DNA from: an uncultured Anaerolineales bacterium
Lineage (GTDB): Bacteria > Chloroflexota > Anaerolineae > UBA7937 > B3-Chlor
Direction: 5' to 3'
NCBI GenBank assembly: GCA_964577995.1
Contig: CAZOBP010000004.1
Span: 1-46,678 of the forward strand
Length of the DNA stretch: 46,678 nt
Shown in pieces: positions 1 through 46,678 of the stretch. Under the pieces are notes generated by a model. That model had not been told where the DNA came from. It did not search any database and saw only the letters and a list, made by a program, of their open reading frames with translations. Positions within the stretch are counted from its first letter, which is position 1, and each line of letters starts with the position of its first letter. Both the position numbers and the translations under genes were made by a program.

Positions 1-131
1 AACGGCAGTTGGTGTAGCCCCATGCCCACCGCCGTCCAACTGAGTACGACGACGATCACTCCGAGAGCCACGTTCTGGCTAATCATCGTCCAGTCCATTC
101 CCCGCCTTCCAGTCTTGGCACCTTTGGGCAT
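1..131 (-). CDS. Partial (runs off left edge) probable membrane protein
   Basis: ATG at 131 on minus strand with AGGAGG upstream; reads MPKGAKTGRRGMDWTMISQNVALGVIVVVLSWTAVGMGLHQLP, with a hydrophobic segment. Not in the ORF track because it is truncated. Confidence 0.5.
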   Translation of the reverse strand, partial: MPKGAKTGRRGMDWTMISQNVALGVIVVVLSWTAVGMGLHQLP

Positions 132-400
132 CCCCTCACTCCTCCTATCCAGTCGCCACCAGGATGATCCATACGCAACGGGAGATCCACACACCCGTAT
201 CGACAATCGAACCGTCGCCAGTTCGCTCTTCCTCCCCTCAGCTCAAGTCACATCCGGATGGAGCCCACTCAAAGAACGCCCGCCTCCGGCCCTCAGAATG
301 CCGGTCCCGAGCTGGTAAGCGACGTCACTGGCACGTCCCTCGCAGTTCCTCAACAGACCACCCGCGAAGATGGCCCGAGGAGCCGAACTGTGGTAAACTG

Positions 401-1021
401 TCACTTGAAAAAAGGGTTGAGTTGTTTCTCGCGTCCTACGGTGGTCGGCGCACCATGGCCCGTGTATGCGACCGTGTCATCGGGCATGGTGAAGAGCCGG
501 GTCTGGATGCTTTGCATCAGAGTCTCCCAGCTCCCTCCGGGCAGATCGACTCGCCCCACCCCCATGGCAAAGAGGGTGTCTCCGCAGAAGACCATGCCGT
601 CACCAACGAGGGAGATGCCACCCAGGCTGTGCCCCGGCGTATGGATGACCTGAAGGCTGTGATCCCCGAAGGAGATCTCGTCACCCTCAGTGAGCAGCAC
701 GTCGGCGGCCGGACCAGGAGACAGAACGCCAAGCATGCGGGCGTAGCTCCCTTGATCCGTCACCAGCCACTCCGCGTCATCCTTGTGAATCGCTATCTCT
801 GCACCTGTAGCCTCTTTCACAGGGCGGTTGGCCGCGATGTGATCTATGTGCCCGTGAGTATTGACGATGTGTTTGATAGTCAGTCCAAGCTGTCCAACAC
901 GATCGAGAATCAGCGGCGCATCTCCGCCGGGGTCGATGATGATCCCTTCTTTGGTGTCCTCGCAACCTACCAGGTAACAGTTGCACTCAAACATGCCCAC
1001 GACCAGTCTTTCGACTATCAT
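401..1021 (-). CDS. MBL-fold metallo-hydrolase (glyoxalase II/YcbL-like)
   Basis: THGHIDH (HxHxDH), HTPGHS, GDTLF and TGHG motifs. Confidence 0.92.
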   Translation of the reverse strand: MIVERLVVGMFECNCYLVGCEDTKEGIIIDPGGDAPLILDRVGQLGLTIKHIVNTHGHIDHIAANRPVKEATGAEIAIHKDDAEWLVTDQGSYARMLGVLSPGPAADVLLTEGDEISFGDHSLQVIHTPGHSLGGISLVGDGMVFCGDTLFAMGVGRVDLPGGSWETLMQSIQTRLFTMPDDTVAYTGHGAPTTVGREKQLNPFFK

Positions 1022-1054
1022 TCACCCATCCTTAGCTACGAACGTAATGAAAAC

Positions 1055-1083
1055 ATTCTACGTTCTTGTCCAGAGTTTGTCAA
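1055..1083 (-). promoter_or_regulatory. sigma70-type promoter for the MBL hydrolase
   Basis: TTGACA-17 nt-TAGAAT on minus strand, 33 nt upstream of the ATG. Confidence 0.7.
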
Positions 1084-1238
1084 CCCTCTCGTGACCGCGC
1101 TTGCCAACAACGGTCACCACGGCCAGAATCAGTGGCGCCCGGAGGGGACCACAGACCGGCGCGCAGGCCCCGGAGCCAAGAGTGGCTCTCGAGGTGTCCC
1201 GTCGGCCCCTCACGCCGCTCAAGAAGGAGAATCGTGAC

Positions 1239-2942
1239 GTGCGACTATCCAAGATCTTCGGCAACACTCTTCGGGAGGCTCCTGCGGAGACGCAGATGAC
1301 AAGCCACCGGCTCCTCCTGCGCGCGGGAATGATCCGCCAGGTGGCAACCGGGATCTACAGCTACCTGCCCGTGGGCTGGAGGGTGCTCCGAAAGATCGAA
1401 GGTGTCCTGAGAGAAGAAATGGACGCCATCGGAGGCCAGGAGATACGCATGCCTTCTGTCCAGCCTGCCGAACTGTGGGAGGAGACAGGTCGCTACACCG
1501 AGGCTGGGCCGGTGCTGGCCCGTTTCCGTGACAGGACTGGTCGCCAGCTCGTGCTGGGGATAACCCACGAGGAGGTGGTCACCGACCTCGCCCGGCGCGA
1601 GATACACTCGTACCGCCAACTGCCCTTCATGGTCTATCAGATCCAGACCAAGTTCCGCGACGAACCACGCTCCAGAGGAGGACTGATCAGGGCACGCGAG
1701 TTCACCATGAAAGACGGCTACAGCTTCCACGCTGACCAGGCTGATCTAGACTCCTTCTACCCCCGTGTGTACCAGGCATATCTCAACGTCTTCCAACGCT
1801 GCGGCGTGAGAGTCGTCCCCGTCGAGGCGGATCCGGGCTTGATGGGCGGGGCTGCCTCCCACGAGTTCATGGCCTTGAACGACGCTGGTGCGGACACCTT
1901 GATTTCGTGTAGCGAGTGTGGATACGCGGCCAACGCGGACAGCGCTCAAGCCGAGAGGGACTCATCCACCACCGAGAAACCTGAGCGCCTCCAAGAGGTC
2001 GCCACCCCAGAGATGACTACCATCGAGGACGTAGCTGCCTACCTCGGTGTGAAGCCGGAGCAAACGCTCAAGGCCCTGTTCTACGCAGCCGGAGGCGAAG
2101 TGGTCTTCGTCGTCATTCGAGGAGATCTGGAGGTTAACGAGACAAAACTCGCCCATCTGTTGGGGGCCACCGAGCTGAGACTGGCCACCCAGGACGAGGT
2201 GGATGAGGCTGGAATAGTGGCAGGTTATGCATCGCCGGTAGGTTGCGGCGGGACATTCAGGACTGTGGCCGACGAATCCATAGAATGGGGCAGCAACTTC
2301 GTCGCTGGCGCCAACAAGGAGGGCCACCACCTGCGCAACGTCAACTACCCGCGCGACTTCGAGGTCGACGTATTGGGTGACATCGCCGCCGTGCAGGAAG
2401 GCGATACTTGCGGTCGTTGTGGAGGCGTACTGAAAGCAGCGAGAGGAATAGAACTGGGTCACATCTTCAAGCTAGGCACTAGGTACAGCGAGCTTCTCGG
2501 TGCCCGTTTCCTGGACCCCGAGGGTGCGAGTCTCCCCCTGGTCATGGGCTGCTATGGTATCGGCATAGGGCGACTCATGGCCACGGTGGTAGAGCAATCA
2601 CACGACGACCAGGGTATCATCTGGCCAGCCGCCATTGCTCCCTTCCAGATACACCTCATCGCCCTGGGCACCGAGAGACAGGCCTTGGAAACGGCGGAAT
2701 CGTCGTATGAGGATCTGAGCGGAAGAGGCTATGAGATCCTCTACGACGACAGAGATGAAAGCGCAGGAGTCAAGTTCAACGATGCCGATCTCATCGGCAT
2801 TCCACTTCGACTGACCATCAGTCCTCGCAGCCTCAGTGCGGGAGGCGTTGAAGCCAAGCTCCGTTCTGCCACCCAGAAGGCGATCATTCCCCTGGGGAGC
2901 GTCGAGGGAGGAATCCAGGACCTGTTGGGACAAGCCGTGTAG
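1239..2942 (+). CDS. proS: Proline--tRNA ligase (bacterial type with INS editing domain)
   Basis: Start refined to GTG 1239 (AAGGAGA RBS; MRLSKIFGNTLRE). Motifs RAGMIRQ, LGITHEE, YQIQTKFRDEPR, REFTMKDGYSF, GIELGHIFKLG, MGCYGIGIGR, DADLIGIP. Confidence 0.97.
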   Translation: MRLSKIFGNTLREAPAETQMTSHRLLLRAGMIRQVATGIYSYLPVGWRVLRKIEGVLREEMDAIGGQEIRMPSVQPAELWEETGRYTEAGPVLARFRDRTGRQLVLGITHEEVVTDLARREIHSYRQLPFMVYQIQTKFRDEPRSRGGLIRAREFTMKDGYSFHADQADLDSFYPRVYQAYLNVFQRCGVRVVPVEADPGLMGGAASHEFMALNDAGADTLISCSECGYAANADSAQAERDSSTTEKPERLQEVATPEMTTIEDVAAYLGVKPEQTLKALFYAAGGEVVFVVIRGDLEVNETKLAHLLGATELRLATQDEVDEAGIVAGYASPVGCGGTFRTVADESIEWGSNFVAGANKEGHHLRNVNYPRDFEVDVLGDIAAVQEGDTCGRCGGVLKAARGIELGHIFKLGTRYSELLGARFLDPEGASLPLVMGCYGIGIGRLMATVVEQSHDDQGIIWPAAIAPFQIHLIALGTERQALETAESSYEDLSGRGYEILYDDRDESAGVKFNDADLIGIPLRLTISPRSLSAGGVEAKLRSATQKAIIPLGSVEGGIQDLLGQAV

Positions 2943-3327
2943 CAACTTGCGCACAGGGATAGCGCAGCAGCCTGTCGCATACCGTCTACCCGGCGAACCT
3001 CGTACCCCAGCCAAGAGACCTACGAGCGGATGGCTTCAGGTCTCTCACAGACACGTGCAACGATCTGCACTGCGATCCATCCGCGACAATGGGGATCGGA
3101 CCGCCTCATCGCCAGACAGGTGGCCTTCACGCACGACTGTAATAACACAGTCCAGAGGTCGCCGCAGGGTGTCTTGTCGACACCCTCCAGGTTCCTCGCG
3201 CCGCCGGACGCAATCCTGCGCAGACGGTGGGTCGTATCCCAGCCCGGCCTGAGCTCTCTTGAAGGAGAAAGCGAGGGATTCCAGCGAAGGCGCTCCTATC
3301 GGTCTGCAAGATTCTCCCGCCAAGGTC

Positions 3328-3356
3328 TTGCGGAATCCCGGGAAATGTGCTATAAT
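3328..3356 (+). promoter_or_regulatory. sigma70 promoter of the nusA-infB operon
   Basis: TTGCGG-17 nt-TATAAT with extended -10 TG. Confidence 0.75.
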
Positions 3357-3381
3357 AACAAACAAGTCGTCCTCCCCTCGA

Positions 3382-3410
3382 AAAAGTGGGCATGCCCCAC
3401 TTTTCTTATT
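3382..3410 (+). terminator. rimP/nusA-leader-type attenuator hairpin
   Basis: AAAAGTGGG-CATGC-CCCACTTTT followed by CTTATT, 25 nt after the -10 box. Resembles the conserved GTGGG...CCCAC terminator-like leader of rimP-nusA-infB operons. Confidence 0.7.
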
Positions 3411-3501
3411 GTGGATGGCTGAGGGAGTCGGCAGTATCCTCAGCGGCGACGACTGGGCCAGTCTCAGTCCGGTGAACCGTGGGTCAAAGGACCAACTGGA
3501 G

Positions 3502-5319
3502 ATGAAGACCGATTTCATCAGGGCAATCAATCAAGTCTGTGCCGAGCGCGGGCTCACTGTCGAGGTCGTCCTTGAGCTCGTTGAACAGGCCCTGGCGTCC
3601 GCGTACAAGCGTGACTTCAGTCCCGCTCAGTACGTGGAGGCCAAGATCGATCCTACTACCGGTGAACTCACCATGTTCACCGGCAAGGAAGCGGTGGAAA
3701 CGATCGAGAGTCCCGAGAGTCAGATGGGCCTGGTGGAGGCTAGAGGGATCAAGCCTGATGCGGAGGTTGGTGAGATCGTCTACGTGGAGGCCAATCCGCC
3801 GGACTTCGGTCGGATCGCTGCGCAGACGGCGAAGCAGGTGATCCTCCAGCGCATCAGAGAAGCTGAGCGTGACGCACTGTACGATTCCTACGTCGGGCGA
3901 GAGGGCGAGATAGTTGGCGGTACCGTACACAGCATGGACTCCAGGGGCATCACCATCAACCTGGGGCGCATCGAAGCCCTCATTCCTCGCAGCCAGCAGG
4001 TGCCCAACGAGCGGTACTTCATCAGGCAGAAGCTCCGGGTGCTCATTCTGGAGGTGAACAAGACCAGTCGCGGGCCGGAGATCATCGCTTCACGCAGCCA
4101 CCCGGATATGCTTCGTCGTCTGCTCGAAGTGGAAGTGCCAGAGATCTACAACGGCTTGGTGGAGATCAAGGCCATCGCCCGTGAGGCAGGCTCTCGCACC
4201 AAGGTTGCCGTGGCAGCCGTTCAGCAGGGAATAGACCCCGTCGGCGCCTGCGTCGGGATGAGGGGTGTCAGGATCCAAAGCATCGTCAGCGAGCTCAACG
4301 GTGAGAAGATAGACGTGATCGGCTGGAGCCGCGACCATAAGGAGTTCATCGGCAAGTCCCTCAGCCCAGCCCGGCCTCTAGGGGTGCAACTCACTGAGGA
4401 CGATGAGGTGGGCAACACCGCCACCGTCATCGTTCCGGACAAGGAGCTATCCCTAGCCATCGGCAGGGAAGGCCAGAATGCGCGGCTGGCCGCCAAACTG
4501 ACGGGCTGGCGGATAGACATCATCGGCGCTACAGAAGCGGCGGAAAGAGCGCTGCGAAGAGCTCAAGAGGAGGCGGTTCGCGCGGCTGCGAGGGCAGAGA
4601 TTTCCGAGGACATGCCCCTCGAGCGGCTGGGGATCTCCACCCGGGTCCTGAATACTCTCGAAGGCGTAGGAGTAACCAGCCTCGTCGAACTACTGGACAA
4701 GATGGATGAGGGCACCGATGCTCTCAGCGACGTCCGAGGACTGGGACCCAAGTCACTTCAGGAGATAGATGATCTCCTCCAGCAGCGCGAAGTGCGTACC
4801 ATCCTCGGCCGGGAACTGAAGAGCGTCGAGGAGCCTCCGGAACCGGAAGAGGCCGAAGAGACACCAACCTCGATCGAGGAGGCGACCGCTCCTAAGGAGG
4901 CGGAACAGGAACCTATCGCCGTGGAATCCAGCGAAGAGGTATCACCGGCGATGGAGGTGGCGAAGGAGATCGCCCCATCCCCTCTCGTGGAGGAAGCCAC
5001 CCAAGAAGTGGAATCGGTTGAACCTCTGGTGGAGAGCATGGAAGAAGAGGTAGAGATTCAGCCACCACCTTCAGCGCCTCGGGTTGTTCCGCCACCTAGC
5101 GAGGAGTTGCTGTTCGGAGACAAGGAGCCGGAGCGCAAGAAGAGGAAGACCAAGAGACTGGTCTACGATGAGACCTTGGGTGAGGTCATCGCGCGCAAGG
5201 TGAGGAAGCCTGGTCGCCGTCGGGAAGACTGGGAGACAACCGCAGAGGATTGGAAATCCCAGTCCGAAGAGACCGAGATCACCGAAGACCGCGAAGAGCA
5301 AGATGAGTCGGAAGAGTAA
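3502..5319 (+). CDS. nusA: Transcription termination/antitermination factor NusA with long C-terminal extension
   Basis: Start refined to ATG 3502 (MKTDFIRAINQV). FGRIAAQTAKQVILQRIRE, S1 domain, KH domains (AREAGSRTKVAV, DPVGACVG, SLAIGREGQNARLAAKLTGWRIDI). Confidence 0.96.
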   Translation: MKTDFIRAINQVCAERGLTVEVVLELVEQALASAYKRDFSPAQYVEAKIDPTTGELTMFTGKEAVETIESPESQMGLVEARGIKPDAEVGEIVYVEANPPDFGRIAAQTAKQVILQRIREAERDALYDSYVGREGEIVGGTVHSMDSRGITINLGRIEALIPRSQQVPNERYFIRQKLRVLILEVNKTSRGPEIIASRSHPDMLRRLLEVEVPEIYNGLVEIKAIAREAGSRTKVAVAAVQQGIDPVGACVGMRGVRIQSIVSELNGEKIDVIGWSRDHKEFIGKSLSPARPLGVQLTEDDEVGNTATVIVPDKELSLAIGREGQNARLAAKLTGWRIDIIGATEAAERALRRAQEEAVRAAARAEISEDMPLERLGISTRVLNTLEGVGVTSLVELLDKMDEGTDALSDVRGLGPKSLQEIDDLLQQREVRTILGRELKSVEEPPEPEEAEETPTSIEEATAPKEAEQEPIAVESSEEVSPAMEVAKEIAPSPLVEEATQEVESVEPLVESMEEEVEIQPPPSAPRVVPPPSEELLFGDKEPERKKRKTKRLVYDETLGEVIARKVRKPGRRREDWETTAEDWKSQSEETEITEDREEQDESEE

Positions 5320-5632
5320 ACAGGGGCCTCGCAGGCACGTTCCGCAACGCACTTGTGTAGCTTGCCGCCGGGTCCATTCTGCCAGAGAATTGATGCGAAT
5401 CGTGCGCCTGCCTACAGGAGGCGTGGAGTTGGACGAGACGCACAAGAAGCCCGGACGAGGGGCCTATCTCTGCGAGAGTAGAGCGTGTTGGGAGACAGCT
5501 CTGACCAAGAAGCTCCTTGAACACGCGCTGAAAACCGAGATGGCACAAGAAGAGAAAGAGGCTTTGTGGCAGCGATGCCGTACGCTGCCAACGGAATCGG
5601 CCGAACAGAGCGCCGCTCTGGCTCGTGGATAG
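5303..5632 (+). CDS. ylxR: YlxR/RnpM family RNA-binding protein (DUF448)
   Basis: PQRTCVACR...GRGAYLC motif; position downstream of nusA. Confidence 0.93.
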   Translation: MSRKSKQGPRRHVPQRTCVACRRVHSARELMRIVRLPTGGVELDETHKKPGRGAYLCESRACWETALTKKLLEHALKTEMAQEEKEALWQRCRTLPTESAEQSAALARG

Positions 5633-5992
5633 TCACGAGCGGCGCCGATCCCATGGGGGCATGCTCTTCTCGCGGGGAATACAGCCGCTTTGGACTGCGA
5701 TTGAGTACATGGAGAGAGGAGTCGTGAAAGACTGGGAAGTACCTTGTGAATCAAGTCAGGGAGCGATGACGGTGAGTCCTTAGATTCGAGTGCCGAACTC
5801 AGGACCCCCCCTCGCAAGACGCCTCGATTCTTCCCTCGTTGGTTCATGGTACGGACCCTCCGTTGGCCCAAGCCTCGCAGCGCGCGTATCTCGTTCCCAA
5901 TGACGCTAGACTAATCGTCGCTTCGCAGGACAGCCGGTACCTGCTGCGAGAAGCTGGCGGTCGCAGCAGGGCTGTCAGAAGGGAGATGGAAC

Positions 5993-7795
5993 ATGGTGCA
6001 GGAGAACAAGGTAGTCAGCATACCCGACAAGCTGTCCGTCAGGGAGTTGGCGGATCTGCTCGACGTCAGCCCCATCGAGGTTATGAAGCTCCTGATCAGC
6101 AGCGGCATCATGGCCAACATCAACGAAACGGTTGACTACGATACCGCTGCCATCGTGGCTACCGATCTCGGCTTCGAGATACAACAGGAGCTCCCGCCGG
6201 AAGCCGAGGAGGCACCCGCAGCTCCAGCAGCGCCAGCCATCCCTGAAGAGGTGCCCCTGAGGGAGATGTACGCTCAGGAAGCACCCGAGGATCTGGAGCC
6301 GAGACCCCCTGTGGTCACTGTCATGGGACACGTTAACCACGGGAAGACCTCTCTGCTGGACTACATCAGGCACACCAATGTAGTTGCGGGCGAAGCGGGC
6401 GGTATAACGCAGCATACTGGCGCCTACCAGATCGAACACGCCGGCAAGAAGATCACTTTCATCGACACCCCCGGTCACGAGGCGTTCACCGCCATGCGTG
6501 CCCGTGGCGCGCAGGTGACCGACATCGCCGTCCTCGTCGTGGCCGCCGATGATGGTGTAATGCCCCAGACCAGAGAGGCCATCGACCACTCGCGTGCAGC
6601 AAACGTGCCCATATTAGTGGCTATCAACAAGATCGACTTGGAGCGCGCCGACGCTGAGCGGGTCAGGAAACAGCTCGCAGATCTGGGCTTGACTGTCGAG
6701 GACTGGGGGGGACACACTATCGCGGTACCCGTGTCCGCCAGGGATGGTACAGGTGTCGATACGCTTCTCGAGATGATCATTCTAGTGGCGGAGATGTCCA
6801 ACATCATCGCCAATCCCGATCGTCCCGCCGCCGGGACGGTTATCGAAGGCAAGCTGGATAGAAGCAGAGGGCCATCAGCAACTCTGTTGGTGCAGAACGG
6901 TACGCTTCGCGTCGGCGACTACATGCTGACAGGACGCCTCTATGGCCGCGTCCGCGCTATGTTCGACGATTCCGGGGCGACTGTGAAAGAGGCCCCACCC
7001 TCCTTCCCCGTTGTGGTTCTCGGTCTGTCAGACGTGCCTGAGGCGGGTGACGTCTTCACAGTCGTGCGCGACGACAAGACCGCGCGTGCCCTTGCTGCCG
7101 AGAAGGCAGAAGAGAGGAAGGCCGAAGAACTCGCCCCTGTCAGAGCCTTGAGCTTGGAGGACATCTACGCCCAGATGCAGGCAGGCGCGGTGAAGGAACT
7201 CAACGTCATATTGAAGGCCGATGTTCAGGGCGCTCTGGAACCAGTCATCAACTCGCTCGACGAGTTAGGCGATGAGGACCTGAAAGTCAGGATCATTCAC
7301 GACGGAATAGGGAATATTACCGAATCAGACGTCAGCCTGGCCATCGCGTCGCGGGCCATTGTAATCGGATTCAACGTCCAGGCCGAGCCCGCAGCTCGCA
7401 GCATGGCGGAGACCGAGGGCGTCGAGATCCGCAGGTATCAGATCATCTACAAGCTCATTGAGGATATCGACAAGGCCCTGAAGGGCCTCCTCGAACCCGT
7501 CTATGAAGACGTTGTCCTCGGACACGCAGAGGTCAGAGCCACGTTCCGGATATCCAGGGTGGGCCGGGTGGCAGGTGTCTACGTCGATGACGGAAGCGTG
7601 CAGAGAGATGCTCGGGTGAAAGTGCTCAGAAACGGTGAACAAGTGCACGAGGGTGGCATCGCGTCGCTGAAGCGCTTCGCCGAGGATGTCGACGAGGTGG
7701 TGGCGGGGATGGAATGCGGAGTCGGGGTGGAGAACTTCAACACCTTCGAAGAAGGAGACGTGCTCGAGATATACAGGAGAGAGCGAGTGGCTTGA
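5993..7795 (+). CDS. infB: Translation initiation factor IF-2 (short N-terminus)
   Basis: [55 protein letters not shown] motifs. Confidence 0.98.
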
Positions 7796-7852
7796 TGATC
7801 CCAAGCCGTTCAGTCCGCCACAACTGCTCCTCTCCTGGTAGGCTGTTGCGAG

Positions 7853-8218
7853 ATGCCAACGCGTAGACAGAGAAGAGTAAACGCCTTGCTCAGGGAGGCG
7901 CTCAGCGAACTGCTACAGAGGGAAGTCGCAGACCCAAGACTGGACTTCGTGACCGTCACCGGTGTGGACACCACTAGTGACCTCCGCCATGCGCACGTCT
8001 ATGTCACGTTCCTCAGCACCCCCGAAGACCGACAGGCAGGGCTGAAGGCTCTCACAAAGGCAGGCGGCTACCTGCGTCGCCAGCTAGGAGAGAGGGTCTA
8101 CCTGCGCTATGTGCCTGAGCTGACTTTCCATCTGGACCCGTCGATCGAGACTGGCCTGCGGATAGATCAGATCCTGGAAAGCCTGGAGAACCCTAGCGAG
8201 CAGAGTGACGAGGAATGA
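7853..8218 (+). CDS. rbfA: 30S ribosome-binding factor A
   Basis: RRQRRVNALLRE, DPRLDFVTVTGV, DLRHAHVYV, YVPELTFHLDPS. Confidence 0.95.
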   Translation: MPTRRQRRVNALLREALSELLQREVADPRLDFVTVTGVDTTSDLRHAHVYVTFLSTPEDRQAGLKALTKAGGYLRRQLGERVYLRYVPELTFHLDPSIETGLRIDQILESLENPSEQSDEE

Positions 8219-9189
8219 AAACAGAAGCAGGGCGGATGATCAGGACGGCGAACAAGGTGTTCCTCATAGCTCATGTGGATCCCGATGGAGATACCATTGG
8301 ATCCACCCTGGCCCTCGCCCACGCCCTGAGAAGCATGGGAAAGGACTGCTCTCTCGCGTGCAGTGATCCCGTGCCGGTTACACTCTCTTTTCTTCCGGGC
8401 GTCGAGTGGTTCGGTACGCCGCAAGTCGCAGATCACGATCTGATCATTGCCGTGGACGTCAGTGACCGCGGTCGCCTTGGCCCAGCCTACGGTCACGTGC
8501 TCGAGATGGACATACCGCTCCTGAACATCGATCATCACGTGACCAACACCGGATTCGGCACCATCAACCTGGTCAGCACCGATGCGGTAGCCACCAGCGA
8601 GATTATCTTTGACCTCCTCCTAGACTTGGACGTTCCACTTGACCAACTCCTGGCCACCTGCCTGCTCACTGGCATCGTTACCGACACGCGGTCCTTCAGT
8701 ACCTCCAGCACCACGCCTCGCGCACTGGAGGTGTCCTCCGAGTTGCTGAAGGCGGGGGCCTCGCTCATCGAGGTCAATGAGAACTACTACAAGAGCAAAT
8801 CGCTGGGCACCCTCCGTTTGTGGGGCAAGATGTTGGATCAGATGCAGCTCGAGGGTCGTCTCGTGTGGTCGGTGAACTCCCTGGAGATGAGAGAGCAGTG
8901 CCATGCCGATTTCGGCAACGGAGACGGCATAGTCAACCTGCTGGCTAGTGTCCGCGAGGCCTCGGCGGCGATAGTGTTCATTGAGAAAGAGAGCCAACGA
9001 ATCGAGATCAGCATCCGATCCCGACCCGGAGTAGACATCTCTTCCATCGCCGTCCACTTCGGCGGCGGAGGGCATCCCCAGGCCGCAGGCGCGATGCTAG
9101 AGGGGGATCTCGAACAGGTGATACCGAAAGTGCTGCGCAAAGCCCAGGCAGTGCTCGACTCTGAAGGCCAGGCGTGGCCACCCGGATAG
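8215..9189 (+). CDS. nrnA: DHH/DHHA1 oligoribonuclease / pAp phosphatase (NrnA-like)
   Basis: HVDPDGD, IDHH, TGIVTDT, SIRSR, GGGGHPQAAG. Confidence 0.9.
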   Translation: MKTEAGRMIRTANKVFLIAHVDPDGDTIGSTLALAHALRSMGKDCSLACSDPVPVTLSFLPGVEWFGTPQVADHDLIIAVDVSDRGRLGPAYGHVLEMDIPLLNIDHHVTNTGFGTINLVSTDAVATSEIIFDLLLDLDVPLDQLLATCLLTGIVTDTRSFSTSSTTPRALEVSSELLKAGASLIEVNENYYKSKSLGTLRLWGKMLDQMQLEGRLVWSVNSLEMREQCHADFGNGDGIVNLLASVREASAAIVFIEKESQRIEISIRSRPGVDISSIAVHFGGGGHPQAAGAMLEGDLEQVIPKVLRKAQAVLDSEGQAWPPG

Positions 9190-10196
9190 CCAAGATGACC
9201 ATCGAGCGTGCTGGCGCGGTCAGAGAACCGTGTCTGGCCTGCGCAGGAGAATCCAGAGGCGTGTCGGCTCGGGACGTCGAGCCAGCCCGGGCAGCCGCCG
9301 CTGGCATCCTCAACGTGGACAAGCCCGTGGGCCTTACCTCGCACGACGTCGTAGCCAGGACCCGCCAGGCATCCGGCCTGAGAAAGGTGGGCCATGCAGG
9401 CACGCTGGATCCAGCAGCCTCAGGTGTCCTGCTCGTCTGCCTCGGCCAAGCCACTCGGGTCACCGAATTCCTGATGAGGGGTCGGAAGCGCTACGACGCG
9501 GAGATACGGCTGGGTGTGACCACGGACACTGGCGACGGCGAAGGCAGAGTGACCCGACGGGTTCCAGAGTTCGATGTAGGCCAAGAAGATGTCCAGGAAG
9601 CACTGTCCCGGTTCAAAGGTCACATCCAACAGATACCCCCCATGCACTCTGCGCTGAAACACCAGGGCACAACCCTCTACCGTCTCGCCCGCCAGGGGAT
9701 CGAGGTGGAGCGAGAGCCCAGACCCGTAGAGATCTACGATCTGAGGCTCACCGATTGGACGCCTCCCACCTTTCGACTGCTGGTAGAGTGCTCAAAGGGC
9801 ACCTACATCCGCGCTCTTGCCACGGATCTCGGGGACGTTCTCGGGACCGGGGCACATCTGCAGCACCTGGTTCGTCTGGCTTGCGGGCCATACACACTGG
9901 AGGATGCAGTATCCCTGACCGAGGCGGTGCAATGCCTCACCGACGGTCAGTGGCAGCAAATCCTCCACCCTGTCGACGAGGCTCTGTTGGGTTTCGAAGC
10001 GGTAACGATGGACGGCGAAGCGGAGACCATGATCCGCCACGGGCAGCAGGTCCACGGCCCCGAACCGCTAGGTGCGCCCTTCTGCCGCGCTTACAGCTCC
10101 TCCTCCGGCAGGTTCGTCGCCTTGCTGCAGTACGATCGACAGAGTAAGACTTGGCAACCGAGAAAGGTATTCAATCTCGATGAAACCACTGCGTGA
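9174..10196 (+). CDS. truB: tRNA pseudouridine(55) synthase
   Basis: DKPVGLTSHDVV, KVGHAGTLDPAASGVL, QIPPMHSALK, CSKGTYIRALATDLG. Start could also be ATG 9195. Confidence 0.95.
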   Translation: MATRIAKMTIERAGAVREPCLACAGESRGVSARDVEPARAAAAGILNVDKPVGLTSHDVVARTRQASGLRKVGHAGTLDPAASGVLLVCLGQATRVTEFLMRGRKRYDAEIRLGVTTDTGDGEGRVTRRVPEFDVGQEDVQEALSRFKGHIQQIPPMHSALKHQGTTLYRLARQGIEVEREPRPVEIYDLRLTDWTPPTFRLLVECSKGTYIRALATDLGDVLGTGAHLQHLVRLACGPYTLEDAVSLTEAVQCLTDGQWQQILHPVDEALLGFEAVTMDGEAETMIRHGQQVHGPEPLGAPFCRAYSSSSGRFVALLQYDRQSKTWQPRKVFNLDETTA

Positions 10197-11115
10197 TCTT
10201 CCCGATGCACCCCTGGACAAGCCCTCTGCGATCAGCATCGGGGTCTTCGACGGCGTGCACCTGGGCCATCGGCATCTCATGGACAATCTGATGGCGAGCG
10301 CCAAGGCTGGTGGCTACCTCAGCGGCGTGGTTACCTTCGACCGCCATCCCAACGAGATCCTCGCCCCCCAGAAAGAGATGCGATACCTGACGACGCTGGA
10401 GGACAAGCTGCATCTGCTAGTCGAGGCTGGCCTCGATTTCGTCGTGGCTCTACCGTTCACCAGTGAACTGGCGCAGACGACAGCGCGAGACTTCGTCCAA
10501 GCGTTGGTGGAGCGACTGGGTTTGAAGGAATTGTGGGCCGGGCCGGACTTCGCTCTTGGCAAGGACAGGGGAGGAAACTCGGCCCACCTGAGTCGCCTCG
10601 GAGACGAGCTGGGGTTCCGGTTGTTCAAGCTCGAACCACTCACGTTTTCGGACAGAGTGGTCAGCAGCAGCAGTATTCGTGCGCTGATGCGCGAAGGGGA
10701 GGTGGGTGAGGCCGCCCGTATGCTGGGACGTTTCCCCCACCGCACCGGCAAGGTGGTTGCTGGCGCTCGACGTGGACAACAGTTGGGCTTCCCCACCGCC
10801 AACCTCGAGATGGGCGAGAATCTGATAGTCCCCGCCAACGGCGTGTACGCAGTACGCGCCTCTTGGGACAGTGTCAACCACGCAGCGGTCGTCAACATAG
10901 GCCACCGGCCGACCTTCGAACAGAACTCACAGAGAGTCCTCGAGGCTCACATCCTAGATTTCTCCGGAGACCTGTATGGCAAGGAGCTGCGAGTGGAGTT
11001 CATAGAGCGGCTCCGCCCAGAGCTGCGCTTCGACAGCAGTGAAGCCCTCATTGCGCAGATGAGGACGGATGTTGCCCGGGCGCGGCGCCTTTTCGACGAG
11101 CTGAGCCTGGGATGA
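10180..11115 (+). CDS. ribF: Bifunctional riboflavin kinase/FAD synthetase
   Basis: Start refined to ATG 10180. IGVFDGVHLGH, TFDRHP, GPDFALG, VSSSSIR, GFPTAN, NIGHRPTF, LEAHILDF. Confidence 0.96.
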   Translation: MKPLRDLPDAPLDKPSAISIGVFDGVHLGHRHLMDNLMASAKAGGYLSGVVTFDRHPNEILAPQKEMRYLTTLEDKLHLLVEAGLDFVVALPFTSELAQTTARDFVQALVERLGLKELWAGPDFALGKDRGGNSAHLSRLGDELGFRLFKLEPLTFSDRVVSSSSIRALMREGEVGEAARMLGRFPHRTGKVVAGARRGQQLGFPTANLEMGENLIVPANGVYAVRASWDSVNHAAVVNIGHRPTFEQNSQRVLEAHILDFSGDLYGKELRVEFIERLRPELRFDSSEALIAQMRTDVARARRLFDELSLG

Positions 11116-11528
11116 GATCCGCCCGTGTGCGCTTCGAAGAAGTGGAACACGTTGCGGACGCTGCACTGCGAGTATACGGCAGCGACTGGAGTGAACTCCT
11201 CTCCAACGCGGCCCTGGGCATGTTCAGCCTGATAGCCCGTTGGAAAAACACGCTGCCGTGCGCGGAGCAGAAGTTGTCTCTGCGGTCGGTTGATGCCGAG
11301 ACCCTGCTGGTCGACTGGCTGAGCGAACTGCTGTACCTCCACGAGATGCAGGATCTGGTGTACATCGATTTCGACATCCTCAACGCCTCGTCCGATGCCC
11401 TCGAGGCCATCGCCAGGGGAACGGACCAGTGGGTACCTCAAACAGCAATCAAGGCCGTGACCTTCAACGATCTACAGGTCTCCAGAACGGCTGACGGCTA
11501 CGCGACCACCATCGTATTCGACACCTAG
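11112..11528 (+). CDS. Archease
   Basis: FEEVEHVAD, LLVDWLSELLY and IKAVTFN...IVFDT are typical of archease; directly upstream of rtcB. Confidence 0.9.
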   Translation: MRSARVRFEEVEHVADAALRVYGSDWSELLSNAALGMFSLIARWKNTLPCAEQKLSLRSVDAETLLVDWLSELLYLHEMQDLVYIDFDILNASSDALEAIARGTDQWVPQTAIKAVTFNDLQVSRTADGYATTIVFDT

Positions 11529-11838
11529 ATGGGCAAACAGTCACGGAAAGGGGGAACGTGCTAACCTTATGTACTGCTGTCCATGGTGTCGTCAGGTGAG
11601 AGGACTCAGGTCAAGTCGGTCGTGACGAGCGACCAGGAGTGCGCGGCCGAGCACTCCAAGTAGGCTGCGAAGGCGGCTCTCCTGGCCAAGTCTTCACCGC
11701 CATGTCCTGCTCCGAGTTCGAGCAGGTCGTGCCGGAACCCTGAACCGGCCCTCAGCCTGTGATCGGCAGTTGCAGAAGTGCATGGCCACGCGAGGGTTGC
11801 ACGCCTCCGGACACCCCTCGGCATAGGAGGCTTCCACC

Positions 11839-13287
11839 ATGGTTGAGAAAAAAGACATCAAGAAGATCGATCACTACCTGTATGAGATCCCGAGCAGCTA
11901 CAGGGAGGACATGCGGGTGCCAGCCCGCGTTTACGCCGATGATCTGCTCCTCCAGGCGGCGCTGCACGACCGCTCGATGGAGCAGCTCGTCAACACCACC
12001 ACCCTGCCCGGCGTTGTTGAATATACGCTTGCCATGCCGGACATCCACCAGGGATATGGTTTTCCCATCGGTGGAGTGGCGGCCACCCGACCTCCTGACG
12101 GAGTCATATCGCCAGGTGGGATTGGCTACGATATCAACTGCGGTGTGCGCGTACTTGCCTCAGACATCGAACGAGATGAAGTGGAGCCCCATATCGAGGA
12201 CGTGCTCCAGGCCATGTATCACCTCGTCCCCAGCGGCCTGGGCAAGGGTGGGATCAAGATCTCGAGGCGAGACCTTGACGCCGTTCTGGAGAGGGGAGCC
12301 GCCTGGGCGGTGGCCAAGGGGTACGGCACGAAGGAAGACCTGGTGCGCACAGAAGCAGAGGGCTGCCTGACCGAGGCTGGCGCCTCCAAGGTCAGTCAGA
12401 AGGCCAAGGATCGAGGCTTGCAGCAGCTAGGATCGTTGGGTTCAGGCAATCACTTCTTAGAGGTCGACGAGATCGTAGAGGTGTACGACGCCAGAGTCGC
12501 AGAGACCTTCGGGCTGCGACGCGGGCACGTTGCCATCCAGATTCACTGCGGTTCTCGGGGTCTGGGGCATCAGGTTTGCAGCGACTACGTCAGGGTGCTA
12601 CAGCAGGCAGTCAAGAAGTACGGCATAGTCTTGCCGGACCGGGAACTGGTCTGTGCACCGTTCGGATCGCCGGAGGGGCAAGACTACTTCGCTGCCATGG
12701 CGGCGTCGGCCAATTTCGCCTGGGCCAACCGACAGATCATAGCCCACTGGGTGCGCCGCGCACTCGAGGAAGCGCTGGCCGGCAAAGTCCGGTCCTGGGA
12801 GCTCACTCAAGTGTACGATGTGGCACACAACATCGGCAAGCTCGAACGCTATGAGGTGAACGGCAAGCAAACGAAGCTGGTCATCCATCGCAAGGGCGCA
12901 ACGCGCGCCTTCGGCCCAAGCTCAGAAGAGCTGCCCGACGTATACAAGGGCGTGGGTCAGCCCGTCTTGGTCCCCGGGAGCATGGGAACTGCCTCCTACG
13001 TCCTGGTGGCCACAGATAGGGCGCGCGATCTGACTTTTGGCTCTACTTGCCACGGAGCTGGTCGCGTTCTCAGCAGAACGGCGGCCAAGAAGAGGATCTG
13101 GGGAGAGGACCTGCTCCGCGAGATGCGAGAGAGAGGAATCGCCGTGCAAGCTGGCAGCATGGCTGGCCTGGCGGAGGAAGCCCCGCAGGCCTACAAGGAT
13201 GTGGAGAGAGTAGTGGAGGTCGTGACAGGTGCTGGTCTGGCCCGTAAGGTGGCCCGCCTAGAACCTTTCGGCGTGATCAAAGGCTGA
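11839..13287 (+). CDS. rtcB: RtcB RNA 3'-phosphate/2',3'-cyclic phosphate ligase
   Basis: MPDIHQGYGFPIGGV, GYDINCGVR, GSGNHFLE, HCGSRG, YDVAHN, HRKGATRA, PGSMG, CHGAGR, EEAPQAYKD. Confidence 0.97.
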   Translation: MVEKKDIKKIDHYLYEIPSSYREDMRVPARVYADDLLLQAALHDRSMEQLVNTTTLPGVVEYTLAMPDIHQGYGFPIGGVAATRPPDGVISPGGIGYDINCGVRVLASDIERDEVEPHIEDVLQAMYHLVPSGLGKGGIKISRRDLDAVLERGAAWAVAKGYGTKEDLVRTEAEGCLTEAGASKVSQKAKDRGLQQLGSLGSGNHFLEVDEIVEVYDARVAETFGLRRGHVAIQIHCGSRGLGHQVCSDYVRVLQQAVKKYGIVLPDRELVCAPFGSPEGQDYFAAMAASANFAWANRQIIAHWVRRALEEALAGKVRSWELTQVYDVAHNIGKLERYEVNGKQTKLVIHRKGATRAFGPSSEELPDVYKGVGQPVLVPGSMGTASYVLVATDRARDLTFGSTCHGAGRVLSRTAAKKRIWGEDLLREMRERGIAVQAGSMAGLAEEAPQAYKDVERVVEVVTGAGLARKVARLEPFGVIKG

Positions 13288-13354
13288 TCACAGACCCGTC
13301 GCCGACCTCAGCAGAAAGAAAATTGAGAGCGGACGGGCCCTGAGCACGCCCGCT

Positions 13355-14278
13355 CTATTCTCCAGCCAGCCCCAGGTCCGGGGCGATCTCCTTCATCGCG
13401 TCGAGCACGATCTCGATGTGCTCATTCAGCTCGACGTCCAACTCCTTCGCCGCTTCTTCGATGTGCTGTCGGTTCACCGCCGCTGCGAATGCCCTGTCCT
13501 TCCACTTCTTGCGCACAGACTTGGGCTTCACGTCCAGAATGCTCTTGCTGGGGCGGACCAGGGCCACGGCAACCAGAAAACCGGTCAGGTCGTCGACCGC
13601 GCAGAGAGTCTTCTCCATGCGCGTTTCTGGAGACACGCCAGTGTATTCGCTGGCATGAGAAAGCACCGCCCTGACGACCTCCTCCGGCCAGCCTCTTTCT
13701 CTCAGGATCTGGGCACCGGTGACAGGATGCCCTTCCACGCTCAGATCGGGGTTCTGATCGTAGTCGAAGTCGTGAACCAGACCGACGATGCCCCACAACT
13801 CCTCGTCCTCGCCATACCTGTGGGCATAGGCCCTCATGGCCGCTTCCACGGCCAACATGTGCCGGACGAGGTTCTGGTTCTCGGTGAACTCGCTCACCAG
13901 CTCCCAGGCCTTCTGCCGATTGATATCCATCCTCTTCAGCCTTTCCACCGCCTCGGCGTATCTCGGGCTATTGGCCGCCCAGTCTCGCGGACCCTGGCAA
14001 GGAAAGTCCGCACAAGCGCAACAGTACTCCAGACCCCGACTATCGACACAGCACTTCAGGATCCAGCAATCTGGAGACCAGTGCTTCTCTCTGCCTCCCT
14101 TGCATCCGTCACAGCGAACATGTTCCGCTGCTGCGTCTACGCCTCTCTCGGTCTTGAACCAGTCCGCAACGCGCTGGGCGGTTACTCGGTCACTCACAGC
14201 CTTGTAGATGTCGCATTCGGCACAGAAAAGACCACATACAGCGATCATCCGCCTGCACCACGCCAGTTCGTTTCGCAC
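13355..14278 (-). CDS. DUF3795-like Cys-rich domain fused in frame to an HDIG/HD-domain hydrolase
   Basis: N-half CGLFCAEC...CDGC...CWILKCC...YCCACADFPC; C-half RHMLAVE, GLVHDFDY, H-P, AVLSHA, RPSKS, KKWKDRAFAAAVNR. Internal ATG at 13930. Confidence 0.8.
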   Translation of the reverse strand: MRNELAWCRRMIAVCGLFCAECDIYKAVSDRVTAQRVADWFKTERGVDAAAEHVRCDGCKGGREKHWSPDCWILKCCVDSRGLEYCCACADFPCQGPRDWAANSPRYAEAVERLKRMDINRQKAWELVSEFTENQNLVRHMLAVEAAMRAYAHRYGEDEELWGIVGLVHDFDYDQNPDLSVEGHPVTGAQILRERGWPEEVVRAVLSHASEYTGVSPETRMEKTLCAVDDLTGFLVAVALVRPSKSILDVKPKSVRKKWKDRAFAAAVNRQHIEEAAKELDVELNEHIEIVLDAMKEIAPDLGLAGE

Positions 14279-14412
14279 GAATCGGCCATACCGCCCAAAC
14301 GTCCCCAGGTCCTGACGCTCTCACGAGCAGCTCACTGAACTATAGCACAGTGCGGCCCGCTGGTCTACCCTCGCCTGTGGGAACAGGACGACGACCCACC
14401 GGAACCTCGCCG

Positions 14413-15357
14413 TTAGGCACCCTCCTTGGGAAGCACAAACCCGAGATGGCGCAGCGCAGCGTCGTCACGCGGCCACTGCTTGCGTACCTTGACCCACAGA
14501 TCCAGATAGGCTTTGGTGCCCAACAAACCCTCTATCTCCTGCCGCGCATCACGTCCTATGCGCTTCAGCATCTTGCCGCCCTGTCCAATCACGATGCCCT
14601 TCTGACTATCCTTGGCCACGTAGATAGTGGCCTCGATGTAGGTCATGTTCTCCGTTCGCTCCTGGAACTCCTCCACCACCACCGCGACCCAGTGAGGCAC
14701 CTCATGATGCAGATGGTGCAAGACCTGCTCCCGTATCAATTCGCTCGCCATGAAGCGCACGGTCTGATCTGTGATCTGCTCCGGCGGATAGAACTGCGGC
14801 CCGGCAGGTAGATGCTGGACGATCAGAGTCAACAACTGATCGCGATTGTGTCCCTCGGTGGCCGAGGCCATGACCGACTCTGGACAGTTGGCCAGGGGCA
14901 GATACGCTCCCCGAGCTGCCTCCTCCTGATCAGACGAAAGAAGGTCCACCTTGTTCATCACCAGGATGCAGGGACTTGCAGCCAACTCCTCGATCAACCC
15001 GGCCAGCTTGCGATCTTCCTTGCCGGGCGGTCTTGATACGTCAACCACGAACAGCACCACGTCGGCATCGGGGATTGCGCGCGCCGCCGTCTCCACCATG
15101 TACTCACCCAGCTTGTGGCGCGGCTCGTGAACGCCAGGCGTATCGACGAAGACTATCTGCGCCTCCGGCAAGGTGAGGATTCCTCGCAGCCTTCGGCGAG
15201 TGGTCTGAGGTTTCGGAGATACGATGGCCACCTTCTGACCCACGTAGCCGTTGATGAGGGTCGACTTGCCCACGTTCGGCTTGCCCACCACGGCCACAAA
15301 ACCGGAACGGTAGTCTTCAGGCAGCCCTTCCTGCATCAGGAGTCCCATCGTCTTCAC
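14413..15357 (-). CDS. era: GTPase Era
   Basis: GFVAVVGKPNVGKSTL, KPQTTR, DTPG, NKVD, KH domain with GIVIGQGGKMLK. True start may be 15348 or 15336. Confidence 0.97.
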   Translation of the reverse strand: MKTMGLLMQEGLPEDYRSGFVAVVGKPNVGKSTLINGYVGQKVAIVSPKPQTTRRRLRGILTLPEAQIVFVDTPGVHEPRHKLGEYMVETAARAIPDADVVLFVVDVSRPPGKEDRKLAGLIEELAASPCILVMNKVDLLSSDQEEAARGAYLPLANCPESVMASATEGHNRDQLLTLIVQHLPAGPQFYPPEQITDQTVRFMASELIREQVLHHLHHEVPHWVAVVVEEFQERTENMTYIEATIYVAKDSQKGIVIGQGGKMLKRIGRDARQEIEGLLGTKAYLDLWVKVRKQWPRDDAALRHLGFVLPKEGA

Positions 15358-15389
15358 CCTTCAGGCGTCCGAGCCGTACGGCAAGCGTC

Positions 15390-16301
15390 TCAGTCGCGGC
15401 CCCCTATCTCGTCCAGCGACCCCATCACAGCCCTCACACCCGCCAGGTTCCTTTCGAACTCCGTATCCCTCTTGTTCGTCAGCTCCAGCTCCACCGCGGC
15501 TACCCCCTGTGCGGAAAGGTAATCTACCATGGCGCCGGTGACGGGATACGAAGCCCAACCCTCCTCTGCGAATGGATAGCCAGTCGCCTCCGACAGGCGA
15601 CGAGCCAGTTCCGACGAAGGAGGATGGTCAGAGCACGAGGTCACGAAGATTTGGCCAGCCATACTGTGATAGAATACGGCCACCTCCGCATCCTCCAGAA
15701 AGCCCCGCAGTATCTGAGTCTCCACCTCGGAGAAGGGAGACGAACCTCCCCCGCCTTCGATGATGCCCTCCGTGGTGTGGGTGTCCTGGACCCAGTCGTT
15801 CTCAGTGCAAGAATCCCCATCCGTGTCCGCATTGCGGTTGAGATCTACCATGCGAGAGTTACACCTGGTCCCGTTCGCCAGACCGTCGGGGTTGGCAGTC
15901 GGTATGATCCACAAGGTGACCTCGCGAGGCACCTCGTCCTGATGCTCCTCGAAGTGAGCGATCATGTCCAGCGCCAGCCGATGCGTATTCTCCTCTGTGC
16001 CGCCATGGATGTTCCCGACGAGAACCACCTTGCGCGGGCCGGCGCCGAGCCAATGGGCGACGATCAGCCTGCCTTCCCAAGACTCCCCCAGCACCTGTTT
16101 TCCGCGAATCGCGGGCGTCCGGCTCGCCGTGGGCGTCGCCATCGCTGTTGGCACTCCCTGCTCTTCCACGACGGTAGCCATAGGATGAGCAGGTTGAGTG
16201 GCCTCCACAGTGGAGATCGGCGCTCCTTGACCAGCACAACCCGCCAACAACCAGGCGAGGGCCAAGCACAGCGCCCCACCGGCCAGTCCTCTTTCCGCCA
16301 T
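15390..16301 (-). CDS. Lipoprotein, M14 family zinc carboxypeptidase (MpaA-like)
   Basis: Lipobox LAGC; IHGGTE, NPDG, DLNRN, FYHS and ELE motifs. ATG overlaps the upstream stop (TGATG). Confidence 0.82.
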   Translation of the reverse strand: MAERGLAGGALCLALAWLLAGCAGQGAPISTVEATQPAHPMATVVEEQGVPTAMATPTASRTPAIRGKQVLGESWEGRLIVAHWLGAGPRKVVLVGNIHGGTEENTHRLALDMIAHFEEHQDEVPREVTLWIIPTANPDGLANGTRCNSRMVDLNRNADTDGDSCTENDWVQDTHTTEGIIEGGGGSSPFSEVETQILRGFLEDAEVAVFYHSMAGQIFVTSCSDHPPSSELARRLSEATGYPFAEEGWASYPVTGAMVDYLSAQGVAAVELELTNKRDTEFERNLAGVRAVMGSLDEIGGRD

Positions 16302-19117
16302 CACTGCGCTGCCCAATTCAGCAAGAATACGTCACCCGCTCTCGTGCCTGCAATGATCTGATCGCCCTCTTGGTCGTAGCTGGGCCGGGTCGCCACAGCC
16401 GTGGCCGGGTCAGGCCCCTCATACAATCCTAGCACAGCGCCATCGCTGATGTCCAGCACATAGATGCCTCCTGAAGAGAAGTAGTCGCCGGTGGCCACCG
16501 CAACCTCTCGCACTCCGTCGCCATTCACATCGACGACGGTAAGATCGCTTACCGGCCCGGGGAGTTGACAGCTCCACTTCACCATCCCTGTGGCGTCGAG
16601 CAAGTCCACGGTAGCATCCGACGAGCCGACCAGGACCTCGTCTATCCCATCCCTGTCTGTGTCCACCACGGGCACAAGAACAGGCGATGACATCGCCCCA
16701 TGCTCCCAGGTAAGGTGCCCTGCGACGTCCAAAGCCGAAACACCGGCGCTCGGGTGTCCGGTTGCCACCAAGATCCGCGCTGAGCCCTCAGGGCCCACGG
16801 CGCCGACGGCTACTTGATCGGCATAACCTCCCGTTGACAGTCTCCAGAGCAGAGTTCCCCCATCAGCCAGCGCGTAGATGCTCTCCGCCCCGGCGATCAC
16901 CTCTCCCCTTCCGTCGCCGACCAGGTCCCCAATCCAGACCGCATAAACTGAGCCATTCGTGGGGTACTTCCAGCGCAAGCTCCCATCCCCATTCAGCACA
17001 TAGATCGTGTCCCCGAAGGCACCCCACTCTCCCACCGCCACCTCCATGGTGGGGTCGGCATCCACACTCCCCATAGCGACGTCCAGCACGGCGGCTTCCA
17101 CCTCAAAGCGCCACTGCAACTCCCCATCGGCATCCAGCACCAGGACCGCGCCCGGCTCGTCCAGCAATCCCAAGGCGGCCACTACTTCCGGTCGCCCATC
17201 GCCATTCACGTCACCCCACGCCAGATCATTCACCTGTTGTGTCGTCTCGTACTCCCAGCGCAGCGAGCCATCTTCGTTGATCGCATATAGACGCCCTGGT
17301 CCGCCTGGCGGTCCGGCTGCCGCGAGTATTTCGCCCTCTCCGTTTCCGTCCAAGTCACACGTCTGCAACACCGTCACCTGACCATCGAGTCTGGTCTTAC
17401 AGGCAGTCTGCAAGTCTTCAAGCCGCTCGTCGCCCCCGGCGACCACCTCCGCCCCCAGCGCTAGCCAGCCCTCTCCCTCACTAAGCTCAAGCAGGTCTGA
17501 CAAGACCGACCTGGCCTCTGGCGATGGCAGCACAGCGGGCTGTCCAGCCCCGATGTGCACCGGCAAGAGACGCACCTGCTTCAGCCCCGTGCCGTCCAGC
17601 AAGGCGCAGAGGATTAACCCCTGCGCGGTCTCGCGAGAGAAGGGTTGGTCGAAGACGAAGTTGCCCAGACTGTAGACTACGAGCCCGTCATCGTAAGATC
17701 CCACTGCACCGATCACGTGAGGGTGGTGTCCGACCACAAGATCTGCGCCCGCCTCGACCAGACCACGAGCTATCTCTCGCTGGAAGTCGTCCGGCACGGG
17801 CAGGTACTCAGTCCCCCAATGCAGAGACACGAAAACGAGGTCAGCTTCCTCACTGGCACTCCGCACATCGTCGTAGACGCTCGTGGGGTCCAGATAGTCC
17901 GGTCCACCAAACTCACCGTCTGCCGCACTGTCGTATCCCCCTACGTGGTTGTAGGCCAGAAAGGCAAGCCTCAGTCCCCTGACGTTAACCATGACCGGGC
18001 CGGACGCTTCCCTGGTGGCCTGCTCCAGCCCTGCGTAAAGGATGCCCATCTTCTCCAAGGCGTCCTCTGTGTCGAGCAGGCCCACCTCACCATAGTCGAG
18101 GATGTGGTTGTTGGCCAGCGACACTATGTCAAACCCCGCCTCGGCCAGCCCTTCCGCCACTGAGGGATCGGCCCTGAGGGAGATCGCACCCTGGGGAACG
18201 CCTCGCGAGGTGATGGGGCTCTCCAGGTTAGCGAAGGCCACGTCTGCCCGCCTGATCAGATCCCGAGTGCGAAGAAACGGATACGACGGGCCGTTGGCAT
18301 CGATCATGTGGCCGACACCTCGCCCCAGCATCACGTCGCCCACCGCCACCAAGCTGACCAATGGCTCGACCTCCCGCGCTAGTCCTTCTCGGATCTCCTC
18401 AGCCAGACTGTCGTTGCCTTCCAGGTCTCCCACCAACCACCAGAGTCGCCGGTAGGGGTACTCCTCGATCGTCTGAGAGTCTATGGAATGACCGTCAATA
18501 GCCACAGCGCGAACGTGAAAGTCGACGTGTCTCCAGGGGAGCATGGCCAGAGTCCACCTATCGTGCTCCACGGCCGATCTCGCCTCCGCCCAAGACGAGA
18601 CATGGACCGCTTGCTCTGCAATCTGCTCGATGTCCAGGAGTTCCTTGGCTGCCAGACCATCCTGGACGACCACGGGGCGATACTCTCCTGCCTCGGCGTA
18701 TATGTCCCTTAACCACTCCATCGACACGTCCTCGAGCGGACAGGCTGTGTTGCAGACCAGGGCGAAGGGCTCAGTTCGTAGAAGTTCGGCCATCTCTTCG
18801 GGAGCTTGCCCGCTCACGATGGCCAGCCTGGATTGGCCAATACGCAGCAGCTCCAAAGCATCAGCAGCACCGTCCACCGGCCCTGCTGCACAGTGGGGGT
18901 ACCTCTCCTGGAGAGATGGAAAGAACTGCTGTTCCTCAGCCCATAGATCGCTCTGCACGGCGAGGCACGGTGCCTCGTCAACTGTGGACGTGGGGAGATG
19001 GTGCTTGGAGGCGGGAGTCCCGGTGAGTGCGGGCGCCCTGGCCAGGCAACCAACTAACAGAACAGACAAAAGGAAGGAGCAGGTGAGGCTGGACGGCGAT
19101 CTCGCCAGCCCCCTCAC
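16301..19117 (-). CDS. Lipoprotein: substrate-binding-like N-domain + CapA (PGA_cap) metallophosphatase + FG-GAP/PQQ-like beta-propeller
   Basis: Lipobox LVGC; CapA motifs VGDVMLGR, ANLESP, LANNHILDYG, LHWGTEY, GHHPHV, YSLGNFVFD; repeats DLDGNG, DVNGDG, DLVGDG, DTDRDG with LRWEY/LRWKY. Confidence 0.82.
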   Translation of the reverse strand: MRGLARSPSSLTCSFLLSVLLVGCLARAPALTGTPASKHHLPTSTVDEAPCLAVQSDLWAEEQQFFPSLQERYPHCAAGPVDGAADALELLRIGQSRLAIVSGQAPEEMAELLRTEPFALVCNTACPLEDVSMEWLRDIYAEAGEYRPVVVQDGLAAKELLDIEQIAEQAVHVSSWAEARSAVEHDRWTLAMLPWRHVDFHVRAVAIDGHSIDSQTIEEYPYRRLWWLVGDLEGNDSLAEEIREGLAREVEPLVSLVAVGDVMLGRGVGHMIDANGPSYPFLRTRDLIRRADVAFANLESPITSRGVPQGAISLRADPSVAEGLAEAGFDIVSLANNHILDYGEVGLLDTEDALEKMGILYAGLEQATREASGPVMVNVRGLRLAFLAYNHVGGYDSAADGEFGGPDYLDPTSVYDDVRSASEEADLVFVSLHWGTEYLPVPDDFQREIARGLVEAGADLVVGHHPHVIGAVGSYDDGLVVYSLGNFVFDQPFSRETAQGLILCALLDGTGLKQVRLLPVHIGAGQPAVLPSPEARSVLSDLLELSEGEGWLALGAEVVAGGDERLEDLQTACKTRLDGQVTVLQTCDLDGNGEGEILAAAGPPGGPGRLYAINEDGSLRWEYETTQQVNDLAWGDVNGDGRPEVVAALGLLDEPGAVLVLDADGELQWRFEVEAAVLDVAMGSVDADPTMEVAVGEWGAFGDTIYVLNGDGSLRWKYPTNGSVYAVWIGDLVGDGRGEVIAGAESIYALADGGTLLWRLSTGGYADQVAVGAVGPEGSARILVATGHPSAGVSALDVAGHLTWEHGAMSSPVLVPVVDTDRDGIDEVLVGSSDATVDLLDATGMVKWSCQLPGPVSDLTVVDVNGDGVREVAVATGDYFSSGGIYVLDISDGAVLGLYEGPDPATAVATRPSYDQEGDQIIAGTRAGDVFLLNWAAQ

Positions 19118-20916
19118 GGTCCACCCTCACCCTGCTGGTGGGCGAAGTACTCCTCCAGCAGCGGCGATAACTCTTCGTCCGTGACGTACTGGGACAAGAT
19201 GTAGAAGAAGTCGTCAGAGGTACTTAGCGAGTGGGTCTGGCTGCGACAGTAGTCCTGGAGGAAGGCGTAGAAGTCCTGCTCGCCCATGGTGTGCCGCAGA
19301 TCGGCGATGAATTCGGCTCCTCTGCGATACACGGCATTCATGTACGATGACTGGCTATCGTAATCGTAGATCGTGCCATCGATGGCACCCGTCGGCTCCC
19401 AGTTGAAGACGTCGAAATCCCACGCCCAGAGGTGATCGTCGGGATATCTCAACTTGTAGAAAAGAAGCTCGCTGTAGGTAGCCATAGCTTCGTCCAACCA
19501 GGGTTCCCGCACTTGATCGTTTCCCACGAGGCCGTACCACCACTGGTGAGACACTTCGTGCACCAGCAAGATTATCAACTGAGAGCGCACCCCTCCAGGG
19601 TACGTCCCGTACCACAGAGAGCCTAGAAACGATATGCCCGAGAACTCCATGCCGCCGGCGAACTCGGCCTCCGCAATCCGGAAATCGGAGTACGGATAGC
19701 CCGCTCCGAACTGATCCCCATAGGTCTCCAGGGCCTCGGCCGCGAATTCAGCCACGTCCACTCCGGCGCTCTCGTGCTCGGGGAAGTAGTACGAGGTCAC
19801 GGTGGCACCCCCGACGCCTACGCTATGTGACACGTACTGATCGCTGGCGGCAAAGGCGAAGGAACGGGCCTGAGAGATCTGGTAGCGCCACAGGGAGCCC
19901 TCTCTCTCTTCCTCGCCACTCGCCACCACCGTGATCCCCTCAGAGGCATAGATGCGGACATCGTAGTCTGCCTCCTCCATCACATAGGGATCACCAACGG
20001 GATGGTAGGCAAACGTGTACCACCCCTGGTCAGGGAGACGGGGCGCCAGGGCGGGGTACCAGTGGCCCCCGTCAACGGCGTTCTCCGACCAGCCGAGGCT
20101 GCCCGTGGTGAAACTGTCCGCCGGGTCTATGTAAGGCAGGTCCAGAGTGAAATCCACCAGCAGAGTGATCACGCGGCCCGGCTCCAATCCCCGGGGCAGT
20201 GACACGCGCAGCGCCAGACCCTCCAGCTCGTGCGCCGCACTCACGGGCCCGGTCCCATACTCCAGCCGAATGTCTTTCAGGGCGAAGATCCCACTGGTGT
20301 AGTTCGGAAACACATTGAGCACGATGTCGTCAAGGACCTCGTCACCACGATTGGCGTAGTCTATCTGCTCTTCCACCGCCAAGCTGTGTCCAGCGTAGTC
20401 CAGCGTTGCCGTGATCGTGTAGCGAGGCAGCGATGTACTGCCGATGGGTTGATACGGTGTGGGTGATGGGAGGGGAGTGGAGGATGGCAGAGGAGCAATC
20501 TTCCCCGGCCCCGTGGCCACAGAAGCTAGCTCACCGATCCCGCCGGACCTCAGCCAGCGATAGCCATACAGCCCTGCAATAGCGCAGATCGCGAGGGCCA
20601 GCGAGGCCAACAACGCTGCCACCAGCGTGTTGTAGGACCGCCCGGGGGAGGCCGCTCGCCCCCCGCTATCGGCGTCCTGCTGCCCTGCCATGGACCGCTG
20701 CCACAGGGCAAGCAACCGCCTCGAGTCCAGGCCGAGGTAGCGCCCGTAGAGTCGCAGCGCACTCCTGAGATGAGCAGCACTGGAGAACTTGTGGTACTCT
20801 TCCCTCTCCAGTGCCTCGACGTACTCCGGCCACAATCCGGTGGCGGCCTCTATGTCACGCCAGGAGCAACCTTTGCTCTCTCGCGCCGCTCGCAGCACCT
20901 GGCCCAGTCTGGCCAC
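19114..20916 (-). CDS. XRE/RodZ-type HTH + transmembrane helix + M1 family aminopeptidase
   Basis: Start GTG 20916 with GGAGG RBS (MARLGQVLRAARESKG...YVEALEREEY); TM segment LVAALLASLALAICAIAGLY; GGMEF, HEVSHQWW and WLDEAMATY (HEXXH-18-E). Confidence 0.85.
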   Translation of the reverse strand: MARLGQVLRAARESKGCSWRDIEAATGLWPEYVEALEREEYHKFSSAAHLRSALRLYGRYLGLDSRRLLALWQRSMAGQQDADSGGRAASPGRSYNTLVAALLASLALAICAIAGLYGYRWLRSGGIGELASVATGPGKIAPLPSSTPLPSPTPYQPIGSTSLPRYTITATLDYAGHSLAVEEQIDYANRGDEVLDDIVLNVFPNYTSGIFALKDIRLEYGTGPVSAAHELEGLALRVSLPRGLEPGRVITLLVDFTLDLPYIDPADSFTTGSLGWSENAVDGGHWYPALAPRLPDQGWYTFAYHPVGDPYVMEEADYDVRIYASEGITVVASGEEEREGSLWRYQISQARSFAFAASDQYVSHSVGVGGATVTSYYFPEHESAGVDVAEFAAEALETYGDQFGAGYPYSDFRIAEAEFAGGMEFSGISFLGSLWYGTYPGGVRSQLIILLVHEVSHQWWYGLVGNDQVREPWLDEAMATYSELLFYKLRYPDDHLWAWDFDVFNWEPTGAIDGTIYDYDSQSSYMNAVYRRGAEFIADLRHTMGEQDFYAFLQDYCRSQTHSLSTSDDFFYILSQYVTDEELSPLLEEYFAHQQGEGGP

Positions 20917-20944
20917 TGCCTTACCTCCGTCCCACTCGGCGTCT

Positions 20945-20973
20945 ATTCTAGTGTACCCCGCGCATCCGGACAA
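20945..20973 (-). promoter_or_regulatory. sigma70-type promoter for HTH-M1 and downstream genes
   Basis: TTGTCC-17 nt-TAGAAT. Confidence 0.55.
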
Positions 20974-21008
20974 CCTGCCCCATCGAGTCTCCGAGCAGGG
21001 TCCCCTAT

Positions 21009-23261
21009 CTAGAAAACGCGCCTGACGACAGGCAACCCACCCTCGCCTTCCAGGAAGCGCGGCTGGACATCATCAACGATTCTCACCGGGATCATCTCCG
21101 CTGCCTCGACACCCCCATCTCCAAGGAAAACTCGCAGCACGGCTCCCTCCCGCGCTCCCTCCAGCACGTCGATGTCGAAGACGAAGTTCCCCAGACTGTA
21201 GGCGATGAAGCCGCCCCCGTATTCTTCAGTTCCCTGCACTACGTGGGGGTGATGTCCGATGACTAGACATGCGCCCGCCTCCACGGCCGCTCGCGAGACC
21301 GCCAACTGCTCCTCGTCGGGATATTGCTGGTACTCGGTCCCCAGGTGCATGATCACGATCACGAGATCGGACTGTTCTTTGGCTCGGGCCACGTCCTCTC
21401 GTATGGTCGCCGGATCAGCAAAAGCGATCCATTCCCCTGTAGGCACCTCATCGGACCCTTTCCACCGGGCAGCAGCATAGGACAGGAAGGCGATCCTCCT
21501 CCCCTTCACCCCAACTATCAGTGGGCGGCGCGCCTCCTCGTAGGAGAGACCCGCACCCACGTAGTCCACTCCCCTCGATCGCAGAGCTTCGATGGTCTCC
21601 GTGAGGCTCGGTTCACCGAAGTCCAACAGATGGTTATTCGCCAGGCTGAGCACATCGAAGCCCGCCCAGTCCAGAGCTGACGCGTGGTCCGGATGCCCCC
21701 GGAAGGCGAATCGCTTGTCTATGGGCTCCCCTCCGATGGCAAAGGGAGATTCCAGATTGCCCACAGCCAAGTCTGCCTCGCGCAAGAGCTCTGCCACGAC
21801 CTCGAACGGATACTCGCTTCCGAAGACCTCCATCCGCTCTTCCACGGTGCGCGAGAGCAAAATGTCACCCACAGCCACTAACTCTACAAGTCCATCATCG
21901 CTGCCTCCACCGCCGGTCGGCGGCTCCACCCAGGAGGTCATCGTCGCTGGCTCCTCGTGTCCGGGTGGCTCTGGAACGGAACCCTGCCCTGAAGCTACGT
22001 CCAACCGGTACAGGTCGTTCCCGGAACGCGCCAGGACGCCCAGAAACTCGCTGTCTGTCACGTCCACGGCCGCCAAACCGTGAACCCTGCGCTCGGTGTG
22101 GTAGCTGCCACGTAGCCGTCCGTACACATCGAGGAGGTAGATGTTGCCGTCATCGGCCCCGGTCAGGACTTCCAGGACCCCATCTCTGTCCAGGTCCGCC
22201 ACGCGCACGGACCACACACTCTTCTGCATCTCGAAGCTCCACAACCGCTCCCCTCGACCGCTTAACATGCACACCTCAGGGGCGTGAGGCCCCGTGCCGG
22301 CTACGATCTCGCTACAACCGTCGCCATCCACGTCGGCCGCGTCCAGACTGATCACGGGGTCGTCTAACTGTGACTCCCAGCCTGGTTGCCCTTCACTGCT
22401 CAGGACATAGACCCGACCATCTGCTGAACCGACGACGATCTCCAGAGAGCCATCCCCGTCCGTGTCGCCAGTGGTCAACTCCCGCACGTATCCCCCAGTT
22501 GCGTGGCTCCAGCGCAGCTCCCCGTTACAAGTCACCAGGGACACGCGACCCTCCCGGTGCGCCGCGATGATCTCTGCGCACCCGTCCCCGTCGAGGTCAG
22601 CACACTCGACCGCCGACACGCCGTCGTCGCCCACCAGCGACCAGCGAAGCGACCCGTCACCATCCAGCAGTTGCAGTTGCCCGTCCCACGATCCGGCGAT
22701 CACCTCTCCCAGACCGTCGCCGTCTACGTCTTCCACGCGCAGATTCACCACGCGGCTGCCGACGTACCACTCCCACAGGAACTCTCCACCAGCTCCCAGT
22801 GCGTGCACCCGGTTGTCGTCCCCACCCGCCACCACCTCCTCCAGACCGTCGCCGTCCAGATCGCCGGTATCGAGGCAGTATACCGCCGCCCCTAAAGCAT
22901 GCCGCCACAGGAGCTGGCCGTCTTCGTCCAGCACGTACAGGTACTTGTCGTAGGATCCCGCCACCGTCTCCTGCCGGCCATCCCCCTCTAGATCTGAGGT
23001 CGCCACGGCCCACACCATTTCGTTGGTCGGATACCGCCACGATAGAGACATCTCCAGTGGTATGAGCGGGGGTGGTGTCCTCGTGGCCGTGGGCGAGGGG
23101 ACAGGGCCAGACGTCAGGCTGGGGACCCCCGCGGGGGGCAGTTCACCGACGTCGTGCGTCGCCGTGCTCACGGAGGACGCAGCCGGCGTGGATTGTGCTT
23201 CCGCACAGCCTGATAGGGAGAAGGCGAGCAGTATCGCACAGACAGAAAGACGCACAGTCAC
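21009..23261 (-). CDS. Lipoprotein: FG-GAP/PQQ-like beta-propeller + CapA (PGA_cap) metallophosphatase
   Basis: Start GTG 23261 (GGAGG RBS); lipobox LSGC; about 7 DxDGDG repeats; CapA motifs VGDILLSR, GNLESP, LANNHLLDFG, MHLGTEY, GHHPHV, YSLGNFVFD. Confidence 0.83.
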   Translation of the reverse strand: MTVRLSVCAILLAFSLSGCAEAQSTPAASSVSTATHDVGELPPAGVPSLTSGPVPSPTATRTPPPLIPLEMSLSWRYPTNEMVWAVATSDLEGDGRQETVAGSYDKYLYVLDEDGQLLWRHALGAAVYCLDTGDLDGDGLEEVVAGGDDNRVHALGAGGEFLWEWYVGSRVVNLRVEDVDGDGLGEVIAGSWDGQLQLLDGDGSLRWSLVGDDGVSAVECADLDGDGCAEIIAAHREGRVSLVTCNGELRWSHATGGYVRELTTGDTDGDGSLEIVVGSADGRVYVLSSEGQPGWESQLDDPVISLDAADVDGDGCSEIVAGTGPHAPEVCMLSGRGERLWSFEMQKSVWSVRVADLDRDGVLEVLTGADDGNIYLLDVYGRLRGSYHTERRVHGLAAVDVTDSEFLGVLARSGNDLYRLDVASGQGSVPEPPGHEEPATMTSWVEPPTGGGGSDDGLVELVAVGDILLSRTVEERMEVFGSEYPFEVVAELLREADLAVGNLESPFAIGGEPIDKRFAFRGHPDHASALDWAGFDVLSLANNHLLDFGEPSLTETIEALRSRGVDYVGAGLSYEEARRPLIVGVKGRRIAFLSYAAARWKGSDEVPTGEWIAFADPATIREDVARAKEQSDLVIVIMHLGTEYQQYPDEEQLAVSRAAVEAGACLVIGHHPHVVQGTEEYGGGFIAYSLGNFVFDIDVLEGAREGAVLRVFLGDGGVEAAEMIPVRIVDDVQPRFLEGEGGLPVVRRVF

Positions 23262-23366
23262 CCGAAAACGAACCTCCAGGCAATAACACACGTCGCGCCG
23301 CTGCAAGATCCACAGCATTCATCAGGGCTCAGAGCCCACCATAGGCCTCAACCCAAGACTAAGCCC

Positions 23367-23395
23367 AGTATAGCATCTCGTCGGGGACATGTAAA
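23367..23395 (-). promoter_or_regulatory. sigma70-type promoter for the propeller-CapA gene
   Basis: TTTACA-17 nt-TATACT. Confidence 0.65.
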
Positions 23396-23516
23396 CTCGC
23401 TGACGAGAAGTATGCGTCACGGAATCGGAGATCGTCTCCCCAATCGGTTCTCGGCTGGGATGTGCGGGGTGCTCTGAGTGCCCAAAGTGTTGTAGAACGA
23501 CATACTGGACGGGTGC

Positions 23517-23807
23517 GGCCTCACCGATGCAGAGTTCCAGCAGATGACGGAGAGGCTTCTGGCCTTGGAGACTCACCGGCAACGAGGCACTGTGTTCGTG
23601 GAACCTCAGGTAGTGGCAGAGGTCCTGTTCAACGAAATCCAGGCCAGTCCCCAGTACGAGTCAGGGCTTGCGCTCCGCTTCGCACGCATCTCCCGACTGA
23701 GGGAAGACAAGAAACCTGAGGAGGCCAACACGATTCAGACCATGCGACGGCTGTTCGAGGAGCAATCGGAGCACAAAGGGCAATACGGAGGCGACGAGCC
23801 CGCCTGA
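23517..23807 (+). pseudogene. C-terminal (OB-fold) remnant of an ATP-dependent DNA ligase
   Basis: GLTDAEFQQMTERL...FVEPQVVAEVLFNEIQASPQYESGLALRFARISRLREDK is typical of the ligase C-terminus. In-frame TAG just upstream; no adenylation domain. Confidence 0.8.
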
Positions 23808-23812
23808 CCGGC

Positions 23813-24700
23813 TCAGAGCAGCGTGGGCACCAGCTCGGGGAGCAAAGCCAGGTTTTCCAGCACCGTGCCCATGCGATGCTCCGAGACGTATCGTTCACAC
23901 CACGATGGAGTATATGAGGTCCTGAGCAGCACGAAGGGAATCCCCATCATCATGGGCAGAGCGCCGGGCATAGAGAACGTATCCGCCACCACTATCAGAC
24001 CGCCGGCATCCGTCTTCTCCCTCATCAGTGCCTCGTAGTAGGCCGGGCGCCGCAGGTCAATGGTGCGCTTGTCGTCGACCTTGAAGATCTGGCCCTCGCC
24101 CTGCCCAGGATCAACGAACGTTCTTCCCCACGAGGGGTCCATCTCGTACTGCCTGGTATCGCCTAGCACTCTGATCCGTCCAAACCCAAGTGCCCCCAGG
24201 TTCTTCCTGACCTTGTCTCCTTTGGAACTGCTCAAGATGACCGGTTCCAGCTCCGCAGCACCCATCAGCGCCTTCAACACAACCTCGGCTGCCTCCCGGA
24301 AATGAGGCTCCAGATCGAAGGTGTAAGTGTGAAAGAGGTAGTTGCTGCAGTCCATGATGGGATCGTATTCGACCCCTGGGAACGACTCCTCCACAACCTT
24401 CGCGTAGGCTGGCTCCAGCCGCAGCATGGTCTGGATGGTGGTCGTGTTGGTGATGAAGGCACCCTCATCGGCGTAGGCAGCGATCCCTCCATTCACCTCC
24501 CACCAGTACTTGTAGGGCTCAGCAAGGATCATAGCCCGCGTGCGGGAGTACTCCTCGCGCAATCGAGGCAGGGGCACTCTCAGGATGTCCTGCGAGAGAG
24601 CGGCGATGGACCTCTCCGCCAGTTCCTCGACCTGCTCCTCTTCGGCGGTCAGCGTGCCGTCATAGTCTAGGATGACCTTGATCAAGCCCGCAGACTTCAT
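23813..24700 (-). CDS. HAD-superfamily hydrolase-like protein
   Basis: N-terminal VILDYDGTLT (DxDGT), later SSSK and VVADTFS. Confidence 0.6.
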   Translation of the reverse strand: MKSAGLIKVILDYDGTLTAEEEQVEELAERSIAALSQDILRVPLPRLREEYSRTRAMILAEPYKYWWEVNGGIAAYADEGAFITNTTTIQTMLRLEPAYAKVVEESFPGVEYDPIMDCSNYLFHTYTFDLEPHFREAAEVVLKALMGAAELEPVILSSSKGDKVRKNLGALGFGRIRVLGDTRQYEMDPSWGRTFVDPGQGEGQIFKVDDKRTIDLRRPAYYEALMREKTDAGGLIVVADTFSMPGALPMMMGIPFVLLRTSYTPSWCERYVSEHRMGTVLENLALLPELVPTLL

Positions 24701-24729
24701 GGTGTACAGCGCCCTCCGATGCAAACCGC

Positions 24730-24758
24730 ATTATAGCACGGGTCCCTGTGCCCTTCAA
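24730..24758 (-). promoter_or_regulatory. sigma70-type promoter for HAD gene
   Basis: TTGAAG-17 nt-TATAAT with extended TG. Confidence 0.6.
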
Positions 24759-24986
24759 CGGAGGGGAACGCACGTCACCAGCGATAGCCACGTGTCCCTC
24801 GATCTGGACGAGCCTCGTGCTCCTGTCACTTTCGCGGCGGTAGGGTGTTAATCATGGTGACGGGGCATCGATACGCCGGGATCGCACATGCCCACCCCGG
24901 ATCCAGCGGTACCTCCAAACACTCTGCCCAAGGTGGGCACAGCACAGACTGCAAGCACCGTTCAGGAGTGGGCTGGAGCGCAGCAT

Positions 24987-25015
24987 TTGCTCGGCGTTTC
25001 CAGTTGCCGTATAAT
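24987..25015 (+). promoter_or_regulatory. sigma70-type promoter for biotin carboxylase operon
   Basis: TTGCTC-17 nt-TATAAT. Confidence 0.6.
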
Positions 25016-25111
25016 GACCCTCGCATCATACGTGGCGTTTCGCCGCGAAGGAGCAGAGCGACGTTCTACCTATTGGCGTGCGACGGACGCTAGATTCGCC
25101 CCAGAGGACAG

Positions 25112-26614
25112 GTGTTCAGAAAGATACTGGTAGCCAATCGAGGAGAGATCGCCGTACGCGTGCTGCGCGCGTGCAGAGAGCTCGGTCTTGGTACGGTGGG
25201 CATCTATTCCGATGCGGACAGAACGGCCCTCCATGTTCGCTATGCAGATGAGGTCTACCACATCGGACCACCGCCGGCCACACAGAGTTATCTCTGCATC
25301 GACAAGATCATTGCTGTGGCCAAGCAGGCCCAGGTGGACGCCATACACCCAGGCTATGGATTCCTGGCCGAGAATCCCGCCTTCGCCCGTGCCTGTCGGG
25401 AAGCGGGCCTAGCCTTTGTCGGTCCCAGCCCCGAATCCATGGAACTCATGGGAGACAAAGCAGCGGCTCGCCGCACTGCCTCCCAGCTCGACATCCCCAT
25501 CCTCCCCGGCACCGACCACGAGATCGAGGATGAGGACGAAGCCCAAGCTGTGGCTGCGCAGATTGGGTATCCACTGCTAGTCAAGGCCGCGGTGGGGGGC
25601 GGCGGCAAGGGCATGCGTACTGTCCACTCGCCAGAGGAGCTGCCCTTCGCTGTGGTTGCCGCGCGAAGAGAAGCGCAGTCTACCTTTGGAGATGGCGCCA
25701 TCTACCTGGAACGGCTGATGGAAGGCGCGCGGCACATAGAGGTCCAGATTCTGGGTGACCAGCATGGCACCATCGTGAGCCTCGGTGAGCGTGAATGCTC
25801 GCTTCAGCGTCGCCATCAGAAACTGCTGGAAGAGGCACCCTCCATAGCTGTGGACGATGATATCCGGACCCGGATGCGAGAAGCTGCTATCGCCCTGGTG
25901 CAAGCGGTGGACTACACAAATGTGGGCACGGTGGAGTTCCTTCTCGACAAGCAGAAGAACTTCTTCTTCCTGGAGATGAACACCCGTCTTCAGGTGGAAC
26001 ATCCCGTAACCGAGATGGTCAGTGGGGTGGACATAGTCAAAGAACAGCTACGTATCGCCTCCGGACGCGCCATGCGGTATCGGCAGGAAGACATCCAGCT
26101 CAAGGGCTGGGCGATGGAATGCCGGATTTGCGCGGAAGACCCCGACGACGGCTTCCTCCCTTCCACAGGCCGCATCAGCGCGCTTCAGGAACCGACCGGC
26201 CCTGGAGTCCGCGTAGACAGCGGCATCTACGAGGGGTTCGATGTGTCTCTCTACTACGACCCTTTGATCAGCAAGCTCAGTGTGTGGGGCGAGACGCGCG
26301 GCGAAGCCATCCTGCGCATGCGCCGGGCACTGGAGGAGTACCGCATCATAGGAGTGAAGACCAACATCCCCTTCCACCAGCAGATCGTGAACCACACCGA
26401 GTTCATTTACGGCCAGTTTGACACCACGTTCGTGGAGAACCGCTTCGCCATGCAACACGCGGACAGGGAAGAACTCTTGAAAGCGGCCGCCATCGCAGCA
26501 ACCATGGTGGCCGACAAGAGCCTTCAAAACAGGGTGAACACACTGGCACACCGCCAGGGTCCCCCAGCAAACGGGTGGAAGATGGCTGGGCGTTGGGAGG
26601 CCGTGGGCCGATGA
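25112..26614 (+). CDS. accC: Acetyl/propionyl-CoA carboxylase, biotin carboxylase subunit
   Basis: KILVANRGEIAVR, IHPGYGFLAEN, GGGGKGMR, ERECSLQRRHQK, FLEMNTRLQVEHPVTE, YYDPLISKL. Confidence 0.95.
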   Translation: MFRKILVANRGEIAVRVLRACRELGLGTVGIYSDADRTALHVRYADEVYHIGPPPATQSYLCIDKIIAVAKQAQVDAIHPGYGFLAENPAFARACREAGLAFVGPSPESMELMGDKAAARRTASQLDIPILPGTDHEIEDEDEAQAVAAQIGYPLLVKAAVGGGGKGMRTVHSPEELPFAVVAARREAQSTFGDGAIYLERLMEGARHIEVQILGDQHGTIVSLGERECSLQRRHQKLLEEAPSIAVDDDIRTRMREAAIALVQAVDYTNVGTVEFLLDKQKNFFFLEMNTRLQVEHPVTEMVSGVDIVKEQLRIASGRAMRYRQEDIQLKGWAMECRICAEDPDDGFLPSTGRISALQEPTGPGVRVDSGIYEGFDVSLYYDPLISKLSVWGETRGEAILRMRRALEEYRIIGVKTNIPFHQQIVNHTEFIYGQFDTTFVENRFAMQHADREELLKAAAIAATMVADKSLQNRVNTLAHRQGPPANGWKMAGRWEAVGR

Positions 26615-27111
26615 CCTACGTTGTCAGTCTCGAGGACGAGTCATTCGAGATCGGCCTGCGCGACGCAGGAGAGGTCGTCGTCAACGGGGAGCCGCACACC
26701 GCAGACATCGAAAGCACGGGTGGGCCATCTCTCTACTCCCTGCTGGTTGACAACTCATCCTACGAGGTCCACGTCGAGGAGCGCGACGGCACCTACCGAG
26801 TCCTGCTCCTGGGACAGCGCTACGACATCCGGGTCGAGGATGAGGGAACCCGGCGCGTGGCGAGAGCACGCAAGGCGGATCGGCCTTCGGAAGATGCGGT
26901 CATTGTCCTCAAGTCCCCCATTCCAGGTCTGATCTTCGACGTGCCCGTGACCGAAGGCCAACCGGTGGAGAAGGGTGACATACTGGTGATCGTGGAAGCT
27001 ATGAAGATGGAGAACGAGCTTCGCGCGCCCAGAGACGGGGTCGTCAAGGCGACCTTCATCGTCCCCGGCGACAGTGTGGACAAGGGTCAACCACTGGTTA
27101 CGCTCTCCTGA
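26611..27111 (+). CDS. Biotin carboxyl carrier protein with N-terminal BT-like domain
   Basis: EAMKMENE biotinylation motif; ATG 26611 overlaps the accC stop. Confidence 0.92.
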   Translation: MTYVVSLEDESFEIGLRDAGEVVVNGEPHTADIESTGGPSLYSLLVDNSSYEVHVEERDGTYRVLLLGQRYDIRVEDEGTRRVARARKADRPSEDAVIVLKSPIPGLIFDVPVTEGQPVEKGDILVIVEAMKMENELRAPRDGVVKATFIVPGDSVDKGQPLVTLS

Positions 27112-27790
27112 TACGTTCCACCATCATCGTGGTCACGCTGGCAGCAACGTTGGCAGCCTGCGCCAGGTTCCTTCTGAACTCCGCTGTGGCGTCCTCACCA
27201 GCGGAATCGGATATGGCCCGTACGACAACCCAGGGCACCCCGTTCATTCGACAGACCTCGGCCACCGCCGCGCTCTCCATGTCCACGCAGTCCCCGTGCC
27301 ATGTCGCCCACAGCCACTCATGCTTCTCGTGGCTGATGATGGCCTGATCGCCGGTCAGCACTTTGCCCAGATGGCACCGATCGGCCAGGCCTGACTCTTC
27401 GGTGGCCTCCAGAGCCCGCTTCACCAGTTCCGCATCAGCCTCCAGCCAACGCCCTCTGAACTTCTTCAGGAGCCTTGGATCGCCGGGATCGAAGTCGTGC
27501 TGTTGGGTCTTCTCCGAGATCACGATGTCACCCGTCTCGAGGCGGGGGTTGACAGCTCCGGCGACGCCCATACAGATGAGGGCTTCCACGCGGAAACGAT
27601 CGATCAGGTACTGCGTGCAAGCCGCAGCCTTGACCTTGCCCACACCGCCAGCTATGGCAACGACCTGGCAGTCGCCTATTCTGCCATGATGGACCGTTCG
27701 CCTGCCCCACTTCGAGGTCTCAACGTCCGCCATGCGCTCCACCAGGGGATCGATCTCCTCCCTGAGGGCAGCAATAACGCCAACCTGCAT
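27098..27790 (-). CDS. mtnN: 5'-methylthioadenosine/S-adenosylhomocysteine nucleosidase
   Basis: GVIAALREE, GVGKVKAA, GVAGAV, LTGDQ, DMESAAVA, RAISD. Confidence 0.92.
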   Translation of the reverse strand: MQVGVIAALREEIDPLVERMADVETSKWGRRTVHHGRIGDCQVVAIAGGVGKVKAAACTQYLIDRFRVEALICMGVAGAVNPRLETGDIVISEKTQQHDFDPGDPRLLKKFRGRWLEADAELVKRALEATEESGLADRCHLGKVLTGDQAIISHEKHEWLWATWHGDCVDMESAAVAEVCRMNGVPWVVVRAISDSAGEDATAEFRRNLAQAANVAASVTTMMVERIRRA

Positions 27791-27806
27791 AGCCCGATCT
27801 TCCTCG

Positions 27807-28568
27807 CTACCCGGGACTGGCCGCCATGCGCAGTCTGCTTCCCACCCAGTCCATGGCTGGGTGTCCCGCCTCGGCCAGCCTGGCCAGAACCTCGTCTACG
27901 TCATACTCCACTCGATGTATGACTACCTGGCACTCTCCATCCTCGAAGTCGAGGGTGGCATACGCTGCCCGCCGATCCCCATCCAGAGGCATACCCACGC
28001 TACCGACGTTCACCACTCTCACTCCATCGAGGGCGCGCTCCAGCGGACGATGTGTGTGTCCGCAGAGTAGCATTCGGCAGTCACTGCCCTCCAATATCCC
28101 TCGCAACTCGTCATCGGTAGTGTGTGCCCAGATCCCCACCTCGTCGCCCAACGGAGAACCGTGGAAGCCGACCACAGCTCCGCAGCCGGGCACTTCCACC
28201 CTCTGTTCGAAGGGCAACTCCCTCAGGAACGAATACCACCTGTAGCTCAGTTGCGAGACGGTCCAACGAAAGCTGGCATCTCTCTCCTCCAGAAAGGCTG
28301 GCATACGACTCCACTGCGCCTCATCCTCCACGGATACCTGAGGGGGACGCCTTCCGGTCACCAGGTACCTGTCGGTGTTGCCCATCACGAAGCGAGCCTG
28401 GGGCAGCGCCGCCAGTCTCTCTAGAACCTCGACCGAATAGGGGCAGAAGACCGCCAGGTCTCCCAGTACCCAGACCTCGCCACAGCCTCCCTGTTCTTGG
28501 AGATGTGACACGACGGCCTCGAGTGCAGGCAGATTCCCGTGGATGTCAGCCAGGAGAGCGGTCCGCAT
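27807..28568 (-). CDS. Calcineurin-like metallophosphoesterase
   Basis: ADIHGN, LGDL, GNTD, HGSP, GHTH, NVGSVG motifs. Confidence 0.9.
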   Translation of the reverse strand: MRTALLADIHGNLPALEAVVSHLQEQGGCGEVWVLGDLAVFCPYSVEVLERLAALPQARFVMGNTDRYLVTGRRPPQVSVEDEAQWSRMPAFLEERDASFRWTVSQLSYRWYSFLRELPFEQRVEVPGCGAVVGFHGSPLGDEVGIWAHTTDDELRGILEGSDCRMLLCGHTHRPLERALDGVRVVNVGSVGMPLDGDRRAAYATLDFEDGECQVVIHRVEYDVDEVLARLAEAGHPAMDWVGSRLRMAASPG

Positions 28569-28608
28569 CAGCTTCCCCTCTCAGAACGGCGTGCTGATCG
28601 AGCAGAGG

Positions 28609-29664
28609 CTAGACTACCTCAATGCTGCCAGAACCCTCCACGACCTCTCCCACGATCCAGTACTGCTGTTCCTCGTTGGAGAATAGGTCGGCCAGCCTAT
28701 CCGCGTCATCTGGAGCCACGCTGATCAGCAAGCCACCGGATGTCTCGGAAGTGAAGAGCAGCATCTGCAACTCGTCGGATATGCCCTTGGCGAAACGGAC
28801 GTGTGCCTCGTAGGCGTCCTTGTTGCACGACGCGCGCCCGGGAAACAACCAATCGTTGGCGTACTCAGTGGCCCCTTCGAGGAACGGCAGTTCGTCGAAG
28901 GGGAAGCGCATGCCAACCTCACTCAACTCAGCCACCTCGTAGGCGTGGCCCAGCAGCGCGAAGCCGGTGATGTCGGTCACGGCGTGGACATCGACCTGCT
29001 TCATCAGTTGTGCTGGCCTGCGACTGAGTGTCAGCATCTGCTCCACCGCGCCCCTCAGGTGCGCCTCTTGAGCGACTCCTCCCTTGGCCGCCGTAGTGAT
29101 GATACCCACACCGAGGGGTTTGGTCAGGAATAGCACGTCACCCGGCTGCGCTCCGACCTTGGTGGTGACCTCCTCTGGATGCACGAATCCCACCACCGCC
29201 AGACCGTACTTCGGCTCTTCGTCCTCCAGAGTATGTCCCCCGGCGATGACGCCACCCGCCTCTGCGACCTTCTCGGCCCCTCCCCTGAGGATCTCAGCCA
29301 CTATCTCCGTGGGCATGTCCTGCGGGAAGCCGCACACATTCAAGGCCAGCGCCACCTCTCCGCCCATGGCGTATACATCGCTCATGGCGTTGGCCGCAGC
29401 AACCGCCCCGAACTCGTAGGGATCGTCCACCACAGGGGTGAAGAAATCGGTGGTGAAGATGAGAGCCAGTTCCTCACTCAACCTGTAGATAGCCGCGTCG
29501 TCGCCCGTCTCTAATCCGACCAACAGATCCGGATAGTCCTCCGGGCGGAATATCTCTGCTAGAGGGCGCACGACCTGCGCCAGGGCCTCAGGGCCCATCT
29601 TGGACGCTCAACCAGCCGCCTTGGTCAGGCTCGTCAAGCGACTCCAGTTACGTTCAGCACTCAT
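28609..29664 (-). CDS. selD: Selenide, water dikinase (selenophosphate synthetase), selenocysteine-containing
   Basis: The track ORF starts at the internal MGPE. The real ATG is 29664 (GGAGGAAAGG RBS): MSAERNWSRLTSLTKAAG-UGA-ASKMGP. UGA (29608-29610) sits at the catalytic Cys/Sec position. Motifs DDAA, TTDFFTP, ANAMSDVYAMGG, GGHT, LTKPLG, DITGFALLGH, ETSGGLL. Confidence 0.95.
29565..29596 (-). promoter_or_regulatory. SECIS element of selD
   Basis: GGGCC-CTGA-GGCCC (loop 16 nt after UGA), then GGCGCA-GGTCG-TGCGCC (loop 32 nt after UGA). The GCA-GGUC apical motif resembles the E. coli fdhF SECIS. Confidence 0.75.
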
Positions 29665-29697
29665 GCCTTTCCTCCGACGTCGTGGACCGAATCAAGG

Positions 29698-29892
29698 CTA
29701 TTCTTCTCTTGCGGCGCGATTGATGTCCTCCAGGAACGTCTCCAGGTCCAAGGAGTACTTGGCCGCGACCTCCTCGATCGTCTGGAAGAGAGCGTTACAG
29801 CAGATACACTCTCCAGCCTGTGTCTCGTAGGCCTCGAATACCGCCAGAGTGGCGGGATGCTTCTCCACCACGCTCAAGACTTCTTCACCCAT
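29698..29892 (-). CDS. Small DUF1858/ScdA_N-like protein
   Basis: VVEKHPATLAVF...CICC...TIEEVAAKYSLDLETFLEDIN pattern. Confidence 0.75.
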   Translation of the reverse strand: MGEEVLSVVEKHPATLAVFEAYETQAGECICCNALFQTIEEVAAKYSLDLETFLEDINRAAREE

Positions 29893-30235
29893 GCCTATCA
29901 CCGACCAATCCCACCTGACGCAGCCAACTCACTGTCCTCTCTAGACCTGTACGTAAGGGCGTCCATTCCAGCCCCAGTTCAACCCGGGCTCCGCTCGTCT
30001 CGAAGATGAAGGTATGCGACGCCGTCCTGGCCTCGTCCACGGAGACCAAGGGTCGTCTACGCGAGACACGGGACACCTTTTCCAGAAACCGAGCCGACGC
30101 CCTCACCAGCAGCCCCGGGAGCGTGCGAGGCCTCTTGGACAGCCCAGCAGCCTCTGCCCCCAGACTGAGTAACTCCACAAGCGAACCATTCTCGCCGACG
30201 ATGTAACCCGCCCCGCCGGTCACTAAGACGGTCAT
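29885..30235 (-). pseudogene. NAD-dependent epimerase/dehydratase with large in-frame internal deletion
   Basis: Rossmann start MTVLVTGGAGYI is joined directly to C-terminal sequence (VGENGSLVELL...ARVELGLEWTPLRTGLERTVSW). The catalytic YxxxK region is absent; only 116 aa. Confidence 0.8.
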
Positions 30236-31170
30236 GGCACCAGCGTGTAAGCACCATTCGCGGCAGTCAGGCCGTGCTTCAGAGCGGTGGCTATCTGAGG
30301 CAATTGATACGGATCCCCACCCAGACGGTTGTCGGCCGGGTACGACTGGACCACCTTCAGCGCCTCCACGTCTATGGCCACCATGTCGCCGGAGGCCAAG
30401 AGGATCCCAGGCTCCACCAGTTCCCCCTTCTCTGGCCCTCCGCTGACGAAGGCCTTGCGGCCGTCCATGACGATCAGGTCCGGCTGCCAGACCAGGTTGA
30501 TCTCCGCCGCCTTCTCCTCCAGATTGCCCATGTGCAGCGCGCGTCGTTCACCTGGGTGCACGAAGCCCACCGACAGCTTCAGGGACATAGTGAATCGGGC
30601 GTATCTGTGTGTCTTCAGACAGGGCAGGTACACCCGTTTGTCGGCCTCGTAGGCCGCTCTGGGCACGGTGACTGCCTTCAGGTACTCTCCCTCGATAGGA
30701 ACCTCCACCCACTCCGTCTCTCGCGCATCGAACCACACGAACTGTATGCCCATCTCATCCAGTAGGTCTGGAACACCCAACTTGGCGACGGTACTACTCG
30801 TCGGTCTCCAGATGCCGCCTGCGCTCTCGCCGACCACGATCGTCGCCCCGGCATCTTGCATCAGCTCCAGGACGGCGCGCAGGAAGCCCAGGTCAGTGGA
30901 GCCAGGAAACGGGTCCGGGCTATTGAAGTTGGGCTTGAGCAGCACCTTGTCTCCTGAGGAGATGGCTCTGTCCAACCCACCCAGCAGTTCCAGGCATTCT
31001 GCTAGGTCCAGCTTGACGTCTTCCGAGGACTGCACTTTGCTGACCAAGGGCTGGCCGTCCTTCAGCCACGCCGCCTTCCGGAACGCTTTGGGAGGTCTAG
31101 CCTGCAGATCGCCAGGTCTCCTGTCGGAGATAAGGTGATAAACGCCTCGCACCGCATCTATGATGGCCAT
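30232..31170 (-). CDS. DUF362 domain protein
   Basis: GDKVLLKPNFN, VVGESAGG, PCLKTH, TMSLKLSVG, LIVMDG, LASGDMVAID. Confidence 0.85.
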   Translation of the reverse strand: MAIIDAVRGVYHLISDRRPGDLQARPPKAFRKAAWLKDGQPLVSKVQSSEDVKLDLAECLELLGGLDRAISSGDKVLLKPNFNSPDPFPGSTDLGFLRAVLELMQDAGATIVVGESAGGIWRPTSSTVAKLGVPDLLDEMGIQFVWFDARETEWVEVPIEGEYLKAVTVPRAAYEADKRVYLPCLKTHRYARFTMSLKLSVGFVHPGERRALHMGNLEEKAAEINLVWQPDLIVMDGRKAFVSGGPEKGELVEPGILLASGDMVAIDVEALKVVQSYPADNRLGGDPYQLPQIATALKHGLTAANGAYTLVP

Positions 31171-31401
31171 AGTTGGTAGCTCCCTGAGATCAGAATCTCG
31201 GCACTGCAGAAGCGATGAGCATCCTAGTCACCCCGAGCAATCTCAGTCAATTGATCTGTCCCTTCCATTGTCAGAGTCCTTGGCATCGTTTCAATCGTGG
31301 CCACCATCGGTATCGATGGACACAGCCGACAGATCCACTTTGGGCCGACAGCTCGACTAACGCCTCCCCAGGACAGGCCAGGGCAGAAAGGTGATCGGTC
31401 A

Positions 31402-32277
31402 TCAGTGGTCAGTGGTTCGCTGGAGAGCCCCCAGGATGCAGGGTTGACCCTCCCGTACTACAAGCACCGGCCGGTCCAGGGCCTCCATCACTCCTGCGGC
31501 GACATCGGGCACATAGTATCGGCGCAGGGTATTGGAGCTGTGCTTCGAGCCCATCACCACCAGGTCGAAATCCCCCTCGTGCGCTTCGGCGAGGATCTCG
31601 CGCACCACCGTGCCGCGTCGCACATGCAAAGTCGGTTCAACCCCCTGGGTTCGCGCTTGCTCCAGCAAAGAGCGTAGATGTCGAGCTTGGGGAGTGTCCG
31701 TTGTCAACAAGTTCTTCCAATGGACCTCCATTTGATCGGCGGTAGGATAGTTGTAACCCACGGGCTCCACTACGTACAGAAAGGTTAGCCCGGCGCCAGT
31801 ACGCTGTGCCACATCCAGCGCGCAGTACTCCGCACTCTCCGCGTGTTCGAGTGCACCGGTGGCAACCAGAATGCGCGCCAACTGGCGATGCGCTGTTGGC
31901 GCATAGATGAAGGGTGCGCGCAAATCCGCCATCATCCGCCGAAGCGAATGGCCTCGGAGCCAGCGCTTCCACCACGGGCGCCCCAGCGGCCCCATAACCA
32001 CCAAATGCTGGTCTGGTACGGCCAATGCGGCAACTACCTTGCGCGCCCGGCCTGCGCGAAGCTGTACGGTGTACTCAATCCCCGCCGCCTCCAACTGAGC
32101 CCGAGTTGCGCTCAATGCCTGCTCCACAACCGCACCCTGAGCTGGCTTCTCCACAACGCCCAACAGCGTCACCGGTAGCTGCAACAGCCCGGCCAGCCAC
32201 ACGCCGTAGTCCAGTGCGTGCAGACCTTTCGCCGCGCCATTCGTCCAGATCAATAGACTGTGCTCCTGAGCGTTCAT
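31402..32277 (-). CDS. Tandem universal stress protein
   Basis: Two USP domains; ILVATG, DLVVMGSKH, ALDRPVLVVR. Confidence 0.88.
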   Translation of the reverse strand: MNAQEHSLLIWTNGAAKGLHALDYGVWLAGLLQLPVTLLGVVEKPAQGAVVEQALSATRAQLEAAGIEYTVQLRAGRARKVVAALAVPDQHLVVMGPLGRPWWKRWLRGHSLRRMMADLRAPFIYAPTAHRQLARILVATGALEHAESAEYCALDVAQRTGAGLTFLYVVEPVGYNYPTADQMEVHWKNLLTTDTPQARHLRSLLEQARTQGVEPTLHVRRGTVVREILAEAHEGDFDLVVMGSKHSSNTLRRYYVPDVAAGVMEALDRPVLVVREGQPCILGALQRTTDH

Positions 32278-32798
32278 CGCAACAACACCAGACCAGCCAG
32301 GCCAGCCACCACCAGCACAACGGGCGAGGGAACTTTGAGTAGGTAGGCGATCAGGCTCGCGGCGGCGATTCCTATGCTGACTCTCATCTGCCCACCGCCT
32401 TCACCCCTAAACACCCGCCAGGCCACCAACACCATCAGGACGGCGACCGCGGGCGCCAGACCCTTGACAAAGTTCCCCACCCAAGCCTCGCCGCGTAGAC
32501 GGTTCAAGACAGACACAATCCCCAGCATCAAGACGGTGGGTGGCAGAATGGATCCGAACAGCGCCGCCACCGCGCCCGGCACGCCCCCAGCGGCATAGCC
32601 TACAAACATTGCCAGTTGGAGGGCATCACTGCCGGGCAAGACACTGGAGAACCCCACCGCTTCCACAAACTCGCTCTCGGAGAGCAGGGTGCCGACTGCT
32701 TCGTCGTACAACAACCCCACCGAAGCCGGCCCAGACGTAGTGAGCAAGTTGATCTTGATGAAAGTCAAGAACAGACTCAGCAGCTCGGAGAAGCTCAT
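32274..32798 (-). CDS. chrA: Short-chain chromate ion transporter (CHR) subunit
   Basis: TFIKINLLTTSG, EFVEAVGFSSVLPGS, FVGY...GVPGA, LPPTVL, GLAPAVAVL. Confidence 0.82.
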   Translation of the reverse strand: MSFSELLSLFLTFIKINLLTTSGPASVGLLYDEAVGTLLSESEFVEAVGFSSVLPGSDALQLAMFVGYAAGGVPGAVAALFGSILPPTVLMLGIVSVLNRLRGEAWVGNFVKGLAPAVAVLMVLVAWRVFRGEGGGQMRVSIGIAAASLIAYLLKVPSPVVLVVAGLAGLVLLR

Positions 32799-32927
32799 TG
32801 TACATCTCCCTTATAGGTAGCAATCTGTGCGCAAGAATCGTCCCTGACTGATGCCTGCCCAAGAGGCACAAATGGTAACCGAACATGCACTCTCTTACCG
32901 ATCGGCAGACAACACGGCAACCGCCAA

Positions 32928-32956
32928 AGGCTAAGACAGAACCTCAAATCTGTCAA
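32928..32956 (-). promoter_or_regulatory. sigma70 promoter of chrA-USP with overlapping inverted-repeat operator candidate
   Basis: TTGACA-17 nt-TAGCCT; GACAGA-N8-TCTGTC inverted repeat at 32935-32954. Confidence 0.55.
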
Positions 32957-33403
32957 ATACAGACGGGTCCGCGCGGGATCAGGAGCGAGCTCTCCAGCGC
33001 CGACATCGGAAAACGGGAATCCGGGCAGGGCTCCAACATGCATCGCGAGACCTGACATTTGTGCGCGCCTGGATGACAAGTCACCTGTGACGACCGCCTC
33101 CACCAGTAGCCGGCTCAAGGATCTGGCTAGCACCTCGCGGTCTTTCCCCTTGAGCTTGACATCGCAGCCGAAATCGTTCACGTCGTCAAAGGGATAGTAC
33201 TTGCGTTCCCTTGAATAGCAGAGCTGCCTTACGAGCAAACTTGCCCGACATTGATCAGTAGCCAGTGCTTGCTCTTGTCCCACCCACAGTTTAGACTTCC
33301 TGTGCCCAGGGGACTGGTGGCGATCTCCCGGCACCGGCCGCAGTAGGTTCGACGCTTTCATCAGCGCATCAGTAAGGGCAGGTAGTCTAGAATCGTGTAG
33401 GGG

Positions 33404-33784
33404 TCATGACTCGTCGGGGCGCAAGGGGCTCTCCTTGTCCCAGATGGCGTTCAAAGTGCGGGCCAGCCGACCGCCGATCAGTCCAGTGGTCCCAAATGCC
33501 AGAGGAAACCAGATGGGAACACCGAGCAGACTGGGGTTCGCGTACTCCCACACCCCAAACTGCACGAACACAGCTTCGGCCAACGAGCCTAGTACCGCGA
33601 TGACCAAGAAGAAGCAGATGTCTAGACGAGTGTGCCAGCGAGTCAGCGCAACGCCGCACTCCACAGCCATGAGGACGAAGAGAAGGAGATTGTGCGTCCA
33701 CAGCAGCGCGACGCAGGCCACCAATACCACAAAGGCCGCCATCTCTATGGCTAGCTCGATCCACAGCGATCGCCGTTGCCCCAT
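33404..33784 (-). CDS. Small polytopic membrane protein (DUF2878-like)
   Basis: ATG 33784 with AGGAG RBS; four hydrophobic segments; AEAVFVQFGVWEY...GVPIWFP motif. Confidence 0.65.
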   Translation of the reverse strand: MGQRRSLWIELAIEMAAFVVLVACVALLWTHNLLLFVLMAVECGVALTRWHTRLDICFFLVIAVLGSLAEAVFVQFGVWEYANPSLLGVPIWFPLAFGTTGLIGGRLARTLNAIWDKESPLRPDES

Positions 33785-33926
33785 GACTACCGACTCCTCA
33801 TACACTCCTTTCTCAGGTATCGACCGAACGCCAACGATTCTAGCAGAGGGCATAGCTCCGAGCAATTGGGCAGCGGACCCTGGGCACGCTACAGACGGTA
33901 CGCCCTGTTGATGGAGCAGCCGAGTC

Positions 33927-34838
33927 ATGGCCAGTAGACTGCGTGCGTGGATCGCCCTCTCGCGCCCACCGTTCCACTCGGTGGGTGTGCTGCCCTTTAT
34001 CCTCGGGTCGGTCCTGGCCTGGCGGCTGACAGGCACCCTCCGCTGGGATATCTTGGCCTGGGGCACGGTGGGAGTGGTGCTGGTCATGCTCGCCACGTAC
34101 TATGCAGGAGAGTACTGGGACCACCGTGAGGACTCCCTCTCGACCGCTCTGGGCCCCAGTCGCTTCGCCGGTGGCTCCCGCGTCTTGCAGGCGGGCCTTC
34201 TGCCTCACGATTCGGCCCTGCGGGCCTCGGTGGTGGCCCTCCTGCTGGCCCTCGTTGTCGCCGTCATCCTCCAACTGGGCTACGGCACGGGACCGCTGAC
34301 CCTTCCCTTCTGTTCCCTGGGGCTGCTTGGCGGGTTCTTCTATTCGACTCGCCCCATCCGGTGGGCGGCCACGGGCGTGGGCGAGCTGTGGATCGGCTTC
34401 TGCTATGGCTGGCTGCCCGTAGCGGTTGGCTGCTATCTTCAGGTGGGACATATCGCTTCTCTCGTCCATTGGCTGGCTATCCCCGTCGGTCTGACCATCG
34501 TCAACGTCATCCTGCTCAATGAGTATCCGGACTACCCCGCCGACTCGGCGACTGGCAAGACCAACCTCGTGGTCCGCTTGGGCCCGCGCAGGGCCTCCCT
34601 GCTCTACGCCATCGTGAGTGTTGGGAGTTGGCTGGCTATGCTTGTGTCCGTGTTTCGCGGTGTGCCTGTACAGGCTTTCTGGTTCTACCTTCCCGTGCTA
34701 GCCCTGTCGCTGGTCCTGGTCGTACTCATGCTGCGAGAACGCTGGCGAGATAGAGAGACCCTGGAGAAGCTGTGTGGGGCTAACCTCCTGGTCAACCTGG
34801 GCACCACGGCAGCATACATCCTGGCTCTCTTGAGTTGA
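33927..34838 (+). CDS. UbiA-family prenyltransferase, MenA-like
   Basis: SRPPF start, Asp-rich EYWDH..D, FFYS..P, GELWIG, NEYPDYPADSATGKTNLVVRLG; multiple TM helices. Confidence 0.85.
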   Translation: MASRLRAWIALSRPPFHSVGVLPFILGSVLAWRLTGTLRWDILAWGTVGVVLVMLATYYAGEYWDHREDSLSTALGPSRFAGGSRVLQAGLLPHDSALRASVVALLLALVVAVILQLGYGTGPLTLPFCSLGLLGGFFYSTRPIRWAATGVGELWIGFCYGWLPVAVGCYLQVGHIASLVHWLAIPVGLTIVNVILLNEYPDYPADSATGKTNLVVRLGPRRASLLYAIVSVGSWLAMLVSVFRGVPVQAFWFYLPVLALSLVLVVLMLRERWRDRETLEKLCGANLLVNLGTTAAYILALLS

Positions 34839-36109
34839 TGTCTATGGAACACTGGATGCCCGAGTGGGGCGAACGACCTCAGCGCAAGGTGCGGCGTTAC
34901 TGGTCCCCCCCCACCCTCATCCTTCGGCAAATCGTGAGCGCCATCTACATCGGAGCGCTGGCTCGTTGGAGAGAGCTGCCGAGATGGATCCGCACCTATG
35001 GCCTCAAGTGCCTCCCCGGCGCCGCGGGATCCCTGGGCATGGGTTGCATCGGCTTCCCTGCCCACCCCGTCTGGGAGATGACCACAGCCTGCAATCTCCA
35101 CTGCATCCACTGCCATGCCTCCGGGGGCAAGCGCGCCCCCGATGAACTCACCACCGAGGAGGCCAAGCGTCTTATCGATCAACTGTCTCAGGTCAGCGAA
35201 TTCCGCATGATGGCCTATACCGGCGGCGAGCCGCTGGTTCGTCCCGACCTGTTCGAGCTCCTGGCCTACTCTCAGGCGTTGGGCTTCACCAACACCATGG
35301 CTACCAACGCTACCCTCATCGACGACGAGGTGGCCGAGCGCCTGCGGGACTACGGCCTGGTCATCGCCGCGGTGAGCCTCGATGGCTTCGACGCCGAGAC
35401 CCACGACTACGTCCGGGGCCAGCCCGGAACCTTCGAAGCCACCCTCAAGGGCATCCGGGCCCTGAGGCGGGCCGGCATTCTGCTCCATATCAACATCACG
35501 GCCATGGAATACAACCTGGATCAACTGGAACCCCTGATGGGTCTCGTGGACGAGCTGGGCACCGGCATCGTGCTGATGTATCAACTGGTGCCTGTGGGAA
35601 GAGGCCGCGCCATCGAAGAAGCGGCGTTGGACCTGGACGCCAACGAGCGCCTCATCCGCTTCATGGCCGAAGCCCAGCGCACAACCCACGCCATCATGGA
35701 GCCGGTGGCAGGCCCACAGTACTGGCCTTTCCTGCTCCAGCGGTCCGGTATTCACAGCGGCCCCCTCCTCCGTCTGGGCGAGACCGTCTTTCACGGCTGC
35801 TCCGCTGGCCGAGGGTTCGTCTACGTCAAACCCAACGGCGACGTCTGGCCGTGTCCCTTCATCGAGACCAACTGCGGCAACGTGCGTGAGACGCCGTTCT
35901 CGACCATCTGGAGCAACTCGCCCATCCTCCAGGACCTGAGAAGGAGGGAGGAGCTCCTCCAGGGACGCTGCGGCGAGTGCGAGTACAGACGTCTATGTGG
36001 AGGCTGCCGGGGACGCGCCTGGGCCACCAGCGGTGACTACCTGGCCGAGGACCCATCCTGCTTCATCCACACCCCAAGAATCGACGGTAGCTCCGACGCC
36101 CAGCCATAA
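34838..36109 (+). CDS. Radical SAM/SPASM domain protein (NirJ/AhbC/AhbD-like)
   Basis: CNLHCIHC, TGGEPL, SLDG; SPASM GCSAGRG...GDVWPCPF...CGECEYRRLCGGCRGRA. ATG overlaps the menA-like stop (TGATG). Confidence 0.9.
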   Translation: MSMEHWMPEWGERPQRKVRRYWSPPTLILRQIVSAIYIGALARWRELPRWIRTYGLKCLPGAAGSLGMGCIGFPAHPVWEMTTACNLHCIHCHASGGKRAPDELTTEEAKRLIDQLSQVSEFRMMAYTGGEPLVRPDLFELLAYSQALGFTNTMATNATLIDDEVAERLRDYGLVIAAVSLDGFDAETHDYVRGQPGTFEATLKGIRALRRAGILLHINITAMEYNLDQLEPLMGLVDELGTGIVLMYQLVPVGRGRAIEEAALDLDANERLIRFMAEAQRTTHAIMEPVAGPQYWPFLLQRSGIHSGPLLRLGETVFHGCSAGRGFVYVKPNGDVWPCPFIETNCGNVRETPFSTIWSNSPILQDLRRREELLQGRCGECEYRRLCGGCRGRAWATSGDYLAEDPSCFIHTPRIDGSSDAQP

Positions 36110-36223
36110 GCCTCCAGTCCCTCCCCAGACTGCACTCAGAATGATGCCTCTCGACCGAGGCCCGGACGACCAGGCTGGGCGAGCGACAAGGACACCCGCC
36201 CAGCCCTGCCGCAGTCCCCATGC

Positions 36224-36442
36224 CTACTTCTTGATCATCACGCGGAACTCGTCACCCACCTCCTGGATCTCGACGGTGCATTCCATGTTCTCCACCGCTC
36301 GCCTGACGTTGTCGCGAGAAGTAACCGTGTCCACCAGTACCTCCACGCTGCCACCGCTCTCCAGCTTCTTGACAGCGTCTCGACTCATAATCACCGGCTG
36401 TGGGCACGATAGCCCACGTGCATCAACCAGTTGATCGCTCAT
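36224..36442 (-). CDS. TusA/SirA-family sulfur(selenium) carrier
   Basis: VDARGLSCPQPVI motif; 72 aa. Confidence 0.9.
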   Translation of the reverse strand: MSDQLVDARGLSCPQPVIMSRDAVKKLESGGSVEVLVDTVTSRDNVRRAVENMECTVEIQEVGDEFRVMIKK

Positions 36443-36467
36443 AACAGACTCCCTCCCAGAGAAGCAG

Positions 36468-37544
36468 TCAGTCCATCCGTTGTCTCATGGTCAGACCGAA
36501 GAGGACGCACACGGCGAGCCCCACGATCACAGCGGCGGGACCCCAAGGGCCTGGGCCAGTCGTCGAGCTAGCCAGTCCGAAGTTGTGGGCAAAGCCCGCT
36601 CCCACGATCATGCCGATCACGAATATGGCAGCATCTCCATCGCCCTCGCCGGACATGAAGATCTGCCGGCCGGGGCAGCCGCCGGCCAGGGCAAAGGCCA
36701 GACCCGCCAGCACCATCCCCCCGAAGTTCCACAGATGGTTAGTGTGAGCCACAGGCTGTCCCTCGAAACCGAGGTTGAACTGCCCCAGCAGCAGGTTAGT
36801 CACCAGAGCTGCCCCCGCGAAGGACAGGATGCCCCAGAACAGGTGCGGGTCGCGAATGAGCATCAGGTCTCTAAAAGCGCCCATGGTGCAGAAACGAGTG
36901 CGTTGGGCCAGGAAGCCGATGCCCATGCCCACGGCCAGGGAGATCACCCACGGAGCGTACATCACGCCCGGCCCTTCCGCACTGAAGAAGATCGGCCCGC
37001 CCTCTGTGAAGCTGAACTCCAGGACGCGCAGTACTAGTAGTAAGATCATGATCACCGGCAGGATCCATCCCACAGCCGTGTAGGTCCTGTAGCTGCGCCC
37101 CAGGCTGTAGCCCATACGCATGAACACCACACCTATGCCGATGCCTGCGGCCAGGCCCAAGAGGCCAAGCGCGGCGTTCAGGTCACCGGCAGCCAGACGC
37201 AGCAACGCCCTCCAGGGACAGCCCAGGAACACCAGCGCCCCGATCATGGCGAAGAAACCCAGCACGAAGCGCACGATAGGAGCGGATCCCACCCTGGGCT
37301 TGAACTCCTTGAAAGCGTAGGCTGCGATGAGGGCCCCGAAGACGAAACCCATAATCTCGGGCCTCAGGTACTGCACCACCGCGGCTCGGTGAAGGCCCAA
37401 TGCTCCAGCGATGTCCCGCTCGAAGCAGGCCACGCAGATACCCATGTTGCCCGGGTTGCCCCATTTCTGGAGCAGCGGGGCGAATACGCCCACGAACAGC
37501 CCGGCACTCACTATCCCCCAAGGGGAAGACCAAAACCTCTTCAT
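36468..37544 (-). CDS. yedE: YedE-family putative selenium transporter membrane protein
   Basis: GNPGNMGICVACFERDIAG, FLGCPWR, QRTRFCTMG, LAGGCPGRQ; selenium-metabolism neighbourhood. Confidence 0.9.
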   Translation of the reverse strand: MKRFWSSPWGIVSAGLFVGVFAPLLQKWGNPGNMGICVACFERDIAGALGLHRAAVVQYLRPEIMGFVFGALIAAYAFKEFKPRVGSAPIVRFVLGFFAMIGALVFLGCPWRALLRLAAGDLNAALGLLGLAAGIGIGVVFMRMGYSLGRSYRTYTAVGWILPVIMILLLVLRVLEFSFTEGGPIFFSAEGPGVMYAPWVISLAVGMGIGFLAQRTRFCTMGAFRDLMLIRDPHLFWGILSFAGAALVTNLLLGQFNLGFEGQPVAHTNHLWNFGGMVLAGLAFALAGGCPGRQIFMSGEGDGDAAIFVIGMIVGAGFAHNFGLASSTTGPGPWGPAAVIVGLAVCVLFGLTMRQRMD

Positions 37545-37658
37545 CCTTTCTCCCTTTCCACTTCATCATGATCGGGTAGGTTCAGCAGAAAACGCACATT
37601 GTGTCAGTACTTCCCTTGCATGATCGTGGCCTCCCTTCCTCGAGGAATCTCTCCACAT

Positions 37659-37701
37659 ACAAAATCCTCACCACCCAGCCGCCAGATCAGATGGTGAGGA
37701 C
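37659..37701 (-). terminator. Intrinsic terminator candidate (attenuator) upstream of yedE
   Basis: GTCCTCACCA...TGGTGAGGAT stem (9 Watson-Crick bp plus G-U pairs), then TTTTGTAT. Confidence 0.65.
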
Positions 37702-37733
37702 TCCTCGAGGATACGAGGTAATCCAGGGACACA

Positions 37734-37886
37734 CTAGTAGTGGTCCTCCACCATCCACCGCGGCTGGGGAACGTAGACCCGGACCGATGTGAGTCTTAAG
37801 ACCTTAAGACGCCGCACGGCGTCCGGTCAAGTACCTCAACCGGTTCGCTGCCACAGATACCGCGAAACAGCACGAATGTCCATCAT
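37734..37886 (-). CDS. Putative leader peptide B with tandem in-frame UGA (Sec) codons: MMDIRAVSRYLWQRTG-U-GT-U-PDAVRRLKVLRLTSVRVYVPQPRWMVEDHY
   Basis: GAGGTG SD 6 nt before ATG, right after the DUF3343 stop; UGA at 37836-38 and 37827-29; SECIS-like hairpins downstream; TAG at 37734-36. Confidence 0.6.
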
Positions 37887-37896
37887 CCGATACACC

Positions 37897-38124
37897 TCAC
37901 AACGCACAGATCTCTTCGAACTCGACGCGCGACGCGTCGAGAACCGCTCGCAGGTTCTCCACATCCGCAGACTCGAACCTCAGACATACGCCGCAATCGG
38001 AGCTTAGATGCCTGGGCACCGGAATGAGCTTGACCTTCAGGTCTGCCTTCTTCGCCAGCTTCTCAGCCCGTATCGCGCCACTAGTGGAGTGGAATAGGAC
38101 GACGCTATGTTCCGAACTCGCCAC
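37897..38124 (-). CDS. DUF3343 domain protein
   Basis: VLFHSTSGAIRAEK...LIPVPRHLSSDCGVCLRF. Confidence 0.88.
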   Translation of the reverse strand: MASSEHSVVLFHSTSGAIRAEKLAKKADLKVKLIPVPRHLSSDCGVCLRFESADVENLRAVLDASRVEFEEICAL

Positions 38125-38134
38125 CGTTTCCCTC

Positions 38135-38729
38135 CTAGGGAGCGACTACGCTACCGGCTGCCAGCAACGCCTCGGCGATAGAGTACATGTTGGAAACCTG
38201 TCCCACGACTATCTTGTCCTTGAGTCCGAAATGACCAAGACAGGTACCACAGGCCAGTATCTCCACGTCCCTCTGCTCCAGAGCTTGCAGATCCTCCAGG
38301 ACAAGAGAACCCTCAACCGTTAGCTTCACACCGGCGGTGAGAAAGATGATGGTGTCGGGCAGCGGTCCACTTCGTGGAGCGTGTGGACAAAGGAGCGTAT
38401 CAAGATGCCGCCCAGTTCGTCGTCCCCGCGTCCCATGCCGTCACTGGGGACAAGCACCACGGTCAGTCCTGCCAATCCGCCGATCGTCCCGGCCCGGACC
38501 GTGCTCTTCTCCGATGGTTCGCCCACCTTGCTCATGTGTAGATCTGAGCCATCCTCCTTCTCTTCTACCTCCAAAGCGAAGCCTTCTCTGGCCGCCATGC
38601 ACGACACGTTGCTCTTGGCCGTCGCGTTGTCCACGATCGTCGTCACCTGATCGGTCTCGGCCATGGCCTTCCTGCTCTGGATCACCGGCTGAGGGCACGC
38701 CAGCCCCCACAATCCACTACGTCGCTCAC
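38135..38729 (-). pseudogene. yedF: Selenium-metabolism YedF (SirA-like + DsrE-like), with two 1-nt deletions
   Basis: Restored sequence MSDVVDC(R)GLACPQPVI...GRGDDELGGILIRSF...HEVD(P)LPDTIIFLTAGVKLTVEGS...ACGTCLGHF...VSNMYSI. Frameshifts at about 38708 and about 38364. Confidence 0.85.
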
Positions 38730-38781
38730 CAGTGCCTTCTGTCCGAGGGGCATTCCATGCCACGATCGGCCCCTCTCCCGT

Positions 38782-39936
38782 TCATCTCCCAACTGCGATC
38801 TCGCGCACCGCACTCACAGCGGCGTCTACCTCCTCCGCTGTGTTGAAGTAACTGAGTCCGAATCGCACCGTGCCCACCGGGAAGGTGCCGACGGTCCGAT
38901 GGGCGGCCGGCGCGCAGTGCAGTCCCACACGACTCAAAACCCCGTATCCTTCGTCGAGTTTGAGGCCCACCTCCGAGGGTTCCAGCCCCTCCACGCCGAA
39001 GGAAACCGTAGCTGTCTGCAACTCTGCGTCATGAGAACCATAGACCATCACGCCATGAATCTCCATCAATCCGGCTAGGAGTCTCCGCGTGAGATCCACC
39101 TCGTGTGCACGGATGGCCTCGACGCCCTGCTGCAAGACGAATTCCACACCCGCCCTGAGACCCGCCAGCCCCACGGTGTTCGGAGTCCCACTCTCGCACC
39201 GGTCTGGCAGGAATGCTGGTTGCTCCTCCCTCTCAGACCGGCTGCCTGTGCCCCCCCGCTTCACCGGCTCTATCTCATGCGCCTCTACGCGCTCTCCGAT
39301 GCAAAGCCCTCCTGTGCCCTGGGGGCCAAACAGCGCCTTATGGCCCGTGGAGGCCAGCAGATCTATGTTCATGGCCTCCATGTCGAGGGGGTACGCGCCC
39401 GCAGTCTGGGCGGCATCGACCAGCAGCAGCGTGTCATGCCGCCTGGCGATCTCCCCCACCTCCGCCACAGGCAGCACGGTGCCCACGACATTGGAGGCGT
39501 GGTTGAGGACGATCATCTTGGTCTCGGGCCTCAAGGCCGACTCTACGTCAGCAGGGTCAAGAAACCCCTCGGAGGAACAAGGCACGACGTGGATCTCCAC
39601 TATACCGGCTTCCTCCAATGCACGAAGCGGTCTCATGACCGAGTTGTGCTCCATGCTGCTGGTGATCACGTGATCGCCCGGCCGAAGTAGCCCGTGCAGG
39701 GCCAGGTTGAGGGCCTCGGTCGCGTTCGCCCCAAACACGATGCGGAGCGGATTCGCGACGTTGAAGAGGCGCGCCAGGACCTCGCGCGTCTCATACACGA
39801 TCCGGCCAGCCTCAATGGACATGCGGTGTGCAGAACGCCCCGGGTTTGCCCCGACCTCCGCCATGAAAAAGGACATAGCGTCGATGACAGCGGCGGGCTT
39901 CGGCCAGGAAGTAGCCGCATTGTCGAAGTAGATCAT
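38782..39936 (-). CDS. Aminotransferase class V, cysteine desulfurase/selenocysteine lyase-like protein of selenium clusters
   Basis: IYFDNAATSWPKP, NATEALN, MEHNSV, NHASNV, DAAQTAG, STGHKALFGPQGTG, ESGTPN, RVGLHCAP. Confidence 0.92.
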   Translation of the reverse strand: MIYFDNAATSWPKPAAVIDAMSFFMAEVGANPGRSAHRMSIEAGRIVYETREVLARLFNVANPLRIVFGANATEALNLALHGLLRPGDHVITSSMEHNSVMRPLRALEEAGIVEIHVVPCSSEGFLDPADVESALRPETKMIVLNHASNVVGTVLPVAEVGEIARRHDTLLLVDAAQTAGAYPLDMEAMNIDLLASTGHKALFGPQGTGGLCIGERVEAHEIEPVKRGGTGSRSEREEQPAFLPDRCESGTPNTVGLAGLRAGVEFVLQQGVEAIRAHEVDLTRRLLAGLMEIHGVMVYGSHDAELQTATVSFGVEGLEPSEVGLKLDEGYGVLSRVGLHCAPAAHRTVGTFPVGTVRFGLSYFNTAEEVDAAVSAVREIAVGR

Positions 39937-39958
39937 TTGTAACACCTCGTGGATGACG

Positions 39959-39980
39959 AAAAAGAGGGATTGATCCCTTC
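39959..39980 (-). terminator. Intrinsic terminator candidate (attenuator) just upstream of the desulfurase RBS
   Basis: G(A)AGGGA-TCAA-TCCCTC followed by TTTTT. The stem is short. Confidence 0.5.
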
Positions 39981-40053
39981 ATCTCCTACGATTGCGATCC
40001 AGCGTCGCCAGCAGAGCCCGCAACCCTAGTAGAGGAGGAACCAGGAGAGGAAT

Positions 40054-40218
40054 CTAGAGGAAACTCAACCCAGGTCGGCCTCCACTCGAGGAAGCAGGTC
40101 TCGGCGAACTGAGAAGGATATCAAACGAAGCCTGATGCATCCCGTGCATCGCGCCAAGGGCTTGGCTTCAGCCCATTCAGGTGAATGGCATCGAGCGACA
40201 CTTGTTCCAGCGCGTCAA
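40054..40218 (-). CDS. Putative leader peptide A with tandem in-frame UGA (Sec) codons: MTRWNKCRSMPFT-U-MG-U-SQALGAMHGMHQASFDILLSSPRPASSSGGRPGLSFL
   Basis: Perfect SD AAGGAGGTGA (40225-34) before TTG 40218; UGA at 40177-79 and 40168-70; SECIS-like hairpins; TAG at 40054-56. Confidence 0.55.
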
Positions 40219-40281
40219 CCCTGCTCACCTCCTTCCCCGACCTGAGTCTAACGCCCTCGGATGGGGCGGATTCCGGCTCTC

Positions 40282-40310
40282 ATTCTACGGCATTCTCACA
40301 GCGATGTCAA
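40282..40310 (-). promoter_or_regulatory. sigma70 promoter of the selenium operon
   Basis: TTGACA-17 nt-TAGAAT, about 345 nt upstream of the first large CDS. Confidence 0.8.
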
Positions 40311-40373
40311 TCCGAGGGGTGTTTGCGCCAAGACATCGCTGCCAGGTGGTGAAGAGGACCGCTCCCGGCGTCC

Positions 40374-41219
40374 TCATTTTCTCTCCACCGCGAGTTGTCC
40401 GACCGGCACCCTCCGGGAGTGTCGTGCGCTCTCACCGGGCTCATCCTGAAGCAATCTCCCCGCGCGCATCAGCCCACGTAGCGACACGCCCAGGATGTCC
40501 TCCACCAGTGCCGGGACCTCTTCTTTCTCCTCAAGCGGCACGTCTTCCTGTAGTCTCTCCACGAGTTCCAGGTAGTGTCCCAGTGCTGCCAGCCGGTCGC
40601 CCAGTGCAAGCAAAGAGTCCATGATCCCTCTATGTCCTGACTCGCAGTAGTAGTCCTGCGCCACGGCAAGTCTGTACAAGTCCAGAGCTTCCTCCCACAG
40701 GCCACGTCCAGCACGCATCCGTGCTATGGCCAGCACCGTACGCGTGTAGAGACGCCTCAGCCGCTCTCGGGCCGGTTCACACCATTCCGAGACACAGCCT
40801 TCGAGGTAGTCACCCTCATACAGCCCTATGGCTCTCTCGTACAGTTCCTCTGCTTCGCTATCTCGGGCGCTCTGTCCGGCCTGGATCACCAGGGACTCGA
40901 ATTGCGCGACATCGTAGGCCCACGGAGCACCGTCTCCAATCCGGTAGACATCATCCTCCCAGAGAACGGCCCCCCGTCCGACAGCCCGCCGACACCTGTA
41001 GAGAGTCGAGTGAAACAGTCCATCCCTACTCGCCTCATCACAGTCGGGGAACAGTCTCTCGCTAATGCGCTCCTTCGTCAGACCATCTGGATGATTCAAG
41101 AGAAGGAAGAAGAGTTCCGAAGCCCGTCTCGAGCCCCACTCCTTGCGGGTGACCTCGCGCGACCCGACCAACACGCGAGGATGACCGAGCGCCTTGGCCA
41201 CATGTGTCGCCGACTGCAT
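40374..41219 (-). CDS. Winged-helix + BTAD (SARP-like) transcriptional regulator
   Basis: ATG 41219 with AGGGAGAGG RBS; ELFFLLLNHPDGLTKERISERLFP...FHSTLYRCRRAVG; LYEGDYLEG, EWCEPARERL, ESGHRGIM. The longer track N-terminus is probably not translated. Confidence 0.82.
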   Translation of the reverse strand: MQSATHVAKALGHPRVLVGSREVTRKEWGSRRASELFFLLLNHPDGLTKERISERLFPDCDEASRDGLFHSTLYRCRRAVGRGAVLWEDDVYRIGDGAPWAYDVAQFESLVIQAGQSARDSEAEELYERAIGLYEGDYLEGCVSEWCEPARERLRRLYTRTVLAIARMRAGRGLWEEALDLYRLAVAQDYYCESGHRGIMDSLLALGDRLAALGHYLELVERLQEDVPLEEKEEVPALVEDILGVSLRGLMRAGRLLQDEPGESARHSRRVPVGQLAVERK

Positions 41220-41567
41220 CGCCCTCTCCCTTCTGCCCTGGTCCACCGCCCGTGTCAGAGACGACGTACAGCTTCGCGCCGACCCCTGACCCGGCCTGGC
41301 CAAAACTGCTGATATTATGGCATACTGTCTCAGCGTTGTCAAGGCCCTCCCCCCGCATCTAGTGTGGTTTCTGAAAGCGGCACGGCACATCTAGTGTACC
41401 ATGGGAAGCGTACAGGGGAGCCTAACAGCGGTGGTGAGGGGAAGAGTCACATCGTACGCGTGTCCGACGGCCCAGCAGGGCGACTGTCCACCACCCGCTT
41501 GCTGGAACGCGCAGCGTATGATACCATCCTCTTCGAGGTAACTCGCTCACGAAGAAGGAGGATACAG

Positions 41568-42125
41568 ATGGCGAAGACGAGAAAGAAGCCGTCCACCTAC
41601 CTCTACCCGGTCCCCGTCGTCCTGGTGACCTGCGGAGTGGAGAAGCCCAATGTCATCACCCTGGCCTGGGTAGGCACGGTGTGCTCCGATCCACCCATAG
41701 TGGCCATCGCTGTACGGCCGGATCGCCATTCTCACCACCTCATAGAGGAAACCGGGGAGTTCGTGGTCAACATCCCCGGCCAGGACCTACTGGAGGTCAC
41801 CGACCACTGCGGGCAGGTCTCAGGCCGCGAGGTCGACAAGCTCACCGAGTTCGGGCTCACACAGGAGCCGGCTGCGGAGGTCAAGGTCCCGCTGATCGCG
41901 GAATGCCACGTGAACATGGAATGCAGGGTCGTGCAGAAGCTGGAGCTCGGCGCTCATGACGTGTTCCTGGGCGAGGTCGTGGCCGTCCACATCGAGGACG
42001 AGGTCCTCGACGAGCAAGGACGTCGCGTAGACTATGACAAGGCGAAGCCCTTCGTTCTGACCTTCGCGGAGTATAGAGGCTTGACCGAGCCACTAGGGGA
42101 CTACGGCTACTCCGTCAAGAAATGA
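41568..42125 (+). CDS. Flavin reductase-like (FMN-binding split barrel) protein
   Basis: ATG 41568 (AGGAGG RBS); YPVPVVLVTC, GEFVVNIP, SGREVDK, LECRV, HDVFLGEV. Confidence 0.9.
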   Translation: MAKTRKKPSTYLYPVPVVLVTCGVEKPNVITLAWVGTVCSDPPIVAIAVRPDRHSHHLIEETGEFVVNIPGQDLLEVTDHCGQVSGREVDKLTEFGLTQEPAAEVKVPLIAECHVNMECRVVQKLELGAHDVFLGEVVAVHIEDEVLDEQGRRVDYDKAKPFVLTFAEYRGLTEPLGDYGYSVKK

Positions 42126-42132
42126 CCGCGAC

Positions 42133-43260
42133 TCACGCCTCCGCGTCGCTGTCTTTGAGACCCAGAGCCTCGTAGATCTCGGCTTCTTCCGCCCGCCGTT
42201 TGATTCGCATGCGGCCCAGAGATCTGGCCTCAACCGAGTCCTTGACCTGGTCGTAGGTGGCGCGGCTAAGAAGAATCTGCTGCTCCTTGGCCTGCTCTTG
42301 CAGGCGGAAGGCCACATTGACGGTATCGCCGATGGCGGTGTAGTTCATCAGTGCCTGGCTGCCCACGTTTCCAACCACCGCCTCGCCGGTGTTGATGCCG
42401 AAACCGAAGTGCAGGGAGGGCTCCTGATCCTGGTGGCTGAGGCTCTCTCTTACGGCAAACGCGGTCCTCACCGCGCGCAAGGCGTGGTCAGGCTGATCGA
42501 GCGGGGAATTGTAGAGCGCCATCACGGCATCGCCCATAAACTTGTCCAGCACGCCCCCATTGGCGAAGATGCACTCCGTGGCTTGGCTCAGATACCCGTT
42601 CACCACCTCTATCAGGCGCTCAGGCGGCATCTTCTCTGCCAGCGCCGTGAACCCTCGTAGATCTGCGAAGAGGATGGTTACCTCTCGCCGCTCACCCCCC
42701 AGCTTGGCCCGTGAAGGATCGTCGATCAAGTACTGAGCCACCTGCGGCGGGAGGTAGCGCTCGAACAGTTCCCGCGTTTGCTCCTCCAGCTCCCGTATGC
42801 GCCGGTAGCTTGTCTCCAGCTCGCCGTATCTCACCTCAAGCTCGTCGTGGGCCTCAGAGAGTTCCCGCTGGAGCCGCTCCCTTTCTCGACGTAGATGACA
42901 GCGCTCCAGCACCCTCTCCAACCTGATGAACGCCTCCTGGTAGTCCAGGGGTTTGATCAAATAGTCATCCGCGCCGGCCGTGAGCGCCTTGACCGCGATC
43001 TCTTCCGAGCCGAACGCGGTCACCATCACAATGCCTATCAAGGGCTGCTGCTCCCTGATCTTCCTCAAGGTGTCCATGCCATCCAGTTTAGGCATCATTA
43101 TGTCAAGAAGAACCAGGTCCGGCACGTGCTCCTTGACGGCCTGCAACGCCTCACGACCATCTCCAGCCGTGATCACGTCATAGCCCACCCTCTCCAGAAG
43201 CTGCGCGGTCACCTCGCGAAAGGCATCATTATCATCTGCCAAGACTATGCGCCCGGTCAT
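42133..43260 (-). CDS. Response regulator receiver + coiled coil + class III adenylate cyclase
   Basis: LADDN, LLDIMMP, VTAFG, DDYLIKP; cyclase motifs ILFADLRGFT, DKFMGDAVMA, GINTG, YTAIGDTVNVAFRL (Lys/Asp pair typical of ATP specificity). Confidence 0.92.
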   Translation of the reverse strand: MTGRIVLADDNDAFREVTAQLLERVGYDVITAGDGREALQAVKEHVPDLVLLDIMMPKLDGMDTLRKIREQQPLIGIVMVTAFGSEEIAVKALTAGADDYLIKPLDYQEAFIRLERVLERCHLRRERERLQRELSEAHDELEVRYGELETSYRRIRELEEQTRELFERYLPPQVAQYLIDDPSRAKLGGERREVTILFADLRGFTALAEKMPPERLIEVVNGYLSQATECIFANGGVLDKFMGDAVMALYNSPLDQPDHALRAVRTAFAVRESLSHQDQEPSLHFGFGINTGEAVVGNVGSQALMNYTAIGDTVNVAFRLQEQAKEQQILLSRATYDQVKDSVEARSLGRMRIKRRAEEAEIYEALGLKDSDAEA

Positions 43261-43326
43261 CGATCCCTTCCCATCCCCGTCCAACCGAGAACGCAGAGTG
43301 CTGAAGGAAGAACGCTATCCACGACG

Positions 43327-43941
43327 CTATAGATAGCCTAGAGCCTTCAGCCTGTCCTCCAGTATCTGCTCCTCCTCCTCGCTGTAGACCTCGTCCCCGC
43401 CCGCGGAGGTCCGCGGTACGTAGCCCAACACCTCCAACTTGGTCAAGATCTTCCCGACGCTCTCCTCGAGACTCTCAGTATCAGTGTGCACCACGACTTC
43501 CGCATTTAGCGGTTCCTCGTAGGGATCTGAGACCCCCGTGAAGCTCTTGATCTCTCCGGCGAGCGCCTTCTTGTACAGCCCCTTGACATCGCGCTCAATC
43601 AGTACCTCGAGAGGACAGCTACAATAGACCTCGACGAAGCGCCCGATGTCCTCGCGGATATAGTCTCGCACTGCTCGATAAGGCGAGATGGCAGAACCGA
43701 TGGCCGCGACGCCATTCCGAGTGAGGAGCTTGCACACGAAGCCGATCCGTTTGATGTTGATGTCCCGGTCTTCCTTGCTGAAACCCAACCCCTTGCTCAG
43801 ATTGGTGCGGACCACGTCTCCATCCAGCACCTCCACTTTCAGACCCCTGTCCCGGAGAATGCTCTCCACAGCACCGGCAAGCGTTGTCTTGCCTGCACCG
43901 GACATTCCCGTGAACCATAGGGTGAACCCTTGCTGTTCCAT
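43327..43941 (-). CDS. cysC: Adenylyl-sulfate kinase with C-terminal acidic/RLxxLGY tail
   Basis: [50 protein letters not shown]. Confidence 0.95.
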
Positions 43942-43952
43942 GAGATACTGTT

Positions 43953-46544
43953 CTAACCCTTTCTGTAGATTATCCTCTTGCCCTGCATGTCGGCAGGAAC
44001 CGGTAGGCCCATCGCATCAAGCACCGTGGGCGCCACGTCCATGAGTTGCAGACCATCTACTTCGCCTCTGCCCTGCTCGCGAGGATCGTACATGATGAAC
44101 ACACCGTGCTGCGCGTGGTTGGCGTCGTCGGGGCCGATGTCGTTCTCCCGTGTGTGAATGCGACCGTGTCCCATGCTGCCAACCGAACGCCACGCCAGGT
44201 TGCCGAAATAGATCAAGAGATCCGGCGGCACGTTGCGGCACTCGGCGTATACATCCTGCGGCTTGTAGACCACCGTGCCGATGTTCATTCCCTTCTCATC
44301 CGTGATCTGGGACAGCTTGTGCGCGATCTCGTCTCGGACTCGCTCGTAATCCTGAGACGGGGTCACTCCCCGGGGCTCTCTCCCCCGCACATTCAAGAAC
44401 AGACGCCCGTAGTACCCGCCAGCACCCCAGGCCATGGTCCGATCCCAGTCGATCTCCACCTTCTCCAGCGGGACGATGCCGCTGGGCTCGTCCTTGACGG
44501 CGAGGTAGCCCTCCTGTTTAAGCCATTCGTTGATGCAGATGCCGCCCTCCATGTGTCTCGCGCCATGGTCCGAAACGACCATCACGATCGTATCATCACC
44601 GATCAGGCTCAAGATCTCCCCGATCTCGCCATCCAGGTACTCGTAGTACTCCTCCACGACATTCTGGTAGGGAGAGCCTGGTTCATGCTTCGGGTGCTGA
44701 GGGTCGAAGTACTTCCAGAAGGCGTGGTGGATACGGTCCACGCCCATCTCCACGAGCATGAAGAAGTCCCACTCTTTCTCACGCAGCAGGTACTTCACGA
44801 CCTCGAACCGTTTCCTGGTCATCTCGTAGATCTGTTGCAGCAGATTGTCCTTCTCCTCAGTGCGGAAGTTCTCCACGTCAAGCATGTACTCCCCCACCAG
44901 GTCCTCGATCTCCTGCTTCAAGTCAGCCGGATAGGTATACTGGCTCTGGGTGCTGGGCGTGAGGAAGGAAGTGATGATGTAGCCGTTCGTCGGTTTCACC
45001 GGGTAGGTTTGAGGCACTCCCACCAGTGAGACTTTCCTTCCCGCCCGGGAGAGGATATCCCACACCGTGTCCTCCGCCACCGCGGTTGAGTTCGCAATCC
45101 TCATCCTGTCGTAGGAATGATCGGCTCGGTTTCGGAACCCATAGAATCCAAGGCGTCCGGGATCCTTGCTGGTCATCATGGACATCCAGGCGGGAACGGT
45201 GATCGGAGGGATGGTGCTCTCCAGCTTCCCGTAGGTACCTCCCTCCATCAGCTTCCTGAGATTGGGCAGGCTTTCCCGCCACTTTTCGAAGACCAGTTGC
45301 GGCGTCGCACAATCCAGCCCAATGACCACCACCTTTCGCTGGCCGTTCGAAAGCCCACTTCCAGTCGTGGCGCTCTCTCTTCTCTTGCGCATGCCTTCGA
45401 TGAGGATCTTGCTCACCTCGGGCCGCGTGAACTCCTCGGGAAGCATCTCGCCCCGACTCACTCGCTCCCTGACCTCCGTGCCGCTCATCACCACACGGTC
45501 CTCAGGAGAGTGGGGGCAGGTCTTCACGGAGACGATCCCACCGCACTTGCGGCAATAGAACATGTGCTCGAAGAGGAGCGGCGTGATGCCTATTTCATCC
45601 CGCTGGAAGTCTTCGAAGATCAACTGCGCATCATAGGTACCATAGTAGCCACCGACGCCGGCGTGATCGCGCCCCACGATGAAGTGAGTACAGCCGTAGT
45701 TCTTGCGCGCCAGGGCATGAAGGATCGCCTCGCGAGGGCCTGCGTAGCGCATGGCCGCCGGGAACACACCGAGCACGACTCTGTCAGGCGGATAGTAGTC
45801 GCGCAGCAAAGCCTGGTAGCTCTCCATGCGCACATCGGCCGGAATATCGTCAGACTTGGTCTCCCCTACCAGGGGGTGCAGCAAGAGACCATCACAGACC
45901 TCGAGCGCCGTCTTCTGGATCGCCTCGTGAGCCCGGTGGATCGGGTTGCGCGTCTGAAAAGCCACGACCCGGCGCCACCCCCGCTGGGCGAACATGCGGC
46001 GTGTCTGTGCCGGATCGTGTCGGAACTCGGCAAACGACTGGTCAGCCGGTCGACTGAGGAGGTGGATGTCGCCACCCAGAAGCACGTCACCCTGGGCATG
46101 CAGCCGCGCAACGCCGGGGTGTGCATCCTCTGTGGTGCGGTACACCAGTTCAGCCTCTCGCTCCTTGTCGTATTCGAACCGCTCGCTCACCTCCATGATG
46201 CCCAGGATGCGCTCTCCCTCCATCAGAGCGATCTCCTCGCCTTCGCGCAGACCGTCAGCCACGTCGCGAGACACCGGCAGGGTGATGGGGATACTCCACA
46301 CCACTCCGTTGCTAAGGCGCATGTCCTGGACCACACTTTCGTAGTCAGACTTGGTCATGAAGCCCGTGAGAGGGCTGAATGCTCCCACCGCGATCAGTTC
46401 CAGATCCGACACTCCTGTGGAACTGAGATTCACTCTCTTCAAGCTGCCCGCTCGCTCCAGCGCCGCCTCTCTCAAGACGCCACGTAGCACACGATCTACG
46501 AGCGTGCCACCATGGGGAGCGATGGCTATCCCATTCCTCGCCAT
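43953..46544 (-). CDS. sat: Sulfate adenylyltransferase (ATP sulfurylase) fused to an alkaline-phosphatase-superfamily phosphodiesterase domain
   Basis: N-part [49 protein letters not shown]; C-part [46 protein letters not shown]. Confidence 0.9.
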
Positions 46545-46678
46545 ACCACATTGACCTCTTTCTTCAAGACTGGGCTAAATACAACCCCCTATATATACCT
46601 CAACGACGTCGGGCCTGCAAGTACGCGTATTCACTCACGTATAATGTTACCGAAGAGGTATAGTTCACTCAAATGATA

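Follow-up and report, generated by a model that had tools for sequence, protein, structure and literature searches.

The window, a stretch of 46,678 nucleotides from an uncultured Anaerolineales bacterium, carries several selenium genes, and all features described here lie on its minus strand. One of them is selD (28609-29664; TIGR00476, E=5e-110), encoding selenophosphate synthetase. It is itself a selenoprotein gene: an in-frame TGA (29610-29608) occupies the catalytic Cys/Sec position (AAG-U-ASK), the translation reads ...TKAAG-U-ASKMGPEALAQVVRPL, and this UGA is kept in all relatives examined. Nearby, a leader (leader A) precedes sclA-yedF-DUF3343 and another (leader B) precedes yedE. The sclA-like gene of the cysteine desulfurase / selenocysteine lyase family (38782-39945; TIGR01977, E=2e-143) scores 403 bits against NF040779 (SclA), under the cut-off of 525 bits. 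It is followed by yedF (38135-38718), which encodes a TusA plus DsrE-like selenium metabolism protein (partial match to TIGR03527); alignment with relatives L001, L161 and L162 places two 1-nt deletions near 38709 and 38366. The small DUF3343 / Se_S_carrier gene (37897-38124; PF11823 on the L161 orthologue) has its stop codon within the SD region of leader B, and yedE (36468-37544; TIGR04112, E=1.7e-144) encodes a putative selenium transporter. selB, selA and selC were looked for in the window and none was found.

Leader A lies downstream of a sigma-70-like promoter (TTGACA-17-TAGAAT, 40282-40310; 11 of 12 matches), which is the sole site of that kind in 36300-40450. Its ORF (40054-40218), preceded by the SD GGAGG, starts at TTG 40218, contains two TGA codons (40179-40177 and 40170-40168) and ends at TAG 40056-40054, reading (M)TRWNKCRSMPFT-U-MG-U-SQALGAMHGMHQ... 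Homologues with FT-U-xG-U occur in L001, L002/L081, L161/162, L163, L164 and L086/87. UGA-N6-UGA is present in all seven relative sequences, and the stretch from the second UGA (UGA2) to TAG is free of indels in six of the seven lineages. The leader B ORF (37734-37886) reads MMDIRAVSRYLWQRTG-U-GT-U-PDAVRRLKVLRL...QPRWMVEDHY*, with ATG at 37886, TGA at 37838-37836 and 37829-37827 and TAG at 37736-37734. This ORF is conserved, with its SD, ATG, frame and stop position, in eight distinct sequences, the alignment of which has no gap from UGA2 to the stop and several gaps 3' of it. Seven of the eight carry UGA-N6-UGA and the eighth carries GGA-N6-UGA, in frame; in L084/L085, the sense codon GGA stands in place of the first UGA (UGA1) and the frame is retained. 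The codons between the two leader UGAs vary among relatives.

A mechanical hairpin scan, in which distance is counted as the nucleotides separating the first UGA from the base that opens the loop, located two hairpins after the UGA of selD and after UGA1 of both leaders. In selD, the proximal one (GGGCC-CUGA-GGCCC, 5 bp, 29583-29596) has its loop at 16 nt and the distal one (GGCGCA-GGUCG-UGCGCC, 6 bp, 29565-29581) at 32 nt. The corresponding loops are found at 18 nt (GACGCC-GUGC-GGCGUC, 7 bp in the scan, 37808-37823) and 32 nt (GUCUUAA-GGUC-UUAAGAC, 7 bp, 37793-37810) in leader B, and at 15 nt (GCCAA-GCCC-UUGGC, 5 bp, 40153-40166) and 32 nt (GAUGCA-CGGGA-UGCAUC, 6 bp, 40134-40150) in leader A. 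The distal, SECIS-like loop lies 23 nt from UGA2 in both leaders. All these distances are those that a sequence-only reading of the window had counted by hand.

Among the 1368 TGA triplets of both window strands, 22 (1.6%) are followed by a stem of 5 bp or more whose 4-5 nt loop starts exactly at 32 nt. In four cases (0.3%), a proximal hairpin at 15-18 nt accompanies it, and three of these four are the sites in selD, leader B and leader A. That reading had seen a danger in 32-nt hairpins being frequent after ordinary UGA stops; one follows only 1 of the 23 likely genes of the window that end in TGA, and both hairpins together follow none of the 23. The two-hairpin geometry at the three UGA sites is real and rare. 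In the bSECIS model (E. coli fdhF type), the apical loop lies 16-37 nt from the UGA, with a G in the first loop positions. Since 29% of all window TGAs have a hairpin somewhere within 16-37 nt, a range criterion of this type is by itself non-discriminating here. The 64-nt segments do not stand out by their folding-energy z-scores (-0.6, -1.6 and -0.5). Moreover, leaders A and B may be old paralogues, in which case their matches to selD are not fully independent of each other.

The use of selD as an internal control proved reasonable. In more than 12 Anaerolineae selD genes (67-95% amino acid identity), the distal stem is invariant, the loop varies (GGUCG, GGUGC, GGUCU) and the hairpin stands out as a block of identical nucleotides amid diverged flanks, while the proximal hairpin decays. 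The latter is shifted in register in L086/L161 and absent from L003 and L167, and is therefore weakly constrained. The distal hairpin is likely the selD SECIS.

The leader hairpins are also conserved, in every relative of each leader. Over 21 columns of the leader B distal hairpin are 100% invariant in 8/8 sequences, against a mean column identity of 77%, and the stem and CGGG of the leader A distal hairpin are invariant in seven sequences. In L086, this hairpin is retained despite a different reading frame, which indicates a constraint on the RNA and not on the peptide. Because the SECIS-like hairpins are invariant within the close clade, they lack covariation support there; the leader A proximal hairpin shows a compensatory change (AA/UU to GG/CC) in L086, and an outer helix starting at UGA2 (UGAAGCC/GGCUUCG) competes with it. 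The two leader B hairpins share 3 nt, and the isolated 64-mer, in its MFE fold, forms the proximal one only. This proximal hairpin, a candidate SECIS for UGA1, is homologous to the sole hairpin (GGUG/GGUU, 18 nt) of the single-UGA yedE leaders of L165 and L167, with different stems. In L084/85, which have no UGA1, it is weakened by one mismatch and its loop lacks GU.

These relatives bear on two further proposals, namely that 32 nt is the SECIS spacing of this organism and that a single SECIS could serve both leader codons. L165 and L167 have the same selD hairpin at 32-33 nt, and their yedE leaders carry a single UGA with a single hairpin, at 18 nt. Furthermore, L168 has a single-UGA sclA leader with a homologue of the leader A distal hairpin 23 nt from the UGA, and the leader A spacings of L086 are 31/22 nt. 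With homologous hairpins at 18 or 23 nt in single-UGA relatives, and a GGUC loop at 17 nt in the Sec-peroxiredoxin gene of L165, 32 nt is probably not the working distance. The data fit one hairpin per UGA at least as well as a shared one, and we prefer this arrangement, in which UGA1 may be served by the proximal hairpin (15-18 nt) and UGA2 by the distal one (23 nt). The shared value of 32 would then be 9 + 23.

In the output stage of leader B, the last codons of the ORF provide an antiterminator 5' strand, GGAUGGUGGAGGAC (37743-37756), which ends 6 nt before TAG and pairs with 37701-37690. The same partner is the 5' arm of an intrinsic terminator (37661-37701), made of GUCCUCACCAUC (37701-37690), a 14-nt loop, GGGUGGUGAGGAU (37676-37664) and UUUU. 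In the alignment, 97.9% of cells are paired for the terminator and 95.8% for the antiterminator, with two compensatory pairs each; sliding the antiterminator partners by 1-3 columns lowers the latter value to 29-51%. The columns of the terminator 5' arm covary with both partners, which constitutes a three-way covariation, and the stop position is retained in all lineages. The anatomy of the leaders, its conservation and these mutually exclusive, covarying helices are observed features. In constrained folding, the pair probability of the terminator is 0.00 without a ribosome or with a ribosome at UGA1 or UGA2, and 1.00 when a ribosome is masked at the stop. The hairpin region pairs with neither terminator nor antiterminator; the switch depends on ribosome position. 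For L165 and L167, every simulated state contains the terminator, which counts against the attenuation model.

This switch also helps to weigh the possibility that UGA1 simply ends a leader ORF of only 16 or 13 codons, with UGA2 as a back-up stop and the hairpins as pause or structural parts of an attenuator sensing, for instance, translation capacity or RF2 and not Sec. TGA is the most frequent stop here (23/37 genes) and is therefore weak evidence by itself. The open frame after UGA2 is statistically unremarkable, the other two frames holding just 1-3 stops over that stretch, and the L084 GGA variant keeps a stop three codons on. The absence of hairpin covariation within the clade points the same way. 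However, with translation invariably stopping at UGA1, the antiterminator of leader B would form every time, leaving no regulation. Plain stops would also leave unexplained the restriction of these leaders to selenium genes, the indel-free frame, the constant length and the fixed place of the stop codon with respect to the antiterminator. Nor would they account for the GGUC/GGGU-loop hairpins at SECIS distances in unrelated leader lineages: leaders in which a UGA is followed after 16-28 nt by a hairpin with a GGU/GGGU loop precede yedE or sclA in L003, L019, L050, L063, L165, L167, L168 and L093/L115/L145, independent lineages whose output stages differ. We consider this explanation unlikely. 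Most likely, the leader UGAs are read as Sec codons, as the sequence-only reading had argued; this now rests on context, conservation and three-way covariation, and the 32-nt match on which that reading relied is not the main support. The distal loops GGUC, GGUCG and CGGGA/C lend further support since they resemble true SECIS loops: GGUC is found at 17 nt in the Sec-peroxiredoxin, a true selenoprotein, of L165, and CGGGU at 16 nt in deltaproteobacterial selD.

Downstream of its SECIS-like hairpins, leader A can form a long hairpin (39999-40112) with the stop codon at its apex, the 5' arm in the ORF and a pyrimidine-rich 3' arm downstream; the RNAalifold consensus includes about eight compensatory pairs. 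Another hairpin, AGGGAUCAAUCCCU followed by U5 (39958-39978), lies directly 5' of the sclA SD. It is doubtful as a terminator because the U-tract is not retained in relatives. Folding of leader A gave no sign of a thermodynamic switch. In the consensus fold, the leader A SD pairs with sequence just 5' of UGA1, as might be expected if the hairpins were SelB operators, with SelB-Sec-tRNA altering folding or blocking ribosomes and the UGAs not being decoded. The SECIS-like loops agree with such a role, and a precedent exists: E. coli selAB has a SECIS-like element in its 5' UTR that mediates SelB autoregulation, repressing selAB when SelB-GTP-Sec-tRNA binds it (Thanbichler and Bock 2002, summarised in PMC13449736). 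In both cases, a SECIS-like hairpin in an mRNA leader would tie the expression of selenium-pathway genes to SelB-Sec-tRNA. In E. coli, the element lies outside any translated frame, lacks a UGA and acts by blocking translation initiation, whereas the leader hairpins follow in-frame UGAs in a translated ORF and the output is a choice between terminator and antiterminator. Moreover, every lineage has in-frame UGAs at SECIS distance within ORFs having an SD and a start codon, and the leader B switch is set by ribosome position and not by the hairpin region. Such an operator role is quite unlikely.

We regard as highly improbable that the leader products are small selenoproteins with a function of their own, in which U-x-x-U would be a redox or selenium-binding motif, expressed together with the selenium-trafficking genes. 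U-x-x-U does resemble CxxC/UxxU redox motifs, and ORFs of about 50-55 codons lie within selenium operons. However, the peptide sequence is poorly conserved, relatives show GxxU, UxU or a single U, and leader A of L086 keeps the RNA hairpin although its frame past the UGAs is a different one. Furthermore, the codons for the C-terminus of leader B form a strand that pairs at the RNA level, with compensatory changes.

It is instead fairly probable that both leaders are selenocysteine-sensing leader-peptide attenuators that measure the capacity of the cell for Sec insertion; SelB binding, Sec insertion and the direction of leader A regulation are what we infer. Each leader comprises an SD, a start codon, about 13-16 sense codons, UGA-x-x-UGA, SECIS-like hairpins and about 30-37 codons. 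When available, SelB-GTP-Sec-tRNA(Sec) would be recruited by the hairpins, both UGAs would be read as Sec and the ribosome would reach the leader stop. When selenium is scarce, the ribosome would stall at the UGAs or be released there by RF2. In leader B, a ribosome at the stop would cover the antiterminator strand, so that the terminator (37701-37661) would form and yedE would be off; with no ribosome at the stop, the antiterminator would form and yedE would be transcribed. Low selenium would thus turn uptake on. Two successive recodings give at most e-squared termination, and strong repression would require Sec insertion far more efficient than in E. coli. Leader A would place an identical sensor ahead of sclA-yedF-DUF3343; its putative output is the long hairpin with the stop at its apex, together with purine-/pyrimidine-rich segments near the sclA SD.

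The leaders match no Rfam family, and our literature search found no published description of such a regulator. Attenuators of the trpL, hisL, leuL and pheL type, like leader B, have a short SD-preceded ORF with tandem regulatory codons, ribosome position selects antiterminator or intrinsic terminator, and the molecule sensed is one that the controlled genes provide. In contrast, the regulatory codons here are UGA stops that need recoding by SelB and a SECIS. What is sensed would be SelB-Sec-tRNA(Sec) and not an aminoacyl-tRNA brought by EF-Tu, the outcome of failure may be RF2 termination as well as stalling, and the genes serve uptake and trafficking, not biosynthesis. As in bacterial SECIS elements, a hairpin follows an in-frame UGA, with loops GGUC (also in the L165 Sec-Prx), GGUCG or CGGGA at 15-32 nt. 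Unlike them, the putative SECIS hairpins of the leaders lie in non-enzymatic ORFs, with two UGAs 9 nt apart and then two hairpins, and a spacing of 32 nt falls towards the upper limit of those known. In mycobacteria, polycysteine leaderless short ORFs are cysteine-responsive attenuators, so that short upstream ORFs rich in codons for a chalcogen amino acid again regulate downstream genes; as that preprint outlines them, they use ordinary Cys codons without a recoding element (bioRxiv 10.1101/834739). In Treponema primitia, selenium controls transcription of fdhF(Sec) via translation coupling: it is read at the Sec UGA/SECIS and the outcome is passed to transcription elongation, within the selenoprotein gene itself, with coupling lost and the gene off at low selenium (PMC3892789). 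Here, dedicated leader ORFs with alternative RNA helices would act on other genes, and low selenium would turn the target of leader B on.

The selenium locus extends on the minus strand from 40.3 kb to 28.6 kb and includes, in this order, a promoter, leader A, an sclA-like gene, yedF, a DUF3343 gene, leader B, yedE, a tusA-like gene, unrelated genes and, as its last gene, selD with an in-frame UGA. The sclA-like gene encodes a desulfurase/Sec-lyase, and the promoter upstream of leader A (TTGACA-17-TAGAAT, 40310-40282, minus strand) is matched at 11 of 12 positions. Leader A is a short ORF of 54 codons with a Shine-Dalgarno (SD) sequence and a start codon (TTG at 40218), located 108 nt upstream of sclA; it carries two in-frame UGAs (UGA1, 40179-40177; UGA2, 40170-40168) and ends at a TAG (40056-40054). 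Leader B, which also has an SD and a start codon (ATG at 37886), has 50 codons, lies 190 nt upstream of yedE and has the same organization (UGA1, 37838-37836; UGA2, 37829-27; TAG, 37736-37734). No tRNA genes (and hence no tRNA-Sec), and neither selA nor selB, were found inside the window; SelB adjoins selD in L165, one of the related loci (L-numbers) fetched for comparison.

The sequence-only reading had described the same two-hairpin SECIS geometry downstream of the UGAs of selD, leader A and leader B, and a mechanical hairpin scan reproduced all of its distances. The distal loop starts 32 nt after the (first) UGA in selD (6 bp, GGUCG), leader B (7 bp, GGUC) and leader A (6 bp, CGGGA), and the proximal loop starts 16, 18 and 15 nt after it, respectively; in both leaders, the distal loop is 23 nt from UGA2. 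At both leaders and in their relatives, an apical loop is thus found at the distance of about 16-37 nt from the UGA that characterizes bacterial SECIS. A G at the start of the loop (typically GG or GU) is present in the distal loops of selD and leader B and in the proximal loop of leader B (GUGC). In the leader A distal loop a G comes at position 2, and the proximal loops of leader A (GCCC) and selD (CUGA) fit this feature poorly.

Among all 1368 TGA triplets of the window, 22 are followed at exactly 32 nt by a hairpin of at least 5 bp with a loop of 4-5 nt, and four by both hairpins, three of them being those of selD, leader A and leader B. In a comparison set in advance, hairpins at this distance were not common after ordinary TGA stops, since only 1 of 23 likely genes had one at 32 nt and none had both. 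Hairpins anywhere between 16 and 37 nt are common (29% of the TGAs), and none of the three 64-nt segments has a significant folding-energy z-score in this Anaerolineae (Chloroflexota) genome, with a GC content of 61% in the window. The unusual feature is the shared register of the hairpins, not their presence as such. The distal hairpin of leader B (37793-37810, minus strand) contains a tandem direct repeat of GUCUUAAG with the palindrome CUUAAG, so that several pairing registers are possible.

SelD, which had been taken as an internal control, is clearly a member of its family and a selenoprotein (TIGR00476, 5e-110, 367 bits versus a cut-off of 125). U occupies the catalytic Cys/Sec position in the motif AAG-U-ASK, and over 40 retrieved selD genes keep the UGA. 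Within the clade, more than 12 selD genes (67-95% identity) share an unchanged distal stem, GGCGCA/UGCGCC, between diverged flanking codons; variation of this hairpin is confined to the loop bases (GGUCG, GGUGC, GGUCU). Since the stem of the distal hairpin, located at 32-33 nt, is invariant in the clade whereas the proximal hairpin is register-shifted in L086 and L161 and gone in L003 and L167, the distal hairpin is likely to be the selD SECIS. In other phyla, a SECIS-like hairpin of selD (loop CGGGU or similar) is found at 16-20 nt. No further selenoprotein gene of the window held up as a control; the one promising UGA-extended ORF, at 2593-5319, was rejected, being NusA with a spurious upstream extension. 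A second control was provided by L165, in which a Sec-peroxiredoxin (Sec-Prx) gene has a loop GGUC at 17 nt. The two ORFs called for this peroxiredoxin (AhpC-TSA; L165:2926-3621) are a single gene, whose peroxidatic position is encoded by an in-frame UGA (FTFV-U-PTE); the yedE leader follows directly downstream.

In L165 and L167, which are more distant Anaerolineae, the selD hairpin is still at 32-33 nt, but the yedE leader has a single early UGA and a single hairpin at 18 nt (loops GGUG and GGUU). This hairpin aligns with the proximal hairpin of leader B, in the same frame and with the same spacing (GGCGCC-GGUU-GGCGUC versus GACGCC-GUGC-GGCGUC). Furthermore, the sclA leader of L168, which has a leader A-like SD region and PFT motif and a single UGA, carries a homologue of the leader A distal hairpin (CGAUGCA-CGUGC-UGCGUCG) 23 nt after this UGA. 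The stems of homologous hairpins differ between lineages (L165, L167 and leader B; L168 and leader A), and the 32 and 23 nt of leader A are 31 and 22 nt in L086. Judging from the L165, L167 and L168 leaders, the L165 Sec-Prx and the selD genes of the clade, the Sec machinery of this clade appears to work at 17-18, 23 and 32-33 nt. We therefore favour a reading in which UGA1 would be served by the proximal hairpin (15-18 nt) and UGA2 by the distal one (23 nt), the shared 32 being then largely 9 + 23. Since relatives carry homologous hairpins at 18 and 23 nt, 32 nt is probably not the working SECIS spacing of the leaders. The proposal that the leader UGAs are Sec codons is retained as likely, while the single SECIS at 32 nt that would serve both of them is doubtful and, from these comparisons, less supported than one hairpin for each UGA.

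Homologues of leader B were found as eight distinct sequences (YedE 84-95% identical), the nearest YedE relatives, at 95% identity, being from Anaerolineales/Anaerolineae MAGs. The SD, the ATG, the frame and the stop position are kept, as is UGA-N6-UGA except in L084 and L085, where UGA1 is replaced by the sense codon GGA with the frame intact; these two sequences also show a G-G mismatch in the proximal hairpin, the loop of which has lost the GU. The alignment has no gap from UGA2 to the stop and several gaps after it. The distal hairpin lies inside more than 21 invariant columns, for a mean identity of 77%; the distal hairpins of both leaders, invariant within the clade, show no compensatory pairs.

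The last codons of leader B include the 5' strand of an antiterminator (GGAUGGUGGAGGAC, 37756-37743, minus strand). The 3' strand of this antiterminator (GUCCUCACCAUC, 37701-37690, minus strand) is also the 5' arm of a terminator and can pair either with GGAUGGUGGAGGAC or with the terminator 3' arm (GGGUGGUGAGGAU, 37676-37664, minus strand, with U4 after it). Both helices are 96-98% paired across the alignment with two compensatory pairs each, the shared strand has two columns that covary with either partner, and pairing falls to 29-60% when the partners are slid by 1-3 columns. In constrained folds, the terminator does not form in free RNA or when a ribosome occupies UGA1 or UGA2 (pair probability 0.00), and forms when the ribosome is on the leader stop (1.00). 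Modelled in this way, leader B is a classical attenuator whose decision hinges on the ribosome passing the UGAs. If the ORF always ended at UGA1, the antiterminator would be permanently formed and nothing would be regulated. With UGAs decoded as Sec, read-through would turn yedE off and failure at the UGAs would turn it on, and such a low-Sec-on logic is sensible for a selenium importer. It is also plausible that the leader hairpins act as RNA polymerase pause sites, which would synchronize transcription with decoding.

Leader A would share the sensor of leader B. Its seven homologous sequences keep FT-U-xG-U, the distal hairpin is invariant except for the last loop base (A or C) and the proximal one shows one compensatory change (AA/UU to GG/CC in L086). 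The L086 leader has also lost 1 nt, which shifts the frame of the downstream ORF and leaves the RNA hairpin unchanged. The conservation of the leaders thus concerns the RNA and the ORF geometry, not the peptide. The open-frame test after UGA2 was uninformative, the other frames holding only 1-3 stops.

Further downstream, leader A has a long hairpin supported by covariation, which carries the stop codon at its apex; purine- and pyrimidine-rich segments and the sclA SD come next. A mutually exclusive antiterminator/terminator pair was found for leader B only. No thermodynamic switch was detected in leader A, as a ribosome placed at several positions never altered the downstream hairpin or the SD region, and a hairpin followed by U5, considered as a terminator, is not conserved in relatives. 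A chain of pairings between purine-rich and pyrimidine-rich segments was rejected, being unsupported by the thermodynamic model. The SD region of leader A (GGAGGUGAG) is predicted to pair with UUCACCU just before UGA1 (40171-40179 with 40216-40224, minus strand; columns 18-24 with 63-69 of alignment A3), and an outer helix (UGAAGCC/GGCUUCG), with its start at UGA2, surrounds the two hairpins; neither helix varies among the seven sequences. In L168 (4920-5150), a perfect 14-nt complement (CCUCCUUGGGUUUG with CAAACCCAAGGAGG), with its start immediately past the last in-frame UGA of the leader, sequesters the sclA SD, a hint that elements of the leader A type might act on translation initiation.

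Other Chloroflexota carry a UGA leader with a G-rich-loop hairpin upstream of yedE (L003, L019, L050 and L063). The loop is AGGGU at 16 nt, followed by a terminator, in L019 and CGGGU at 16 nt in L050, while L063 has UGA-x-UGA with CGGGU 16 nt from the second UGA. In a separate, AT-richer group (L093, L115, L145/L146), a single UGA upstream of yedE is followed by two hairpins, the distal loop being GGU or CGGGU at 27-28 nt. The peptides of this group follow the pattern M..FS.R-U-..KRPRLGLRF...; the ORF contains a purine-rich tract, and the yedE SD has its complement in a pyrimidine-rich tract. The sequences suggest attenuation that would be translational, not transcriptional, through SD sequestration. 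When 139 distinct yedE upstream regions were scanned with a loose pattern, there were 14 forward matches versus 5 in reverse complement, a modest enrichment. Most deltaproteobacterial yedE loci are devoid of such a UGA leader, and some Chloroflexota have a divergent regulator gene in its place. In L050 and L070, a divergent ORF ending near the yedE promoter resembles the N-terminus of a LysR-type regulator; it accompanies a UGA leader in L050 and occurs without one in L070. This ORF may belong to the LysR_Se subfamily proposed in PMC5322559. The logic of leader B could not be transferred to L165 and L167, where the terminator forms in every simulated state. In L167 (5540-5801), the frame of the yedE leader continues past two UGAs, without any other stop, up to a yedE ATG that is in frame with it; since the L165 frame ends at TAA TAA, this is probably a coincidence.

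Clustered tandem UGA-x-x-UGA codons, presumably read as Sec, are conserved in the leaders, and we regard a Sec-sensing attenuator as a reasonably probable model for them. Little is known of how bacteria sense their selenium status; the means known or proposed are regulators of the LysR_Se/HrsM type and, in E. coli, SelB autoregulation. With somewhat less assurance, we lean towards an undescribed class of cis-regulators, "selenocysteine attenuators", in which the ribosome would report the supply of Sec-tRNA(Sec) at leader UGAs recoded by SelB/SECIS and control yedE and sclA-yedF-DUF3343, within Anaerolineae and in one or more further lineages. The common sensor module would be a UGA with a GGU/GGGU-loop hairpin 16-28 nt downstream, the output stages would differ (terminator versus antiterminator, or SD sequestration) and the response would be sharper with tandem UGAs that each have a hairpin of their own. 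Such elements would work as trp- or his-type leader-peptide attenuators do, but with recoded stop codons in the regulatory role. The E. coli selAB leader, with its SelB-binding SECIS-like element, and the selenium-dependent, translation-coupled transcription of Treponema primitia fdhF(Sec) are kin in spirit. No Rfam family matched the whole window at gathering thresholds and, at E ≤ 10, region 29400-40300 gave four chance-level matches (E ≥ 1.1), located elsewhere, and none to a SECIS or leader family. The literature, covered incompletely, gave no account of a leader or attenuator based on Sec codons, which is absence of evidence only.

If this model is true, the leader ORF would report directly on the availability of Sec-tRNA(Sec)/SelB and be the first attenuator built from a stop codon and a recoding signal instead of sense codons. 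The leaders would also provide natural cases of two close Sec codons with short, compact SECIS hairpins, of help in engineering selenoprotein expression, and functional evidence placing YedE, the SclA-like protein, YedF and DUF3343 in one selenium-homeostasis regulon. Moreover, such leaders, at present missed by gene callers or cut at the UGA, could be annotated from a simple sequence signature.

Within the locus, the N-terminal, middle and C-terminal parts of yedF (38135-38718, minus strand) are in three different frames because of two single-base deletions, near 38709 and 38366, relative to L001, L161 and L162. This yedF is either a pseudogene or the product of an assembly error at short G/C runs; yedF of L002 also shows a frame change. 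Upstream of the selenium locus (42133-46544, minus strand), we found genes encoding a fused ATP-sulfurylase/phosphodiesterase, an APS kinase and a response-regulator-guanylate-cyclase. L163 and L164 likewise have the APS kinase and response-regulator genes ahead of this locus, and such a neighbourhood may be relevant to selenate or sulfate activation.

Follow-up and report, generated by a model that had tools for sequence, protein, structure and literature searches.

Leader-peptide transcription attenuators control amino-acid operons of E. coli, as in trp, his, leu, thr and pheA. In the trp and his leaders, a ribosome at the leader stop masks the antiterminator strand, and a lack of charged tRNA leads to read-through. 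Events at stop codons are also used for sensing: the UGA frameshift of prfB senses the level of RF2, and tnaC senses free tryptophan via peptide-mediated inhibition of RF2, together with Rho.

Selenium status has also been linked to gene expression. The 5' UTR of E. coli selAB has a SECIS-like hairpin through which SelB represses translation, giving negative feedback of selenocysteine (Sec) status, as summarised in PMC13449736. In Treponema primitia, how far the fdhFSec transcript is elongated depends on selenium status, through success or failure in decoding its UGA as Sec (PMC3892789). A comparative study, in which YedE, YedF, DUF3343 and LysR_Se were defined, described the selenium regulatory network as not understood; the role of all the operon genes considered here is selenium supply (PMC5322559).

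Here, we present a computational analysis of a leader, referred to as leader B, that precedes the putative selenium transporter gene yedE. By comparing sequences, we show its parts and their conservation, a SECIS geometry that is the same as that of selD, and covariation of both of its alternative helices. Since the UGA-containing frame and the Sec-insertion hairpin overlap a terminator/antiterminator switch before the transporter gene, we read the leader as a trp-style attenuator: leader B is probably a ribosome-mediated transcription attenuator in which the sensing codons are UGA read as selenocysteine. Our search of the openly accessible full-text literature found no published description of an attenuator built on a UGA/SECIS leader.

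The selenium operon and selD

The window, i.e. the whole 46.7-kb stretch of DNA that was analysed, carries an operon in the order sclA-like Sec/Cys lyase, yedF, DUF3343, leader B, yedE and tusA. The two genes that follow leader B are:

36468-37544, minus strand: yedE, putative selenium transporter and the regulated gene (TIGR04112 seleno_YedE, 481 bits)
36224-36442: tusA, next after yedE (PF01206)

A promoter scan gave a single strong promoter-like site, at 40310-40282, and the same scan found no strong site between leader B and yedE. No tRNA or tmRNA gene was found in the region.

That the organism decodes UGA as Sec is implied by its selD gene (TIGR00476, 346 bits), which contains a UGA itself. 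Upstream, past this in-frame UGA (29610-29608), the selD frame goes on to encode the conserved N-terminus ...LTKAAG-U-ASK, and the UGA is followed by a SECIS hairpin, GGCGCA-GGUCG-UGCGCC, with its loop 32 nt downstream. selA, selB and selC are absent from the window, and we therefore infer the Sec machinery from selD alone.

The leader B frame and its SECIS-like hairpin

The frame, its two UGA codons and the two hairpins that follow them are arranged as follows.

37893-37898, minus strand: SD GAGGUG of the leader B ORF, overlapping the stop TGA of DUF3343 (37899-37897)
37734-37886, minus strand: leader B ORF, 50 codons plus UAG, MMDIRAVSRYLWQRTG-U-GT-U-PDAVRRLKVLRLTSVRVYVPQPRWMVEDHY, from ATG 37886 to TAG 37736-37734
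37836-37838, minus strand: UGA 1, codon 17, 32 nt before the GGUC loop
37827-37829, minus strand: UGA 2, codon 20, 23 nt before the GGUC loop
37808-37823, minus strand: first hairpin, GACGCC-GUGC-GGCGUC, which shares GUC with the next hairpin
37793-37810, minus strand: SECIS-like hairpin, GUCUUAA-GGUC-UUAAGAC, the second of the two hairpins after the UGAs

Conservation was examined in 13 relatives with YedE identities of 83-96%, representing about 5 lineages, and 12 of them were aligned. The ATG is kept in all 13, and in 12/12 aligned relatives a purine-rich SD lies 5-9 nt ahead of it. The frame has the same length (153 nt) in these 12, with no indel, no extra in-frame stop and the stop in the same column; indels are seen downstream of the frame and not within it. 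The copy of L163 is shorter, its stop coming one codon earlier. Over the 30 codons past the UGAs, the frame is open and without indels in 12 sequences. UGA 2 is invariant (13/13), whereas the codons before, between and after the UGAs vary, and the N-terminal part of the peptide is variable in sequence and, in L163, also in length. The tandem UGAs pointed out in an earlier note on this DNA hold for most of the relatives, UGA 1 and the UGA-N6-UGA spacing being kept in 11/13, but not for all, as UGA 1 is replaced by GGA in one lineage (L084/L085/L162/L168), where UGA 2 alone is left. Coding in antisense or in an alternative frame was ruled out, as every other frame has stops in relatives.

The hairpin that would place the leader under Sec control, GUCUUAA-GGUC-UUAAGAC, is nearly invariant in the 13 relatives, the sole changes being a GGUU loop in L161 and a stem U-A to U-G change in L163. 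Its 16-nt core occurs once in the window against an expected 0.05. Hairpins with a GGUC loop and at least 6 bp are found only twice in the window, in leader B and in the selD SECIS, and in each the loop follows an in-frame UGA by exactly 32 nt. Together with the conservation of the elements, these counts speak for a pattern beyond chance. A smaller first hairpin precedes the SECIS-type hairpin in both cases; in leader B it is paired in 95.8% of cells with no compensatory change (8 relatives), and it is also picked by RNAalifold. Leader B resembles the SECIS elements of E. coli fdhF and of selD in having an in-frame UGA and then, at a fixed distance (32 nt in leader B and selD), a hairpin with an apical GGUC loop. 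It differs from a bona fide SECIS in that its product is apparently a disposable regulatory peptide, in that two UGAs share one hairpin, and in that the stem is A-U-rich and has no bulged U. UGA 2 sits 9 nt nearer to the loop than in the selD geometry.

When the 48-nt segment is folded in isolation, the A-U-rich GGUC hairpin is not the structure of minimum energy, because GGCGUC is common to it and the neighbouring hairpin; the GGUC hairpin forms in the fold model once a ribosome occupies UGA 2. Rfam was searched with the operon, at the gathering threshold and at E<=10, and with the leader alone; no family matched, SECIS models included. Since the selD SECIS, used as positive control, had no Rfam SECIS match either, this negative result is uninformative and this lineage is not covered by the models. 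A further hairpin, CCGGUUGAG-GUA-CUUGACCGG, had been described in the earlier note as enclosing both UGAs. It is present here, with two G-U pairs, but it is not conserved: only 77.8% of cells are paired, and 3-4 of 8 relatives have lost the hairpin through disrupted pairs.

Leader B and E. coli selAB are alike in having a SECIS-type leader hairpin before selenium-pathway genes. In selAB, however, 3 nt separate the hairpin from the SD, and its effect comes from SelB binding, no UGA or leader ORF being involved. The hairpin of leader B is within an ORF, at a distance from conserved UGAs that suits decoding. Some 250 nt separate it from the yedE SD, and it is tied to a terminator/antiterminator pair. 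Leader B thus does not have the layout of a selAB-type operator, in which the hairpin stands beside the SD of the regulated gene with neither UGA nor ORF.

The putative terminator/antiterminator switch

The end of the leader B frame and the sequence that follows it can form two alternative structures.

37743-37768, minus strand: antiterminator 5' strand, within the last 12 sense codons of leader B; pairs with 37701-37674 in the minimum-energy fold
37659-37701, minus strand: intrinsic-terminator-like hairpin, GUCCUCACCAUC...GGUGGUGAGGAU followed by UUUGU (UUUUGU); 12 bp, extendable to 14-16 bp, -21 kcal/mol

The 5' arm and loop of the terminator-like hairpin are at the same time the 3' strand of the antiterminator. 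The terminator-like hairpin is the unbiased RNAalifold consensus. Its pairing across 12 sequences is 97.2%, and the compensatory changes are UA/CG and AU/GC; it was missed by a simple terminator scan because its loop is 14 nt long. The U-tract is weak in several relatives (e.g. CUUCGUGUUU in L084). On the antiterminator side, the pairing of GAUGGUGGAGGAC (37755-37743) with the terminator 5' arm, which the earlier note had described, is present, but the structure is larger than it had claimed, with a second helix formed by CCCAGCCGC (37768-37760) and GCGGCUGGG (37682-37674). The core helix of the antiterminator is 99.3% paired in the 12 sequences, and two of its pairs show compensatory changes. 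Covariation is three-way, column 212 changing with columns 247 and 168, and column 217 with columns 242 and 162, so that terminator and antiterminator are both maintained by compensatory changes at shared positions. The counts are modest because the 13 sequences represent only about 5 lineages.

In the fold model, the RNA forms the antiterminator when it is free or masked by a ribosome at either UGA, and the terminator when the ribosome is at UAG. The relatives give the same outcome for free RNA in 6/8 cases and for masked RNA in 8/8; in the other 2/8, the minimum-energy fold of the free RNA is already the terminator. The leader B stop is fixed just past the antiterminator strand and 33 nt ahead of the terminator.

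These results bear out most of the earlier note, which had proposed a Sec-sensing attenuator, and each of the computational checks suggested there spoke for it. The SD, ATG 37886, UGA codons 17 and 20, the TAG, the hairpins, the terminator and the antiterminator strand all lie where it had placed them on the minus strand. SD, ATG and UGA positions are kept in the 13 relatives, and frame length and stop column in the 12 aligned ones. Folding with ribosome masking switches in the way it had predicted, and the attenuator interpretation gains support from selD, which implies a Sec-decoding host, and from the conserved frame, the compensatory changes in both helices and the switching of the fold.

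Our working model is as follows. The ribosome would start leader B at ATG 37886, and the GGUC hairpin would act as a SECIS that brings SelB-GTP-Sec-tRNA(Sec) to the ribosome at UGA 17 and UGA 20, with Sec presumably inserted at both. When charged Sec-tRNA is plentiful, both UGAs would be decoded and the ribosome would reach the UAG at 37734, where it would mask 37768-37743. With the antiterminator strand masked, the terminator at 37701-37659 would form and transcription would halt before yedE-tusA, presumably by real termination at the hairpin, at about 37660. When selenium is scarce, release factor 2 would terminate translation at UGA and leave the antiterminator strand unmasked; this strand would pair with the emerging 5' arm of the terminator, and RNA polymerase would continue into the selenium transporter genes. 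Such a switch would depend on kinetic coupling of the ribosome with the polymerase and would presumably be OFF in selenium-replete cells. The net effect would be a negative feedback on selenium supply, in which the end product of the pathway is sensed as Trp-tRNA is in the trp leader. Two successive Sec insertions may be inefficient and leave the switch mostly ON.

The proposed switch shares with the amino-acid attenuators a short ORF led by an SD before supply genes, tandem sensing codons, and a terminator-like hairpin with a mutually exclusive antiterminator. It differs from them in that the sensing codon is a stop codon that requires recoding, and because of this, sensing needs SelB and a cis-acting SECIS inside the ORF. 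Failure to decode would mean termination by a release factor, so the ribosome would depart rather than stall. No counterpart of the 1:2 helix of the trp leader was identified in leader B, and the genes it precedes make no amino acid but bring an element into the cell and traffic it. Like prfB and tnaC, leader B would set downstream expression by how efficiently an event takes place at a UGA or stop codon of a short upstream frame, but what it would sense, through recoding, is the SelB-Sec-tRNA complex. In fdhFSec, the effect lies inside the structural gene, where selenium is needed for full-length mRNA and there is no leader ORF or antiterminator; the polarity proposed for leader B is the opposite.

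Between the terminator and yedE, the minus strand carries a further conserved element:

37604-37641, minus strand: conserved SD GAGGAAGGGAGG (37641-37630) and a 5-codon mini-ORF, MQGKY-UGA (37621-37604)

RNAalifold pairs this SD with UCCUCGAG, just upstream of the terminator. The mini-ORF was rejected as a third Sec sensor: no SECIS-like hairpin follows its UGA, which is UAG in L162 and UGG in L083.

Related leaders and alternative explanations

A second leader, leader A, precedes sclA in the same operon. It carries UGA-AUG-GGC-UGA, with the two UGAs 32 and 23 nt from a GAUGCA-CGGGA-UGCAUC hairpin. Leader A is kept in relatives, and its first hairpin, which is placed as in leader B, covaries. 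No clear antiterminator was found in leader A, the minimum-energy folds of free and of ribosome-masked RNA showing only the terminator-like hairpin. Leaders unrelated in sequence stand before yedE in other Chloroflexota (L050, L063 with UGA AUU UGA, L019, and L093/L115/L145), each comprising a short ORF with its SD and a UGA, plus a hairpin whose loop is G-rich. Among short ORFs upstream of yedE, such a hairpin follows 16 of the 107 that end in UGA and none of the 80 that end in UAA or UAG.

Taken with leader B, these leaders lead us to favour the view that Chloroflexota (Anaerolineae and relatives) possess an undescribed class of regulatory leader, in which SECIS-directed recoding of UGA to Sec in a short uORF serves as the selenium sensor. 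Leaders A (for sclA-yedF-DUF3343) and B (for yedE-tusA) would then act in series, with tandem UGAs at identical distances from the hairpin, and elsewhere the same sensor would be wired to sequestration of an SD instead of a terminator.

We consider it unlikely that Sec or SelB is sensed in leader B with the opposite polarity or by another route, either because a stop at UGA uncouples translation and causes Rho- or hairpin-dependent termination (selenium = ON, as in T. primitia fdhFSec), or because SelB binds the hairpin without any decoding of UGA (as in E. coli selAB). Precedents for both have been published, namely the UGA-dependent effect on transcription within fdhFSec (PMC3892789) and the SECIS-like operator of selAB (cited in PMC13449736). 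Moreover, the read-through frame of L019 crosses a terminator-like hairpin and ends at the yedE start, an arrangement that would favour ON upon read-through, and the weak U-tracts of some relatives point the same way. Because of L019, polarity may differ among leader families. In leader B, however, a stop placed past the antiterminator and 33 nt short of the terminator has the geometry of a switch that read-through turns OFF, and negative feedback fits an importer. The covarying antiterminator is needed neither by a Rho model nor by one of SelB binding only, and against the latter stand the conserved SD, ATG and in-frame UGA at SECIS distance, which argue for decoding, and a hairpin so much farther from the SD of the regulated gene than in selAB.

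It is highly improbable that the product of leader B is a small selenoprotein with a function of its own, its UxxU motif serving in redox reactions or as a selenium carrier, and that the terminator merely ends its transcript. UxxU selenoproteins are known (PMC13188914), the neighbours of leader B are selenium-carrier genes, its UGA-N6-UGA and SECIS have the geometry of a true selenoprotein, and RLKVLRL and QPxWMxExHY are conserved in the C-terminal part. The conserved residues, however, coincide exactly with the nucleotides of the SECIS hairpin and the antiterminator, so that constraints on the RNA explain the conservation of the peptide. The variable N-terminus and the replacement of the first U by G in one lineage also speak against a conserved protein function. 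The leader peptides, with U replaced by C, matched no NCBIfam family, and leader A and the other Chloroflexota leaders have no peptide similarity to leader B except an R-W patch. Such a protein would also leave the antiterminator unaccounted for.

Least credible is a design unrelated to Sec, i.e. an ordinary UGA-ended short leader ORF with a generic attenuator or unrelated RNA switch and a coincidental GGUC hairpin: in these GC-rich genomes, short ORFs end in UGA more often than in either other stop (1267 of 2405), and no Rfam SECIS model matched, but the loop and spacing are identical to those of the selD SECIS, the second UGA is kept in frame, the 30 codons past the UGAs remain open and without indels in 12 sequences, and the design is found again in several unrelated sequence families, always before selenium genes and in no case with UAA or UAG.

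If leader B is indeed an attenuator that senses UGA read as Sec, attenuation would have its first example for the 21st amino acid, and SECIS elements their first with a role in regulation and not in protein function; the classical mechanism would also be seen to work with a recoded stop codon. Little is understood of how bacteria sense selenium and regulate its uptake, and a UGA-recoding leader would offer a direct and testable mechanism. For annotation, a short UGA-containing ORF with a hairpin before a selenium gene would then have to be read as a leader, and not as a broken gene or a new selenoprotein. The leader might be used as a compact selenium-responsive genetic switch, and its tandem UGAs are a natural test of one SECIS serving two close UGAs.

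No leader of this kind was found at the yedE loci of Thermodesulfobacteriota and Nitrospirota; many of them carry instead a conserved promoter/operator motif of the TTCCAGTTTGACATAT type.

Leader B and its SECIS geometry

Leader B, the short tandem-UGA leader ORF with its hairpins, lies in a minus-strand array of a promoter-like site, leader A (a second tandem-UGA leader), a sclA-like Sec/Cys lyase gene, yedF, DUF3343, leader B, yedE and tusA. Reading the minus strand between DUF3343 and yedE recovered every leader element that the earlier note had named.

38124-37897, minus: DUF3343/Se_S_carrier gene (PF11823)
37898-37893, minus: leader B SD, GAGGUG, overlapping the DUF3343 stop
37886, minus: leader B start ATG, read in the sequence
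37838-37836, minus: UGA 1, codon 17, in frame with the ATG
37829-37827, minus: UGA 2, codon 20, in frame with the ATG
37823-37808, minus: first hairpin, GACGCC-GUGC-GGCGUC, 3' of the UGAs
37810-37793, minus: GGUC hairpin, GUCUUAA-GGUC-UUAAGAC, 3' of the UGAs
37736-37734, minus: stop UAG, closing a 50-codon frame if both UGAs are read through
37701-37659, minus: predicted terminator, GUCCUCACCAUC-14 nt-GGUGGUGAGGAU then UUUGU, 3' of the leader stop
37604-37641, minus: conserved SD GAGGAAGGGAGG and mini-ORF of 5-6 codons (MQGKY-UGA), between terminator and yedE
37544-36468, minus: yedE (TIGR04112, 481 bits)

The 16-nt core of the GGUC hairpin occurs once, against 0.05 occurrences expected, and in the fold of the isolated segment this hairpin competes with its neighbour. 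A protein-family search with the leader B peptide gave no match.

The window's own selD came up in a scan for short UGA-terminated ORFs with a G-loop hairpin downstream.

29598-28609, minus: selD ORF (SelD, TIGR00476, 346 bits)
29581-29565, minus: selD SECIS, GGCGCA-GGUCG-UGCGCC, a hairpin 3' of the in-frame UGA

The selD frame extends upstream across an in-frame UGA (29610-29608) to ATG 29664 (28609-29664, minus), and read-through restores the conserved N-terminus MSAERNWSRLTSLTKAAG-U-ASKMGPEAL (…LTKAAG-U-ASKMGPEAL). The window's selD is a selenoprotein gene, and its in-frame UGA indicates that the organism decodes selenocysteine. A plain ORF caller would cut selD short at 29598.

Across the whole window and both strands, the selD SECIS and the leader B hairpin are the only GGUC-loop hairpins of at least 6 bp. 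The distance from UGA to loop is exactly 32 nt in both, UGA 2 of leader B lies 23 nt from the loop, and a smaller hairpin precedes each GGUC hairpin. The leader B hairpin has the SECIS geometry of this organism. An Rfam search matched neither leader B nor the selD SECIS; since the latter also goes unrecognised, the negative result on leader B is uninformative.

Judged by its relatives, the window belongs in Anaerolineae (Chloroflexota), YedE being 95% identical to that of the relatives' contigs L001 and L002 (L-numbers denote such contigs or loci). The window's yedF (TIGR03527, 38135-38763, minus) is broken into two ORFs by a frameshift near 38345-38365, close to HEV-PLPDTIIF. L001, L086 and L162 have it whole, L164 has a badly decayed copy, and only remnants are left in L161 and L167; this clade seems to be losing the gene, or the window seems to carry a sequencing error. 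Between tusA and a radical SAM gene (36141-36200, plus), Rfam gave a Guanidine-III riboswitch match below threshold (19.1 bits, E 0.9; gathering score 36), which is probably due to chance.

Conservation and two exclusive helices

Genome and metagenome scans, together with contigs carrying close YedE homologues (83-96% identity), yielded 13 distinct copies of leader B, which represent only about five independent lineages. Every copy sits between DUF3343 and yedE. In an alignment of 12 of them (L163 lies outside it), the ATG and UGA 2 do not vary, and UGA 1 is kept in all but the L084/L085/L162/L168 lineage, which has GGA at that position. Variation is seen in the codons on either side of the UGAs and between them (GGU ACU, GGU GCU, GGU GUU, GGA GCU, AUG ACC). 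CGUCUUAAGGUCUUAAGAC is constant, the sole change being GGUC to GGUU in the loop of L161. The ORF is 153 nt in all 12 sequences, with no indel or extra in-frame stop, and ends in one shared column with UAG or UGA; indels are present 3' of it. It is the hairpin and the antiterminator strand that encode the conserved residues, RLKVLRL and QPxWMxExHY; the N-terminal peptide otherwise varies freely. In L163, a U-A pair of the hairpin stem is U-G and six N-terminal codons are missing; from the UGAs on, the geometry is unchanged. Between terminator and yedE, that locus carries an additional called gene (L163:2151-2492) whose 113-residue product has no Pfam hit, and the leader is intact.

Conservation does not extend to the hairpin that the earlier note had drawn around the UGAs: 77.8% of its alignment cells pair, and several relatives carry it in broken form. 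The proposed antiterminator, a pairing of the ORF end with the terminator 5' arm, was recovered in the minimum-energy fold but is larger than described, with CCCAGCCGC...GAUGGUGGAGGAC (37768-37743, the last ORF codons) pairing with both arm and loop (37701-37674). On the alignment, pairing reaches 97.2% in the terminator, where columns 212/247 (UA to CG) and 217/242 (AU to GC) change in a compensatory manner, and 99.3% in the antiterminator core, where 168/212 and 162/217 do so. Therefore, two positions of the shared strand covary with both partners. When partners were shifted by 1-3 columns as a control for both helices, pairing fell to 33-60%. Conservation of UGA 2, the open frame and covariation of both helices are all found in the relatives. 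The unguided RNAalifold consensus is the terminator, a 16-bp helix; the U-tract after it is poor in some relatives.

Folding with ribosome-masked segments bore out the predicted switch. The antiterminator formed in free RNA or with either UGA in the A site, and the terminator (-21 kcal/mol) with UAG in the A site. Relatives agreed with the window in 6/8 cases for free RNA and 8/8 for masked RNA.

The frame of the mini-ORF past its UGA is open to a UGA overlapping the yedE AUG in the window, L001, L002 and L167; L083 has UGG instead and the ORF extends to the yedE start, while the stop is UAG in L162. The L084 peptide MVNERW resembles MVNQRWW of the L050 leader. In the RNAalifold result, the partner of the mini-ORF SD is UCCUCGAG, 5' of the terminator.

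Leader B as a proposed selenocysteine attenuator

The attenuator reading put forward earlier is the best supported: leader B would work in the manner of trp, with UGA read as Sec in the place of the hungry codons. Sequence and comparison show the elements and their conservation, the SECIS geometry, and covariation in both helices. In the presence of SelB-Sec-tRNA, the ribosome would pass both UGAs and mask the antiterminator strand, so that the terminator could form and yedE-tusA would be off. In its absence, translation would end at a UGA, the antiterminator would form and the transporter would be transcribed. Such a response would amount to negative feedback on selenium supply. From the sequence we infer that Sec is inserted at both UGAs, that transcription really terminates, that ribosome and polymerase are kinetically coupled, and that the polarity is as given.

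We class leader B with ribosome-mediated attenuation. It would resemble amino-acid leader attenuators in its way of working and selenoprotein genes in its use of a SECIS. [quoted passage not shown] A UGA/SECIS leader goes unmentioned in reviews of prokaryotic selenium metabolism and selenoproteomes (PMC5322559, PMC13188914), and a full-text search of the freely accessible literature found no UGA/SECIS leader attenuator. Leader B is of high interest because the signal sensed would be a recoding event.

Leader A and other yedE leaders

40310-40282, minus: promoter-like site, TTGACA-17-TAGAAT (11/12 consensus matches)
39950-40310, minus: leader A region, upstream of sclA, from the promoter-like site on
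40150-40134, minus: hairpin GAUGCA-CGGGA-UGCAUC, 3' of the tandem UGA
40056-40054, minus: read-through stop, 3' of the hairpin
39978-39965, minus: terminator-like hairpin AGGGAUCAAUCCCU then CUUUUU, directly before sclA

In leader A, the SD is GGAGGUG and the start codon, at 40218, is TTG in the window; in L001 and L086 the next codon, in the same frame, is ATG. Its MTRWNKCRSMPFT-UGA-AUG-GGC-UGA places the UGAs (40179 and 40170) 32 and 23 nt before the loop, matching leader B. The leader is conserved in L001, L002 and L086, with the tandem UGA kept (UGA GCG GGC UGA in L086), and its first hairpin covaries (GCCAA/UUGGC to GCCGG/CCGGC). Analysis of leader A for an antiterminator resolved none.

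Other Chloroflexota yedE loci (L050, L063, L019 and, presumably, L093/L115/L145) have leaders of like build and unrelated sequence. L050 has MVNQRWWPIHPT-UGA followed by a CGGGU-loop hairpin, and L063 has UGA AUU UGA. Among SD-led short ORFs upstream of yedE (160 loci), a G-loop hairpin follows 16/107 that end in UGA vs 0/80 that end in UAA/UAG. L093 (788-1050), L115 and L145/L146 form a separate family, with MGKLQTTFSLR-UGA and then two hairpins, the first covarying. Downstream come GGAGAGAGAG…, then CUCCCUCC and the yedE SD. The read-through part spans purine-rich sequence, a potential competitor of the CUCCCUCC anti-SD for the yedE SD, and this leader looks like the same sensor in a translational form, acting by SD sequestration. 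In L019 (3866-4003), the read-through frame (MVDRWRSCIPPP-UGA…) crosses a terminator-like hairpin that has a UUUUUU tract, and its closing UGA overlaps the yedE AUG. This geometry could reflect opposite polarity, or translational coupling, in that lineage, and hints that polarity may differ between leader families.

L166 (gene order selD-yedE-tusA-sclA; yedE 73% identity) has AAAGUC-type direct repeats and then inverted copies (GACUCUUUGACUCUUCGACUUUUUGAC) upstream of yedE (3280-3400), with no UGA leader there. In the yedE loci examined from other phyla, the leader was absent. Thermodesulfobacteriota-type yedE loci (L013, L020, L022, L031, L033, L040, L044, L047-L049, L073 and others) share ATCG(G/A)AATTTCCAGTTTGACATAT, about 100-150 nt upstream of yedE. 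This motif looks like a promoter with a transcription-factor operator, and represents another mode of yedE regulation than the UGA leaders.

Follow-up and report, generated by a model that had tools for sequence, protein, structure and literature searches.

Between a promoter and the first gene of an operon for selenium trafficking, in a 46,678-nucleotide stretch of DNA from an uncultured Anaerolineales bacterium (the whole of which we refer to as the window), there lies a short reading frame that carries two in-frame UGA codons (leader A). The question that this locus raises is whether these codons are read through by ribosomes, and, if so, whether for the sake of the encoded peptide or for that of the genes downstream. 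The means by which bacteria sense selenium and control its uptake are themselves largely an open question.

The locus and its selenium genes

The first gene of the operon (coordinates of all features in Table 1) encodes an SclA-like cysteine desulfurase / Sec lyase (TIGR01977, 477.8 bits with a cutoff of 377; the SclA model NF040779 gave 403.7 bits, which is under its cutoff), and is followed by genes for YedF, a small ORF, YedE (a putative selenium transporter; TIGR04112, 481 bits) and a TusA-like protein. The small ORF, for which the window gave no profile match, occupies the position at which relatives carry DUF3343, and the promoter scan from 40310 to yedE found no further promoter-like site. 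The gene set desulfurase/YedF/DUF3343/YedE was tied to selenium use by Lin et al. 2015 (PMC5322559), and the comparative work in which YedE, YedF and DUF3343 were defined went no further on regulation than to propose a LysR-type regulator (PMC5322559). The window's own selD, with its in-frame UGA, shows that the organism decodes UGA as Sec; selA, selB and selC are absent from the window, and the tRNA search recovered no selC either in the window or in 38 loci.

The peptide predicted from leader A has 54 aa (MTRWNKCRSMPFT-U-MG-U-SQALGAMHGMHQAS...), with ATG GGC separating UGA1 from UGA2. All the elements that a preliminary description of this DNA had read in and around the leader (promoter, SD, TTG start, UGA pair, TAG stop, three hairpins and a terminator-like hairpin) were found where it had placed them. 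Taken by themselves, the single-sequence signals of leader A do not exceed chance: a single-sequence scan gave 4 terminator-like sites (as compared to 3.1 expected from shuffled sequence), and the fold of the leader is not unusually stable (z = -1.34). What we regard as the decisive evidence that leader A exceeds chance is conservation: promoter, SD, start, UGA pair, frame, stop column and hairpins are kept across 31 homologues.

Table 1. Coordinates of the features of the window that are discussed in the text (given 5' to 3' along the forward strand where joined by two dots).
Feature	Position	Strand	Remarks
Sigma-70-type promoter TTGACA-17-TAGAAT	40282..40310	-	TTGACA 40310-40305, TAGAAT 40287-40282; promoter scan 11/12
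Leader A SD AAGGAGGTGA	40225..40234	-	near-invariant AGGAGGTGAGCAGG in 27 sequences
Leader ORF A	40054..40218	-	TTG start 40218-40216, 54 codons, TAG stop 40056-40054
UGA1, candidate Sec codon 14	40177..40179	-	G and A inside 3' strand of hairpin P2
UGA2, codon 17	40168..40170	-	U and G pair with CA of CAGT 40111-40108 (helix P3)
Hairpin P2 CCATTC-ACCT-GAATGG	40188-40173	-	spans UGA1
Hairpin hp1 (P3a) GCCAA-GCCC-TTGGC	40153..40166	-	begins 10 nt past UGA1
Hairpin hp2 (P3b) GATGCA-CGGGA-TGCATC	40134..40150	-	candidate SelB-binding SECIS
CCTGCTTCCTC, leader A codons 41-44	40088..40098	-	3' strand of helix P1, predicted to sequester the leader's own SD
Pyrimidine tract TTCCTCTCCTG	40042..40052	-	immediately 3' of leader A stop; antiterminator strand of the preliminary description
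Helix P5	39974..40042	-	pyrimidine strand ~40042-40029 with purine strand ~39990-39974; small hairpin enclosed
Terminator-like hairpin AGGGAT-CA-ATCCCT + T5	39959..39978	-	hairpin 39978-39965, then CTTTTTCGTC; T5 39963-39959
SclA-like cysteine desulfurase / Sec lyase gene with SD	38782..39948	-	SD GAGGTG 39948-39943, ATG 39936-39934; first gene of the operon
Leader ORF B, 50 codons, upstream of yedE	37734..37886	-	ATG 37886, TAG 37734; UGA 37838-37836 and 37829-37827
Leader B intrinsic terminator TCCTCACCA...TGGTGAGGA + TTTT	37661..37700	-	canonical
selD with in-frame TGA	28609..29664	-	TGA 29610-29608 (…LTKAAG-U-ASK…); TIGR00476, E=1.4e-103

Conservation of the frame through two UGA codons

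In a genome survey of 80 species-level loci encoding the desulfurase, 11 have leader A directly upstream (at least 75% protein identity; seven of the 11 keep the upstream gene for a SARP-family regulator), and a loose-pattern scan of metagenomes yielded 20 more copies, all of which precede the same desulfurase. The 31 homologues, recovered from Anaerolineae genomes and from metagenomes, always stand directly upstream of the SclA-like desulfurase; 27 of them make up the alignment (A5) on which the counts below are based. All sequences come from uncultured organisms, the related loci having been drawn from MAGs of Anaerolineae and other Chloroflexota. About 25 homologues have TTGACA-17-TATAAT (or a version with one mismatch) at the same place, 53-69 nt 5' of the leader start.

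The start codon of leader A is TTG, GTG or ATG, or else CTG/CTA followed by ATG at codon 2 (27 sequences). All 27 sequences of the alignment have TGA at UGA1, and 26/27 have it at UGA2, the one exception (L011) having TGC (Sec to Cys) in a frame that stays open. The preliminary description had made its reading hinge on conservation of the UGA pair upstream of homologous desulfurase genes, and this was borne out, UGA1 being kept in 31/31 homologues. The ORF measures 165 nt in 25/27 sequences, the remaining two having 162 or 159 nt (i.e. its indels are 3n only), and the spacer 3' of the stop (113-127 nt) has indels of any length. The stop itself forms a column amid variable flanks (TAG in 22, TGA in 3 and TAA in 2 of the 27), and the two TGAs are the sole stops within frame 0, apart from two sequences with TAA at codon 51. 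Past UGA2, stops occur in 2/27 sequences in frame 0 as compared to 9/27 and 20/27 in the two off-frames (for shuffled sequence, P of a frame staying open is about 0.39 per sequence), and in 25/27 the frame is open for 37 codons beyond UGA2, up to the fixed stop. Since frame, 3n indels, start, stop column and UGAs are conserved together, we take these observations to indicate that ribosomes continue past both UGAs as far as a fixed end point.

As the substitutions in leader A have no three-base periodicity, this coding inference draws on the conservation of frame, start and stop, and not on codon usage. The pN/pS ratio is 0.78 in frame 0, near those of the off-frames (0.89 and 0.83), and 1.02 in codons 31-54; furthermore, a profile search with the peptide (U converted to C) against 5.8 billion protein clusters returned no match at E<=0.01. 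Since the peptide is not under purifying selection and has no protein homologues in that search, we argue for a regulatory leader and not a selenoprotein: the act and the extent of translation are conserved and the product is not, which is the mark of a regulatory leader. The same two results agree with the view of the peptide as a regulatory leader that the preliminary description had taken.

The opposite reading, in which leader A encodes a functional 54-residue selenoprotein whose U-x-x-U redox or selenium-carrier motif would make it a partner of the desulfurase, YedF and DUF3343, is in our view unlikely. It would accommodate a frame translated through both UGAs, the single homologue with a Sec-to-Cys change, the conserved N-terminal half of the peptide (W..Y...PFTUxGUS.A.GAMHGLHQAS) and the location in an operon for selenium trafficking. 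It is, however, at odds with a pN/pS that is about 1 in the C-terminal 24 codons and that overall does not essentially fall below the off-frame values; the half that is conserved is the one occupied by RNA helices that covary or are invariant (described below); no homologue, Cys-containing or other, turned up among the protein clusters, the UGA2-to-UGC change being the only variant within the family; and three other leaders of the same architecture have unrelated peptides, followed by regulatory structures.

RNA structure and hairpin geometry of leader A

Leader A is conserved as a folded RNA as well as a frame. Helix P1, whose 5' strand (bases 40231-40220) overlaps the SD of the leader, has 97.6% of its cells paired in the RNAalifold consensus, with one-sided changes only and a mean duplex energy of -19.9 kcal/mol. 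P2 covaries at columns 110:121 (AU in 13, GC in 6 and CG in 2 sequences); P3, formed by GCUG (including the UG of UGA2) with CAGY, is 95% paired; hp1 has a compensatory change at columns 133:140 (A-U in 14 and G-C in 12 sequences); and the stem of hp2 is invariant in 27/27, third codon positions too. Across the helices of leader A as a whole, 88.5% of cells are paired, as compared to 39-48% with the partners slid. The conserved helix that pairs the SD of leader A with codons 41-44 had gone unnoticed in the preliminary description. Searches of the window and ten related loci against Rfam 15 returned no family at gathering or permissive thresholds, and one tRNA only; the best Rfam match in the region was a chance-level and unrelated Guanidine-III hit (36141-36200, E=1.1).

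That the first half of leader A is largely conserved as RNA structure counts against its being a translated leader, as this fits an untranslated element too. Such an element (a riboswitch or protein-binding leader, in which the UGA triplets would be structural or ligand-contacting) would account for the well-paired multi-helical domain (P1, P2, P3, P3a, P3b), for junction bases that are near-invariant and for a P1 that sequesters an SD-like sequence. We nonetheless hold it to be quite unlikely: it leaves unexplained the restriction of indels to 3n in variable stretches, the TAG/TAA/TGA stop column, the alternation of start codons and the one stop-free frame; it has no Rfam match; and the geometry of its hairpins equals that of the SelD SECIS region.

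By a bSECISearch-type rule, a bacterial Sec codon is followed at a defined short distance by a hairpin with a G in its apical loop. Leader A fits this rule, with hp1 (loop GCCC) 10 nt and hp2 (loop CGGGA) 26 nt past UGA1. In selD of the same genome the UGA is followed by 11 nt, a 5-bp hairpin (4-nt loop), 1 nt and the hairpin GGCGCA-GGUCG-UGCGCC; in leader A, UGA1 is followed by 10 nt, a 5-bp hairpin (4-nt loop), 2 nt and a 6-bp hairpin (5-nt loop). The distance from the UGA to the second hairpin is thereby 26 nt in SelD, in leader A (from UGA1) and, furthermore, in a second leader of the window (leader B, from its UGA1). The two SECIS regions are alike in the dimensions of both hairpins (5 bp with a 4-nt loop, and 6 bp with a 5-nt loop) and in the stem top GCA...UGC of the second; they differ in its loop, which is CGGGA/C in leader A and GGUCG in selD, and in that leader A has a second UGA 9 nt downstream and a peptide that is not conserved as protein. 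Because selD of the same genome shares its hairpin geometry, UGA1 is a credible Sec codon. From UGA2 to hp2 there are only 17 nt, as compared to 26 nt in SelD, and it is therefore uncertain whether Sec would be inserted there efficiently.

The same spacing, unlike that of SelD, would suit a leader of 13 codons in which UGA1 is invariably the stop and UGA2 its back-up, Sec playing no part and any regulation there is falling to another factor (e.g. the upstream regulator of the SARP family); tandem in-frame stops are, moreover, common, and UGA is the normal stop of neighbouring genes. We consider this very unlikely, as it offers no reason for an open frame with length steps of 3n and a fixed stop 37 codons on, nor for invariant hairpins at a SelD-like distance, and as the frame of L011 is open with UGC in place of UGA2. 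An operator for SelB, in which the hairpins would bind SelB·GTP·Sec-tRNA as a repressor complex without Sec insertion, would explain SECIS-like hairpins in the 5' leader of selenium genes, but is highly improbable, given that some 190 nt separate these hairpins from the ribosome-binding site of the desulfurase downstream, and that they are placed within an ORF whose frame is conserved, at the very distance that the decoding of UGA1 calls for. In the reading that we prefer and consider probable, leader A is an ORF translated for the sake of regulation, by which the capacity for Sec insertion, and hence selenium status, is sensed.

Proposed expression platform, related leaders and known systems

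If leader A is a translated sensor of this kind, transcription would set out from the promoter at 40310-40282 and a ribosome would load on the strong SD during RNA synthesis, its fate at UGA1 (and UGA2) being set by SelB·GTP·Sec-tRNA(Sec) on the hairpin 26 nt downstream. With the complex available, Sec would be inserted, P1-P3 would be unwound and the ribosome would run to the UAG; with the complex absent, release factor 2 would stop translation after 13 residues, and the P1-P3 domain would fold, closing the leader's own SD too. A ribosome parked at the stop may abut the base of P5 and so free GGAGGGA-type purines for the hairpin at 39978-39965, which in the window, together with its U5 tract, may lower read-through into desulfurase-yedF-DUF3343-yedE when selenium is plentiful; early release at a UGA would presumably leave P5 intact and the operon on. 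The weakest steps of this scheme are the sign of the response and the level of action (intrinsic termination, SD masking or Rho).

Concerning the output of leader A, a canonical terminator/antiterminator pair is not conserved. The terminator-like hairpin with a U5 tract that had been described before the desulfurase RBS is present in the window with a stem of 5-6 bp, and a hairpin of 4-7 bp occurs at this site in most homologues (mean -10.6 kcal/mol), but the U-tract is absent in most, U5 being confined to the window and its closest relatives. The antiterminator that had been proposed alongside it (Y2:R2) had to be rejected: in the window, TTCCTCTCCTG (40052-40042), the tract after the stop, pairs with TAGGAGATGAA (39988-39978) at 10/11 positions (one of them G-U), but over the family its energy does not differ from what shuffled sequence gives (-9.5 vs -9.3 kcal/mol). 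Helix P5, on the other hand, has a mean duplex energy of -16.6 kcal/mol (-13.1 in the window), about 80% pairing and compensatory changes at 4 pairs. In alifold and per-sequence folds it competes with the terminator-like hairpin and excludes it, and it begins 15 nt past the first base of the stop, just where a terminating ribosome would have its edge. Masking by a ribosome to +20 from the stop gave the terminator-like hairpin in 16/27 sequences as compared to 7/27 for free RNA; with a +14 footprint, constrained minimum-energy folds kept P5 in most sequences and gave no clean switch. Masking of the desulfurase SD by ribosome position was likewise considered and is not supported by equilibrium folding, because the accessibility computed from the partition function is the same (about 0.31) in each of five ribosome states. 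We regard the chances as about evenly balanced that a ribosome reaching the stop promotes the hairpin and reduces expression, with release at a UGA keeping the operon on; Rho-dependent polarity or SD masking could replace the hairpin step, and even invert the sign. The earlier claim of an independent selenium attenuator is thereby upheld as to a translated tandem-UGA leader that would gate the operon, and not as to its expression platform, which was wrong or is unproven.

Leader A is accompanied in the same operon by leader B, which lies between the ORF at the DUF3343 position and yedE and is conserved in L001 and L002 only. It has the hairpins GACGCC-GUGC-GGCGUC and UCUUAA-GGUC-UUAAGA (the latter at the distance from UGA1 given above), and in constrained folds the formation of its terminator requires a ribosome at the stop of leader B; in free RNA, or with a ribosome at UGA1, the last ORF codons provide an antiterminator. 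The preliminary description had proposed that yedE is under double selenium control: a second tandem-UGA leader with a real terminator does precede yedE. It had also held that the two leaders have only the UxxU in common, which is correct in that an alignment of A and B gave no sequence homology, and incomplete in that UGA1 stands 26 nt before hp2 in both.

Two further leader families were found outside the window. Leader C, unrelated to A, occurs at 21 other Chloroflexota loci (in L035 it directly precedes the desulfurase) and consists of an SD, a start, a peptide of the form ...HRRT-UGA (with U-x-U in two cases), a GCGCC-GGUU-GGCGC hairpin, an in-frame stop (TGA/TAA/TAG) and a strong terminator with a U-tract. 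Its antiterminator joins an in-ORF segment with the 5' strand of the terminator (96.6% paired, 8/11 pairs compensatory), and 0/500 shuffles were as good. Leader D precedes yedE at 8 Desulfobacterota loci and has MGKLQTPLSLx-UGA and then a pair of hairpins, of which the second has a loop of AGGUU type. There are thus at least four leader families, unrelated to one another, that fit one plan (UGA(s), SECIS-type hairpins, a conserved in-frame stop and a place before yedE or an SclA-like desulfurase), and we lean towards the view that A, B, C and D make up a previously undescribed class of ribosome-mediated attenuators in which UGA is read as Sec.

If this is true, a leader ORF that reads Sec insertion would be a direct, protein-free selenium sensor, classical attenuation would extend to a recoded stop codon, and the expression of genes for selenium uptake and trafficking would be tied directly to Sec-tRNA(Sec)/SelB capacity. 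The leaders would offer testable cis-elements before yedE and sclA in many uncultured lineages, as well as natural selenium-responsive switches for use in reporters. They also carry a warning for annotation, in that conserved mini-ORFs with a UGA and hairpins may be regulators rather than new selenoproteins.

A literature search, which did not span all journals, found no Sec-codon leader, attenuator or selenium riboswitch. Among known systems, the leader-peptide (ribosome-mediated) transcription attenuators of amino-acid operons are represented by trpL, hisL, pheL and thrL. Leader A resembles these in being a short ORF between promoter and operon with tandem codons for the sensed amino acid, and in that the position of the leading ribosome would choose between alternative RNA structures; leaders B and C, moreover, pair ORF segments as an antiterminator against a canonical terminator. 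It would differ from them in that the sensed codon is UGA, which needs SelB and an in-leader SECIS, in that failure to decode would result in release by RF2 and not in stalling at a hungry codon, and in that the genes controlled take up and traffic an element instead of synthesizing an amino acid. Two published cases come nearest to leader A, one from E. coli and one from Treponema primitia. The 5' leader of E. coli selAB reportedly holds a SECIS-like element, described by Thanbichler and Böck, that binds SelB and represses translation. Common to this element and leader A is the use of a SECIS-type hairpin for feedback in a leader of selenium metabolism; that of selAB, however, is a protein-binding operator without UGA decoding, whereas the two in-frame UGAs of leader A, and the conserved frame beyond them, point to Sec insertion. 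In Treponema primitia, selenium controls the transcription of fdhF(Sec) by translational coupling (Matson et al. 2013, PMC3892789), and there too a ribosome reads selenium at a UGA/SECIS, with a change in the extension of the downstream transcript (PMC3892789). The UGA in that case is the enzyme's own catalytic Sec codon and selenium raises the downstream transcript (PMC3892789), whereas leader A would be a dedicated and otherwise dispensable ORF, from which the opposite sign would be expected. Leader A is most likely an instance of leader-peptide attenuation applied, via SelB and a SECIS, to a recoded stop codon.

Leaders preceding yedE and desulfurase genes

Three leader ORFs with UGA and hairpins, all unrelated to leader A, were encountered in the window (leader B) and in related loci, designated by L numbers (leaders C and D). 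Leader B, which starts just past the stop codon of the ORF in the DUF3343 position, encodes a peptide with the motif U-G-T-U (U, candidate selenocysteine) and contains a pair of SECIS-like hairpins. Between this leader and yedE is a strong intrinsic terminator. Homologues of leader B were found in L001 and L002 only. Leader C, recovered from other Chloroflexota (the three loci tabulated and 18 more), is characterized by a conserved UGA, a GGUU-loop hairpin and an antiterminator/terminator, and corresponds to no Rfam family. It is followed by yedE (in L035 by the desulfurase gene), carries two UGAs (U-x-U) in L015 and L026, and is present in two copies in L042. Leader D occurs in Desulfobacterota MAGs (the three tabulated together with L073, L059, L061, L078 and L055), where it begins with the codons ATG GGN AAG CTC CAG ACN CCC CTT TCN CTN NNN TGA, succeeded by two covarying hairpins and, 5' of the yedE SD, by one purine-rich and one pyrimidine-rich block. 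Since no obvious terminator was observed in leader D, translational control is possible.

Features of the window and of related loci
Feature	Locus	Position	Strand	Remark
selD	window	28609-29664	-	in-frame TGA 29610-29608
Leader B	window	37661-37886	-	50-codon ORF, hairpins, terminator; before yedE
yedF	window	38135-38763	-	frame interrupted around 38709/38708 and 38367/38366
SARP/BTAD-family regulator	window	40374-41390	-	
Sulfate adenylyltransferase fusion, APS kinase	window	43327-46544	-	
Leader C	L014	3432-3632		
Leader C	L029	4314-4505		
Leader C	L035	828-1017		
Leader D	L060	5497-5804		
Leader D	L062	4112-4426		
Leader D	L070	4356-4681		
tRNA, GCA (Cys) anticodon	L023	7538-7630	+	93 nt; ARAGORN

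Genes of the selenium operon and its surroundings

In comparison to the intact 196-aa genes of L001 and L008, the window yedF (probably starting at GTG 38729) is broken by two 1-nt deletions (missing bases bracketed: TGT[A]GGGGG and GTGG[A]ACC). The gene has either decayed to a pseudogene or been misassembled; the L002 gene carries a different lesion, a 1-nt insertion. Directly upstream of the leader-A promoter, and sharing its orientation, the SARP/BTAD-family gene (syntenic in L001, L002, L004 and L006-L009) may encode a second regulator of the operon. The sulfate adenylyltransferase (863 aa, with an extra fused C-terminal domain) and APS kinase genes, 3 kb upstream of the operon, could be relevant to selenate activation.

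Selenoprotein selD and unusual tRNA calls

The selD of the window is a selenoprotein gene (LTKAAG-U-ASK around the TGA), in which the UGA is followed by two hairpins, the second with a GGUCG loop; ORF callers would shorten it to the ATG at 29598. In L007 and L092, ARAGORN also made 93-nt 'tRNA-Pro(ggg)' calls, antisense within the desulfurase gene, which are probably spurious. The tRNA called in L023 lies directly 3' of the DUF3343 gene in a selenium operon of that locus. Given that tRNA-Sec-like molecules typically have this length, it could represent an allo-tRNA with a Cys anticodon.

Follow-up and report, generated by a model that had tools for sequence, protein, structure and literature searches.

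What does an ATP sulfurylase gain from being fused to a domain of the alkaline phosphatase (AlkP) superfamily? This question is raised by a gene near the right edge of the window, by which we mean the whole 46,678-nt stretch analysed here; the window is a complete contig of an uncultured Anaerolineales bacterium and has only 134 nt left upstream of the gene. The sat::alkP1 fusion gene (43953..46544; like all features described below, on the minus strand) is an uninterrupted single reading frame of 863 codons plus stop, which encodes an ATP sulfurylase (Sat), a 12-residue linker and an AlkP-superfamily domain of the family PF01663 in one 863-aa protein. Within the short upstream region that reaches the contig end (46545..46678), AAAGAGG lies 7–13 nt before the ATG. 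Three Pfam domains were recognised in the protein, namely PUA_2 (residues 8–164, E 1e-56), ATP-sulfurylase (residues 173–383, E 1e-97) and Phosphodiest, PF01663 (residues 405–794, E 3e-48). The same three-domain architecture was found in 120/120 of the best database homologues (790–897 aa, 63–95% identity), which come from many independent contigs, and nearly identical fused genes are present in named Anaerolineae MAGs, which rules out an assembly artefact. The fusion claimed in the preliminary description is thus real, and the other features that it had listed, a linker (there given as 16 residues), a PITVPAW motif with a putative Thr nucleophile and a cysC gene next to the fusion, were all recovered.

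The N-terminal part (residues 8–391; 45372..46523, with PUA_2 at 46053–46523 and the catalytic domain at 45396–46028) is well recognised as an ATP sulfurylase. It matches the NCBIfam model NF003166 for sulfate adenylyltransferase over residues 8–391 (568.5 bits; cut-off 387) and TIGR00339 (459 bits; cut-off 323), as well as both PF14306 and PF01747. An 11-residue motif and VGRDHAG are present in the translation; these correspond to QxRNPxHxxH and GRD, which we take to be the defining active-site motifs of ATP sulfurylase. The linker (residues 392–403; 45336..45371) follows the end of the Sat-model match and precedes the first strand of the AlkP fold, and it is exactly here that relatives with separate genes have the stop codon of sat and the start codon of alkP1. 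Bifunctional Sat-CysC PAPS synthases (NF004040) share the product and likewise carry their second domain at the Sat C-terminus, but their second domain is an APS kinase, whereas here CysC is a separate protein and Sat is followed by a different domain. In line with this, NF004040 scored only 361 bits against a cut-off of 669 and covered only residues 24–389. A Sat-AlkP-CysC triple fusion was found neither among the 120 best homologues nor among database proteins longer than 1512 aa. Pfam detected no family I pyrophosphatase (PF00719) and no canonical PAPS sulfotransferase domain (PF00685 or PF13469) in the fusion protein.

The C-terminal domain, which we call AlkP1 (residues 404–863; 43956..45335; PF01663, E 3e-48), is predicted to have the fold of nucleotide pyrophosphatases/phosphodiesterases (NPPs). 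Its AlphaFold2 model (pLDDT 94, pTM 0.93) is closest to the Xanthomonas axonopodis (Xac) NPP (Z 30.9), ENPP4 (30.5), ENPP6 (30.2) and ENPP7 (30–31), with an rmsd of 3.2–3.3 over about 345 residues, and Foldseek matched it to ENPP1 (E 7e-18). Lower Z scores were obtained for members of the superfamily outside the NPPs, such as a PafA-type alkaline phosphatase (26), PhnA (25.7) and sulfatases (at most 26.7). At the sequence level, no match to the domain was found in the PDB. The predicted nucleophile, Thr449 (codon 45198..45200) in the motif PPITVPAW, is conserved almost without exception in 27 sequences and invariably in 17 orthologues, and aligns with the nucleophiles of Xac NPP, PhnA and an arylsulfatase. 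The predicted metal ligands (D411, D603, H607, D659, H660 and H810) show little or no variation in the alignments, so that a lack of metal ligands, which according to the preliminary description would have refuted its reading, does not apply. Downstream of the nucleophile, R471-N472-R473 (45126..45134; motif YGFRNR) form a signature of the sat-linked orthologue group; they are invariant in orthologue alignments and replaced in the paralogues of ~450 aa and ~550 aa. Going by its spacing after the nucleophile, N472 presumably matches the active-site Asn of NPPs. Altogether, about 97 positions are invariant among AlkP1 orthologues, including six Arg and many Trp/Tyr.

AlkP1 therefore has the fold, the Thr nucleophile and the six metal ligands of the X. 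axonopodis NPP and of ENPP1/4/6/7. However, it is only 14–18% identical to them and has signature motifs of its own (20 residues). The characterised NPPs are secreted or ecto-enzymes, whereas AlkP1 is cytoplasmic and without a signal peptide, fused behind a cytoplasmic enzyme; in unfused AlkP1 orthologues, the 5–20 residues that precede the first strand are too few for a signal peptide. A type I sulfatase was also considered and rejected. The PF00884 match is weak (27.8 bits) and lies beneath the far stronger PF01663 match, and the position of the Cys/Ser-x-Pro-x-Arg formylglycine motif reads T-V-P-A-W.

Judged by sequence and gene neighbourhood, sat, cysC and alkP1 make up a conserved module that extends over Chloroflexota and at least ten other phyla and of which the fusion is one form. 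An unfused AlkP1 orthologue (55–62% identity) adjoins sat and/or cysC in many Chloroflexota families, and the module also occurs in Thermodesulfobacteriota, Verrucomicrobiota, Acidobacteriota, Schekmanbacteria and others (at least 573 loci in species-representative genomes), with 53–60% AlkP1 identity across phyla. We note that gene contexts of the relatives come from our own simple ORF calling, which sometimes picked an opposite-strand frame (clusters c5 and c11). The fused state was gained or lost at least three times on the tree. Other fusions include CysC::AlkP1, AlkP1::pyruvate kinase::Sat and NTP_transferase::AlkP1 (a sugar nucleotidyltransferase), and these independent events point to partners that release pyrophosphate (PPi) or handle adenylates. 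Fusions of AlkP1-family domains to GT2 and to a methyltransferase also exist. Several paralogue groups (AlkP1, AlkP2 and AlkP~550) are all sat-linked. Some Desulfobacterota loci have the order sat-alkP1-PHP protein, in which the best model for the PHP protein is a 3',5'-nucleoside bisphosphate phosphatase, so the role of pAp phosphatase is already filled there. One archaeal homologue, with 38% identity along its entire length, is without the RNR and NDTGPDD signatures.

Beginning 11 nt past the fusion-gene stop codon, cysC (43327..43941; 204 aa) encodes an APS kinase (PF01583, E 3e-60; NF002059, 279 bits, cut-off 244). Its product ends in a 20-residue acidic RLxALGYL tail (residues 185–204; 43330..43389), for which 80 distinct tails gave the consensus Y-[ST]-x-E-E-E-A-x-V-x-x-R-L-x-A-L-G-Y-L. 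The tail was kept in 81/81 close CysC relatives, and a search with the tail region matched only close CysC relatives. Within the source genome, the motif ends only CysC and three stand-alone AlkP paralogues on contigs C8, C165 and C207, and the fused AlkP1 is the only AlkP-family match without it. Tail-bearing CysC is restricted to families that have AlkP genes of the AlkP1 type or its paralogues, and at the loci examined the tail is borne by one of the two, CysC or AlkP1, but not by both (about 11 loci are without a tail on either partner). A similar pairing was seen in Verrucomicrobia, where a tail-less AlkP1 accompanies a tailed AlkP571, and on a Halopiger plasmid, which has one tail-less AlkP448 and tails on AlkP535, a sulfatase-fold protein and a PAPS-reductase-family protein. 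When AlkP1 with a tail of its own was modelled, the tail formed a helix (pLDDT about 82) after a disordered linker. The tail is common to CysC, AlkP paralogues and haloarchaeal-plasmid proteins and offers a simple handle on whether these enzymes form a complex. Five unpublished genomes turned up in two of the searches, and one of them (G145) shows the same alkP1-cysC(tail) arrangement; no claim made here rests on unpublished genomes. A terminator-like hairpin (43314..43337) overlaps the cysC stop codon, but the evidence for it is weak (one site in the consensus scan vs. 2.4 expected by chance).

With regard to the fate of PAPS, neither PAPS reductase (PF01507) nor sulfite reductase (PF01077) was found in the source genome (84% complete). 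Among five module-carrying relatives (90–99% complete), PAPS reductase scored above its cut-off in none and sulfite reductase was present in one. Canonical PAPS sulfotransferases were detected in 6/6 AlkP1-carrying genomes tested, with two matches in the source genome (contigs C57 and C100) and 2–14 matches in each of the five relatives; one locus has two of them within 10 kb. As reductase genes were not found and sulfotransferases are present, PAPS serves sulfation, and dissimilatory or assimilatory sulfate reduction was rejected as the role of the module in the source genome. This agrees with the proposal in the preliminary description that the module works for sulfation rather than assimilation, as does the position of AlkP-domain paralogues in glycan and envelope gene clusters. 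One such cluster, with AlkP1 and no sat nearby, reads GT2-AlkP1-GT2-methyltransferase-flippase-AlkP558. Close AlkP1 relatives (about 50% identity) and paralogues without sat nearby also occur in Verrucomicrobia EPS operons and on haloarchaeal plasmids. One Verrucomicrobia EPS operon begins with Sat::CysC; in haloarchaeal glycan clusters, AlkP- and sulfatase-fold genes are interleaved with GT4 genes. Glycosyl- or sulfotransferases beyond the right edge, which the same description had proposed to look for, did not appear in the corresponding 9 kb of the closest relatives, where we found genes for an NHL-repeat protein, a LarA-like protein and an aldehyde:ferredoxin oxidoreductase. It had further suggested that APS/PAPS is channelled to a sulfo- or phospho-transfer step on glycans or lipids. 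Sulfation and the intact catalytic residues speak for this suggestion, but transfer by the fused domain itself is not borne out. The sole biochemistry on a PF01663 protein from a sat-cysC cluster, that of TON_1705 from Thermococcus onnurineus, reported inorganic pyrophosphatase activity.

ATP sulfurylase catalyses the thermodynamically weakest step of sulfate activation, and stramenopiles and haptophytes possess APS kinase-ATP sulfurylase-PPase fusion proteins. We tentatively favour a similar explanation for the bacterial fusion, namely that the AlkP1 domain destroys PPi where Sat makes it, and place its probability slightly short of even. The gene product would then be a bifunctional enzyme in the cytoplasm and part of a sulfation module that supplies PAPS. 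Its N-terminal ATP sulfurylase would produce APS and PPi and the C-terminal NPP-fold domain, with its two-metal site and Thr449 nucleophile, would most likely hydrolyse PPi at source and so pull the very unfavourable sulfurylase equilibrium forward. The APS kinase from the neighbouring gene would convert APS to PAPS and would probably be held on the complex through its tail, and PAPS would be spent on sulfation, not on sulfide production, by sulfotransferases encoded elsewhere in the genome. That fast PPi removal is needed by ATP sulfurylase has been shown experimentally (PMC10322725).

By analogy with Thermococcus TON_1705 and the eukaryotic fusions, PPi is the most likely substrate. The eukaryotic proteins follow the same thermodynamic logic, with a sulfate-activating enzyme joined to a remover of its PPi by-product; however, their PPase belongs to family I (PF00719) and AlkP1 has the unrelated NPP fold, so that AlkP1 would be an analogue and not a member. 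TON_1705 was reportedly described as an inorganic pyrophosphatase by Lee et al. in 2009 (J Bacteriol 191:3415, as cited in PMC8268124, PMC4463584 and PMC9653972). Its gene, named as a pyrophosphatase gene, lies between those for APS kinase and PAP phosphatase/ATP sulfurylase in the TON_1704–1707 cluster (PMC4463584), and Table 1 of PMC9653972 gives a kcat of 2.1 per s and a Km of 18.8 uM. The archaeal sulfate-activation cluster, exemplified by Pyrococcus yayanosii PYCH_17520–17560, comprises, in this order, copG, ATP sulfurylase, a DHH pApase, a 'type I phosphodiesterase/nucleotide pyrophosphatase' and APS kinase, and the phosphodiesterase has been proposed to degrade PPi (PMC8268124). As in our locus, a PF01663-family gene adjoins sat and cysC, there is no evident reductive pathway and PPi removal is the proposed role. 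In contrast to the archaeal cluster, the domain here is covalently fused to Sat, the hosts are bacterial, from Chloroflexota and some ten further phyla, the operon is without DHH pApase or CopG genes and CysC carries a docking-type tail. We also note that AlkP1 is likened to TON_1705 and PYCH_17550 by shared Pfam family and gene neighbourhood, not by sequence.

Several observations argue against PPi as the substrate. The many invariant positions, with their Arg and aromatic residues, suggest a larger substrate; the close relatives and paralogues in sat-free glycan clusters fit a tailoring enzyme better than a PPase; and the diversity of sat-linked paralogues would not be expected of a pyrophosphatase. 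The reported PPase rate of TON_1705 is about a thousand times below the rates of family I PPases, and PPi hydrolysis could be a side reaction of the enzyme. In addition, the source genome encodes a family I PPase-like protein (PF00719, contig C61) and an H+-PPase, and we reject the idea that the domain is needed for want of a PPase. The first three of these points would also suit a non-canonical sulfuryl (or related group) transferase with a Thr nucleophile, which would pass sulfate from APS/PAPS to a sugar or glycan precursor, with the ~450-aa and ~550-aa paralogues acting likewise on other acceptors. In sat-cysC-X clusters, X is the only enzyme without an assigned role, which is guilt by association, and in Desulfobacterota it is followed by the pAp-phosphatase-like PHP gene. 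The glycan clusters with AlkP1 or a paralogue contain no canonical sulfotransferase of their own, one EPS operon is headed by Sat::CysC, and the GT2 and methyltransferase fusions, the interleaving with GT4 genes in haloarchaea and the Arg- and aromatic-rich pocket are all consistent with transfer to glycans. We nevertheless consider such a transferase unlikely. Canonical sulfotransferases in all six genomes tested leave no missing enzyme, and the level of AlkP1 identity across phyla speaks for a small substrate that is universal. The one cluster member that has been assayed showed PPase activity and, to our knowledge, no AlkP-superfamily sulfotransferase is known.

It is also conceivable that AlkP1 clears a nucleotide by-product (pAp, or else PAPS/APS or the NDPs of glycosyltransferases) and so eases product inhibition of sulfotransferases. 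The NPP fold acts on nucleotide phosphates, AlkP1 is fused or adjacent to enzymes of adenine nucleotides (Sat, CysC and pyruvate kinase), and a dedicated pApase gene is absent from the window. However, loci that already carry a DHH or PHP pAp phosphatase retain the AlkP gene, which makes this main role less likely; hydrolysis of APS/PAPS beside its own synthase would be futile, and the choice of Sat as fusion partner, rather than a sulfotransferase, agrees better with PPi, so that we see only a slim chance for nucleotide clearance. A similarly small chance is given to AlkP1 as mainly a docking hub for RLxALGYL tails, which would assemble or regulate a sulfation complex with catalysis secondary. 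The tail-less fused domain beside a tailed CysC and three tailed paralogues, the mutually exclusive tails, the restriction of tailed CysC to families with these AlkP genes, the Verrucomicrobia and Halopiger pairings and the modelled tail helix would all fit a hub, whereas the strict conservation of catalytic residues argues for an active enzyme and some loci are tail-less on both partners. Each of the enzymatic readings could be combined with a hub role. In a combined version, which we regard as doubtful, the tail-less Sat-fused domain would be the hub of a sulfation metabolon and bind the tails of CysC and of the ~550-aa AlkP paralogues from glycan and lipid clusters, and the AlkP family would include a hitherto overlooked class of bacterial and archaeal Thr-nucleophile enzymes that transfer activated sulfate onto envelope glycans. 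A contributor to glycan sulfation in Haloferax, Agl7 (HVO_2046), might belong to the AlkP1 family. Finally, it is very improbable that AlkP1 dephosphorylates sugar phosphates in a heptose or nucleotide-sugar pathway (e.g., as a GmhB substitute) and is linked to sat only by a shared glycan operon. Genes for an HddA-like GHMP kinase and a GmhA-like isomerase do flank AlkP1 at 15 loci in total in Ktedonobacteraceae and Verrucomicrobia, but they are absent from the window and most Anaerolineae loci, and the repeated fusion to Sat and CysC would be left unexplained.

Eukaryotes are known to have joined ATP sulfurylase to a classical pyrophosphatase; bacteria have repeatedly fused it to an unrelated, uncharacterised NPP-fold enzyme. 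A function for AlkP1 would clarify how PAPS is supplied for sulfated envelope polymers in organisms without sulfate reduction, and would improve annotation across many uncultured bacterial and archaeal phyla. Our literature searches for a Sat-AlkP fusion, COG3379 or an AlkP-superfamily sulfotransferase returned nothing relevant. The COG3379-like family is large, with 16,070 clusters at 50% identity matching at E 0.001 or better, and its members bear no annotation beyond "alkaline phosphatase family protein", which is also all that the ESM Atlas gave; for the fused genes, the annotation stops at "sulfate adenylyltransferase".

The sat::alkP1 gene (43953-46544, minus strand) is a single unbroken frame of 863 residues, in which a complete ATP sulfurylase (Sat; residues 8-391, PUA_2 and ATP-sulfurylase domains) is joined by a 12-residue linker to a C-terminal PF01663 domain ("type I phosphodiesterase/nucleotide pyrophosphatase"; E 3e-48), here called AlkP1. 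The protein scored 568 bits against NF003166 (cut-off 387), and the translated Sat part reads [11 protein letters not shown] at one motif and VGRDHAG at another. All 120 of the 120 best homologues (790-897 aa, 63-95% identity) have the same three domains and come from many independent contigs, which rules out an assembly artefact and, together with the open frame and the domain matches, confirms the fusion reported in the preliminary description. Fused genes with 93-96% identity, followed by the same cysC, were found in named Anaerolineae and Anaerolineales MAGs. In the window, 11 nt separate the fusion stop codon from cysC (APS kinase), a weak hairpin of terminator type overlaps the stop codon of cysC, and the contig, which is the entire window, ends 134 nt upstream of the fusion gene. 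The gene after cysC (42133-43284, minus strand) encodes a fusion of response-regulator receiver and adenylate/guanylate cyclase domains and occupies the same place in four relatives (78-96% identity; cluster c23, loci L054-L057).

An AlphaFold2 model of the AlkP1 domain, built from 27 sequences, was confident (pLDDT 94, pTM 0.93). The closest solved folds were nucleotide pyrophosphatases/phosphodiesterases (NPPs; Xac NPP, ENPP4, ENPP6, and ENPP7) with Z 30-31 over ~345 residues at 14-18% identity, while PafA-type alkaline phosphatases, phosphonoacetate hydrolase, and sulfatases had lower structural scores; no PDB match to the domain was found at the sequence level. The metal ligands, whose loss had been raised as a possible objection to the domain, are present: D411, D603, H607, D659, H660, and H810, as well as T449, are invariant or nearly so in alignments, and T449 lined up with the nucleophiles known for NPP, PhnA, and an arylsulfatase. 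Further hallmarks of this sat-linked orthologue group are two strictly conserved motifs particular to it (YGFRNR and [14 protein letters not shown]), along with six Arg and many Trp/Tyr that do not vary. The fusion protein is cytoplasmic: the domain is placed behind Sat, and unfused orthologues leave no room for a signal peptide.

In a set of 401 Chloroflexota genomes, few families had the fused form, whereas an unfused orthologue (465-490 aa, 55-62% identity, E about 1e-190) occurred in many more, clustered with cysC and sat in either gene order. Species-representative genomes held at least 573 AlkP1 loci; the best 80 of these (53-96% identity) belong to Chloroflexota, Thermodesulfobacteriota, Verrucomicrobiota, Poribacteria, Latescibacterota, Acidobacteriota, Brocadiaceae, Schekmanbacteria, Armatimonadota, Calditrichaceae, and Gaiellaceae, and roughly half have sat, and likewise roughly half cysC, within 10 kb. 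Ardenticatenia, Caldilineae, and Roseiflexaceae have Sat::AlkP1 fusions as well. In a quick maximum-likelihood tree, the window's gene belongs to a six-member clade of fused genes, and the fusion must have been gained or lost three times or more. A full HMMER scan yielded 16,070 clusters with an E-value of 0.001 or below, and the best matches included CysC::AlkP1, AlkP1::pyruvate kinase::Sat (P0194, 1151 aa, with a pyruvate-kinase barrel), AlkP1::pyruvate kinase (P0228, 786 aa, likewise), NTP_transferase::AlkP1 (P0197, 724 aa), AlkP1::GT2, and AlkP1::methyltransferase. One possible reason for the pyruvate kinase link is ATP regeneration. A 617-aa CysC::sulfatase-fold fusion (PF01583 and PF00884; L041:11189-13042, plus strand, genome G243), directly after sat and alkP1, is a second way to couple an AlkP-superfamily domain with sulfate activation. 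In two other genomes (G297 and G313; loci L050 and L051), cysC is bracketed by two AlkP genes in the operon TauE-like permease - AlkP(488) - CysC (tailed, see below) - AlkP(462) - 77-aa ORF - Sat - 960-aa DnaJ+GT1 protein.

The window's CysC carries an acidic C-terminal tail (43330-43389, minus strand; Y-S-x-E-E-E...R-L-x-A-L-G-Y-L), in which [20 protein letters not shown] is appended to the native ...KLEVLGYV end; the tail resembles a duplicate of this C-terminal helix. An all-frame scan of the genome located the motif, apart from one chance match, in no proteins other than CysC and three free-standing AlkP paralogues of ~550 aa (contigs C8, L002:1495-3168; C207, L003:643-2295, minus strand; C165, L006:1-1308), which adjoin flippase, UPF0104-type membrane, and glycosyltransferase genes. 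The fused domain is the genome's sole AlkP-family match lacking the tail. Across the loci examined, the tail was on CysC or on AlkP1 but never on both (a 970-aa Ardenticatenia fusion has it on the AlkP1 side and an untailed CysC), and in about 11 loci neither partner had it. Tailed CysC was confined, in the phylum sample, to families with these AlkP genes, even where cysC was unlinked, and in Verrucomicrobia an AlkP571 with the tail accompanies an AlkP1 without it. For a Latescibacterota AlkP1 that bears its own tail, modelling placed the tail helix (pLDDT about 82) behind a disordered linker. We infer that the tail is a putative docking peptide that would keep CysC on the Sat::AlkP1 protein.

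The preliminary description had proposed that the fusion channels APS/PAPS to sulfo- or phospho-transfer on surface glycans or lipids, and not to assimilation. Consistent with the latter, PAPS reductase (PF01507) and sulfite reductase (PF01077) had no match in this 84%-complete genome, which encodes canonical sulfotransferases on contigs C57 and C100. Among five module-carrying relatives (90-99% complete, one a single contig), none had a PAPS reductase over the cut-off and one had a sulfite reductase. Canonical sulfotransferases were also present in five other module carriers, within 10 kb of the module in one locus. The module therefore serves sulfation. Together with the fusion and the intact residues, this supports that proposal in part, but glycosyl- or sulfotransferase genes, sought past the right edge, were absent from the corresponding 9 kb of the closest relatives.

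With regard to the AlkP1 domain itself, hydrolysis of pyrophosphate (PPi) in situ would be its most likely function, a reading we hold tentatively and at slightly below even confidence. It draws on an archaeal precedent, on eukaryotic Sat-PPase fusions, and on the fusion of AlkP1 to Sat and to an NTP_transferase, two distinct nucleotidyl transferases that release PPi. ATP sulfurylase requires rapid PPi removal (PMC10322725), and PPi degradation is the role proposed for the phosphodiesterase gene of an archaeal cluster ordered copG - ATP sulfurylase - DHH pApase - type I phosphodiesterase/nucleotide pyrophosphatase - APS kinase (PMC8268124). The bacterial module is a variant of this published, poorly characterised archaeal module, here with a fusion. 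Our confidence is tempered because the T. onnurineus counterpart TON_1705, named a pyrophosphatase (PMC4463584), is a putative orthologue linked by family and neighbourhood, its reported rate is low (kcat 2.1 per s, Km 18.8 uM; PMC9653972), and this genome also encodes other PPases. Moreover, sat is linked to each of several AlkP paralogue groups, and close relatives and paralogues of AlkP1 lie in glycan clusters without sat nearby; both observations leave some probability for the alternative that the AlkP family itself uses activated sulfate.

The single match to family I pyrophosphatases in the genome (C61:8834-9295, minus strand) lies inside a 593-aa open frame, far above normal PPase length, that may be another fusion. 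A PHP-domain protein adjoining alkP1 (L097:11564-12409, plus strand; also cluster c18, loci L065, L069, L075, L092, and L094), with 3',5'-nucleoside bisphosphate phosphatase as its top NCBIfam model (221 bits, under the cut-off of 400), may serve the bacterial module as its pAp phosphatase.

On a Halopiger xanaduensis plasmid (NC_015658.1, 35320-54636; L156), GT4 genes of a glycan cluster are interleaved with AlkP-family and sulfatase-fold genes; three of the encoded proteins end in the same tail (RLxxLGY), namely an AlkP535, a sulfatase-fold protein that is cytoplasmic, and a member of the PAPS-reductase family, and one AlkP448 is untailed. HddA-like GHMP kinase and GmhA-like isomerase genes flank AlkP1 in two distant phyla (L102, L124, and other Verrucomicrobia; L037/L073 of Ktedonobacteraceae). 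Verrucomicrobial AlkP1 lies within an EPS export operon with GT2, GT4, acetyltransferase, HlyD, OEP, and flippase genes, and the first gene of this operon in L102 is a Sat::CysC fusion.
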